This document shows, piece after piece, positions 1 through 64,000 of a stretch of DNA of 64,000 bases (positions are counted from its first letter, which is position 1; each line of letters starts with the position of its first letter). The notes under the pieces are model-generated. The model was given only the letters and a program-made list of their open reading frames with translations, had not been told where the DNA came from and searched no databases. This stretch comes from Escherichia coli (GTDB lineage Bacteria; Pseudomonadota; Gammaproteobacteria; Enterobacterales; Enterobacteriaceae): NCBI RefSeq assembly GCF_001677475.2, contig NZ_CP015229.1; one strand, 5' to 3'. Made by a program: the position numbers and the translations under genes.

Positions 1-1193
1 AAATCGGCCCACCATTGTAGCATCAAGCGGCGTTCTTCCAGATGTTCTGCTTTATGAATGTAAGCAGCACGTACACCGTTACGTTCCTGATGGCTCATCT
101 GACGTTCAACAGCATCGCGGGACCACAAACCTGATTCTATTAACGCACTACATGCCATCGCCCGGAACCCATGACCACAGACATCCCGGGTTGTGTCATA
201 CCCCATAACCCTCAGGGCTTTATTTACGGTGTTTTCACTGATTGGTTTACGTGGGTCATGTGCTCCCGTAAAGATCAGACCATTTTCACCAGCCCATGTC
301 TGAAGTTCTGCCAGTATGGCTACAGCCTGTTTGCTGAGTGGCACAAGATGTGGTGTTCGCATCTTGGATCCCCGGTGTGAGAATTTTACGCCTGGCAGAG
401 GTTCGCGCTCAGCTGGAATAGTCCACATGGCATTGTCAATATCAATTTCCGACCAGCGGGCATATCTGAGTTCACTGGAACGAATAAAAACCAGTAAATT
501 CAGCATAACTGCCAGTTGGGTGACAGGCTGGCCTTTATAACCGTCAATACGCGACAGAAGTTCAGGCAGGCGTGAAAGATCCAGAGCAGGGCGGTGCTGG
601 CGTTTTACCGTGGTCAATGCACCAGCCATATCCAGAGCCGGGTTATATCTGATGATGCCAGACTGTACGGCATAACGCATTACAGCAGATATTCTTTGCT
701 GCAGACGACTGGCGATTTCATAAATTTGTTTAGCTTCTGCAGCACGAACAGGGATAAGCAGGTCCGGGGTACTGAGTGTTGTGATATCCCGGTTGCCGAT
801 AAAGGGGAAAACGTGTGTCTCGAGGCTTTTGAGTACTTTATCGCTGTGTGATTGTGCCCATTGTTTATTACTGACATGCCAGCGTCGTGCAATATGTTCA
901 AAAGAGAGTTGTAAATCAGGGACTACTTTTTTAGCTCTTTTCTGTTCGCAAGGGTCAATCCCCTCCGAAATCAGTTTTCGGGCCTCATCCCGTTTTGTAC
1001 GAGCTTCGGAGAGAGAAACTTCCGGATACACACCAAGTGCCAGAGTCTTCTCCTTACCCAGAATACGATAACGGAGACGCCAGTAACGGGAACCATTGGG
1101 ATGTACCAGCAGGAACATGCCAGCCCCGTCAGTGAGTTTATAAGCCTTGTCAGTGGGCTTTGCAGCCCGGATTTTTGCGTCAGTCAGTGCCAT
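1..1193 (-). CDS. P4-type tyrosine integrase (partial; last few C-terminal codons lie beyond the window start)
   Basis: Minus-strand translation from ATG at 1193 gives MALTDAKIRAAKPTDKAYKLTDGAGMFLLVHPNGSRYWRLRYR... and ends ...HGFRAMACSALIESGLWSRDAVERQMSHQERNGVRAAYIHKAEHLEERRLMLQWWAD, typical of P4/CP4-57-type integrases; lies immediately 3' of tRNA-Phe on the same strand. Confidence 0.9.
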   Translation of the reverse strand, partial: MALTDAKIRAAKPTDKAYKLTDGAGMFLLVHPNGSRYWRLRYRILGKEKTLALGVYPEVSLSEARTKRDEARKLISEGIDPCEQKRAKKVVPDLQLSFEHIARRWHVSNKQWAQSHSDKVLKSLETHVFPFIGNRDITTLSTPDLLIPVRAAEAKQIYEIASRLQQRISAVMRYAVQSGIIRYNPALDMAGALTTVKRQHRPALDLSRLPELLSRIDGYKGQPVTQLAVMLNLLVFIRSSELRYARWSEIDIDNAMWTIPAEREPLPGVKFSHRGSKMRTPHLVPLSKQAVAILAELQTWAGENGLIFTGAHDPRKPISENTVNKALRVMGYDTTRDVCGHGFRAMACSALIESGLWSRDAVERQMSHQERNGVRAAYIHKAEHLEERRLMLQWWAD

Positions 1194-1390
1194 AGTTCAG
1201 CCTTCTGAATGCGTTAAAGAGGGTACAAATTCTGTCGAACTGGGGTATACCCGCAATTATACCCACACAATGGGGTTGATGTGGGGGGAATCTGGTTGAG
1301 TTCGGTAGAATTGATTTGGAGGAAGAACACTTAAATCATGGTGTTCTGAAACGAAAAACGGACCTCCGTGGAGGTCCGTTGATATGAATT

Positions 1391-1466
1391 TGGTGCCCGG
1401 ACTCGGAATCGAACCAAGGACACGGGGATTTTCAATCCCCTGCTCTACCGACTGAGCTATCCGGGC
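1391..1466 (-). tRNA. pheV: tRNA-Phe (GAA anticodon)
   Basis: Reverse complement reads GCCCGGATAGCTCAGTCGGTAGAGCAGGGGATTGAAAATCCCCGTGTCCTTGGTTCGATTCCGAGTCCGGGCACCA, the E. coli tRNA-Phe sequence; the yqgA/speC neighbourhood identifies the pheV copy. Confidence 0.95.
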
Positions 1467-1571
1467 AACGGGGCGCATTAAACCTGATTCGCCTCGTCTC
1501 GTCAATCAAATTTCTTCAATTTAGTGCAGACTGCACAATCTATCATCACTTTGCCGCTATTGCACGCATTT

Positions 1572-2300
1572 TCAGGCAAACCAGGCGGTCCAGGCGGCGG
1601 AAAGCGGCATTGCCAGAAGGAGTGCTGGAAGCATGTTGACCACCGGGAACATTTTAATGCCACAGATGCGTAATCCGGTTGCCAGCAGCAATAAACCGCC
1701 TACGGCGCTGAAGTCTGCCATCATCGACGGTGTGGTCAGCGGTAATATCAGCGCGGCAGCCCACGCCAGCGTTAACTGGATGATCAGTAATGGGATACTA
1801 ATTACCGACACCGCAATACCCAACGAGCAGGCGAAGATCATCGCCGTAAAGAAATCGAGAAATGACTTGGCGATTAAAATACTCGGATCGCCGGTCATCC
1901 CTTCGTTCATCGCCCCGAAGATCCCGGTGCCGCTGGCGCAAAACAGGACAATAATCGCGACATAATTCTGAATAAAAGATTCATGCGCTGGCTTCTTACG
2001 TGAGTGGCGAAACAGATTTTGTGCTTTGGTGACCGCGGTATTGACGCCTTTTTCCAGCAGACAAATTTCGCCGATTAATGCACCGAGTAAGGTTGCTAAC
2101 ACCATCGCAGGAAGGTTGGCGCATTTCACCACCAGTAAAATACCAATCCCCAGCGATGCCAGACCAAAAATTGATGTCATGGAGACGCGGATACGTTCCG
2201 GTAAGCGTTGGCTAAGGAGTGCACCGAGAACGCCACCCAGTAATACTGCACTTGCGTTGATAAAAGGACCGATGACCACAAGAGTTCCTGTTAGCTGCAT
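1572..2300 (-). CDS. yqgA: Inner membrane protein YqgA (DUF554)
   Basis: 242-aa polytopic membrane [26 protein letters not shown]...; conserved position between speC and pheV. Confidence 0.85.
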
Positions 2301-2676
2301 TATCTGATTTTCTTATTATGAACGTTTGGCACCTTCGATGGCTTGTTTGTTCGCAAAGTCCTGGCTTGCACGCTTTAGCGAAAGGTGCCATGATTGCGCG
2401 AATTTTCTCCTCTCTGTACGGAGTTTGCCCGATGCACGCCATCTCCTTACATTCTCTCGCTTATCGCCGTTTCGCGCGAAACTCTTCTCTTTTTATGCTA
2501 CTGCTTATGCGGTGAAGTTAACGCACGTTCACTGCAGGACAACAGTAAAATCAGAGCATTTCTGCTTTTACTGATGTCTGGCGGTCGGAGCTGGTGACCA
2601 GTTTGACCCATATCTCATGGGGCAGGGTTTTCCACCTTGTCCGGTATTCTTACTTCCCCGAAACGGGTTTGCGCTT

Positions 2677-4812
2677 ATGAAATCAATGAATATTGCCGCC
2701 AGTAGTGAACTGGTATCCCGACTTTCTACTCATCGCCGCGTGGTGGCGTTGGGAGATACTGATTTTACGGACGTCGCGGCAGTCGTCATTACCGCTGCGG
2801 ATAGTCGCAGTGGCATTCTTGCGTTGCTTAAGCGCACCGGTTTTCATCTACCGGTGTTTTTGTATTCCGAACATGCTGTTGAATTACCTGCGGGCGTTAC
2901 GGCGGTAATCAATGGCAACGAGCAGCAGTGGCTGGAGTTGGAATCCGCAGCCTGTCAGTATGAAGAGAATTTGCTGCCACCGTTTTATGACACGCTGACG
3001 CAGTACGTTGAGATGGGCAACAGCACTTTTGCTTGCCCTGGGCATCAACATGGTGCGTTCTTTAAAAAGCATCCTGCCGGACGCCATTTTTACGATTTCT
3101 TTGGTGAGAACGTCTTTCGCGCCGATATGTGTAATGCTGACGTAAAATTGGGCGATCTGCTTATTCATGAAGGATCGGCGAAGGATGCGCAGAAATTCGC
3201 AGCCAAAGTCTTTCATGCCGATAAAACCTATTTTGTCCTGAACGGCACATCGGCAGCGAATAAAGTGGTGACGAATGCGCTGTTAACGCGTGGCGATCTG
3301 GTGCTCTTCGACCGTAACAACCATAAGTCGAATCATCACGGCGCGCTGATTCAGGCGGGGGCGACGCCGGTCTATCTGGAAGCTTCACGTAACCCGTTTG
3401 GTTTCATTGGCGGTATTGATGCGCACTGTTTTAATGAAGAGTATCTGCGCCAGCAAATTCGCGACGTTGCGCCAGAAAAAGCCGAGCTGCCCCGCCCGTT
3501 TCGCCTGGCGATTATTCAGCTGGGAACCTATGACGGCACTGTCTATAACGCCCGCCAGGTGATCGATACCGTTGGGCATCTGTGTGATTACATTCTGTTT
3601 GATTCCGCATGGGTCGGTTACGAACAGTTTATCCCGATGATGGCGGATAGCTCGCCGCTGCTGTTAGAACTTAACGAAAACGATCCGGGGATCTTTGTGA
3701 CTCAGTCGGTGCACAAACAGCAGGCGGGATTCTCACAGACGTCGCAGATCCATAAAAAAGATAACCATATCCGCGGACAGGCGCGTTTTTGCCCGCATAA
3801 GCGGTTAAATAATGCCTTTATGCTCCATGCTTCTACCAGCCCGTTCTACCCGCTGTTTGCCGCGCTGGACGTTAACGCCAAAATTCATGAAGGGGAGAGT
3901 GGGCGTCGGCTGTGGGCTGAGTGCGTTGAGATAGGGATTGAAGCGCGCAAGGCGATTCTTGAGCACTGTAAGCTGTTCCGCCCGTTTATCCCGCCCATTG
4001 TTGATGGCAAATTGTGGCAGGATTATCCGACATCAGTGTTAGCCAGCGACCGTCGTTTTTTCAGTTTTGAGCCGGGGGCGAAGTGGCACGGCTTTGAAGG
4101 ATATGCCGCGGATCAGTATTTTGTTGATCCGTGCAAGCTGTTACTCACTACACCAGGTATCAATGCCGAAACTGGCGAATATAGCGACTTTGGCGTTCCG
4201 GCGACGATTCTGGCGCACTATCTGCGTGAGAACGGCATTGTGCCGGAGAAGTGCGATCTCAACTCCATTCTGTTCTTATTAACTCCGGCGGAAAGCCACG
4301 AGAAGCTGGCACAACTGGTGGCGATGCTGGCGCAGTTTGAACAGCATATTGAGGATGACTCGCCGCTGGCTGAGGTGTTGCCGAGCGTTTATAACAAATA
4401 TCCGGTGCGCTATCGCGACTACACCCTGCGCCAGTTGTGTCAGGAGATGCACGATCTGTATGTCAGTTTCGACGTCAAAGACCTACAAAAAGCGATGTTC
4501 CGCCAGCAGAGTTTCCCGTCAGTGGTGATGACCCCCCAGGACGCGCATAGCGCTTATATTCGCGGTGAAGTGGAGTTGGTGCGGATTCGTGATGCCGAAG
4601 GGCGAATTGCGGCAGAAGGGGCGTTGCCTTATCCACCAGGCGTGCTTTGCGTGGTACCCGGAGAAGTCTGGGGTGGGGCGGTTCAACGTTATTTCCTTGC
4701 GCTGGAAGAAGGGGTGAATTTGTTGCCGGGATTTTCGCCGGAGCTGCAAGGTGTCTATAGCGAAACCGATGCAGATGGCATGAAACGATTGTACGGTTAT
4801 GTGTTGAAGTAA
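2677..4812 (+). CDS. speC: Ornithine decarboxylase, constitutive
   Basis: 711 aa from ATG at 2677 (MKSMNIAASSELVSRLSTHRRVVALGDTDF...); fold-I PLP decarboxylase; the ORF-track start at 2617 is an upstream in-frame extension. Confidence 0.95.
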   Translation: MKSMNIAASSELVSRLSTHRRVVALGDTDFTDVAAVVITAADSRSGILALLKRTGFHLPVFLYSEHAVELPAGVTAVINGNEQQWLELESAACQYEENLLPPFYDTLTQYVEMGNSTFACPGHQHGAFFKKHPAGRHFYDFFGENVFRADMCNADVKLGDLLIHEGSAKDAQKFAAKVFHADKTYFVLNGTSAANKVVTNALLTRGDLVLFDRNNHKSNHHGALIQAGATPVYLEASRNPFGFIGGIDAHCFNEEYLRQQIRDVAPEKAELPRPFRLAIIQLGTYDGTVYNARQVIDTVGHLCDYILFDSAWVGYEQFIPMMADSSPLLLELNENDPGIFVTQSVHKQQAGFSQTSQIHKKDNHIRGQARFCPHKRLNNAFMLHASTSPFYPLFAALDVNAKIHEGESGRRLWAECVEIGIEARKAILEHCKLFRPFIPPIVDGKLWQDYPTSVLASDRRFFSFEPGAKWHGFEGYAADQYFVDPCKLLLTTPGINAETGEYSDFGVPATILAHYLRENGIVPEKCDLNSILFLLTPAESHEKLAQLVAMLAQFEQHIEDDSPLAEVLPSVYNKYPVRYRDYTLRQLCQEMHDLYVSFDVKDLQKAMFRQQSFPSVVMTPQDAHSAYIRGEVELVRIRDAEGRIAAEGALPYPPGVLCVVPGEVWGGAVQRYFLALEEGVNLLPGFSPELQGVYSETDADGMKRLYGYVLK

Positions 4813-4820
4813 GAAAAAAA

Positions 4821-4850
4821 CGGGTCACCTTCTGGCGACCCGTTTTTCTT
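4821..4850. terminator. Bidirectional rho-independent terminator between convergent speC and nupG
   Basis: A-tract, GC stem cgggtcacc..ggcgacccg, then T-tract (aaaaaaacgggtcaccttctggcgacccgtttttc). Confidence 0.6.
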
Positions 4851-4857
4851 TGCGTAA

Positions 4858-6114
4858 TTAGTGGCTCACCGTCTGTGTGCCTGTCGGGACACGAACGTGT
4901 TTATATTTGAACATCGCCATGAACGCGAAGGCCAGAACCACGGAGTAACCAGCGAAAATCAACCATACGGTCTGCCAGTCGGTAATGCCGTTTTGGGTGT
5001 ACATCTCAACAACTTTACCGCTCACGATGCCGCCAAGGATACAGCCGAAGCCGTTAGTCATCATCAGGAACATCCCCTGCGCACTGGCGCGAATTGCCGG
5101 GCTAACTTCTTTTTCGACAAACACCGAACCAGAGATGTTGAAGAAGTCGAATGCGCAACCGTAAACGATCATCGACAGTACCAGCAGCACGGTACCGAAC
5201 GGAGTCGGGTCGCCGTAAGCAAACAGCGCAAAACGCAGGATCCACGCCACAATACTGATCATCATTACGTTCTTAATACCGTAGCGGCTTAAGAAGAACG
5301 GGATAGTCAGAATGAACAGGGTTTCAGAGATCTGCGAAATCGACATGATGATTGACGCATGCTGCACGATGAAGCTGCTGGCAAACATCGGATCTTTGTC
5401 GAAGCTGTGCAGGAAGGTGTTACCGAACATGTTGGTAATCTGCAGTTCCGCGCCCAGCAGCATTGAGAAGATGAAGAAGATTGCCATACGTTTGTTTTTA
5501 AACAGCGCGAATGCATCGAGGCCCAGCAGGGTTGTCCAGCTCTGATTCGCTTGCTGTTTAGCAACCGGAATATGCGGCAGAGTCAGGGTAAACAGAACCA
5601 GAATGGCGGAAAGCGCTGCGCCAATATACAGCTGCATGTGGCTTAATTCGAAGCCAGACAGGCTCACCACCCACATTGCCATGATAAAGCCGATGGTGCC
5701 CCAGATACGAATTGGCGGGAAGTCAGTAACGATATCCATCCCGGCATTTTGCAGGCGATAGTAAGAGATGGTGTTGATTAACCCAAGCGTTGGCATATAA
5801 GCAAACGAGTTAATCAATATCACAAGGAACATCGCCTCCGGCGTAGTGACCTCTGCCGCCATGAACAGCGTGATAGCGCCAATGGTGTGGCAAATGGCAT
5901 AGACCCATTTCGCACTTAACCATTTGTCGGCCACAATCCCCAGCAGCGCAGGCATAAAGACCGCGGCGATACCCAGTGAGCTATAAACTGCGCCGATAGA
6001 AGCACCGTCAAACTTCAGGGTAACAAACATATAGGAGCCGAGGGTCGTCAGCCAACTTCCCCACAGACAGAACTGCAGAAAAGAGAGGATTTTCAGCTGC
6101 AGCTTAAGATTCAT
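4858..6114 (-). CDS. nupG: Nucleoside:H+ symporter NupG (MFS)
   Basis: 418 aa from the ATG at 6114 (MNLKLQLKILSFLQFCLWGSWLTTLGSYMF...), 12-TM transporter; the ORF-track start at 6162 is an extension. Confidence 0.95.
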   Translation of the reverse strand: MNLKLQLKILSFLQFCLWGSWLTTLGSYMFVTLKFDGASIGAVYSSLGIAAVFMPALLGIVADKWLSAKWVYAICHTIGAITLFMAAEVTTPEAMFLVILINSFAYMPTLGLINTISYYRLQNAGMDIVTDFPPIRIWGTIGFIMAMWVVSLSGFELSHMQLYIGAALSAILVLFTLTLPHIPVAKQQANQSWTTLLGLDAFALFKNKRMAIFFIFSMLLGAELQITNMFGNTFLHSFDKDPMFASSFIVQHASIIMSISQISETLFILTIPFFLSRYGIKNVMMISIVAWILRFALFAYGDPTPFGTVLLVLSMIVYGCAFDFFNISGSVFVEKEVSPAIRASAQGMFLMMTNGFGCILGGIVSGKVVEMYTQNGITDWQTVWLIFAGYSVVLAFAFMAMFKYKHVRVPTGTQTVSH

Positions 6115-6315
6115 GTTAATTTCCTCACATCGTGATGCGGATGAGTGTTTGAAAAAGCACATTTGACCGTGCGAGATGATGCGATTCTATCAATTTCGCG
6201 GACTGGTTTTTTGTTACCTGCGGCAAATAATTGCAAACATTCCCAATTTGCAAAACGAAATTGTGATGTGGATAACATTTTTGCCCCTGAGCATCGTCAG
6301 GGGCGGTTAGTGGAA

Positions 6316-7422
<1,107 letters not shown>

Positions 7423-7459
7423 TTATGCAAGTTGCCGGAGGCGTGCTCCGGCACTGTTT

Positions 7460-7738
<279 letters not shown>

Positions 7739-7762
7739 TCATCCTCTTTATCGACTCACGCG

Positions 7763-8815
7763 CTAAACCGGCGCGCCAGTGCGTAACTGCTGTAACAAAC
7801 GCTCCACGGGAGCCGCCAGGCCAACTGACGGCGGTTGCGCTAAGTTATACCAGAGCGCATTGCCTTCATCCATGCAGCCGGTGAATGACGACACGGGAAG
7901 CCACATAGGCACAATATCTAAGTGGAAATGGCTGAAGGTATGCCGAAACGCGGTCAGTTGCGTCAGGTTATCGGCAGCAATCTGCCGTTGCGCCAGCCAT
8001 AGTCGCAAACTTTCTTCATTGGCAAACTGCGGGAAACAGTATAAACCGCCCCACAATCCACTCGGCGGGCGCTGCGCCAGCAATACCTCATCATCATGCT
8101 GTAACAGTAAAAAGTAACCCGTGCGCTCCGGTAGCGTCTGCTTTGGTTTTTTGCCCGGATAAAGCGACCAGCTATTGTTGGCGGTGGCAATACATCCGTT
8201 TTGTAGCGGACAGAGCGAACATTTCGGCTTCGAGCGCGTACAAATCATCGCGCCCAAATCCATCATCGCCTGATTAAACCGTTCCACGCCGACCGCGGGC
8301 GTCATCTGCGCGCTCAAACTCCATAGTTTATTCTCGACCTCTTTTTTCCCAGGCCAGCCGCTTACAGCATAGCAGCGCGCCAGCACCCGTTTGACGTTAC
8401 CGTCGAGAATCGGAAAGTGCTTACCCAGAGAAAGCGAGAGAATCGCGCCTGCGGTGGAACGCCCGACGCCCGGTAACGCCGCGACTTCTTCAAAGGTTTC
8501 CGGGAATTTACCGCCGTGTAAGGTCGCCACTTGTTGTGCCGCTTTATGCAGATTGCGCGCGCGGGCGTAATAGCCAAGCCCGGTCCACAAGTGGAGAACT
8601 TCGTCGAGCGGCGCATTGGCGAGATCGGTCACCGTTGGGAAGCGCGCCATAAAGCGTTCAAAATAGGGGATAACGGTCGCAACCTGTGTTTGTTGCAACA
8701 TCACTTCTGAGAGCCATACTTTGTAGGGCGTCTTGTCAATTTGCCAGGGCAGCGTTTTCCGCCCGTATTTATCGTACCAGTCCAGAACCTGGGCTGAAAA
8801 TTGCGACGCTTGCAT
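7763..8815 (-). CDS. mutY: Adenine DNA glycosylase MutY
   Basis: 350 aa from ATG at 8815 ([25 protein letters not shown]...), HhH-GPD and 4Fe-4S cysteine cluster ([17 protein letters not shown]), C-terminal NUDIX-like domain. Confidence 0.95.
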
Positions 8816-8975
8816 GGTCACCGAATTCACTGTTGTTGGGGGCAAGATTGCAGCACAGCGACGGCAGGGTGTAAACCGGAACTTTCCGCAGCCACGGCCT
8901 TATCATGCTTGCATCCGGCAACTAACTTTGGATAATGCCCGTTTTCAGAACACTTTCACAAGCGACTAAATCTTT

Positions 8976-9695
8976 ATGAAAAACGACGTCATTTCACCGG
9001 AATTTGATGAAAACGGCCGCCCACTGCGCCGTATCCGTAGTTTTGTGCGCCGCCAGGGGCGACTGACCAAAGGCCAGGAACATGCGCTGGAAAACTACTG
9101 GCCGGTGATGGGCGTTGAGTTCAGCGAAGATATGCTGGATTTCCCCGCGCTTTTTGGCCGTGAAGCGCCGGTGACGCTTGAGATTGGTTTTGGCATGGGG
9201 GCGTCGCTGGTGGCAATGGCTAAAGATCGCCCCGAGCAGGACTTCCTCGGCATTGAAGTGCATTCACCGGGCGTTGGTGCGTGCCTGGCTTCTGCGCATG
9301 AAGAGGGCTTAAGCAACCTGCGCGTGATGTGTCACGATGCGGTTGAAGTGCTGCATAAAATGATTCCTGACAATTCATTGCGCATGGTGCAGCTCTTTTT
9401 CCCTGACCCGTGGCACAAAGCGCGCCATAATAAACGCCGTATCGTTCAGGTGCCGTTTGCCGAACTGGTAAAAAGCAAACTGCAGCTGGGGGGCGTATTC
9501 CATATGGCGACCGACTGGGAACCTTATGCGGAACATATGCTTGAAGTGATGTCTTCTATTGACGGTTATAAAAACCTGTCAGAGAGCAATGATTACGTAC
9601 CGCGTCCGGCATCACGTCCGGTGACGAAATTTGAACAACGTGGTCATCGTCTTGGTCACGGAGTATGGGACTTAATGTTCGAGAGGGTGAAATAA
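8976..9695 (+). CDS. trmB: tRNA (guanine46-N7)-methyltransferase
   Basis: 239-aa [37 protein letters not shown]...; SAM-MTase motif LEIGFGMG; stop overlaps the yggL start (TAATG). Confidence 0.95.
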
Positions 9696-10021
9696 TGGCA
9701 AAGAACCGTAGCCGTCGTCTGCGTAAAAAAATGCACATCGACGAATTCCAGGAATTAGGATTTTCGGTGGCATGGCGATTCCCGGAAGGTACATCGGAAG
9801 AACAGATTGATAAAACCGTTGATGATTTTATTAACGAGGTTATCGAACCGAACAAACTGGCCTTTGACGGCAGCGGCTATCTGGCCTGGGAAGGTCTGAT
9901 CTGTATGCAGGAAATCGGCAAATGCACCGAAGAACATCAGGCGATTGTGCGTAAGTGGCTGGAAGAGCGCAAACTGGATGAGGTACGCACCAGCGAACTT
10001 TTCGACGTTTGGTGGGACTAA
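9695..10021 (+). CDS. yggL: DUF469 protein YggL
   Basis: ATG at 9695 overlapping the trmB stop; [29 protein letters not shown]... Confidence 0.85.
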   Translation: MAKNRSRRLRKKMHIDEFQELGFSVAWRFPEGTSEEQIDKTVDDFINEVIEPNKLAFDGSGYLAWEGLICMQEIGKCTEEHQAIVRKWLEERKLDEVRTSELFDVWWD

Positions 10022-10053
10022 GAAAGCATACGGGCGATGACAAATGCAAAACT

Positions 10054-10133
10054 GCCTGATGCGCTACGCTTATCAGGCCTACAAAGATGCACGATCGAGT
10101 AGGCGGGATAAGGCGTTTACGCCGCATCCGGCA
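10054..10133. repeat. REP/BIME element (two inverted REP units)
   Basis: gcctgatgcgctacgcttatcaggcctac followed by an inverted copy taggcgggataaggcgtttacgccgcatccggca in the yggL-yggN intergenic region. Confidence 0.65.
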
Positions 10134-10204
10134 TGGAAAACGCGTACTTTGTTATCAATCTGGGGCCAGCAAATGCTGGCCTGATTTGTTCTTGAGGGAA
10201 GACT

Positions 10205-10924
10205 ATGATGCGCAAAATGCTGCTGGCGGCAGCACTTTCAGTGACGGCAATGACCGCTCACGCCGACTACCAGTGCAGCGTCACGCCGCGTGACGATGTG
10301 ATTGTCAGCCCGCAAACCGTGCAGGTGAAGGGCGAAAACGGCAATCTGGTGATCACGCCAGACGGCAACGTGATGTATAACGGTAAGCAATATTCCCTGA
10401 ATGCCGCCCAGCGCGAGCAGGCGAAGGATTATCAGGCTGAACTACGTAGCACCCTGCCGTGGATTGATGAAGGCGCGAAAAGCCGCGTCGAGAAAGCCCG
10501 TATTGCGCTGGATAAAATTATCGTTCAGGAGATGGGCGAAAGCAGCAAAATGCGCAGCCGTCTGACCAAACTTGATGCGCAGCTGAAAGAGCAGATGAAC
10601 CGCATTATCGAAACGCGCAGCGATGGCCTGACGTTTCACTATAAAGCCATTGATCAGGTTCGCGCCGAAGGCCAGCAATTAGTGAATCAGGCAATGGGCG
10701 GAATTTTACAGGACAGCATTAATGAGATGGGCGCGAAAGCGGTGCTGAAAAGCGGCGGCAACCCATTACAGAATGTGCTGGGAAGCCTGGGGGGGCTGCA
10801 ATCCTCAATCCAAACCGAATGGAAAAAGCAGGAAAAAGATTTCCAGCAGTTTGGCAAAGATGTTTGTAGCCGCGTTGTGACTCTGGAAGATAGCCGCAAA
10901 GCCCTGGTCGGGAATTTAAAATAA
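10205..10924 (+). CDS. yggN: Periplasmic protein YggN (DUF2884)
   Basis: 239 aa with signal peptide MMRKMLLAAALSVTAMTAHA; conserved position between yggL and ansB. Confidence 0.85.
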   Translation: MMRKMLLAAALSVTAMTAHADYQCSVTPRDDVIVSPQTVQVKGENGNLVITPDGNVMYNGKQYSLNAAQREQAKDYQAELRSTLPWIDEGAKSRVEKARIALDKIIVQEMGESSKMRSRLTKLDAQLKEQMNRIIETRSDGLTFHYKAIDQVRAEGQQLVNQAMGGILQDSINEMGAKAVLKSGGNPLQNVLGSLGGLQSSIQTEWKKQEKDFQQFGKDVCSRVVTLEDSRKALVGNLK

Positions 10925-11099
10925 TCCTCTATTTTAAGACGGCATAATACTTTTTTATGCCGTTTAATTCTTCGTTTTGTTACCTGCCTCTAACTTTGTA
11001 GATCTCCAAAATATATTCACGTTGTAAATTGTTTAACGTCAAATTTCCCATACAAAGCTAAGGGATAATGCGTAGCGTTCACGTAACTGGAGGAATGAA

Positions 11100-12146
11100 A
11101 TGGAGTTTTTCAAAAAGACGGCACTTGCCGCACTGGTTATGGGTTTTAGTGGTGCAGCATTGGCATTACCCAATATCACCATTTTAGCAACCGGCGGGAC
11201 CATTGCCGGTGGTGGTGACTCCGCAACCAAATCTAACTACACAGCGGGTAAAGTTGGCGTAGAAAATCTGGTTAATGCGGTGCCGCAACTGAAGGACATT
11301 GCGAATGTTAAAGGCGAGCAGGTTGTGAATATCGGCTCCCAGGACATGAACGATAATGTCTGGCTGACACTGGCGAAAAAAATTAACACCGACTGCGATA
11401 AAACCGACGGCTTCGTCATTACCCACGGTACCGACACGATGGAAGAAACCGCTTACTTCCTCGACCTGACGGTGAAATGTGACAAACCGGTGGTGATGGT
11501 CGGCGCAATGCGCCCGTCCACGTCTATGAGCGCAGACGGTCCATTCAACCTGTATAACGCGGTAGTGACCGCAGCTGATAAAGCCTCTGCTAATCGTGGC
11601 GTGCTGGTAGTGATGAACGACACCGTACTGGACGGTCGCGACGTCACCAAAACCAACACCACCGACGTAGCGACCTTTAAGTCTGTTAACTACGGTCCTC
11701 TGGGTTACATTCACAACGGTAAGATTGACTACCAACGTACCCCGGCACGTAAGCACACCAGCGACACGCCGTTCGATGTCTCTAAGCTGAATGAACTGCC
11801 GAAAGTCGGCATTGTTTATAACTACGCTAACGCATCCGATCTTCCGGCTAAAGCACTGGTAGATGCGGGCTATGATGGCATCGTTAGCGCTGGCGTGGGT
11901 AACGGCAACCTGTATAAAACCGTGTTCGATACTCTGGCGACCGCCGCGAAAAACGGCACTGCGGTAGTGCGTTCTTCCCGCGTACCGACGGGCGCTACCA
12001 CTCAGGATGCCGAAGTGGATGATGCGAAATACGGCTTCGTCGCCTCTGGCACGCTGAATCCGCAAAAAGCGCGCGTTCTGCTGCAACTGGCTCTGACGCA
12101 AACCAAAGATCCGCAGCAGATCCAGCAGATCTTCAATCAGTACTAA
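11100..12146 (+). CDS. ansB: L-asparaginase 2 (periplasmic)
   Basis: 348 aa, signal peptide then LPNITILATGGTIAGGGDS active-site region; SD ggagg upstream of the ATG. Confidence 0.95.
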   Translation: MEFFKKTALAALVMGFSGAALALPNITILATGGTIAGGGDSATKSNYTAGKVGVENLVNAVPQLKDIANVKGEQVVNIGSQDMNDNVWLTLAKKINTDCDKTDGFVITHGTDTMEETAYFLDLTVKCDKPVVMVGAMRPSTSMSADGPFNLYNAVVTAADKASANRGVLVVMNDTVLDGRDVTKTNTTDVATFKSVNYGPLGYIHNGKIDYQRTPARKHTSDTPFDVSKLNELPKVGIVYNYANASDLPAKALVDAGYDGIVSAGVGNGNLYKTVFDTLATAAKNGTAVVRSSRVPTGATTQDAEVDDAKYGFVASGTLNPQKARVLLQLALTQTKDPQQIQQIFNQY

Positions 12147-12153
12147 TCACCTC

Positions 12154-12180
12154 GCCCCGGTAACGTGCCGGGGCTTTTTC
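12154..12180 (+). terminator. Rho-independent terminator of ansB
   Basis: gccccgg-taacgtg-ccggggc followed by ttttt, a few bases after the ansB stop. Confidence 0.6.
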
Positions 12181-12262
12181 ACTTCAGACTTACGTCCATT
12201 GCCAATTTTCATTACCCTAGTGATAATCACATGAATAAATTATTCCGCGCGAGGGTTTTCGG

Positions 12263-13270
12263 GTGAAAAAGCAATGGATTGTTGGCACGGCGCTGCTTAT
12301 GTTGATGACTGGTAATGTCTGGGCAGATGGCGAACCACCAACTGAAAATATCTTAAAAGATCAATTCAAAAAGCAGTATCACGGCATTCTCAAGCTTGAT
12401 GCTATCACCTTAAAAAATCTTGATGCTAAGGGTAATCAGGCCACCTGGTCAGCGGAAGGCGATGTCTCTTCCAATGACGATCTCTATACCTGGGTCGGTC
12501 AGTTGGCAGATTACGAGCTGCTCGAACAGACCTGGACGAAAGATAAACCGGTAAAATTCTCGGCGATGTTAACCAGTAAAGGAACGCCCGCGTCTGGCTG
12601 GTCGGTGAACTTTTACTCTTTTCAGGCGGCAGCCAGCGATCGTGGGCGGGTGGTCGACGATATCAAAACGAATAATAAATATCTGATCGTGAATAGCGAA
12701 GATTTCAATTATCGCTTTAGTCAGCTTGAATCAGCGTTGAATACCCAGAAGAACTCGATTCCTGCGCTGGAAAAGGAAGTGAAAGCGCTTGATAAGCAAA
12801 TGGTGGCGGCGCAGAAAGCAGCGGATGCATATTGGGGAAAAGATGCAAACGGCAAGCAAATGACCCGCGAAGACGCCTTTAAAAAAATTCATCAACAGCG
12901 TGATGAGTTTAATAAACAGAACGATAGCGAGGCGTTTGCGGTTAAATATGACAAAGAGATTTATCAACCGGCGATTGCGGCATGTCATAAACAGAGTGAA
13001 GAGTGTTATGAAGTGCCGATTCAGCAGAAACGAGATTTCGATATCAACGAACAACGGCGACAGACTTTTCTGCAATCACAAAAAATTAGCCGTAAATTGC
13101 AGGATGACTGGGTAACGCTAGAAAAAAGGCAATATCCGTTAACGATGAAAGTTTCGGAAATAAACAGTAAAAAAGTCGCGATTTTGATGAAAATTGACGA
13201 TATCAATCAGGCTAATGAACGCTGGAAAAAAGATACCGAACAACTGCGGCGCAATGGGGTGATTAAGTAA
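12263..13270 (+). CDS. yggM: Periplasmic protein YggM (DUF1202)
   Basis: 335 aa, signal peptide MKKQWIVGTALLMLMTGNVWA; conserved neighbour of ansB. Confidence 0.85.
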   Translation: MKKQWIVGTALLMLMTGNVWADGEPPTENILKDQFKKQYHGILKLDAITLKNLDAKGNQATWSAEGDVSSNDDLYTWVGQLADYELLEQTWTKDKPVKFSAMLTSKGTPASGWSVNFYSFQAAASDRGRVVDDIKTNNKYLIVNSEDFNYRFSQLESALNTQKNSIPALEKEVKALDKQMVAAQKAADAYWGKDANGKQMTREDAFKKIHQQRDEFNKQNDSEAFAVKYDKEIYQPAIAACHKQSEECYEVPIQQKRDFDINEQRRQTFLQSQKISRKLQDDWVTLEKRQYPLTMKVSEINSKKVAILMKIDDINQANERWKKDTEQLRRNGVIK

Positions 13271-13287
13271 CTCATGTTAAGTGCCTT

Positions 13288-13327
13288 TGCCGGATAATAT
13301 AAAAGTTATCCGGCAAATTATTTTTTA
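13288..13327. terminator. Bidirectional hairpin terminator between convergent yggM and the TRAP permease gene
   Basis: tgccggataa-N9-ttatccggca followed by a T-run. Confidence 0.5.
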
Positions 13328-14046
13328 CATTAGCCCTAGTAGCTGTGGAATGAACAAGGATATTTGCGGAATGTAAGTGATCATCATCAACGCTACTAGC
13401 AATGCAGCATAAAATGGCAGCAATGGTTTGATTAAATGTTGAATCTTCACACCCGAGATAGAACAACCAACAAATAGCGCACTACCCACCGGCGGTGTTA
13501 ACAGCCCAATACAAAGGTTGGCCACCATCATAATACCGAAATGTACAGGGTCCATTCTCAGCTCTTGTGCAATCGGCAAGAAGATCGGTGTAAAGATTAG
13601 TACAGCCGGTGTCATGTCCATAAAGATGCCGACAATTAATAAGACGATATTAATCAGCAGCAATATGATCAGTGGGTTATCAGAAATCCCCATCAACGCG
13701 TCGCTGATCATATAAGGAATATCAGCATTGGTCATTGCCCAGGACATGCCCACGGAAAAACCGATCAACAGTAATACAATCGAAGTGGTAACAACCGATT
13801 CCAGAATCAGTTTGGGTAAGTCGCGCCATTTTACTTCCCGGTAAATCAGCACCGAGAGAATAAATGTGTAGACAACGGCAATTGCTGACGCTTCAGTTGC
13901 GGTAAAAATGCCGCCCAGAATGCCGCCCATCACAATGAACACCAGAAGCAAACTTGGTAGGGCATCCAGAAACGCTTTACAGGCCTGAGCAAAGGTTGCT
14001 CTTTCTGAAAGTGGGTAACCACGGCGTTTAGCAATAATGGCGCAGA
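13325..14046 (-). pseudogene. TRAP transporter large permease (DctM-like), 5'-truncated by the IS66-family insertion
   Basis: Minus-strand ORF encodes only the C-terminal ~208 aa of a DctM-type permease (...LTPPVGSALFVGCSISGVKIQHLIKPLLPF...); the N-terminal half is missing and the reading frame runs into the IS66 terminus at about 14047. Confidence 0.7.
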
Positions 14047-14076
14047 GTAAGCGTCAACGGAGCACCGTATTGACGC

Positions 14077-15669
14077 TTATTTATTGGTGAGAACCACGTT
14101 CCATGGCAGGAGTTCGTCAACACGGTTGGAGGGCCATTCCGGCAGTACGCTCAGAATATGGCGCAGATACGCTTCCGGATCGATACCGTTCAGACGGCAG
14201 GTGCCGATCAGCCCGTATAGCAGTGCACCACGCTCGCCACCGTGATCGCTACCGAAGAACACGTAATTTTTCTTTCCAAGACAGACTGCACGAAGCGCTC
14301 TTTCCGCTGTGTTATTGTCCGTCTCCGCCAGTCCGTCATCACTGTAATAACAGAGGGCGTCCCACTGATTCAGTACATAGCTGAACGCTTCGCCCAGTCT
14401 GGATTTTTTCGACAGCGTGCCATTCTTCTCCACCATCCATTCATGCAGCGACGTCAGTAACGCTTTGCTTCGCTGCTGTCTGACTGCAAGACGCTCTGAC
14501 TCTGGTAATCCCCGTATTTCATCCTCGATGGCGTACAGTTCACTGATTCGCTTCAGGGCTTCTTCTGCCGTCGCACTTTTGCTGCTGATGTATACATCGT
14601 GGATTTTTCTCCGGGCATGGGCCCAGCACGCAACTTCTGTCAGCGCACCACCTTCACGTTCTGCACTGAACAGCCTGTCATAACCTGTGAACGCATCCGC
14701 CTGCAGGATACCCCGGAAGGGGCGGAGGTGTTGCTCCGGGTGTTTCCCCTGCCGGTTCGGTGAGTACGCGAACCAGACCGCCGGAGGAGATGACGAACCC
14801 GCATTGCGATCATCCCGGACATACGTCCAGATGCGCCCTGTTTTCGTCTTTTTCAAGCCCGGTGCCAGTACCTTTACCGGTGTGTCGTCAGTGTGAAGCT
14901 TGCGGGTATTCATCACATAACGGTACAGGGCATCATTCAGCGGCATCATTAACTGGCAGCACGCGTCAACCCAGTTGGAGAGTAATGCACGGCTCAGTTC
15001 GACACCCTGTCGGGCAAAGATTTCACTCTGACGATACAGTGGCAGGTGTTCGCAGTATTTTCCCGTTAACACGCGGGCAAGTAATCCGGGGCCCGCGATA
15101 CCACGCTCTATCGGGCGGGACGGCGCCGGTGCTTCAATGATGCAGTCACATTTTGTACAGGCTTTTTTTACCCGTTCTGTGCGGATCACTTTCAGGGCGC
15201 TGCTCACCAGTTCCAGCTGCTCAGTACTGACTTCCCCCAGATAATCCAGCTCGCCGCCACATTCCGGGCAACAACTTTCTTCAGACTCCAGACGGTGTAT
15301 TTCACGGGGAAGGTGTGCCGGTAACGGACGACGATGGCGCGACTGTCGCAACTGGCGGGGAACCTGTGGATCGTCTTCCCGCCCACTGTAACGATCGCTG
15401 TCCTGTTCGCGTTGTTTCAGCAGGGCCTCAGCCTGTTCAACTTCACGACGCAGTTTTTCAGAACGGGTACCGAACAGCATCCGGCGCAGTTTTTCTATCT
15501 GAGCCCGCAGATGTTCTATTTCCCGTTCATCTTCTTCGATCTTTTCTTCGGCACGTGCCAGTGCAGAGCGCAGGAAGGCCTCCGTCTCTTCAACCAGACT
15601 CAGTTGCTGGTCTTTCTGACGGAGCTGGCTTTCCAGTTCTGCAATGCGAATGAGGTATTTCTGACTCAT
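14077..15669 (-). CDS. IS66-family transposase TnpC
   Basis: 530 aa with N-terminal coiled coil/leucine zipper, CxxC zinc-finger motifs (CPECGGEL, CTKCDC) and the DDE core region typical of IS66 TnpC. Confidence 0.9.
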   Translation of the reverse strand: MSQKYLIRIAELESQLRQKDQQLSLVEETEAFLRSALARAEEKIEEDEREIEHLRAQIEKLRRMLFGTRSEKLRREVEQAEALLKQREQDSDRYSGREDDPQVPRQLRQSRHRRPLPAHLPREIHRLESEESCCPECGGELDYLGEVSTEQLELVSSALKVIRTERVKKACTKCDCIIEAPAPSRPIERGIAGPGLLARVLTGKYCEHLPLYRQSEIFARQGVELSRALLSNWVDACCQLMMPLNDALYRYVMNTRKLHTDDTPVKVLAPGLKKTKTGRIWTYVRDDRNAGSSSPPAVWFAYSPNRQGKHPEQHLRPFRGILQADAFTGYDRLFSAEREGGALTEVACWAHARRKIHDVYISSKSATAEEALKRISELYAIEDEIRGLPESERLAVRQQRSKALLTSLHEWMVEKNGTLSKKSRLGEAFSYVLNQWDALCYYSDDGLAETDNNTAERALRAVCLGKKNYVFFGSDHGGERGALLYGLIGTCRLNGIDPEAYLRHILSVLPEWPSNRVDELLPWNVVLTNK

Positions 15670-15699
15670 GGCCGTTTTTATAATGCGGCCAGGCGTTTT

Positions 15700-16050
15700 T
15701 TACAACATTGTCAGGGCGTTAAGGCGGGATGTTTTTGGCTGACGCCAGTCCAGCTTATCGAGGAGCATTGCCAGTTGCGAGCGGGTAATGGATACCTTAC
15801 CGTCACGCACCGCAGGCCAGATAAACTGGCCTTCCTCCAGGCGTTTGGTGAACAGGCACAGACCATCAGCATCAGCCCAAAGAATTTTAACGGTGTCACC
15901 CCGTCGGCCACGGAAGATAAACAGGTGACCGGAGAAGGGATTAACATTTAACACATGCTGTACCTGTTCACCCAGCCCGTTGAAAGACTTACGCATATCG
16001 GTTATCCCGGCAACGAGCCAGATACGGGTACCGGATGGGAGTGAGATCAT
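15700..16050 (-). CDS. IS66-family accessory protein TnpB (Orf2)
   Basis: 116-aa ORF MISLPSGTRIWLVAGITDMRKSFNGLGEQVQHV...; stop overlaps the upstream orf1. Confidence 0.85.
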   Translation of the reverse strand: MISLPSGTRIWLVAGITDMRKSFNGLGEQVQHVLNVNPFSGHLFIFRGRRGDTVKILWADADGLCLFTKRLEEGQFIWPAVRDGKVSITRSQLAMLLDKLDWRQPKTSRLNALTML

Positions 16051-16466
16051 CTTCCCCTCCCGGTCAGTTCACGAATCAATACAGTGAGCAGCTCTGGTGA
16101 AGGATTTTCCAGCGTCATGTTACCGTGACGGAACTCCACCTTGCAGGAGCTGGCACTGACAGTAGTCTGAGTGGATAAGGGCGGAGTAAGAGCAGCCATC
16201 GGTTCTTTCGGCTCATCAGAGGTTATCTCTACAGGTAATAATTCAAGGCCTGCATCAGAAGTGGTTGTCACCGGAAGACGCCGTGATATACGCCCTTCGT
16301 TTTGCCAGAGTCTGAGCCATTTGAAAATAACATTATCATTGACGCCATTTTCTCGTGCAATCTGAGCCACACAAGCACCGGGTTGTGATGCCAGTTCAAC
16401 CATACGAAGTTTGAATTCATTCGAATACTTTTTACGAGGTTCTTTTCGCCAGTCCTGTAATTCCAT
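16047..16466 (-). CDS. IS66-family Orf1 (TnpA, HTH protein)
   Basis: 139-aa ORF MELQDWRKEPRKKYSNEFKLRMVELASQPGACVAQIARENGVN..., transposase_8-like HTH. Confidence 0.8.
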   Translation of the reverse strand: MELQDWRKEPRKKYSNEFKLRMVELASQPGACVAQIARENGVNDNVIFKWLRLWQNEGRISRRLPVTTTSDAGLELLPVEITSDEPKEPMAALTPPLSTQTTVSASSCKVEFRHGNMTLENPSPELLTVLIRELTGRGR

Positions 16467-16551
16467 ACTTAGATGTCCGTCTGTGTCAGATGGGCGTCTA
16501 AGTTACCAATTCTTGTCTAATGGCTACATACGGCGGTCGGTTTACGCTTAC

Positions 16552-16880
16552 CGCTGGCCTACACGCAGCGGCTTAAGGAAGCCGGATTACTGGCATCAAC
16601 AGGGAGTACTGGTGACTCGTATGACAACGCGATGGCGGAGAGCATCAATGGTCTTTACAAAGCGGAGGTAATACACCGTAAGAGCTGGAAAAACCGGACA
16701 GAAGTGGAACTGGCCACACTAACGTGGGTGGACTGGTATAACAATCGACGATTGCTGGAAAGGCTGGGCCATATTCCTCCGGCAGAAGCAGAAAAAGCTT
16801 ATTATGCTTCCATCGGAAATAATGATCTGGCAGCCTGAGTTCACAGATAAAATACTCTCCAGGAAACCCGGGGCGGTTCA
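16552..16880 (+). pseudogene. 3' remnant of an IS3-family element (IS629/IS3-group-like): OrfB C-terminus plus right inverted repeat
   Basis: Encodes ...YDNAMAESINGLYKAEVIHRKSWKNRTEVELATLTWVDWYNNRRLLERLGHIPPAEAEKAYYA, then ...actctccaggaaacccggggcggttca (complement of the IS3-type TGAACCGCCCCGGG terminus). The 5' part is replaced by the IS66 element. Confidence 0.7.
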
Positions 16881-17682
16881 TTCCGCCGGTGATGGCTGTG
16901 TCAGAAACTGCCATCCCGGAATGGCCACGCAGACCGCCAGCAATGCCGTACAGACACCTGTAACAAACGTTTTCAAAAACGTGAGCGGGGATTTTTGAAG
17001 GAAGAGTGTGGGCTCTGTTTTTGTTTCAGAAACAACATACACCAGACGGGAGTGCGGCAGGGTCTGATGTTCCTGCACATCCGGAGCTTCAAGCCTGAGT
17101 GCCTGCGCCAGTAGCGTTACCGGAGACGATACTTCCCCCTGCACAGGCTGGTTCTCCAGGCGGGTGATATATCCCTTCACCATGGCTTCCGGTAAAGCCA
17201 CTTTACTGCTCTGTTTAAGTTCGTGCCAAGCCTGCGTATTTTCATGGAAGGAGATCACTCAGTGTCTTCAGGAATGTTTCGGTCTGATACAGCAGGGGCA
17301 GGTTGCCACGGTTATCCGGAGGCATGGCCCGGAGCGTTTTTTGCAGACGGTTGAACAGACCGGTAATAATTTCCAGCCGGGAGTGTGTATTCAGCGGCCA
17401 CATCACTGACCAGTGATGCCGGGTCAGCGCAGCAATCAGAGCCAGCCCTTCATTCAGACCACTTAACCCTGTTGTATGCATCCGGGCAATGGTGTACCAG
17501 GATGCCGTCTGTAATTCCACACCATTGTGTTCATACAGACGCAGGCAGAGCGTTTCCACGTAACGCCAGTCCACATCAGGGCGTGCCGGGTGGGTCAGTT
17601 TGCTGATTTCATCGCGCAGGGCAGCATAATCCGGTAATGACCGGGGGTCACCACCGGTTTTCAGTTTCACTTCAGAAGTCAT
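16878..17682 (-). pseudogene. ImpA_N-domain protein (type VI secretion-associated TssA/VasJ-like), frameshifted and 3'-truncated
   Basis: Two overlapping minus-strand ORFs (17682-17242 and 17258-16878). The first carries an ImpA_N-like signature (GGDPRSLPDYAALRDEISKL...DVDWRYVETLCLRLYEHNGVELQTASWYTIARMHTTGLSGLNEGLALIAAL). The frame is broken near 17250 and ends at the IS3 remnant. Confidence 0.5.
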
Positions 17683-18075
17683 CGGCAGATTCAGTGTTTA
17701 GGTATTAAACCATTGTTAATTATAGGGAGAGAGTCAGTGCGATACCGTTACCCAGGAAAGGTATTCCACTGCGCAGATGATTGCCGGTGTCACATCCCAC
17801 CGCCGTTTCAGAACCGGTAACAGCTCATTAAGGTTTCTGATATAACGCTCAGTGAAAACCGGACTGATTACAGGTAATGGTGATATGACAGGTATCGTTG
17901 CCAATATACACGGCTTCCAGAGGTATGAATCTTACATTCCAGTACCAGGAGTACGGCGAGTGGTTCAGATGAAAAAGACGCATCTGAATATCGTTAAATA
18001 ACGGGTTCATGGCGAATTAAATAAACCTGATAATAACAGTATGGGGAAAGTCCGGAATAAAGAAATGGTCCGGTA

Positions 18076-19863
<1,788 letters not shown>

Positions 19864-20055
19864 AAACGCACCTTAATCTGTGAACAAAAAAATAATCACC
19901 ACCGACACCCACGACGTTATATCGTGGGTGTCGTTTTATTCAGAAATAAAAAACAGAATCATTAACATGACCGGAATACTGTGAACCATGCTGCAGGATA
20001 TCTGCAGATATCCCTCCTGTTATATCCGGCCGGAATAAAATCAGAACACTGATTG

Positions 20056-21300
20056 TCAGGCAGCTTCATTTTCCGCGTACTCCAGACTCTGCAGATACTG
20101 CAGCGCCGCCGGATCAGCCACATATTCCACCTGCCCGTGGTGACGCTCCACTTCATTAATGATTCTCTCAAGTTTCACGCGGAAAAATTCTTTACGCAGG
20201 TTAATCCTGTTAATGCGGTATTTTTCCAGACTGTCATGAAGTGTTTTTTCCAGCGCGGGCGCATCATCACAGGAAATCATGGCGTGAACATCAAAATCAA
20301 ACGGAACAGAAGCACCACTTAACTCTTTGACCCTGTCCATGGGTTCCAGCCGTCGGGTCATACCAATTTTAAAGACATCCTCACCAAACGAACCAATATT
20401 CGAAATGATATAAACATGCCCCTGTTTCGTAAGCTGAGCCATGGATTTAGCACGTTCATACTGCGCATGCGCTTCCTGAATTTTCTGTTCCAGCGCCAGG
20501 CGTTGTTTCTCTAACGCCTCCCTGTGAGCCCCTTCTGCTGCACGCAGCGCCTCTTCAATCAGTTTCTGCTGCTCAGCAAGACGCCGTTCTTCCTCTTCCG
20601 CTTCCCGCTGGCGCCGGTCAAGTTCATCCTGACGCTCTTTTTCTTCACGCATCTGACGCTTAAGCTCTGCCTGATATTCCTTTTCTTCCTGCGCTTTTTC
20701 CAGTAATGCCACTTTGTCCAGAAACTGTTGCCTGACACTCTCCCAGTCAGAATTATCTTCCAGGTTAAGAAAGGCTATTTTCTCACTGACAGCAGCGTAA
20801 GCCTCTCTTTCCTTACGAAGCTGATCATATTTGTTTTGCCAGTTATTAATCGTTACACCAGCCAGCAGAGTTTTCGCCTTAAATTTCCAGGCGGAATCAA
20901 CAATCCGTTGCATTGCACGGCTGGCCTTCTGTCTGGCGGTATGAAACTCCTCACGACGTCTGGCAAGTTGCTTCTTTTCCTGTCGTATTCCCCGGGCTAT
21001 CGCGGCATTGACAGTTTCATTAAAATCCCGCTCCCTCTGAACCAGCTCCGAAACGGCCTGCTCAAAGGCTGCTGTTTTCTTTCTGAGTCTCCGGTAAATA
21101 AAAAAACGAAGTAAAATTGCAAATACAGTAAGCAAACCAAAAAACAAACCAATAATACCTGCCGGATTCGATACTGCATCAATAAAGCGCTCATTAAGAT
21201 TTATCAGCGCCCTGACCGCCACATAAATCCCCCAGAGAATAACGCAAATTAAAATCAGGACAAATCCCGCTGCATTATCATCTTTTTTTCTTCCTGCCAT
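20056..21300 (-). CDS. Membrane-anchored coiled-coil protein with C-terminal T5orf172 (GIY-YIG-like) domain (DUF4041/T5orf172 architecture); candidate defence effector
   Basis: 414 aa. Two N-terminal hydrophobic helices (FVLILICVILWGIYVAV, IIGLFFGLLTVFAILLRFFIY), a ~220-aa charged coiled coil (E/K/R/Q-rich), and a C-terminal domain GHVYIISNIGSFGEDVFKIGMTRRLEPMDRVKEL...FDFDVHAMI matching the T5orf172/GIY-YIG-like fold. Confidence 0.7.
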   Translation of the reverse strand: MAGRKKDDNAAGFVLILICVILWGIYVAVRALINLNERFIDAVSNPAGIIGLFFGLLTVFAILLRFFIYRRLRKKTAAFEQAVSELVQRERDFNETVNAAIARGIRQEKKQLARRREEFHTARQKASRAMQRIVDSAWKFKAKTLLAGVTINNWQNKYDQLRKEREAYAAVSEKIAFLNLEDNSDWESVRQQFLDKVALLEKAQEEKEYQAELKRQMREEKERQDELDRRQREAEEEERRLAEQQKLIEEALRAAEGAHREALEKQRLALEQKIQEAHAQYERAKSMAQLTKQGHVYIISNIGSFGEDVFKIGMTRRLEPMDRVKELSGASVPFDFDVHAMISCDDAPALEKTLHDSLEKYRINRINLRKEFFRVKLERIINEVERHHGQVEYVADPAALQYLQSLEYAENEAA

Positions 21301-21455
21301 GACTTTCCTTTATTTTCCTTCTCAGTAACTGAATATTTATGATTAACGCCCTCCGGAAATATTTATACCCGGAAGGTTGTCCGGCTTTATGATGCCCGCC
21401 ACTACAGAATTAACTGCAGGCTGAGCACAGATTCCTCTGCTATTTCAGTGTCAGA

Positions 21456-21857
21456 TTAATACTGATTACCGGAACAAATGGGCAGATGCGTAAATCCGGG
21501 TTTGCTGGCCATATAAAGCGGCGCACAGGTGGGTTTACGGGGTTCAGTGACCGGTACAGCCTCATTTTTCTCAGCCACCGACGGTTGTGACACCTTCCGG
21601 GCAGCCGCTGATTTTTTCTTCTGAACCGGCTTAGTGGCGACTGGTGATTTCACCTGACGTCTGGCGGGTGCCACGCCATAACCGGAACAAAAGCGCTTCG
21701 ACTGACTCAGACTTCCGTCATTGCAGACAAAACGTCCGTCCGACGTGCAGTGTGAAATACCACCTTTAGCACCCGAGCAAGGCTTTCTTCCCCGTGCTGC
21801 ATCTGCCTGAACAGAAAATAAAATACCTGCTAACAGAAGATATATAAATTTATTCAA
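21456..21857 (-). CDS. Small secreted cysteine-containing hypothetical protein
   Basis: 133 aa with a clear signal peptide (MNKFIYLLLAGILFSVQADA) and a lysine/proline-rich C-terminal half; no family recognised. Confidence 0.45.
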   Translation of the reverse strand: MNKFIYLLLAGILFSVQADAARGRKPCSGAKGGISHCTSDGRFVCNDGSLSQSKRFCSGYGVAPARRQVKSPVATKPVQKKKSAAARKVSQPSVAEKNEAVPVTEPRKPTCAPLYMASKPGFTHLPICSGNQY

Positions 21858-23056
21858 TCGAATATCCCCGAATAATCATTTAGCATTTTTAACTATTAAA
21901 TTTACAGAGTTTCGGTCAATTCCTGCATCTTCACCACCTGGCTCAACTTTCTCCTTGTTCGTTGCACCAGGCCAGTTCCTTACCCGGATCAGGTTATTTG
22001 TTTTCGTAAGTATTGCCTCCGCTCAGCAACCTGAAGAGATAAAAGCAATAATAATGCAGAAATCAGCATCCGGGATAAAAAAGACCGATGGTTCCAGTAT
22101 GAGTTTTGCGCTTCAGATACTACGCACCTGCAACATGCTTTTTAGCAAAATAAAAACCTTTTGTTCATTGTATATCAACAATTGTCCAGCAACCTCCTGT
22201 CGATGCCTCCCACCATTTTTGCAATGGCACGCTACCGCCCTCCCGGAATTTACCTGCGTCAACAGGCACCAGAGCCCTGAGCAAAAAATAAACCATTTTC
22301 GACTGATTTAAATTTGACCATTATGGAATAATGATCAACAAAACATTAATATTACAGATATATCGAACAATACAACAGCAGCATACTGCTTATTATTCTG
22401 ACAATGATCACAAAACCAAAACACCGGTCAGCCCACTGATTTTGTTGCTGAACCCGGTATATCCACCGGTTTTCCACAGCCCGGGAGGAAGAGAGCATCA
22501 TAAGGCGTGATAGTGCCTCCGAACTCCACGGCTCCCTGAAAGCCCCCACCGGACTGCCATCCGGTATCAGCAGAAACTTTTCCGCAAATTAATAAAGAAA
22601 GAGAAAAGACAATAATAAGTAAAATATCAATTACAGCATCCTGACGCACATCCACTCCCCTCTGAGACTCCTTCACCTGTATTATTCACTCGTGGTGAAA
22701 TTTCTTTTATTTTTCTGTAAACCTCACTGAAGTCATCTTCCACCATTACATGACCTTCAATTCCCCTGATATGAAGTTCACAAAAAATACCTTTCTGAAC
22801 GACGAAACTGATATCTTTTATATTCACCAGAAGATTTCGCCCCTGCCTGCTGACAAAGTGAATAAACACGTCTGCCACTCAACACAAAAACATGAACAAA
22901 AGAATAAAAAACAAAAAAAGTCGAAGTTAAGAAGAAAAACTCTGCCGGAGTCTGAAAAATGCGATGTGGCACATCATTTGTCAGAAATAAAATGAAATTA
23001 CTTAAATGTATTTAATTTTATTTTTCAGGAGTGACTTACTGATTACACAGCTGGCG

Positions 23057-23815
23057 TTACCTGTACTCACAACAAAATGTATCCACTTTTTCCGGTCTGC
23101 CGAAATAAAACCCCTGCAGATAATCCACCCCCATAGAGCACAGACAGTTCACCTGCGCCTGTGTTTCCACACCTTCTGCCACCGTATCAATACCCAGCTT
23201 TCCTGCCAGCCCGACAATACTTTCCACGATATGCCGGGATGTCTTTTCACTCAGAATGTCCTGTGTGAAGCTTCTGTCCATTTTTATATAACTGACCGGG
23301 AAGTGCTTCAGGTACGACAGTACGGAACATCCGGTTCCGAAATCATCCAGCGCAAATGCCACTCCGGCATCACTCAGCCGGCTCAGTTTCTCTTCGGTCT
23401 GTCTGTCCATGTTAAACGGCTGCTGCTCCGTCAGCTCCAGAACCAGATGTATGCTGTCATGCCCTGCCAGCGCCAGACACATCTGAGTGAACTCACGCTC
23501 AGCCAGCAGGGCCGGCGTCACGTTCACGGCAAGCCGGAAACCACGCGGCAGCATGGCTTTAACCTCCGAAAGCCCTGCCACCGCACGGTTCAGGATTTTT
23601 TCCGTCACAGGCAACAACAGACCGGCAGATTCCACCCGGTTAATGAAATATGCCGGCGGAAGGATTTCTCCCGTCGGCATATGCCAGCGAACCAGAAGCT
23701 CTGCACCGGACATAGTAAGGTTGGATGCAGAAACCACCGGCTGGAGATACGGTTCAAACTCCCCGTTACTGAGCGCACGCATCAGTCTGTCTGCGGATAC
23801 AAAATCACTGTCCAT
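23057..23815 (-). CDS. EAL-domain c-di-GMP phosphodiesterase (stand-alone, MrkJ-like)
   Basis: 252 aa with conserved EAL-domain residues: E of the EAL motif in GAELLVRW, NVTP, ELTEQ, DDFGTG, KMD, EGVETQAQ, QGFYFGRP. Confidence 0.85.
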   Translation of the reverse strand: MDSDFVSADRLMRALSNGEFEPYLQPVVSASNLTMSGAELLVRWHMPTGEILPPAYFINRVESAGLLLPVTEKILNRAVAGLSEVKAMLPRGFRLAVNVTPALLAEREFTQMCLALAGHDSIHLVLELTEQQPFNMDRQTEEKLSRLSDAGVAFALDDFGTGCSVLSYLKHFPVSYIKMDRSFTQDILSEKTSRHIVESIVGLAGKLGIDTVAEGVETQAQVNCLCSMGVDYLQGFYFGRPEKVDTFCCEYR

Positions 23816-34216: not shown

Positions 34217-35716
34217 GTGACGCTCAATACTTCTCAGGTCAGTTACTATATGACTCAGCGTAAGAAAGGTATAACTCAGCATATCTCGGCCATGAAGGCT
34301 GGTATCTCAGTCCGTTCTGGTCGTCGGATCGAAAAAGGAGAGTGGGCAAAAAACAGTGTTCGGCACTGGCGCACACGCAAAGATCCTCTGGAAGCTGTGT
34401 GGGACAGCATGCTTGTTCCTCTGTTGAAAGAGAGGCCGGCTCTGACACCAACAACTCTACTGGAGATGCTACAGGATAAATATCCCGGCCAGTACCCCAA
34501 CAGCCTTCGAAGAACAATGCAACGGCGGGTTCGCGAATGGAAACTACAGTATGGTACAGAGCAGGAGGTCATGTTCCGCCAGCAACATCAGCCCGGCCTG
34601 CGAGGCCTGTCGGACTTTACTGAACTGAAAGGTGTAGTTGTCACCATCGCCGGTAAGTTGTTGGCGCATAAGTTGTATCACTTCCGTCTGGAATGGAGCC
34701 ACTGGAGCTGGATGCGGGTTGTTCTGGGTGGTGAGAGCTTCTCTGCTCTGGCTGAAGGCCTGCAGGAAGCCCTCGGACAACTGGGCGGAGTGCCGGTAGA
34801 ACATAAAACGGACAGCCTGAGGGCAGCATGGAAACAACAGGGCGAAGATGGACGCCGCGAGCTGACTGAGCGTTATGCTACTCTCTGTCAGCACTACGGA
34901 ATGCAGGGCGTACACAATAATGCCGGTCGGGGCCACGAAAATGGCTCGGTTGAAAGTGCCCACGGACATCTGAAAAGGCGTATCTGTCAGGCGCTGATAC
35001 TGCGGGGCAGTAACGACTTCAGCACCATAGAAGAATATCAGGCCTTCATCACTCAGCAGGTTATGCGGCACAACCGTAACAATCAGGATCTGGTCAAGGA
35101 AGAACGTCTTCATCTGAAACCGCTGCCGCTTCGTCGCAGTGCTGACTATGATGAGCTGACTGTGAGGGTTAGTCGCAGCAGTACCATCAATGTGAAGCAC
35201 GTCGTCTACAGCGTACCTTCCCGGCTTGTAGGTCAACTGTTACGGGTCAGGTTATGGGACGATCGTCTGAGCTGTTACGTTGGCAGCAGCGAGGTCATGA
35301 GCTGCCCTCGCGTCAGACCAGAAAAAGGGAAGACGCGGGCCCGTCGTATCGACTTCCGACATGTGATCGACAGTCTGGCAAAAAAGCCCGGTGCGTTCTG
35401 CCATGCAACGCTGAGAAATGACATCCTGCCGGACGATGAATGGCGGAGGCTGTGGCGTCGCTTATGTAATCATCTGGAGCCCGATATGGCAGGAAGGCTG
35501 ATGGTACATGCCCTGAAACTGGCTGCAGGATACGACGATATCTCAGTCGTGGCAAAAGGTATGGAGCAGATGCTGAATACCCCGGGAAACGTGGATCTGC
35601 ACCGGCTGATGCGCTTCCTGGGTATAAAAGAAAAGGCGTTGCCGGTAGTCAATGTGATACAGCATAACCTGAGCAGTTATGAGCAACTACTGCGTGGCAA
35701 GGGAGGTTCGCAGTGA
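34217..35716 (+). CDS. istA: IS21-family transposase IstA
   Basis: 499 aa, N-terminal HTH and integrase-like core, typical IstA length and organisation. Confidence 0.85.
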   Translation: MTLNTSQVSYYMTQRKKGITQHISAMKAGISVRSGRRIEKGEWAKNSVRHWRTRKDPLEAVWDSMLVPLLKERPALTPTTLLEMLQDKYPGQYPNSLRRTMQRRVREWKLQYGTEQEVMFRQQHQPGLRGLSDFTELKGVVVTIAGKLLAHKLYHFRLEWSHWSWMRVVLGGESFSALAEGLQEALGQLGGVPVEHKTDSLRAAWKQQGEDGRRELTERYATLCQHYGMQGVHNNAGRGHENGSVESAHGHLKRRICQALILRGSNDFSTIEEYQAFITQQVMRHNRNNQDLVKEERLHLKPLPLRRSADYDELTVRVSRSSTINVKHVVYSVPSRLVGQLLRVRLWDDRLSCYVGSSEVMSCPRVRPEKGKTRARRIDFRHVIDSLAKKPGAFCHATLRNDILPDDEWRRLWRRLCNHLEPDMAGRLMVHALKLAAGYDDISVVAKGMEQMLNTPGNVDLHRLMRFLGIKEKALPVVNVIQHNLSSYEQLLRGKGGSQ

Positions 35717-36468
35717 GCAATATCCATCACCTTGAACATAGCCTGCGTAAACTACGCCTGACACGAGTTGGAGCTGAATGGCACGCTCTGGAAAAACGAG
35801 CGCTGGCAGAAGGCTGGACACCATCGCGCTATCTTCTGACGCTATGCAATGAAGAACTCCTGTGGCGCGAGAGTGAAAAACTGCGTCGTTATAAAAAGGA
35901 GGCCCGGTTGCCAGTTGCCAAAACGCTGAGCGAATACGACTTCAGTCAGGTGCCGGAACTGAATGGAGCTCAGTTCCGGCAACTCTGTGAAACGACAGAC
36001 TGGGTTGATGCAGGAGAAAACGTTCTGCTGTTCGGAGCCAGCGGGTTGGGGAAAAGCCATCTGGCGGCAGCGATCGTGGATGGCGTAGTAGGTCAGGGCT
36101 ACCGGGCCCGGTTCTACAGCGCAGGAGAGCTGTTGCAGGAACTACGTAAAGCCAGAGCTCAGTTGAAACTGAATGAGCTGCTACTGAAACTGGATCGCTA
36201 CCGGGTGATAGTGGTGGATGATCTTGGCTATGTCAAACGCGATAGTGCCGAAACGGGTGTGCTGTTCGAGTTAATAGCGCATCGCTATGAACGTGGGAGC
36301 CTGGTGATAACCAGTAACCATCCGTTCAGCATGTGGGGCAGCATCTTCGTGGATGAGACTATGGCGGTGGCTGCGGCAGACAGGCTGCTCCATCACGGAT
36401 ATATGTTCGAACTGAAAGGGGAAAGCTACAGGAAAAAGACAGCGAAGGCAGTAACAAGCGCGACTTGA
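35713..36468 (+). CDS. istB: IS21-family helper ATPase IstB
   Basis: 251 aa, Walker A LLFGASGLGKSHLAAAI, Walker B VIVVDDLGY; overlaps the istA stop. Confidence 0.85.
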   Translation: MSNIHHLEHSLRKLRLTRVGAEWHALEKRALAEGWTPSRYLLTLCNEELLWRESEKLRRYKKEARLPVAKTLSEYDFSQVPELNGAQFRQLCETTDWVDAGENVLLFGASGLGKSHLAAAIVDGVVGQGYRARFYSAGELLQELRKARAQLKLNELLLKLDRYRVIVVDDLGYVKRDSAETGVLFELIAHRYERGSLVITSNHPFSMWGSIFVDETMAVAAADRLLHHGYMFELKGESYRKKTAKAVTSAT

Positions 36469-36574
36469 TGTCGCCCTGAAGGGTGCGGCCAGTATAGTTG
36501 GCGCGAGTCGGCAAAACTAGTTGACGTCTAATACCTGCAGTCTTCACAGGCGTTACAAAATTTACAACGTCAAC

Positions 36575-37482
36575 TGGGATTAATAGCCGGAGGTGAGGCT
36601 GGAAAACGGGCTGCAACGGCAGTGGGTCTCCGTTGCAGTGCAGATACTCATCTTCGCAGGGTTATCAATACCCCAGAGACGAAACTGTCAGGCTCATCCC
36701 ATGTCGGTATTGATGAGTGGGCGTGGCATCGGGGCCACCGTTACGGTACGTTAATCGTCAATCTTGATACTCACCGTCCCCTCGTCCTGCTTCCCGGCCG
36801 TGATCAGCGTACGCTGGCGACCTGGTTCAGAAAATATCCGGAAATACAGGTTGTCTCACGTGATCGCAGTGGAGTCTATACGACAACAGCACGTGTAGGT
36901 GCACCTCAGGCCAGACAGGTGGCCGATCGATGGCACCTGCTAAAAAATATTGGCGATGCGCCTGAACAAATGATGTACAGACATATACCTCAGATACGTC
37001 TTGTTGCCAGTGAGTTGTCACCAAAGAAATCACCTGATCCAGAACCATCTGTGCCTGCAGCATCGCTCCGTCGTCCGGAACACCTAAAACAGCAAACCCG
37101 CAAAAAACGGCATCAGCATTGGACAGAGGTTATGGCCCTGCATAACAAGGGATGTAGTTTCAGGGAAATATCCCGTATTACAGGCCTGTCGCGTGTGACA
37201 GTCAGTCGCTGGGTACGTTCAGGAACATTCCCTGAAATGTCAACCCGACCTCCAAAGCGAGGGCTTCTGGAACCATGGCGGGAGTGGTTAAAAGAGCAAC
37301 GAGAAAGTGGTAATTATAACGCCAGCCAGATATGGCGGGAAATGGTGGCCCGGGAGTTTACAGGCAGTGAAACCATTGTCAGGGATGCTGTTGCCAAATG
37401 GCGTAAAGGCTGGATCCCACCGGTTACTACTGCCGTCAGACTTCCTTCAGTGTCCCGGGTAAGCCGCTGGTTGATGCCCTAG
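36575..37482 (+). pseudogene. ISL3-family transposase, DDE-domain portion (downstream half of the split gene)
   Basis: ...GIDEWAWHRGHRYGTLIVNLDTHRPLVLLPGRDQRTLATWFRKYPEIQVVSRDRSGVYTTTARVGAPQARQVADRWHLLKN, a DDE_Tnp_ISL3-like core. Confidence 0.6.
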
Positions 37483-37583
37483 AGAATAATCAGGGATGAA
37501 GAAAATTATGCTTCCTGATTTATTAGTCTGATGTGTGAAAAAGAACCTGAGCTGAAAATAGCGCAGCAACTGGCACTCGAGTT

Positions 37584-40860
<3,277 letters not shown>

Positions 40861-40892
40861 TGATTTTGATATGTTCAATCCAGCATCAAATG

Positions 40893-42101
40893 AAGGTTAA
40901 TTTATGGCCGAAAAACAGTTACAGACTCTGGCTAACGAACTGGCCAAAAACCTCAAAACCCCTGAAGACCTCAGTCAGTTTGATCGGCTGCTGAAGAAGC
41001 TCAGCGTTGAAGCCGCTCTCAATGCAGAATCTTGGGTATGAGAAAAATCAGTCCAGACCAGGAGCTAACTCCCGCAACGGTTATTCCACAAAGACCGTTA
41101 TCACAAGCGACGGTCCACTGGAACTGCGTACTCCGCGCGATCGTGAAGCTACCTTCGAACCACAACTGGTAAAGAAAAATCAGACCCGTATTACCGGGAT
41201 GGATAACCAGATCCTCTCGTTGTATGCCAAAGGGATGACCACCCGTGAGATAGCTGCTGCGTTCAAAGAACTGTATGACGCAGATGTTTCACCGGCACTG
41301 ATATCAAAGGTCACCGATGCCGTGATGGAGCAGGTTGTAGAATGGCAAAACCGACCACTGGATGCTGTTTACCCCATTGTTTATCTTGACTGTATCGTCC
41401 TGAAAGTTCGGCAGGACAGTCGCGTCATCAACAAATCGGTGTTCCTGGCACTGGGCATCAATATCGAAGGTCAGAAAGAACTGCCAGGTATGTGGCTGGC
41501 CGAAAATGAAGGGGAGAAGTTCTGGCTCAATGTGCTGACTGAACTGAAAAACCGCGGTCTGAACGATATCCTCATCGCCTGTGTGGATGGCCTGAAAGGC
41601 TTCCCGGATGCCATCAACACAGTATATCCGAAGGCCTGCATCCAGTTATGCATCGTGCATATGGTGCGCAACAGCCTGCGCTTCGTGTCATGGAAGGACT
41701 ACAAAGCCGTCACTCGCGACCTGAAAGCGATTTATCAGGCTCCCACGGAAGAGGCAGGTCAGCAGGCACTGGAAGCGTTCGCTGCGGCCTGGGACAGTCG
41801 CTATCCTCAGATAAGCCGAAGCTGGCAGGCTAACTGGCCGAATCTTGCCACGTTCTTCGCTTATCCAACGGACATCCGCAAAGTGATCTATACGACGAAT
41901 GCCATCGAGTCGCTAAACAGCGTGATCCGCCATGCGATCAAAAAGCGTAAAGTGTTCCCGACAGACGACTCGGTGAAAAAAGTGGTGTGGCTGGCAATCC
42001 AGTCTGCGTCCCAGAAATGGACGATGCCGTTGAAGGACTGGCGAATGGCAATGAGCCGCTTTATTATCGAGTTCGGTGACCGCCTGGACGGTCACTTCTG
42101 A
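40893..42101 (+). pseudogene. IS256-family transposase with an N-terminal frame break
   Basis: Core ...YSTKTVITSDGPLELRTPRDREATFEPQLVKKNQ...IACVDGLKGFPDAI...TTNAIESLNSVIR is IS256-like; the first ~45 codons (MAEKQLQTLANELAKNLKTPEDL...) are in a different frame. Confidence 0.7.
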
Positions 42102-42181
42102 GAAAAGGCATTTACACAGAATCCTAAACAGGCTCTCCATTCCGGGAACGGCATCACCGCAAACTGCGCCGGAGGCAACCA

Positions 42182-42616
42182 TTACAGCCTCTGTAACGGA
42201 TTATCAGTTCCGATATTTTCCGGCGGCGCCTTCTGCCGCTCGCCCTCTCTGCTGTATACCCCGGTACCGCAGCGTGGGCAGCACTTTTCCCCCTCATAAT
42301 TTTCGTCACACATCAGACAAAACCACTTTCTCACCTTCACCGTATAATCCGGAACCGTCATGCCTTGCAGATGCAAACGACGGGCCTCTTTCTCTGCCGG
42401 GTCAAGCCAGGTGCATCGCAGCAGGATTTTCGCAGCAACAGTCATCTGGTCATGTTCAAACCACGGCGGTTGTCCGTCATTGCCCCGCTTAAGTGTTAAC
42501 GGACAACCACAGGACACACAGCACAAAACGTCCTGGCGGTTGTGCTTCGCGGCTTCTTTCGCCGTAACAAAATGGCCCTTGCTGTCATTCGCCATATAGC
42601 AGTTCAGAATTCGCAT
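42182..42616 (-). CDS. Cysteine-rich putative zinc-ribbon protein (paralogue A)
   Basis: 144 aa with CxxC...PWFEH...C-x2-C...Y-x-GE-x2-C-x2-C pattern (CCVSCGCPL, PWFEH, FCLMCDENYEGEKCCPRCGTG). Confidence 0.5.
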   Translation of the reverse strand: MRILNCYMANDSKGHFVTAKEAAKHNRQDVLCCVSCGCPLTLKRGNDGQPPWFEHDQMTVAAKILLRCTWLDPAEKEARRLHLQGMTVPDYTVKVRKWFCLMCDENYEGEKCCPRCGTGVYSREGERQKAPPENIGTDNPLQRL

Positions 42617-42783
42617 ATCTCCTCCTTGTATCTTGACAATTGGTTAAAATAACTATGATTAGATTTGGCAAAGTGTATGTAGTCCGATCCCTCAAGGGAT
42701 TCATAGCCCGTAGCTCAGCGAATGGCGCATACACTGAGCCACTCATCTGAAACCCGAACAGTTGTCAGTACGCCATAACGCAT

Positions 42784-43550
<767 letters not shown>

Positions 43551-43561
43551 AATTTTTACGT

Positions 43562-43969
43562 TCAAGACAGTTGCTGAGCTGTCCGGGGAAGACTGAAACC
43601 TCCGGTCTGGCAGTGTGTGCAGTACCGCTCCCCATAATAATCGTGGTGACATTGTCTGCAGTGCCAGCTGGCTTTACGCACCACGGGTAAGGCATCCGGT
43701 ACGAATTGCTGCAGACGTTTAATCAACCGTATTTCTCTGCGCTCTGGCCTGACATAAGGGCACTGTTGACCGTGCTCTGTCAGCCCGTCGTCAGTGTGTT
43801 CAAACCAGGGACGTTCAGTGTCGTATTGCGGGTGATATCTGAGCGAACTGCCACAAAGATGACAGGTATAACGATCATATGGCGCAGTCTGTGCGGTACG
43901 GGCACCGGTCAGACGTCCGTTGCCATCAAATGCAATAAAGGATTTTGCGTACATAATCATACTCCTCAA
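43562..43969 (-). CDS. Cysteine-rich putative zinc-ribbon protein (paralogue B)
   Basis: 135 aa sharing the same cysteine and PWFEH pattern as 42182-42616 (CHLCGSS, PWFEH, WHCRQCHHDYYGERYCTHCQTG). Confidence 0.5.
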   Translation of the reverse strand: MRSMIMYAKSFIAFDGNGRLTGARTAQTAPYDRYTCHLCGSSLRYHPQYDTERPWFEHTDDGLTEHGQQCPYVRPERREIRLIKRLQQFVPDALPVVRKASWHCRQCHHDYYGERYCTHCQTGGFSLPRTAQQLS

Positions 43970-44214
43970 CCGCCAGACGACACGCAGGCGTCAGCCGTCC
44001 CGGTACGGGCTGCGTGGTCAGAGTGTGAATGGCGGTTCAGTTAAAATCTGGATCCGGGGTTGGGTAAAGCAGGCTGGTTGTTGTTACAGCACTGTGGTTG
44101 TCACACAATGGCGCTCTGGCGTAAAAAACAACCAGTGGGAGAAAAGGTACATCGTTGCAGCCAGACAACAGTCCATTGTTTTGGTTTTACTGAATACTGG
44201 TGCGCCAGTCGTAC

Positions 44215-44820
44215 TCAATTCCGGCTACAGCCAAAATTACGCTCACCGGTACCGTTGACTTTGGTATACTCTTTCGCGAGATAGTCAGCACGGTTCAGCA
44301 TATCCCGTAAACCAGCATCATCATCGCGTTCCAGCCACACCACCGGCCTGGACGGAAAATTCGCCAGTGTGGCATAGCATCCGGCATCCACCCCCAGGGC
44401 ACTGCACCACGCCTGTTTAATCATCCCGGCCAGTGACCCCGGATCGCGGTAATCGCCCGCACCACACCAGGTATCACGGTTGACCAGCAGTATCAGGTGA
44501 TAGTGTTTTTTACCTTTGTTCTCCCCGAACTCCCGGGCCCAGACGTAATGCAGCCTTGTGGTATGTACGCGTTTACCTTCACGGCGCTTACGCTTCTGGT
44601 AAGCGTCGATTCGGGCTTTCAGGGCATTGATGAAGCGGGATATTACAGCCGCGTCCGTTGCTGCCGGTACATCCGGGAGACGCAGATCAACCCGCAATGC
44701 CGTCAGACGGGGATGAACATCCAGTGCGTGCAGCACCGTCTCACGGATACGTTGTTGCCAGAAGGGGTTGTATTTGTAGGTCATGGTTAAATCTCCGTAT
44801 GTTTCATACGGAATAGCCAC
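44215..44820 (-). CDS. YfjJ/YagK-like (inovirus Gp2-family) prophage-island protein
   Basis: 201 aa ...YKYNPFWQQRIRETVLHALDVHPRLTALRVDLRLPD...HYHLILLVNRD..., a family typical of CP4-type islands next to alpA. Confidence 0.6.
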   Translation of the reverse strand: MAIPYETYGDLTMTYKYNPFWQQRIRETVLHALDVHPRLTALRVDLRLPDVPAATDAAVISRFINALKARIDAYQKRKRREGKRVHTTRLHYVWAREFGENKGKKHYHLILLVNRDTWCGAGDYRDPGSLAGMIKQAWCSALGVDAGCYATLANFPSRPVVWLERDDDAGLRDMLNRADYLAKEYTKVNGTGERNFGCSRN

Positions 44821-44983
44821 GTCGTAAAAAATGCGCAGAGCCCCTGAGGTGACCTCCGGCAGGACACTGTCTCAGGCCCTCTGTGATAACCCGAACGGTC
44901 GTCTCCGGACTGACGGTTGAATTTTCAGCGTTGTTTTTTTAATGTAAAAAACCGGTTACGGGTAAGGCTGTGAGGAGGGAGTT

Positions 44984-45184
44984 ATGGTGATACGCAAAAA
45001 GAAGTGCAGGGACTGTGGAAACGCGATTACTCATAATACAGTGTGTTGCCCGTATTGTGGTTCTGTCGACCCCTTCGGCTATTACCGGAATACAGACCGT
45101 ATCGTTACCATACTGCTGGCACTGATTATTGTGGTCCTGCTGACTACTGTCAGCGTCAGTGTGTATATACTGTGTAGCTGGTGA
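44984..45184 (+). CDS. Small zinc-ribbon membrane protein (hypothetical)
   Basis: 66 aa, CRDCG...CCPYCGS zinc ribbon plus a C-terminal TM helix, GGAGGG SD upstream; could be non-coding. Confidence 0.3.
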   Translation: MVIRKKKCRDCGNAITHNTVCCPYCGSVDPFGYYRNTDRIVTILLALIIVVLLTTVSVSVYILCSW

Positions 45185-46240
45185 GATAACGGTTCATGTA
45201 TCCCCTGAGCTGACAGTGTACCGGGTATATTAAGCGTAACCGACAGGTTCTCCTTCATACCATATTAAATTTTTCCAGGTATTGCCGCTGCCTTATTTCG
45301 TCCCATACAGGAAAACTCGTCTGGGTTTCTGACAAATACGTGAAACTCACAGCCCCTCAATATCAACCACACGCTGTAAGCCGGTAATACCTGAAAATCA
45401 GCCTATTACCGCCCACGCCTCCGGTACCATTCCCTTTTGATTTCGAATTCTTTGTTGTCGCTATACCGCGTAACATCACCGATACCACACACCGGCACAG
45501 ATAACACCGGACTTATCGTAGCGCTGCTTCAATATTCAGGTGACATATTTCCAGACGGAAGCCGGCACGCGATCGTAAAATTTGCGGTCAGTTCTGCCAG
45601 CCGGTTGTCAACGGCAGAGTTAAAGGCTTCCAGCTCCGCAAGGGTAAGTTTATAACGCGTGTAGGAATTCACTTTTCCCGCGTCTCCTGACGTATTACGG
45701 GCTGCCACTTACCTGGTGTCCCGCAATACAGCCTTAGTGTTCCGTTATCGGGGATCCAGACGCACCGCAACAACCGGGGAAGTATTTTTGGTTAGAGCAG
45801 TGTCAAGAGGGATTTCTCAGCCCCTCACTCACCGGCTCAGTTTCAGGGCAGGAGCATTAATACGCTCAGTTCATGTCTTATACAGGAATGGGCACAGGGG
45901 GAGCTGGCGTGTCACTGCTGATTTTACGCATCAGCGTTCATGTATCTGCACTCTGATACAGAATGCTTCACAGCGCTCTGTTACCGGAGAGATTTACTAT
46001 CTTAGGTTATTCTGGCAAATCCTTTACGTTACTCTCTGATGACTTCTTATATTCATAATACCAATCAGACAACCTTATCCCATCGGTGATATCAGTCTCC
46101 TGCTCGCCAGGAACGGGCTGACTCACTGTAACCACCTCCGAAAACAACTCTGCAATTATCAGAACGCCTGCTTCTCTCCCTGTCCTCACGAAAACTATCC
46201 CCTCTTTATCGCGCGTGCGTGCGGAAGCATCTTTTCGCAA

Positions 46241-46256
46241 CCCCCCCCCCCCCCCC
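46241..46256. repeat. Homopolymeric poly(C)16 tract
   Basis: 16 consecutive C followed by GGG, about 165 bp upstream of alpA in an ORF-poor stretch. Confidence 0.9.
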
Positions 46257-46420
46257 GGGATTCCGCTACGGCTCTGCCATCGCAATCCCCCCGTTTATCT
46301 CCGGACAGCCAGATTCCCGATTATTTTTTACGTTTCTCCCCGGTTGTTATGCCGGTGAAGGTGGCGCGCTGTTTTCATGACCACACCGGCTGGTTTAACA
46401 ACATCCGGAGGAACATTCTC

Positions 46421-46627
46421 ATGGCTACCCCAGTTTCGCTGATGGATGACCAGATGGTCGACATGACGTTTATCACTCAACTGACCGGCTTAACCGATAA
46501 GTGGTTTTACAAACTCATCAAAGATGGGGCCTTTCCTGCCCCCATCAAACTGGGTCGCAGTTCCCGCTGGCTGAAAAGCGAAGTGGAAGCCTGGCTGCAG
46601 GCGCGGATTGCTCAGTCCCGTCCGTAA
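46421..46627 (+). CDS. alpA: AlpA-family prophage regulatory protein (MerR-like HTH)
   Basis: 68 aa MATPVSLMDDQMVDMTFITQLTGLTDKWFYKLIKDGAFPAPIKLGRSSRWLKSEVEAWL... Confidence 0.85.
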   Translation: MATPVSLMDDQMVDMTFITQLTGLTDKWFYKLIKDGAFPAPIKLGRSSRWLKSEVEAWLQARIAQSRP

Positions 46628-46705
46628 TTTTTAACCACTAACCCTTCGCCCAAAGCAGACGCAATCTCCGGCCTGCCGGCGGCGCTCTGCTGCCTGTTAT
46701 CCCCC

Positions 46706-47323
46706 GTGAGGAATATGAAAATGAAACAACAGTATCAGACCCGTTACGAGCTGCTCCATGAAAACTACCAGAAATGGCTGACCGGCTTCACCCGGCACGC
46801 CGTATCATGGGGCGTGTGTCATCCGAATATCTACTATTTCCATAATCTGACGCCCGGGTGGGTGTCATTCAATGGCGAAAAACCGGAGATTGCCATCGTT
46901 CCCCAGAGTCTGCACCGGCTGATTTATGGTCCGGACAAACGGAGCTCCCCGTCTCTGGGTGATGATCTGATAGTGAATTTATGCACCAGCGAACACCTGC
47001 TGGTTCATCATCCGATGCTGGAAGGGATCCTGCTATCTGAATGTGAGCGCCTGAAGCAACATTCTCTGGCAAACAAACTGATCAGCCTCTTCCGTCAGTT
47101 TGGCGGCACGGAGTTACGTCTCAAACTGGTCTGGCTCTGCTGGCTTGATTTAATGACCGGAAACAGCCTTGACGACTGGACGAAAAACCTGAAACACAAA
47201 TCAGAAAAAGATCTGGAGCAATGGATCATTGCACGTCAGGGTCAGAGTGAACCACTGACAAATCTGATGGATCAGTACGTGCTTATGGCATACCGTACAT
47301 CGGTTGATGCCGCTCACAGTTGA
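46706..47323 (+). CDS. Hypothetical island protein downstream of alpA
   Basis: 205-aa ORF, no family recognised; position corresponds to yfjI-like genes in CP4-type islands. Confidence 0.45.
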   Translation: MRNMKMKQQYQTRYELLHENYQKWLTGFTRHAVSWGVCHPNIYYFHNLTPGWVSFNGEKPEIAIVPQSLHRLIYGPDKRSSPSLGDDLIVNLCTSEHLLVHHPMLEGILLSECERLKQHSLANKLISLFRQFGGTELRLKLVWLCWLDLMTGNSLDDWTKNLKHKSEKDLEQWIIARQGQSEPLTNLMDQYVLMAYRTSVDAAHS

Positions 47324-48125
47324 TGTCTGAGAACCACAGGGCTGGCAGTTGAAAACCAGCCCTGTGGTAAAATACAGTAATAGCGGCGTACATCAGGCAC
47401 GCCGCTCACTCGTCCACAGATCATATACGTCATTATACTGCGCGATAACGGAGGGCTTCAGCACCCGGTCATTTCTGAGCGGGTATGAATACCATTGATG
47501 ATGCGAAGCAGCCACGGGCAGAAACGTTCTTCACAACCAGGTGCCTCCATCTTCACTGCAGGCTGAATGTGCCGGCTTGTTATCCACCAGATAATGGTAT
47601 GCTCCGGTACATGCATACCCCGGTGACTATAAACGCACTGAATCATAGCCTCCCACCTCAGCAGGAGGCAGTCAGCTTTCAGGCGGAAAAACGTTGCAGT
47701 TAAAGATCGTGAGAATCGCTGTTTCGTTGCATAGCAACCTGAACAGTTGTAGTGAAACATTTTCCTGCATCAGCACATGGTCAGGGGCCGTCTGTATGGC
47801 GTGGAATACTGATGTTTCGGCTGATGGCAAGCCTCATTCTCTGTGGAAAAAGGGGCGCGCATTAGCTTCTCAACCAGAGAGCGTCACAAAGACAAATATT
47901 GCTGAAAATCGCATTCATCGTTCAGACGTGAATGCCCGGAGACAAAAGCCGCTGTCCGTACAGCCCCCCTCTGACCTGAACAAAAAGCATACACACAACA
48001 GGCTCACCTGCCCCCGAAAAACCATAACTTCAGCAATACCAGTGACACCAGCACGTTACCTCAGTGCCACATCTTTAGACCGCGATCAATCTGAAATGTG
48101 ACTATCGGGGCAATATCCCTGCTTT

Positions 48126-48515
48126 GTGGTACACGATAACCAGAAAACATCCCCTGAACCGCCAGCCAGAAAGACTGGCCACAAAAGGGGTAAGCTGAAA
48201 TCGTTTATGGATTACATCGACATATGCCTAGCAGAGAATGTCCGGAATGACGAGATTATCTTTGCGGAGATTAAGGCAATGGGCTATACGGGCCGACGTT
48301 CCATGCCGCGTTACTACATTCAGCCCGGACGTAAAATGCGCCCGTCAAAAAGAACGGTTCGCTTCGAAACTCAGCCAGGATACCACCTCTCCGTCACACC
48401 CGGGAAGAAGTTGATATGGTGGTTGCCGGACAACAGCGCTCCTGGATTGACTGCTGCATCACTCAACCACGCTGAATATCAAAGGAGAGCGTTACCGGTT
48501 AAAAGAGAAACGTAA
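48126..48515 (+). pseudogene. Degenerate IS21-family IstA-like fragment
   Basis: Contains ...AEIKAMGYTGRRSMPRYYIQ...VRFETQPGY..., resembling the IstA GY(T/S)G...RFET.PG region; too short for a functional transposase. Confidence 0.4.
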
Positions 48516-49706
48516 AGCTATGGTGATGACCCAAAACGCAACGCCTGTCAGTGAGGATGAAATGGTGAAAAGCGGACAGCATCAGTAACGGAAGTATCTT
48601 AGCGGGTACGAAAATGGCAGGATCGTGACATTGACAGAATATCTCCTGATCATCTTGAATGACTGCAGTTGCTGTGGAAAAGTAAGCTATCTCCACCCAC
48701 GGCACCACTTAACAGGCATTCCGTAACTTCCCCCAGACTTACTATGACGCATTATCGGTGCACTGAAAACAGGAGAGTGCGCTTAAAACCGCAGACCGCA
48801 TGCGGGTGTTACTGCATGACAGTCTGGCCGTATTGTGAGATGTCGGCAGGAACCGATGTCCGCGCAGGGGGGAACTTCCTGTAGTACCTGACGCTTCAAA
48901 TGGTATTAACCGTAGGGCGTTGTTGGTTCCGGATCGCGGAAATGGGAGCACAGGTCTGCTACGGGGTGTACCTCTGACAGTAAATCCGGCTCGCTCATCT
49001 GACAGCCTCTCTCCCGGAAAAGACCAAAAATGAGATCGTCTCCTCAACAGCAGAGAAAAGGTCTTGACAGACAGGCTACATTGCATACGATTTATGAAGA
49101 AAAAGACAGCAAATATGGAGGTTATAGCGGAGAACACCCTACGAAATTCCTATGAAAAACGATTGGAAAAAATATCAAATTCGATTCGTTTTTATATGCT
49201 TTTTGGGAGCGTGGCGATGACGAACTGTTGCATGTACAGAGGAGAATGCACCCGGAAGCACCAGAATCATCCAGAAAGGCAGAACGATTACGCATCAAAC
49301 CAGGAGACAGCAATATCACGGTAATATACTGATTTAAAATGAATTTACAGCAATACGTGAAAACATTTTTTACTTAAAGGAGACAGATGCGCTGAAGAGA
49401 GTGCAGGTATTTTTATATAAAAATGAGAAGTTTACGGGATGTATATCCGGCACACTATGACCGGAGAATATCAGTCAAGCTTAAAAAGGCAATAAATACA
49501 GTGAGTTAAATACACAGAGAAAACGTAGTATCAGAGGGTACATCTTACAACAGAGACTGAATTTCCGGTTTTTCATAACCGGCGCATTTCGGAAAGTGCA
49601 GGCGGCCAGGAGGTTTTCTGACGCCACTACCTAGTAGATTGTTCTGTACATCATGTACGGAGGTTTTTGTTTGCTTTTTTAAAATCTGCAAATGTGAGAA
49701 GAGCAG

Positions 49707-64000: not shown

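Follow-up and report, generated by a model that had tools for sequence, protein, structure and literature searches.

An IS66-family element with unmatched flanks at the probable breakpoint of a 29-kb inversion that divides the pheV island of Escherichia coli

Inversions produced by homologous recombination between inverted insertion sequence (IS) copies are an established feature of E. coli and Shigella chromosomes. The rearrangement described here likewise has inverted repeats of more than 1 kb, exchanged flanks, and no sequence loss, and it does not differ from those inversions in kind; its specifics are its endpoints, which lie in dctM and in a nested IS629-like element, and the tRNA attachment site inside the flipped segment. 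It is thus a textbook IS-mediated rearrangement of a kind already known. Inversions are also generated by intramolecular "in trans" transposition of IS26 and Tn4401 (He et al. 2015, PMC4471558), and that product resembles ours in that an inverted segment lies between oppositely oriented copies, the target duplication is divided between them in inverted form, and a gene is broken into two separated parts. However, IS26 transposes replicatively, and the literature we searched gave no such evidence for IS66, so the likeness concerns the end product only.

The window (the whole 64-kb stretch of E. coli DNA analyzed here) contains a complete IS66-family element of 2,505 bp on the minus strand, at positions 14047 to 16551. 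It encodes tnpC (14077-15669), a DDE transposase, together with consecutive tnpB (15700-16050) and tnpA (16047-16466), and NCBIfam profile matches to the three genes score above their cutoffs (NF033517, 447.6 bits versus 180; NF033819, 119.4 versus 50; NF047595, 81.2 versus 74). Its length falls inside the range of ~2.4 to 2.7 kb found in the family. The tnpC-side end (IRR) reads 5'-GTAAGCGTCAACGG from base 14047, and the tnpA-side end (IRL) reads ...GGTTTACGCTTAC-3' up to base 16551. The terminal inverted repeats start with GTAAGCG and are identical at 19 of 24 positions by hand alignment, which we used because the exact seeds are too short for the repeat finder. Many E. coli replicons, both plasmids and chromosomes, hold full-length copies with the same tnpA-tnpB-tnpC layout, size of ~2.5 kb, and GTAAGCG ends; these are 99.5 to 100% identical to the window copy, and an ISEc23-annotated relative is ~93% identical. 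Alignments of the independent copies stop at 14047 and 16551, which fixes the termini where the earlier note had placed them. Perfect 8-bp duplications (ATATCATG, ATCAAAAA, and CACTGACT) flank three of the four near-identical copies inspected, and the copy in L002 is a simple insertion with an 8-bp duplication. The window element is an ordinary IS66-family IS and not a new kind of element. It is the only IS66 copy within the 64 kb.

Unlike those copies, the window copy has unmatched flanks. The 8 bp adjoining its tnpC-side end are GGCGCAGA (14039 to 14046), and those adjoining its tnpA-side end are CGCTGGCC (16552 to 16559); they agree at two of eight positions, or at three of eight when one is reverse complemented. 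The earlier note's observation that the element lacks a target-site duplication thus holds with the ends exactly defined, and the mismatch is real because near-identical copies carry perfect 8-bp duplications at the same ends. The note was also right that the element joins two truncated genes, namely, the 3' part of dctM on one side and the 3' part of an IS3-family element on the other. As described below, the partners of both flanks were found at another IS66 copy; the missing duplication therefore reflects later rearrangement, not a failure to belong to the family.

The dctM fragment (13325 to 14046, minus strand) covers roughly codons 194 to 433 of a TRAP large permease, matching positions 174 to 405 of the 405 in TIGR00786. 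It represents the 3' 55% of the gene, with the 5' 45% absent, and it scores 258 bits, below the TIGR00786 cutoff of 268.45. The window does not contain a full-length, 12-helix DctM beside dctQ and dctP, and the dctM copy present is a pseudogene. An intact dctMQP operon is found in L003 and L004; the 433-aa dctM gene of L004 is identical to the window up to 14046, and its empty site reads ...AATAAT GGCGCAGA CAACC.... The other dctM junction occurs in L067 as ...TCTGCGC|GTAAGCGTAAACC, in which the tnpA-side end, with 62 nucleotides identical to window 16490-16551, is joined to GCGCAGA and the 5' part of dctM. The last 7 bases of GGCGCAGA are GCGCAGA, so the sequence repeated across the two dctM junctions is a 7-bp duplication. 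A fusion protein of dctM5' and IS66 predicted from an 8-bp duplication (213 aa), truncated variants of it, and a form that continues into the tnpC-side end are not on record; the actual product is 196 aa, because the 7-bp duplication creates a TAA codon at the junction.

On the other side, positions 16552 to 16880 (plus strand) hold the 3' 329 bp of an IS3-family element, consisting of the last 94 codons of OrfB (NF033516 positions 291 to 369 of 369) and the right terminal repeat, which ends ...GGGGCGGTTCA at 16880. No further pieces of this kind of IS3 element are present in the window. The 989-bp 5' part ends a contig of L046, whose tail reads ...GTATCGCTGGCC|GTAAGCGTCAACGG; here the 5' part of the element, followed by CGCTGGCC, abuts the tnpC-side end of IS66. 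Combining the 989 bp with the 329 bp of the window rebuilds a 1,310-bp element that IS66 had divided; it has intact, overlapping orfA and orfB and the ends TGAACCGCCCCGG...GGGGCGGTTCA (TG...CA). We call this element IS629-like on the basis of the ends and OrfA of IS629. As rebuilt across two assemblies, it resembles IS629/IS1203 of the IS3 family in its size of ~1.3 kb, its end sequences, its overlapping orfA/orfB, and a 3-bp flank. It differs in being interrupted by IS66, in its ~94% identity to the copy in strain TB354, and in its flanks, CTC/TTC, which match imperfectly. The IS629-like insertion cuts, at 16880|16881, a vasL N-terminal remnant (16878 to 17201, minus strand), a type VI secretion relic. 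The 288-aa VasL gene is intact in L012 and L045, and alignments to the window end at 16882.

The sequence to the left of dctM belongs to two different regions. Positions 1 to 1193 (minus strand) encode a P4-type tyrosine integrase of the pheV island, with 397 of 421 codons present before the window edge; the fragment is 100% identical to the 421-aa integrase beside pheV in L032, L044, and L045. It is followed by the island attachment site, tRNA-Phe (pheV; 1391 to 1466, minus strand, detected by ARAGORN), which is positioned relative to yqgA as in L003, and by a core block comprising yqgA, speC, nupG, mltC, yggX, mutY, trmB, yggL, yggN, ansB, and yggM (1572 to 13270). The block is collinear with L003 and 100% identical to L004 and L006. 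Integrase and core block both lie in the inverted segment. To the right of IS66, Pfam matches identify an impA_N gene (17242-17682, minus strand) and a NERD/UvrD-type helicase gene (18076-19863, minus strand) among the first genes of the distal pheV island. In L045 these two genes are contiguous with the integrase, in a relative orientation opposite to that in the window. The accessory DNA right of IS66 is thus the distal part of the pheV island, whose integrase end lies at 1-1193, and the inversion has divided the island in two. Consequently, placing the left edge of the accessory region at IS66, as the earlier note did, is correct superficially, but the integrase end of the island lies beyond the core block. 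Origin from another copy of the island, such as one at pheU, where another strain, L021, has a similar module, was considered and rejected, since L045 joins the integrase and the distal genes on one contig at 100% identity.

The ancestral state and the junctions were read from short-read draft relatives with 100% identity to the window over the shared sequence. Neither IS66 junction is contiguous in any of 5,426 complete RefSeq E. coli genomes, and the closest core identity among them is only 98.2%; complete genomes therefore could not supply the ancestral state. Relatives were found by exact-protein lookups with lineage-specific YggM, SpeC, TerB, and DctP; the same lookups with YqgA, a 217-aa island protein, and DctQ were too broad, matching tens of thousands of contigs and bringing up unrelated lineages. 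L004 and L032 (GCA_016125675.1) match window 2263-14046 at 100% identity and continue into intact dctMQP-hemW. In L045, from a relative whose dctM is also intact, a single contig links the integrase to TerB, the DEAD helicase, ibrBA, intact vasL, impA_N, and the NERD helicase. This contig aligns at 100% both to window 1-1317, in reverse, and to window 16882-18614, in the forward direction, and this opposite orientation of its two parts is a direct readout of the inversion.

All four junctions were recovered. The junction of dctM3' with the tnpC-side end occurs in the window, and at least 21 samples have it at a contig end; that of the tnpA-side end with IS629-3' is present in the window and in L014, 100% identical over 11,240 bp. 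The reciprocal junctions, IS629-5' and CGCTGGCC with the tnpC-side end (L046) and the tnpA-side end with GCGCAGA and dctM5' (L067), lie outside the window, and both dctM junctions are present in GCA_002516285.1. The ends of a 29,032-bp contig, L044, coincide exactly with the dctM3' and IS629-5' junctions, and no sequence was lost at the reciprocal junctions of L046, L067, and L044. The 5' parts of dctM and of the IS3-family element, which the earlier note had proposed searching for, thus exist beside IS66 ends in assemblies 100% identical to the window. The tnpC-side end abuts both ends of the 29-kb segment, which implies that the two IS66 copies would be inverted relative to each other. Taken alone, each junction pair fits normal insertion, the duplication being 8 bp in IS629 and 7 bp in dctM. 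L014 has the IS66/IS629 junction yet an uninterrupted dctM site, its 371.7-kb pheV contig running unbroken past it, which suggests that the insertion in IS629 is older than the dctM copy.

The likely reason for the unmatched flanks, then, is that IS66 sits at one breakpoint of a 29-kb inversion. On balance, we think it probable that the window shows, in inverted form, a 29,034-bp segment that lies between two oppositely oriented, apparently identical IS66 copies and was flipped by homologous recombination. An IS629-like element would have entered the vasL relic of the pheV island, and IS66 would then have inserted normally into it, generating the 8-bp duplication CGCTGGCC. A second IS66 copy would have entered dctM in the opposite orientation with the 7-bp duplication GCGCAGA, and recombination between the two inverted 2.5-kb copies would have flipped the DNA between them: the IS629 5' part, vasL-C, ibrAB, the DEAD helicase, TerB, the integrase, pheV, yqgA through yggM, and dctM3'. 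After such an exchange each copy carries one flank from each original insertion, and so neither has a matching duplication. The inverted segment contains the proximal pheV island, pheV, and the core genes through dctM3', and nothing was deleted. We observe directly the sequences at all four junctions, the ancestral gene order, and the reversed orientation of the segment in the window; we infer the second IS66 copy in the window's genome, and recombination as the route. The second copy and the reciprocal junctions are seen in short-read relatives only, and the inverted state is read from the window assembly only, as short-read relatives cannot orient a 29-kb segment.

The earlier note proposed an IS-mediated deletion or inversion instead of a simple insertion. 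Inversion agrees with the presence of the missing halves next to IS66 ends with matching duplicated bases. An IS66-mediated adjacent deletion of the stretch separating dctM from the IS629 element would also leave one IS copy without a duplication abutting two truncated genes, but in the ancestral order dctM and the island flank pheV on opposite sides, so that pheV, the integrase, and the core block would have been lost with such a deletion, yet all of them are kept at window 1-13270; moreover, the supposedly lost halves exist in identical relatives. We consider this reading extremely improbable and reject it on gene order. An assembly artifact, in which two ordinary, uninverted IS66 insertions in dctM and IS629 had their flanks mispaired across the 2.5-kb repeat, appears improbable. 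All that separates the two states is the pairing of unique flanks across identical repeats, and every supporting assembly breaks at the IS66 ends, none independently confirming that pairing; however, several other IS elements are resolved in the 64-kb window, and its sequence is base perfect against independent assemblies, which fits a finished or long-read assembly in which a 2.5-kb repeat is easily spanned.

The closest competitor concerns the route. It is possible, though we would hold it only tentatively, that IS66 in IS629 attacked dctM by one-step intramolecular replicative transposition in trans, a single event that would produce a further copy, invert the segment, and duplicate the target in dctM. 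This predicts the observed pattern, in which one flank of each copy is old (CGCTGGCC) and the other is newly acquired from the target, and the duplicated target sequence is inverted across the segment, with GGCGCAGA at the tnpC-side end and GCGCAGA at the tnpA-side end, as described for IS26 and Tn4401 (PMC4471558). The split, inverted target duplication that characterizes IS26-type events is indeed present, but two simple insertions plus recombination predict the same pattern and would leave the same final structure. Also consistent with a single step are the apparently older IS66-in-IS629 copy and the failure to find, among the relatives examined, a genome with both copies uninverted, the intermediate required by the two-step route; the dctM duplication of 7 bp, where 8 is canonical, likewise counts against the two-step model and sets this sister insertion apart from other IS66-family copies. 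Against a single step, the papers searched contained no evidence of replicative transposition by IS66-family elements; a 2023 overview omits IS66 from the circular-intermediate families and does not mention it at all. Near-identical IS66 copies act as simple inserters, and recombination between 2.5-kb repeats requires no special assumption. We therefore favor homologous recombination. The locus may, with similarly limited confidence, be a natural record of one-step IS66 transposition, implying that the family can transpose replicatively and that the 7-bp duplication is the trace of an intramolecular event; it would bear on transposition biology only if that route could be shown.

The absent duplication is thus no sign of a defective or unusual element. 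The two parts of the dctM pseudogene are separated by ~31.5 kb, the combined length of the 29-kb segment and one IS66 copy, and because the pheV island is split, boundary callers relying on tRNA and integrase will misplace its limits. With two inverted IS66 copies the segment is potentially reversible, and the lineage could be marked structurally by the direction in which it lies. The event inactivates the TRAP transporter and reverses ~14 core genes relative to replication. GC skew switches sign at the IS66 junction, which is weakly consistent with inversion.

The IS66 element occupies window positions 14047-16551 (2,505 bp) with its genes on the minus strand, and a profile search places TnpC, TnpB and TnpA far over the NCBIfam cut-offs. 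Read in the window sequence, its plus strand starts GTAAGCGTCAACGG (14047) and finishes GGTTTACGCTTAC (16551), with terminal repeats that agree at 19 of 24 positions. Full-length copies at 99.5-100% identity are frequent in E. coli plasmids and chromosomes; the IS in the window is a known one, with identical counterparts elsewhere. Alignments of near-identical copies end precisely at bases 14047 and 16551, the ends that the earlier note had proposed. Perfect 8-bp duplications flank three of the four inspected near-identical copies (ATATCATG, ATCAAAAA and CACTGACT), and TGAAAACC is the duplication at a relative of 93% identity in strain WP3-W18-ESBL-08. The window flanks, GGCGCAGA on the left versus CGCTGGCC on the right, are indeed unmatched, as had been noticed. 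Because near-identical copies carry duplications at the same ends, this mismatch is a real anomaly rather than an end-mapping error. A 95% IS66 copy in strain TB354 (L001 7210-11079) also lacks a duplication.

In the window, which is E. coli chromosomal DNA, a P4-type integrase gene (1-1193, minus strand) and pheV (1391-1466) are followed by yqgA, speC, nupG, mltC, yggX, mutY, trmB, yggL, yggN, ansB and yggM, and the left neighbor of IS66 is the 3' 55% of the TRAP gene dctM. On the right, IS66 borders the final 329 bp of an IS3-family element, finishing at 16880. Next come a truncated vasL and impA_N, genes for a NERD/UvrD helicase and a T5orf172 protein, a K88-type fimbrial operon, further IS elements and an autotransporter of the Ag43 type. 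The ordinary E. coli order runs from yggM into dctM-dctQ-dctP-hemW, with the pheV island at the opposite side of pheV; the yggM-dctM query region (window 12900-14046) is uninterrupted in 1,463 complete genomes. The DNA right of IS66 and the IS3 fragment belongs to the island and is misplaced relative to the core block. GC skew changes sign at the junction (+0.01 to +0.07 in the core, -0.08 to -0.20 in the distal island). This is consistent with a recent inversion but weak as evidence, because skew in the island follows gene strand.

Neither IS66 junction of the window is present in any complete RefSeq E. coli genome, where the highest identity over the window core (1-14046) is 98.2%. Exact-protein look-ups found several draft assemblies with 100% identity to the window, whose lineage seems to have no member among the finished genomes. 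GCA_016125675.1 (L004/L032) is identical to window 2263-14046 throughout, and its dctM continues intact beyond that point, with the empty site ...AATAAT GGCGCAGA CAACC...; left of pheV it carries the integrase and genes for a phosphoethanolamine transferase, an outer membrane protein, TerB, an ATPase and a DEAD helicase. In loci L012, L013 and L045, which overlap this island stretch at 100%, ibrB and ibrA come next, followed by a gene of 217 aa, vasL in its intact 288-aa form, impA_N and the NERD helicase. On the single 24-kb contig L045, the match to window 1-1317 is reversed and that to window 16882-18614 is forward, each at 100%. In the ancestor, therefore, the integrase end and the distal island formed one continuous stretch, whereas in the window they are mutually flipped; L045 is decisive for orientation.

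The lacking 5' halves of dctM and the IS3-family element, for which a search had been advised, each adjoin an IS66 end in relatives, giving four junctions. Junction 1 joins the dctM 3' part, through GGCGCAGA, to the tnpC-side end of IS66 (IRR), both in the window and at contig ends in GCA_002516285.1, ERR6099372, ERR10434813 (18 samples with that contig), GCA_016118615.1 and GCA_033692315.1. Junction 2 joins the tnpA-side end (IRL) to CGCTGGCC and the IS3 3' part, in the window and in L014 (GCA_018682865.1), which is identical to window 16443-27682. In the tail of contig L046, the remaining, 5' part of this IS3 element is followed by the repeated 8 bp and then IRR (junction 3, GTATCGCTGGCC abutting GTAAGCGTCAACGGAGCACC). 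In L067 (GCA_002516285.1), the dctM 5' part is followed by 62 nt equal to window 16490-16551 (junction 4, GGTTGTCTGCGC abutting GTAAGCGTAAACCGACC). Junctions 2 and 3 show that IS66 entered the IS3 element by a normal insertion, which duplicated 8 bp; junctions 1 and 4 are an IS66 insertion in dctM with a 7-bp duplication (GCGCAGA), as against 8 bp at four other copies. The dctM 5' part yields a 196-aa product, recorded in eight contigs, that is terminated by a TAA formed at the junction; a product predicted from an 8-bp duplication failed, and the recorded one fits 7 bp. A single 29,032-bp contig, L044 (29,159 bp in NJSK01000014.1), spans exactly junction 1 to junction 3, so the segment between the IS66 copies is 29,034 bp. 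Since both segment ends adjoin IRR, the two copies must be mutually inverted.

Joining the 989-bp part in L046 to the 329-bp part in the window gives a 1,310-bp IS3 element with orfA and orfB intact, which we take to be IS629/IS1203-like from its ends and OrfA. Its insertion in vasL (window 16878-16883; L045/L046 about 15310-15320) has an imperfect 3-bp flank, 5' CTC versus 3' TTC.

In the uninverted state, junctions 1 and 4 would belong to one IS66 copy and junctions 3 and 2 to its partner; the window copy, with junctions 1 and 2, is in the inverted arrangement, a recombinant of the two. The flipped segment would contain the IS629 5' part, the vasL C-terminal part, ibrAB, the helicase-TerB module, the integrase, pheV, yqgA through yggM and the dctM 3' part, with the window covering its right-hand 14,046 bp. 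The earlier note had read the site as an IS-mediated deletion or inversion, and L045 and the four junctions argue for the inversion; the deletion reading fails, as a deletion joining dctM to the island would take out pheV and the core block, both of which remain in the window. Nor is IS66 a simple left boundary of the accessory region, as had been suggested: the inversion splits the island because the attachment site and the integrase travel in the flipped segment. Only relatives, and not the window itself, show the second IS66 copy together with junctions 3 and 4. Since every IS66 end interrupts the short-read assemblies, these give no segment orientation, and the inverted state rests on the window assembly, where a misjoin across the IS66 repeat is improbable. 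The rearrangement is a textbook IS-mediated inversion, mildly unusual only in that the duplication is 7 bp long, that IS66 is nested in IS629, and that the flipped segment includes the integrase and the tRNA attachment site.

GCA_018682865.1 has junction 2 and a 371.7-kb pheV contig unbroken past the dctM position, and from this continuity the IS66 insertion in IS629 appears older than that in dctM. We lean toward two steps, first another simple insertion, in dctM, and then homologous recombination between the 2.5-kb copies in their inverted orientation, because near-identical copies are simple inserters and recombination between such repeats takes no special assumption. One-step intramolecular transposition by IS66 could give the same end product but is the less probable route. 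In the intramolecular pattern of IS26 and Tn4401, each copy retains one old flank and acquires one inverted target flank (PMC4471558), which is the outcome that a one-step route would predict for the window IS66. The literature searched on IS66 transposition yielded no evidence for or against either route. Since inverted and uninverted states can interconvert by recombination, long-read relatives would not cleanly part recombination from one-step transposition.

Several further observations concern the surrounding DNA. Within window 22000-37000 and 41007-42101, the distal island holds a K88-type chaperone-usher fimbrial operon (usher 29454-31931), an IS21 istA/istB pair (34217-36468) and an IS256-family transposase (41007-42101). 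Two large island ORFs, 49707-50873 (388 aa) and 55163-57685 (840 aa), have no Pfam match at E<=0.001, and the latter directly follows the Ag43-type autotransporter (52127-55048). In the sub-lineage L047/L049/L050, with dctM apparently intact, another IS3-family element (left end TGAATCGCCACGGGTT..., OrfA MSGKRYPEEFKIEAVK) lies in the DEAD-box helicase gene of the island, which retains 602 of its 732 codons; this site is island DNA left of the window start. Logan contig ERR6099372_87 (L008/L010) fuses infB directly to yggN, about 100 nt upstream of that gene, and other Logan contigs also break at this spot between yggL and yggN (window about 10075-10108); the infB-yggN join is probably a chimeric unitig from a short repeat, not a real rearrangement.

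In other E. coli genomes, IS66 copies often lie inside, or a few hundred bp from, IS3/IS629-like sequence, which may reflect a nesting preference or recurrent rearrangement hot spots. The protein cluster with the window-lineage 195/196-aa N-terminal DctM fragments also holds many other truncations, 96-247 aa long, which come from Shigella sonnei, S. flexneri, S. boydii, E. coli and, in one entry, Klebsiella pneumoniae, and this TRAP permease gene may have been disrupted repeatedly in different lineages.

Follow-up and report, generated by a model that had tools for sequence, protein, structure and literature searches.

Within the 64,000-nucleotide stretch of Escherichia coli DNA analysed here (the window), the interval 16878-17682 is made up of two open reading frames (ORFs), both on the minus strand, whose ends agree exactly with the coordinates given in the first-pass annotation. 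ORF1 (17682..17242) spans 146 codons and terminates at a stop at 17242-17244, and ORF2 (17258..16878) encodes 126 aa from a GTG start; the two overlap by 17 nt in different frames. Residues 8-109 of ORF1 (about 17356-17661) match the Pfam family ImpA_N (PF06812) with E = 1.1e-18 and 67.9 bits, the gathering cut-off being 26.9 bits. This match is far beyond chance and bears out the domain assignment that had been made earlier. The domain had also been described as encoded in two overlapping frames; the gene is indeed split in this way, but the domain lies whole inside ORF1. For ORF2, the Pfam search returned no family, VasL and POTRA included. ORF2 encodes a hydrophobic membrane segment, LKTFVTGVCTALLAVCVAI (about 16920-16976), with a Kyte-Doolittle maximum of 2.08 over 19 aa.

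Searches with tblastn and blastp aligned both ORFs to one intact 455-aa ORF of enteroaggregative E. coli (EAEC) strain 042 (NC_017626.1 4884070-4885437; L007 6071-7438), with ORF1 95% identical to its residues 1-145 and ORF2 85% identical to its residues 143-266. The 042 ORF encodes ImpA_N at residues 8-109, a hydrophobic helix, and VasL (PF12486) at residues 306-449 (E = 1e-37). An intact ORF of 454 aa occupies the equivalent region of E203449 (L004 8442-9785), so that a single uninterrupted frame of 454-455 codons is found in both strains. Judging by its domain architecture and position, we take the 042 ORF to be the published TagA (locus tag EC042_4550). The TagA class of TssA-like proteins is composed of ImpA_N, a hydrophobic segment and VasL, while TssA has a VasJ-type C-terminus; ImpA_N is common to both (PMC6745524).

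The gene in the window is the broken front half of tagA and belongs to the TagA class, not to TssA/VasJ; the family label given at first was misplaced, the closest relative being the ImpA_N and VasL ORF of 042, that is, TagA. Pfam matches and alignment to 042 assign 17245..17682 (minus strand) to the 5' part of the pseudogene, encoding TagA residues 1-145, and 16881..17240 (minus strand) to its middle part in a shifted frame, encoding residues 143-266, which comprise the linker and the hydrophobic segment. The latter is the same segment as in 042 TagA (about residues 235-253) and is present in the window but out of frame with ORF1. TagA is encoded by one uninterrupted ORF of about 450 aa, but the window copy is split and ends at codon 266. 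A tblastx search with the part of 042 tagA that codes for VasL found no such remainder anywhere in the 64-kb window. Lacking VasL, the window holds a truncated derivative and not a complete TagA member.

A shorter query had at first suggested that no full-length relative exists, since the 146-aa ORF1 returned only matches of at most 256 aa, many of them labelled 'partial'. The 454-aa query overturned this view by retrieving many intact proteins of 441-465 aa with ImpA_N and VasL from E. coli and Salmonella.

We also considered a remnant of the core component TssA itself (class A, the sheath-assembly cap, with ImpA_N and VasJ), which has ImpA_N in common with ORF1 and TagA but differs in its C-terminal architecture. 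We assign this reading a negligible probability: both ORFs follow the 042 ImpA_N and VasL ORF at the identities given above, and Pfam detected no VasJ-type domain in either of them. Moreover, 042 has its tssA elsewhere in the cluster, as a gene of 1,599 bp to which the window sequence is not orthologous, and a tblastx search with tssB-tssE, tssA included, gave no match in the window. The orthologue of the window gene is instead the TagA of EAEC 042/17-2, a class B TssA-like accessory protein of the Sci-1 type VI secretion system (T6SS). In EAEC, TagA is a binding partner of TssA that arrests the sheath once extended and keeps it at the membrane; it is not essential, yet a tagA mutant retains only about 12% of antibacterial activity (PMC6730261, PMC6450956). 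TssA is brought to the membrane by TagA, and the TagA of Vibrio cholerae was reported to keep sheaths from assembling, probably through competition with TssA (PMC6450956, PMC6745524). In contrast to EAEC TagA, the window copy is frameshifted, cut at codon 266, and has neither VasL nor adjacent tss genes.

The 16-nt insertion and the fate of the reading frame

DNA alignment locates the frameshift to a net 16-nt insertion at 17240..17255 (minus strand), which reads approximately ATCTCCTTCCATGAAA in coding-strand orientation and has substitutions next to it. The insertion sits after codon ~145 and puts a TGA in frame, about 36 codons downstream of the ImpA_N domain. It is present in the window and in M217 and absent from the alleles of 042, E203449 and TW10722, so the earlier proposal that a frameshift destroyed the gene holds. 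Distant homologues from Pantoea and Atlantibacter cross the insertion point in one frame, like the intact E. coli allele, which identifies the 16-nt insertion as the derived state.

Frameshifts in single assemblies are often errors, and the first-pass annotation had itself named a sequencing error joining the two frames into an intact gene as the case against its reading. However, a 52-mer spanning the insertion recurs without a single mismatch in 322 complete E. coli genomes out of 5,426; these were assembled independently, so that the insertion must be inherited and not a sequencing error. The lesion also does not resemble a homopolymer slip, being a net gain of 16 nt with adjacent substitutions, and repairing the frame would still leave a gene that ends at codon 266 on an insertion sequence, with VasL absent from the window. 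An assembly error concealing an intact gene is hence barely credible.

Alternatively, programmed ribosomal frameshifting might join the frames into a functional split-frame gene, a reading favoured by the 17-nt overlap of two adjacent frames and by how common the allele is in E. coli. Joining would require a +1 shift at ...CTT CCA TGA A..., where no slippery or prfB-like motif was recognised by inspection, the only method applied to this site. All intact orthologues, on the other hand, are single ORFs that lack the 16-nt insertion, and the joined product would in any case lack VasL in the window. The neighbouring 101-aa gene is broken as well, by a 29-bp deletion, which fits general decay. Recoding at this site is therefore extremely unlikely.

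Taken by itself, ORF1 reads cleanly through its 146 codons from the native start and contains the whole of ImpA_N; in related genomes, RefSeq lists its product as a normal protein (WP_001403216.1). Its product could conceivably act as a soluble decoy for TssA or the sheath end and modulate a T6SS encoded elsewhere, making it a pseudogene-born regulator. Such a role would agree with the near-invariance of ORF1 over the 322 genomes and with the recruitment of TssA by TagA and the block of sheath assembly by V. cholerae TagA (PMC6450956, PMC6745524). The near-invariance is, however, equally explained by recent common descent of the allele, ORF1 differs from the intact alleles by 5-6 non-synonymous changes where the two intact alleles differ from each other by 1, and the sampled carriers have no adjacent T6SS. 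On balance, we regard a regulatory role as very unlikely.

We estimated dN/dS by the Nei-Gojobori method for the two parts of the gene. Between the window and the intact alleles it amounted to 0.13-0.22 for the ImpA_N part and 0.32-0.34 for the linker and hydrophobic part, compared with 0.04 and 0.14, respectively, between the two intact alleles, each value being based on 1-13 substitutions per class. Drawn from so few substitutions, the contrast would fit relaxed constraint on the window copy.

About 1,100 E. coli genomes carry the locus, and the state of tagA was then compared across strains. It is an intact single ORF in 042, E203449 and OkiPb01677, each with a complete T6SS cluster beside it. 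M217, KKa019 and Bongo carry the 16-nt frameshift, and 7/2 carries it together with an IS2 insertion; none of these four sampled carriers has a T6SS at the locus. In TW10722, which likewise has no T6SS beside tagA, ISEc23 is inserted at about codon 338, and in STEC2017-197 a different frameshift (about codon 115) is combined with truncation near codon 269, with a tssE pseudogene as the only T6SS gene beside it. The window combines the 16-nt frameshift with truncation by an IS629-like element at codon 266 and has no T6SS in its 64 kb. Judging by the IS2 insertion of 7/2, the ISEc23 insertion of TW10722 and the separate frameshift of STEC2017-197, tagA decays in several independent ways once the secretion genes are gone.

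The alleles of M217, KKa019, Bongo and 7/2 resemble the window copy most closely, with the same 16-nt insertion and 99.6-99.8% identity, and alignment showed that M217 also has the same 29-bp deletion in the 101-aa gene. These strains still have the part encoding VasL, in the shifted frame, with ibrA/ibrB/perC after it, whereas in the window everything past codon 266 is lost at the IS junction. Conversely, the window retains the GIY-YIG gene, which the frameshift-allele strains do not have.

Truncation by an IS629-like element and the adjoining IS66 element

Immediately downstream of the tagA fragment lie the right-hand 329 bp of an IS3-family element (16552..16880, plus strand), comprising the 3' end of the transposase gene and the terminal inverted repeat. 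Pfam matches to rve_3 (E = 1.3e-8) and rve_2 (E = 6.5e-8) cover 16635-16838 on the plus strand. The remnant is 98.5% identical to complete copies in O157:H7 and other strains. Database records call these simply 'IS3 family transposase'; by its inverted repeat, we take the element to be IS629-like. Complete IS629-like copies have the same terminal repeat as the remnant, of which the window keeps only the last 329 bp.

An alignment that included two tagA alleles and two complete copies of the IS fixed the boundary to the nucleotide. The last base that derives from the IS is 16880, where the sequence closes with ...CCCGGGGCGGTTCA; its reverse complement is the left end, TGAACCGCCCCGG..., with which a complete copy starts. 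As in other IS3-family elements, the end is CA: the window is identical to the complete copies up to ...GGTTCA and departs from their flanks right after it. IS3 matches running 6-9 bp past 16880 proved, in the same alignment, to be chance extensions into unrelated flanks. The last three bases of the element, TCA, read TGA on the minus strand and form the stop codon of ORF2. Homology to tagA stops at 16881/16882, that is, at codon 266, directly against the terminal inverted repeat. Both the ending of the gene at an IS3 remnant and its truncation by an IS, as originally proposed, are thus confirmed: the rve_3 and rve_2 matches and the inverted repeat ending at 16880 define the remnant, the frame stops at codon 266 on this IS629-like repeat, and VasL is nowhere in the window.

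The junction between the IS and tagA was absent from all 5,426 complete E. coli genomes, and no exact match was found among the GTDB representative genomes (one per species). TW10722, the lone record with at least 80% coverage in the junction search, matches in three separate pieces and lacks the IS3 remnant.

On its other side, the IS629-like remnant is bounded by a complete IS66-family element (14047..16551, minus strand), recognised by Pfam matches to DDE_Tnp_IS66, TnpB_IS66 and HTH_Tnp_1, with tnpA at 16047..16466, tnpB at 15700..16050 and tnpC at 14077..15669, all on the minus strand. It is 93% identical to ISEc23 of TW10722. The IS66-family element cuts the IS3-family element, and the rest of the IS629-like copy is gone at that boundary. 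The 8-bp sequences flanking the IS66-family element differ (GGCGCAGA vs CGCTGGCC), so there is no target-site duplication, and the DctM TRAP-transporter gene on its far side (13325-14046) is reduced to its C-terminal half (profile positions 218-413), cut at the IS66 end. The unlike flanks and the truncated DctM gene together point to an IS-mediated deletion or rearrangement rather than simple insertion, and suggest that the IS66 rearrangement joined the core chromosome (ansB-yggM side) to the island.

Flanks of a Sci-1-type T6SS core

In 042, the cluster runs from tssB to tssM and on through tssA, tssF, tssG, tssJ and tssE, followed by a 133-aa hypothetical gene, a GIY-YIG gene, a helicase annotated as '3'-5' exonuclease', a 101-aa hypothetical gene, tagA and, later, ibrA/ibrB/perC. 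The gene order of E203449 is that of 042. The cluster of OkiPb01677 passes straight from tssE to the 101-aa gene and tagA, which indicates that the GIY-YIG and helicase block is a variable insert and that tagA belongs to the T6SS cluster.

The upstream neighbours of tagA in the window are those of EAEC 042, in the same order. Next to tagA lies a remnant of the small 101-aa gene (17734..18010, minus strand; alignment with 042, M217 and E203449), inactivated in the window and M217 by a 29-bp deletion at about 17855/17856 that leaves ORFs of 53 aa and 56 aa. The annotations of M217, KKa019, Bongo and 7/2 call this gene 'frameshifted', and E203449 carries a different, 1-nt insertion in it; neither Pfam nor PADLOC gave a match for the 101-aa gene. 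Three intact genes on the minus strand follow, all of which 042 has between tssE and tagA: a NERD and UvrD helicase (18076..19863; PADLOC candidate C3a187, E = 1e-142), a T5orf172/GIY-YIG protein (20056..21300; PADLOC PD-Lambda-1, E = 4e-88), and the 133-aa hypothetical (21456..21857). Since the helicase and GIY-YIG pair occurs in the clusters of 042 and E203449 and not in that of OkiPb01677, it looks like an inserted defence cassette. From its sequence context, this cassette of the T6SS cluster looks to have outlived the T6SS in the window. A defence-system reading of the ImpA_N gene itself was discarded, because PADLOC gives TagA no match and only the neighbours match defence models.

By blastn, window positions 16882-21856 are collinear with 042 from the 133-aa gene to mid-tagA (L007 1865-6867) at 94.3% identity, and this collinearity with the 042 T6SS island stops at 21856, exactly where tssE would come next. 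Beyond this point, blastn identified a diverged copy of the 042 intergenic region between the DUF4222 gene and tssB (22030..22418, no strand assigned). Its part 22302-22375 is 76% identical to 042 L006 22740-22813, just upstream of tssB, and the whole of 22030-22418 is 72-73% identical to the equivalent segment of the T6SS-less strains M217 and TW10722. Neither a tblastx search with the 27.5-kb tssB-tssE region of 042 nor Pfam searches of the ORFs detected any Sci-1 tss gene in the 64-kb window, and the part of the second T6SS of 042 used as a tblastx query had no match there either; the absence of a T6SS and of an intact tagA thus applies to the 64-kb window rather than to the whole genome. 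With 16882-21856 and 22030-22418 kept and the tss genes missing, the window has the flanks on either side of the T6SS core without the core itself. The orthologues of the window gene lie at the end of complete Sci-1-type clusters in 042, E203449 and OkiPb01677, and the retained flanks support the initial suggestion that the locus is a T6SS relic.

The position held by the T6SS core in 042 is occupied in the window by other genes. Minus-strand genes at 23060-32454 encode an EAL-domain protein and a chaperone-usher fimbrial system of the K88 type (Fimbrial_K88). The fimbrial operon includes no fewer than three genes for subunits, a fourth giving a weak match, along with genes for a DUF5462 protein, a PapD-like chaperone and an usher of 825 aa. 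Further on, 34217-43281 is dense in insertion-sequence genes, with no fewer than five families represented: IS21 by two istB genes, one of them after a probable IS21 transposase gene, and in addition ISL3, IS3, IS256/Mutator and IS110. The segment 43592-63478 is collinear, at 80-95% identity and in matching orientation, with the part of the 042 pheU island that carries hha, inovirus Gp2, Ag43, antirestriction, radC and cbtA/cbeA. A tRNA-Phe gene lies near the left end of the window (1391-1466), with 12 kb of core genes between it and the island; by the adjacent speC/nupG region it is presumably pheV. This layout suggests a rearranged island. For the core genes speC-nupG-mltC-yggX-mutY (2617-8845), the best identity among the 5,426 complete E. 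coli genomes is 98.7%, with none at 99% or above. The source falls within the E. coli/Shigella group, outside that set of genomes, and its wealth of insertion sequences might fit a Shigella-like lineage.

Taken together, the feature is very probably what is left of a tagA gene, without function, where a Sci-1-type T6SS island has eroded at its edge. That it is orthologous to tagA and carries two lesions, that synteny is kept and that the window has no tss genes are matters of observation; from these we infer the order of events, a T6SS that was lost rather than never present, and loss of function. The missing tssB-tssE and the broken 101-aa gene mark the downstream edge of the island as eroded, and no T6SS function is expected.

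By analogy with TagA, the ancestral protein would have contacted TssA and the sheath end through ImpA_N and been anchored in the membrane by the hydrophobic segment, with VasL completing it. The 16-nt insertion after codon ~145 probably came first, shifting the frame and leaving a 146-codon ORF with ImpA_N only. An IS629-like element of the IS3 family would then have come to abut codon 266, with the whole of VasL missing. Subsequently, the IS66-family element may have cut the IS629-like copy, and a later rearrangement may have joined IS66 to the truncated DctM gene. The window copy would yield at most a soluble 146-aa ImpA_N fragment, the membrane segment being out of frame and without a native start.

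The remnant is an ordinary pseudogene whose biology is known, and hundreds of public genomes already contain its frameshift allele, annotated there as an ImpA_N-domain protein or a pseudogene. Only the IS junction is specific to the window. Beyond annotation the tagA fragment has little import; it identifies the IS-rich island here as one that formerly carried a Sci-1-type T6SS.

Annotation of intact tagA genes in public genomes

RefSeq breaks the intact tagA ORFs of 042 and E203449, each a single open frame, into three pseudogene fragments: an ImpA_N protein 'missing C-terminus', a 'POTRA domain-containing' or 'hypothetical' protein, and a VasL protein 'missing N-terminus'. These three-fragment calls are an annotation artefact, and one that affects the very strain in which TagA was characterised. 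Given that even the intact 042 tagA is split, pseudogene calls for this gene in public records are untrustworthy without an ORF check.

The PGAP label 'POTRA/ShlB' had also raised the possibility of a ShlB-type gene at 16882-17008, which we rejected because ORF2 has no POTRA match and the label derives from a chimeric O157 protein. The protein in question, WP_001457510.1 of O157 strain 644-PT8 (L014 4961-6007), is a chimeric ORF of 348 aa with ShlB-type POTRA_2/POTRA_3 domains at residues 65-180, to which a C-terminal tail of about 55 residues derived from tagA is fused (residues 286-339, matching 216-269 of TagA). This chimera appears to have given rise to the 'POTRA/ShlB' label that PGAP gives to the hydrophobic part of tagA in many genomes.

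Follow-up and report, generated by a model that had tools for sequence, protein, structure and literature searches.

The ORF-poor interval between the yfjJ-like and alpA genes of an Escherichia coli Ag43 island is very probably the decayed centre of a widespread, known module

The closest described counterparts of the locus examined here come from EAEC 042 and Shigella flexneri. In EAEC 042, hha2 (EC042_4516) is five locus tags away from one ag43 copy (EC042_4511), and a second copy, EC042_2242, is reported to be modulated by hha2 and hha3 (Prieto et al. 2016, PMC4864382). These two hha genes have also been tied to the flu-yeeR cluster, a duplicated region that is repressed by H-NS/Hha (PMC6480617). 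In the SRL island of S. flexneri YSH6000, as listed in PMC6980539, which cites the original description, orf39 is assigned to YfjJ, orf40 to Hha/YmoA, orf41 to Vis/AlpA, orf46 to YeeP and orf47 to Ag43, with orf42-45 given as lacking similarity.

We analysed a 64-kb stretch of E. coli DNA (the window) in which 1.6 kb between a yfjJ-like gene and alpA had been described as nearly devoid of genes, which is a long gap by E. coli standards. The window follows the module order of the SRL listing from YfjJ to Ag43, and differs from that listing in two respects: orf40 is entered there as an Hha/YmoA protein whereas its counterpart in the window is decayed, and the window module additionally has a small zinc-ribbon ORF. 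The order of the module is yfjJ-like gene, hha, alpA/vis, several ORFs without known similarity, yeeP-like GTPase and Ag43. We read the interval as the decayed centre of this widespread, previously described island module, a composite of several parts rather than one element, and put the probability of this reading at roughly 85%. The apparently empty stretch is accounted for by a small annotated gene, a pseudogene of the published hha2 and ordinary upstream DNA, which removes a false lead.

The sequence of the interval was read directly and ORFs of at least 30 aa were listed. On the left it is bounded by the yfjJ-like (YagK/YfjJ) gene (44215-44784, minus strand; 189 aa; Pfam PF11726, E=1.2e-45), whose product is named "inovirus Gp2 family" in RefSeq. 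The earlier note on this DNA had begun the interval at 44821; because all RefSeq homologues are 570 nt long, the start of this gene is most probably the ATG at 44784 and not the GTG at 44820, and the gap therefore measures 1636 nt (44785-46420). On the right lies the alpA/vis-family helix-turn-helix gene (46421-46627, plus strand; 68 aa; Pfam PF05930, E=3.1e-9), which matches a PHROG family described as "excisionase and transcriptional regulator" and has GGAGG 9 nt 5' of its ATG (46421). Upstream of the interval the window holds two DUF7828 zinc-ribbon genes and several IS elements, and downstream of it YeeP-type GTPase and Ag43-type genes. The sequence agreed with the earlier description in having no long conserved ORF between the two flanking genes. 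The label "ORF-poor" held for conserved ORFs and did not hold mechanically, since ORFs of up to 107 aa exist. Subtracting the small gene and the pseudogene leaves three stretches that are truly empty, of about 200, 350 and 660 nt. A function could be assigned to all but some 1000 nt of the interval.

This arrangement is no peculiarity of the genome at hand. Of 5426 complete E. coli genomes, 3703 contain the interval by megablast; the median copy number per genome is two, the maximum seven, and the best full-length identity 96.6%. The interval thus belongs to the regular make-up of an island module that occurs in multiple copies. The corresponding region of EAEC 042 reads, in order, Ag43, GTPase, two ORFs with an IS1 fragment, an alpA-like helix-turn-helix gene, hha, a Gp2 family gene and a zinc-ribbon gene. 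The window copy is an ordinary, decayed instance of this known E. coli/Shigella module.

The decay is plainest in an hha2-type pseudogene of the Hha/YmoA family at 45536-45760 on the minus strand, which was recognised by a Pfam match, frame analysis and alignments. A 59-aa ORF (45529-45708, minus strand) matched the Pfam HHA profile PF05321 at 28.6 bits against a cutoff of 25, over profile positions 14-45 of 57; the NCBIfam Hha model gave 28.3 bits, far under its cutoff of 90. Three-frame translation located the expected Hha C-terminus, KFYDRVPASVWKYVT, followed by a stop, in another frame. We mapped the lesions by aligning ten related loci and then by gene-level alignment to the intact 70-aa genes of locus L007 and EAEC 042. 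A 4-bp deletion between 45584 and 45585 shifts the C-terminus out of frame, a 1-bp deletion lies between 45679 and 45680, the N-terminal 25 codons are diverged and no start codon is present, while the stop codon is kept at 45536-45538. A member of the family should be an intact ORF of some 67-72 aa that opens with a start codon and keeps the C-terminal helix in frame, and 45536-45760 contains no such ORF. Because of the deletions and the missing ATG, we filed this segment as a pseudogene of the family and not as a member.

Intact 70-aa hha genes occupy the same position in NZ_LR778141 and in EAEC 042, where the hha2 product (EC042_RS24130) reads MEVKTKEDWLYQFRRCSSRETLEKVISHTRYKLTLAELEAFNSAVDHRLAELTMNKLYDRVPASVWKYVT. 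The window copy is a positional orthologue of EAEC 042 hha2: flanking genes and orientation (NC_017626.1) are the same and the alignment is colinear, both genes sitting on the same strand between the yfjJ-like and alpA-like genes of an Ag43 island. Nucleotide identity is about 90% over the central third of the gene, and the stop codon is common to both. The two differ in that the window copy has two deletions, a diverged 5' end and no start codon, and in that the DNA upstream of it belongs to another, unalignable allele. Plasmid hha genes match the segment at about 70%, making it the sole part of the interval with matches elsewhere in plasmid and phage collections.

Among 15 sampled loci, the hha2-type gene was full length in two, had lost its N-terminus with the C-terminus still in frame in five, and carried the 4-bp deletion allele in eight, the window included. 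Damaged genes in 13 of the 15 sampled copies are relevant to the PCR scoring of hha2/hha3 as virulence markers. The intact hha2 product would be an Hha-family partner of H-NS; the window copy would yield no functional protein, and any Hha-dependent silencing of the island must therefore come from core hha and ydgT. The earlier note had suggested that the interval might hold a degraded gene. This was right for the frameshifted Hha/YmoA-family gene at 45536-45760, which accounts for only about 225 of 1600 nt; likewise, alignment to an intact gene in related islands, which the note had named as grounds against its own reading, was found for the hha2 segment and for nothing beyond these ~225 nt.

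To the left of the pseudogene, a putative divergent control region (44785-44983) separates the yfjJ-like gene from a small gene. It contains an A/T-rich patch (44917-44950) in which a promoter scan and inspection showed promoter-like hexamers on both strands: TTGAAT-17-TAATGT on the plus strand, read by eye and with a -10 matching at 3 of 6 positions, and TTTACA-16-GAAAAT on the minus strand. From these hexamers we infer the promoter positions: this short region would drive the yfjJ-like gene leftward and the small gene rightward. A 7-bp hairpin, CCGTATG-TTT-CATACGG (44795-44811), adjoins the Shine-Dalgarno sequence of the yfjJ-like gene, and the minus-strand fold of 44780-44900 is predicted at -42.8 kcal/mol (z -2.7). 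Across allele classes the identity of the control region is mostly 83-98%, the exception being a deletion in L007 near 44934-44983.

The small gene itself (44984-45184, plus strand) would encode a 66-aa zinc-ribbon protein with a single membrane pass: two cysteine pairs, CRDC and CPYC, make up the N-terminal ribbon and are followed by a 23-residue hydrophobic stretch that would form a C-terminal transmembrane helix. The ORF had earlier been called doubtful. It is probably a real small gene, as argued by a strong ribosome-binding site (AGGAGG, 5 nt before the ATG) and by cysteines and a helix conserved in three alleles. RefSeq annotates it, for example as WP_001297900.1 ("zinc-ribbon domain-containing protein"). 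Against Pfam all zinc-ribbon matches of the product fell under cutoff, the best being zf-ChsH2 at 16.3 bits against 23.2, and it matched PHROG 38187 at E=1.5e-5. Among 5.8 billion proteins searched, 75 relatives were found, nearly all of them in E. coli or Shigella; they fall into three allele classes whose C-terminal halves are strongly different in DNA. A C-terminal hydrophobic helix of constant length is nonetheless found in all three classes, and the CRDC and CPYC cysteines are kept in nearly all full-length homologues aligned. For one allele pair, dN/dS was about 0.58 in the reading frame of the gene and about 1.0-1.1 in each of the others, and the three codon positions differed at 17/8/21 sites, fewest at position 2; a dN/dS of 0.58 points to no more than weak constraint. 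Truncated or frameshifted copies are numerous in the database, and the allele of EAEC 042 and L007 is without the 5' half of the gene. With moderate confidence, judged from sequence, we regard the ORF as a real but dispensable small gene that would be expressed from the divergent region.

We dismissed a promoter-like site that lies antisense within the small gene (45153 to 45125, 10 of 12 matches): such sites are no more numerous than shuffling predicts, and in the L008 allele this portion of the ORF is strongly diverged. The small gene and the hha pseudogene converge, and their 3' ends are separated by a non-coding spacer (45185-45535), which is rich in indels among relatives and gave no Pfam match in any frame and no Rfam match.

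The remaining ORFs of the interval are mechanical. The largest are one of 107 aa (45716-46039, plus strand) and one of 92 aa (46007-46285, minus strand), the latter crossing a run of C residues discussed below; further ones are 72 aa and 59 aa long, the last being the hha gene fragment. That the 92-aa or the 107-aa ORF is a real gene, annotated only sporadically by RefSeq, we hold to be very unlikely. RefSeq does place a "hypothetical protein" on the 92-aa frame in L003, L005 and L009, and against this its start codon and N-terminus vary in every genome and depend on the length of the C run. Comparison of alleles rejected both as genes: the 92-aa ORF is split in L006 and L008 and internally frameshifted in L007, and the 107-aa ORF is split by frameshifts in L003, L004 and L009. 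Neither has a Pfam or PHROG match, and no stop-free frame of at least 40 aa in 45150-45560 or 45700-46440, including one 126-aa frame trimmed at the alpA start, matched Pfam, NCBIfam or PHROG. GC skew falls to -0.40 around the two ORFs, and because the plus strand is C-rich and poor in stop codons, all three of its frames are open by chance.

The two mechanical ORFs lie largely in about 660 nt of DNA 5' of alpA that would be non-coding. This DNA holds a segment that is allele-specific, a block of conserved sequence, the C16 run, which is prone to slippage, and a predicted hairpin in the alpA leader. The allele-specific segment (45761-46036), delimited by windowed identities, is 28-55% identical to the intact-hha2 allele and unalignable to it, the equivalent DNA there being the hha2 upstream region. 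Taken from 45690, the stretch to 46036 is essentially unalignable to that allele as well, blastn returning one 81-nt patch at 64%. From 46037 to 46420 a conserved alpA upstream region (plus strand) follows, with about 50-97% identity between allele classes, lowest near the C tract and 87-100% over the last 90 nt before alpA. Within it a block of 45 nt (46050-46100) shows no variation between allele classes. The window has CATAAT at 46054-46059 where all other alleles examined have TATAAT, and a promoter scan found no sigma-70 consensus promoter for alpA on the plus strand.

The earlier note had pointed to a poly(C) tract in the interval, and there are indeed exactly 16 C at 46241-46256 (plus strand), about 165 nt 5' of the alpA ATG. 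Long homopolymer tracts are unusual in E. coli, and this one is the sole homopolymer of at least nine residues within the 64-kb window. In relatives, direct reading of the sampled loci gave CAACAACCACCC (C3), C7, C9, C14, C15, C16 or C18 at this position, with C14, C15, C16 and C18 coming from four genomes. With a 236-nt query spanning the tract, 187 E. coli records matched at 99% identity or more, and among the best 60 of these 187 the matched length was 234-238 nt. From the C3 to C18 series and the 234-238-nt matches we take the tract to be real and length-variable, though long-read homopolymer error may contribute to differences of 1-2 nt.

These features raise the alternative that C16 is a contingency-type phase-variation switch, in which slipped-strand changes in length alter alpA transcription or its leader and, via AlpA, the behaviour of the island. 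The tract resembles the contingency loci of Neisseria, Haemophilus and Campylobacter in being a long homopolymer near a regulatory gene with strain length polymorphism, to which homopolymer assembly error may contribute. No other long homopolymer occurs in the 64 kb, and the tract lies 165 nt 5' of alpA. Its length varies between C14 and C18 among genomes whose flanks are at least 99% identical, other alleles having C3 to C9, and it arose when A-to-C changes closed the gaps in the interrupted CAACAACCACCC motif. It differs from those loci in lying outside any promoter spacer or coding frame and in being confined to a minority of alleles. No -35/-10 hexamers flank it and no conserved ORF runs across it, which is not the placement of a contingency locus. 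The long-tract query at 99% or more matched 187 of 3523 records (~5%), so that the module does not conserve a long tract; matched lengths agree within pairs of closely related isolates; sequencing error in homopolymers may account for differences of 1-2 nt from one assembly to another; and an IS110-family element sits at the tract in some strains at no obvious cost, as in ABU 83972, where the IS110-like ISEc20 lies exactly at the position of the C tract. We therefore judge the phase-variation alternative distinctly improbable, and slightly more so its specific form, in which the C14-C18 run is a true slipped-strand switch in E. coli whose target is a long alpA leader beginning near the conserved TATAAT block at 46054. 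Were that form true, the amount of AlpA would vary among subpopulations, and with it the excision of the island or the expression of its genes. We treat the run as neutral slippage in unconstrained DNA, with a small probability that it modulates alpA.

An origin- or att-related sequence had also been proposed for the interval, and the repeat content spoke against it. Neither iterons nor significant inverted repeats were found in the interval; its repeat families are short two-copy matches at chance level, its only tandem repeat is the C run, and the only repeat common to the interval and the rest of the window is a 20-nt match in the Ag43 gene (54682-54701), leaving no att-pair-like repeat in the window. 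GC skew and AT content show nothing distinctive, and relatives tolerate large indels, allele replacement and IS insertion in the interval. That it is a replication origin or att site serviced by a Rep-like YfjJ protein is thus an extremely unlikely reading, for which one could cite weak matches of the YfjJ-like protein to replication-initiator families (PF23343, 26.4 bits, cutoff 27.8; PHROG 2969, E=0.0017) and the position of the phage P4 rep_origin (9086-9809) directly upstream of vis. P4 shares with the window an AlpA/Vis-family gene that has a long non-coding region upstream. It differs in having annotated type 1 and type 2 ori repeats, of which the window has none, and the DNA upstream of P4 vis is unrelated in sequence to that of the window, with no motif in common.

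We finally considered RNA. A regulatory RNA had been suggested for the interval and gained no positive support. An Rfam scan, which the earlier note had recommended, gave no match at E<=1 over 42000-49000 on both strands, and RefSeq has no RNA annotation in any of the 15 loci that we looked at. Across 82 windows on both strands, fold z-scores averaged -0.57 and went no lower than -2.9. When eight alpA upstream regions were folded to a consensus, covariation contributed only -0.31 kcal/mol, and the four pairs changed on both sides all lie outside the leader stems. Set against these results are the 45-nt block at 46050-46100, which is invariant despite an unalignable left flank and includes TATAAT in most alleles, a stable hairpin in the alpA leader (46332-46414) and a T6AC motif kept at about -90 in alpA lineages. 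On balance we think it unlikely that an undescribed small RNA, or a long structured leader, is encoded in the interval and acts in cis or trans.

In the composite module that we favour, the leader hairpin is a local element of alpA. It is predicted on the plus strand at 46332-46414 as about 25 bp in three helices, interrupted, and pairs UUUCUCC with the alpA Shine-Dalgarno GGAGG (46407-46411). Folded alone it has an MFE of -34.5 kcal/mol (z -2.1; 7 of 200 shuffles as good), and the probability that the Shine-Dalgarno sequence is paired is 1.00, compared with 0.84+-0.10 when the upstream part is shuffled, a value reached by 0.5% of shuffles; the leader thus has a stable hairpin that takes in the Shine-Dalgarno sequence and is more stable than shuffled controls. 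Among the eight alpA upstream regions the stems show no compensatory pairs, changes being absent or one-sided and G-U-compatible, with one A-C mismatch in the EAEC 042 locus (E042) and L017. In diverged alpA leaders from IMG/VR, Shine-Dalgarno pairing was no better than in shuffles; this set of nine distinct loci was large enough for the T6AC motif and too small for covariation. Since compensatory changes are missing and the diverged leaders pair at shuffle level, the hairpin is a candidate and not a demonstrated translational brake on alpA; by its predicted position over the ribosome-binding site it would hold AlpA translation down. The T6AC motif lies directly 5' of it at 46324-46331. This motif is absent upstream of P4 vis, and as T6-7AC it recurs 85-97 nt upstream of the start in four to five diverged alpA lineages. 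We flag the hairpin over the alpA ribosome-binding site, together with the long, length-variable C run, as minor leads.

In the gap between the yfjJ-like gene and alpA, a 45-nt block at 46050-46100 showed no changes between two allele classes, and its left flank (45690-46036) could not be aligned between the same two classes. The block carries CATAAT in the window, whereas all other alleles carry TATAAT, and it may be a promoter or operator of alpA. Nearer the gene, five diverged lineages, namely the window (motif at 46324-46331) and four alpA loci from IMG/VR (L019, L021, L023 and L035), share a T6-7AC motif located 85-97 nt 5' of the start of the alpA-family gene; around the motif, the sequences of the five are otherwise unrelated. 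The motif was not found upstream of vis, the AlpA/Vis-family gene of phage P4.

The C tract upstream of alpA (46241-46256) is also exactly the site at which the IS110-like element ISEc20 is inserted in the related island of E. coli ABU 83972 (NC_017631.1, about 2796-4240 of fetched locus L005), with the insertion point corresponding to about 46245 in the window and a junction sequence of ...TTTTCGCACCCCC|GTTACTTTATTCG... Among the other genomes matching a query built on the interval, the matches of H43-H48 had identical scores and all ended at query position 1425, the same break as in ABU 83972, while in H22 ISEc20 was present inside a wider matched region. Because IS110-family elements are site-specific, the C-tract neighbourhood may be a preferred target of this family.

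At the opposite end of the interval, the yfjJ-like gene has in its 5' UTR, on the minus strand, a perfect 7-bp hairpin (CCGTATG-TTT-CATACGG, 44795-44811) that immediately adjoins its GGAG ribosome-binding site. Every relative retains this hairpin, the single difference being one change in the loop. A second hairpin (44839-44882) is partly missing through a deletion in the related locus L009.

The Ag43 module that contains these genes is apparently not joined directly to the tRNA-Phe gene (1391-1466, minus strand), since presumed core ORFs extend to about 13.3 kb in the window and the tested mobile or accessory genes begin at about 14 kb (stretch from 13325 onward). The former ORFs (1391-13270) were taken as core genes, the ornithine-decarboxylase (speC-like) gene that follows the tRNA (2617-4812) being the only one tested; the latter genes comprised an IS66 transposase, a NERD-UvrD helicase, T5orf172, a fimbrial usher and a Mu-transposase-like ORF (34217-35716). 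Directly 3' of alpA, a 205-aa ORF (46706-47323) had no match in Pfam, NCBIfam or PHROG and is labelled 'hypothetical protein' in every fetched related E. coli island retaining alpA. Upstream of the yfjJ-like gene, two minus-strand DUF7828 zinc-ribbon genes (42182-42616 and 43562-43969) lie about 950 nt apart around an IS110-type transposase fragment (42784-43281), with an IS256-type transposase further upstream (41007-42101); in related islands the two DUF7828 genes are adjacent or overlapping.

Follow-up and report, generated by a model that had tools for sequence, protein, structure and literature searches.

Promoter-located contingency tracts are found in several bacteria. They include the C-tract of Bordetella pertussis fim2/fim3, the poly-C of opc and the poly-G of porA in Neisseria meningitidis, and the TA repeats of Haemophilus hif. 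To our knowledge, Escherichia coli is usually regarded as a species without repeat-based contingency loci. The tract described here is a run of 16 C in E. coli DNA, within a stretch of 64,000 nucleotides that was analysed as a whole and is referred to below as the window. Like the loci named above, it is an intergenic G/C homopolymer in the range of about 10–18 bases that lies upstream of a gene and shows slippage length polymorphism. Unlike them, it does not lie between recognisable promoter elements, it is a non-repeat in most alleles and in all paralogous island families, and it is not known to have an expression phenotype or to switch within a clone.

Neutral microsatellites pass through a life cycle of proto-repeat, birth by substitution, expansion by slippage, and interruption or decay. 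All of these stages are present among the homologous alleles of the C tract, and here too the flanks are constant while the tract length shifts. The tract differs from microsatellites in general in that it lies in multi-copy island DNA which recombines between copies, and in its base, as E. coli has few long mononucleotide repeats of G/C. According to a review, A/T repeats make up 93% of all mononucleotide repeats in K-12 (PMC7015867), and a long C run is therefore atypical for this species and unlikely to be maintained.

The gene downstream of the tract (46421..46627, plus strand) encodes a helix-turn-helix protein of 68 aa belonging to the AlpA family (PF05930, Phage_AlpA; E=3.1e-9; score 37 bits, cut-off 21). 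Its homologues are labelled 'helix-turn-helix transcriptional regulator' in RefSeq. The AlpA protein of the K-12 cryptic prophage CP4-57 is an activator of intA and of prophage excision. The two proteins share the PF05930 domain and are similar in size (the K-12 protein has 70 aa), but they are 25% identical over 60 aa. The genes of K-12 are in the order intA, yfjH, alpA, yfjI, and the 43 bp that separate alpA from yfjH upstream include no C-rich region, unlike the arrangement in the window. We rejected orthology with K-12 alpA on the grounds of the 25% identity and the different neighbours; the name alpA, used for this gene in an earlier note on the sequence, is correct for the family and not for an orthologue.

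In work on pathogenic E. coli, the hha2/hha3 paralogues are linked to the duplicated island region flu-yeeR (PMC4864382, PMC6480617); term searches of these two papers found nothing on the intergenic region and nothing on homopolymers. The duplicated flu-yeeR islands have the same backbone as the DNA around the tract, with a Hha paralogue upstream and, on the downstream side, a yeeP-like GTPase gene followed by Ag43 (flu) and yeeR. In the window, by contrast, the Hha paralogue is decayed. No description of the tract itself was found in the literature on alpA, on homopolymeric tracts or simple sequence repeats (SSRs) in E. coli, or on hha2/hha3.

The tract and its genomic setting

The poly(C) tract occupies positions 46241..46256 on the plus strand, which gives G16 on the minus strand, and direct reading of the window places it in the context ...TCTTTTCGCAA-C16-GGGATTCCGC.... 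A scan of the whole window finds it to be the only homopolymer of at least 8 bases. With a base composition of 26.2% C and 24.9% G, the calculated chance expectation for runs of 16 C or G in 64 kb, both strands included, is about 5e-5. Related island DNA from metagenome contigs, 1.14 Mb in all, contains five G/C runs of at least 9 bases, the longest of which is 11. The exact C16 allele is present in six independent complete genomes. The C16 run is confirmed and a chance origin is excluded, in agreement with the earlier note, which had called the run highly unusual; its true length could differ from 16 by one or two. The same note had placed the tract about 165 bp upstream of the regulator, and the measured distance from the end of the tract to the ATG (46421) is 164 nt.

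The tract lies inside a region of about 700 bp between the AlpA-family gene and a divergent Hha paralogue of the hha2/hha3 type (45529..45708, minus strand; partial PF05321 match). The decayed paralogue is a 59-aa open reading frame with a 102-nt indel relative to strain M172-1; hha is intact in diverged copies of the module, as in L007 and L139, and is a pseudogene in L005. The AlpA-family gene is always followed by a hypothetical gene of 205 aa (46706..47323, plus strand) that has no Pfam match and is probably part of the same operon. Beyond the Hha paralogue there is a gene for a small zinc-ribbon/TM protein of 66 aa (44984..45184, plus strand), a member of the conserved module. The left edge of the module is formed by a gene of the Inovirus Gp2 / YagK-YfjJ family (44215..44820, minus strand), which was identified by PF11726 (E=1e-45) and by the RefSeq annotation of its homologues. 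The tract region belongs to a multi-copy backbone module of flu-yeeR-type E. coli genomic islands, in the order Gp2-family gene, small zinc-ribbon gene, hha, AlpA-like gene and 205-aa gene.

Downstream of this module the window contains a yeeP-like GTPase gene and Ag43, and upstream of it IS21 and IS256 elements and a fimbrial usher of the PefC/AfrB type. A tRNA-Phe gene (1391-1466, minus strand) is present at the left end of the window, and the island with the IS21, IS256 and usher sequences lies between this gene and the module. An Rfam IS102 RNA (RF00124, 74.8 bits) is found at 51947-52183, just upstream of the Ag43 gene, where it overlaps the GATC-rich flu regulatory region.

The module copy in the window is a mosaic. 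The 410 bp at 46055-46465 differ from M172-1 at one position. Compared with the same strain, about 150 bp of the adjoining AlpA-family coding sequence contain 11 differences, and divergence is heavy in the hha region. The mosaic therefore indicates that recombination between island copies has moved the tract block, and it suggests gene conversion between the copies.

The tract is bordered on the left by a conserved intergenic block (46073..46240), which includes CGCGCGTGCGTGCG and the tract-abutting TCTTTTCGCAA and shows 86-91% column conservation in 76 distinct copies. It is missing from the most distant family, L137. The sequence CGCGCGTGCGTGCG (46210-46223) is a perfect alternating pyrimidine-purine 14-mer, potentially Z-DNA-forming. 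It is 17 nt away from the tract on the left side, and most families conserve it. On the right, the flank GGGATTCCGCTACGG...CGCAATCCCCCC (46257..46295) is peculiar to the island family that shows the tract expansion; paralogous families have GGTATACCGGTACGG in its place. This flank holds a second short run, C6 at 46287-46292. A direct repeat TCGCAA(C/T)CCCCCC is present at 46235-46247 and 46280-46292, 45 bp apart, the second copy having the stable C6. An inverted repeat GCGGAA...TTCCGC around the tract, seen by eye, was rejected as a binding site because its right arm is TACCGG in paralogous families.

An ultra-conserved core of 125 bp (46296..46420, plus strand) lies directly upstream of the AlpA-family gene. 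It shows 94-98% column conservation and is the most conserved part of the module in the 76 distinct copies, above the coding sequences. The core is near-invariant from about 46323 to the ATG across seven families that are 5-30% different elsewhere, and is patchier in 46296-46322. About 40 bp separate the tract from the core downstream of it, and the DNA in which the tract lies is not common to distant families.

Within the core a hairpin is predicted at 46332-46414, in which GUUUCUCC pairs with the Shine-Dalgarno sequence GGAGGAAC (dG -34.5 kcal/mol, z -3.0). The consensus fold has 29 pairs and contains no compensatory change within this hairpin, and a search of Rfam gave no match to it. The hairpin is predicted to hide the ribosome-binding site, and is a candidate translational-control leader or operator palindrome. 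If it is formed in RNA, transcription would start at or upstream of about 46332, and the tract would then possibly be close to the promoter or be transcribed. This possible closeness is the main reason to keep a regulatory effect of the tract in consideration. An upstream ATG at 46349, with no obvious Shine-Dalgarno sequence before it, opens a frame of 24 codons (46349-46420) which, in the family of the window, continues in the same frame into the AlpA-family gene. Other families have 2 more bases (homologous positions in L138 and L137), and in these the upstream frame ends at a TGA that overlaps the ATG (ATGA).

Alleles at the homologous site

Alleles of the family with the same right flank as the window (GGGATTCCGC) were read directly, and they range from non-repeat sequence to long C runs. 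The non-repeat CAACAACCACCC, a C-rich 12-mer, is found in ETEC1731 and CAACAACCCCCC in CFSAN061770 and strain 1428. Short runs are represented by CAACAA-C7 in AR_0067 and CAACA-C7 in a metagenome contig. The interrupted allele CAACA-C6-T-CC is present in HUSEC2011 and WP8-S18-CRE-02, and also in two metagenome contigs among the matches listed. Long runs preceded by CAACA are C13 in E22, C14 in SMS-3-5 and C15 in MS6198, and STLEFF_47 has CA-C13. Runs preceded by CAA are C10 in strain 104 and one metagenome contig, C12 in ZJ3920, C14 in APEC E18006 and ECCRA-119, C15 in FDAARGOS_497, C16 in the window and M172-1, and C18 in XDL. Tract lengths of C10, C12, C13, C14, C15, C16 and C18 have thus been read in different genomes, and C17 was inferred from match length. 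The series forms a stepwise path, which leads from the non-repeat through A-to-C changes that extend the C run at its 5' edge to variation in length, and which includes an interrupted derivative.

Paralogous E. coli copies also carry CAACAACCACCC at the position of the tract, and more distant families have TAGCCACCGGG there. Metagenome contigs were scanned with the two flanks and a free gap between them, which gave at least 120 copies. The gap is exactly 15 nt in 115 of the 120 metagenome copies among the matches listed and is filled by CAACAACCACCC-type sequence; among these copies the fixed gap spans at least five flank-defined variants. The spacing between the conserved blocks is constant in almost all non-expanded alleles, again in the metagenome copies among the matches listed.

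A second CA-rich site, ACACAAACACC, is present in the window at 51884-51897, with the yeeP-like GTPase gene on one side and the regulatory region of flu (Ag43) on the other. Its counterparts in related islands are ATA-C9 (L061 5070-5078) and C11 (L098 5826-5836), which is the same change as at the tract.

The tract region is widespread in E. coli, and the long tracts are confined to a minority of its alleles. An 801-bp query spanning the tract finds the region in 3,641 of 5,426 complete E. coli genomes, where the median copy number is 2. A 98-bp query specific for the right-flank family returns 2,157 records, 47 of which are full-length matches at 99% identity or more. Six of these 47 are exact C16; the others have total lengths of 97-99, and one record read for each length class gave CAA-C15 (97), CAACA-C14 (98) and CAACA-C15 (99). 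A further 155 records have 95-99% identity, including six with a total length of 100, one of which was read as C18. The remaining records, about 90% of the 2,157, have C6/C7 or interrupted alleles. A long tract is present in about 200 genomes, equivalent to about 9% of the flank family and about 4% of the 5,426 complete E. coli genomes.

Other species gave no match in two scans of one genome per species, one with the flank pattern and one with a core 24-mer, with the exception of a contig from a Collinsella sp. MAG. This contig (JAIJJM010000108.1, L137) is 7.2 kb long and contains E. coli island core sequence with an AlpA-family gene. It is most likely binning contamination with E. coli-like DNA.

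The length of the tract varies between otherwise identical sequences. Over 2 x 1,400 bp of flanking DNA, M172-1 (C16), XDL (C18) and SMS-3-5 (CAACA-C14) are identical to one another, and strain 104 (C10) has 2 differences in the same flanks. Since three genomes with identical flanks of 2.8 kb differ in the tract alone, the tract is hypermutable. It is the single variable site in these 2.8 kb, and must therefore change far faster than point substitutions accumulate. A slippage-prone tract, as had been proposed for a homopolymer of this length, is borne out by the variation from C10 to C18 between strains. Equal tract lengths are found in the apparent isolate pairs MSB1_7A/3B, DETEC-P649/P666, KN13-4/KN12-1 and GN03551/GN03139, so the lengths are reproducible and are not assembly noise.

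Alternative explanations

The earlier note had raised assembly or polishing error as an alternative, in which the true run would be short and the 16 C's would result from homopolymer miscalling. Such miscounts do occur with long-read assemblers, and C15, C16 and C17 are all present among the complete genomes, so that part of the scatter may be error; differences of plus or minus one between assemblies may likewise include some sequencing error. However, long tracts are found at exactly the same site in about 200 complete genomes from many laboratories. They include CAACA-C14 in SMS-3-5, which we take to be a Sanger-era genome, and a run of C10 is present in an Illumina metagenome contig. We reject an artefact as extremely improbable because of these two sequences, because the apparent isolate pairs agree exactly in length, and because differences of 4-8 bases, such as that between C10 and C18, are too large for miscalls. 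A genuine tract of this kind could be a phase-variable switch, in which slippage would alter the tract length and, with it, the distance or the helical phase at which an upstream element stands to the core promoter. Transcription would thereby be switched or tuned, either for the AlpA-family regulator or for the divergent hha paralogue, and cells would differ in island regulation or excision. The hypermutability of the tract is consistent with this, as is its location 164 nt upstream of a regulator gene, between conserved blocks that are otherwise 12 nt apart; there is also a general analogy with the promoter C/G tracts of Bordetella fim and Neisseria opc/porA. As in contingency loci, the tract is of slippable length (about 8 or more) and polymorphic between strains. 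We nevertheless consider a switch unlikely. A consensus scan found no sigma-70-like hexamer pair spanning or abutting the tract at 9/12 matches, and a relaxed consensus-based scan at 8/12 or more, with spacers of 15-19 nt, found none flanking it on either strand. The best flanking hexamers, TTCGCA...GGGATT, reach 6/12 by eye. Judged by consensus, the tract lies neither between a -35 and a -10 element nor between an activator site and a core promoter. Relaxed promoter matches elsewhere, such as ATAACA-19-AATAAT on the minus strand (46350-46320), were rejected as chance-level. Contingency loci are repeats in every strain, whereas here about 90% of the flank family has C6/C7 or an interrupted run and all other island families have a non-repeat. 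The tract is also outside the universal core and is absent in distant families that keep the core, and the equal lengths in apparent isolate pairs count against frequent switching of this kind. The phase-variable promoter or spacer element that the earlier note had envisaged is thus not upheld. It is quite unlikely that some strains carry a true SSR switch, in which slippage between C10 and C18 would tune or switch the AlpA-family regulator or excision factor of a flu-yeeR-type island. Such a switch could act through the phasing of a promoter, through Rho loaded onto poly(C) RNA or, in tracts of 15 or more, through a G-quadruplex.

An action at the level of RNA or of structure is very unlikely. 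Poly(C) is the classical best activator of Rho, and if the region is transcribed rightward, the tract in about 300 nt of C-rich, G-poor RNA would be a strong Rho loading (rut) site limiting read-through into the AlpA-family gene. Alternatively, transcription or replication could be impeded by a three-layer G-quadruplex of the minus-strand G16 or by an i-motif of the C strand. Over 46050-46350 the plus strand has 110 C and 49 G and a GC skew of -0.36 to -0.44, a rut-like composition with a C/G ratio of 2.2 over 301 nt, rightward transcription being assumed. When the tract is left out, the same segment has 94 C and 49 G. The C-rich character is older than the tract, however, and the tract is dispensed with in most alleles. 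With its G-quadruplex option, ViennaRNA predicts a 3-layer G-quadruplex on the minus strand (-62.4 against -32.6 kcal/mol); three layers need at least 15 G, and G16 is just long enough. Also against an action of this kind, the tract is unpaired in the plus-strand fold, and the fold of the whole region (46200-46435) has no excess stability over shuffled sequences (z 0.12); the core hairpin alone stands out. Rfam gave nothing at the tract, either at the gathering threshold over the whole window or with E up to 5 over 44800-46800, where matches to SNORA25 and Hrs1 were rejected as chance-level. Open reading frames across the tract (46007-46285 on the minus strand; 46215-46358 and 46219-46380 on the plus strand) were rejected because the length differences between alleles are not multiples of 3 and RefSeq has no gene there.

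Origin and significance of the tract

The best reading of the C16 tract is that of a recently born, hypermutable mononucleotide microsatellite, as opposed to a conserved regulatory device. The comparative data fit the microsatellite life cycle better than they fit a maintained contingency locus. A proto-repeat is present, as the homologous position holds the non-repeat CAACAACCACCC. The tract evolves faster than its flanks, there being 0 differences in 2.8 kb among the C16, C18 and CAACA-C14 alleles. Interrupted, stabilised derivatives are represented by the CAACA-C6-T-CC alleles.

We propose that CAACAACCACCC was the ancestral state and that its C run was extended in one island family, where A-to-C substitutions at the edge of this run produced C6, C7 and longer runs by fusion. 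These substitutions may have been caused by transient misalignment ('dislocation'). Past about 8-10 C, replication slippage would have expanded and contracted the run, giving C10 to C18 across strains, and in other strains a C-to-T interruption would have re-stabilised it as CAACA-C6-T-CC.

The tract is probably a largely neutral, lineage-specific by-product of this process, with at most a modulatory influence on expression. Near-neutrality is inferred because the repeat itself is poorly conserved, and any effect of the tract would be a side-effect. The expansion inserts 1-9 bp between two conserved blocks of otherwise fixed spacing, and places rigid G·C DNA at a distance of about 40 bp from the conserved control region of the AlpA-family gene, on its upstream side. 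Expression of this gene could be modulated by either change. The constant spacing in other alleles hints at a constraint that the expansion violates, and an effect on expression is therefore plausible. A counterpoint to neutrality is that many independent genomes keep long tracts (C14-C18) with no collapse to short ones. This retention could reflect selection, or just the shared recent ancestry of one island variant.

For practical purposes, the tract is a site of disagreement between assemblies and variant calls, and may serve as a fast-evolving marker for fine-scale typing of island-carrying strains. If it were a switch, it would produce heritable, reversible differences between cells in island gene expression or excision, and recombination between island copies could spread it. 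An effect of tract length on expression of the AlpA-family gene would be a rare case of repeat-based phase variation in E. coli, in which slippage is linked to the behaviour of the island. As a microsatellite, the tract provides a clean natural example of a hypermutable homopolymer that was born from ordinary sequence and then expanded, in the multi-copy, recombining backbone of an E. coli island.
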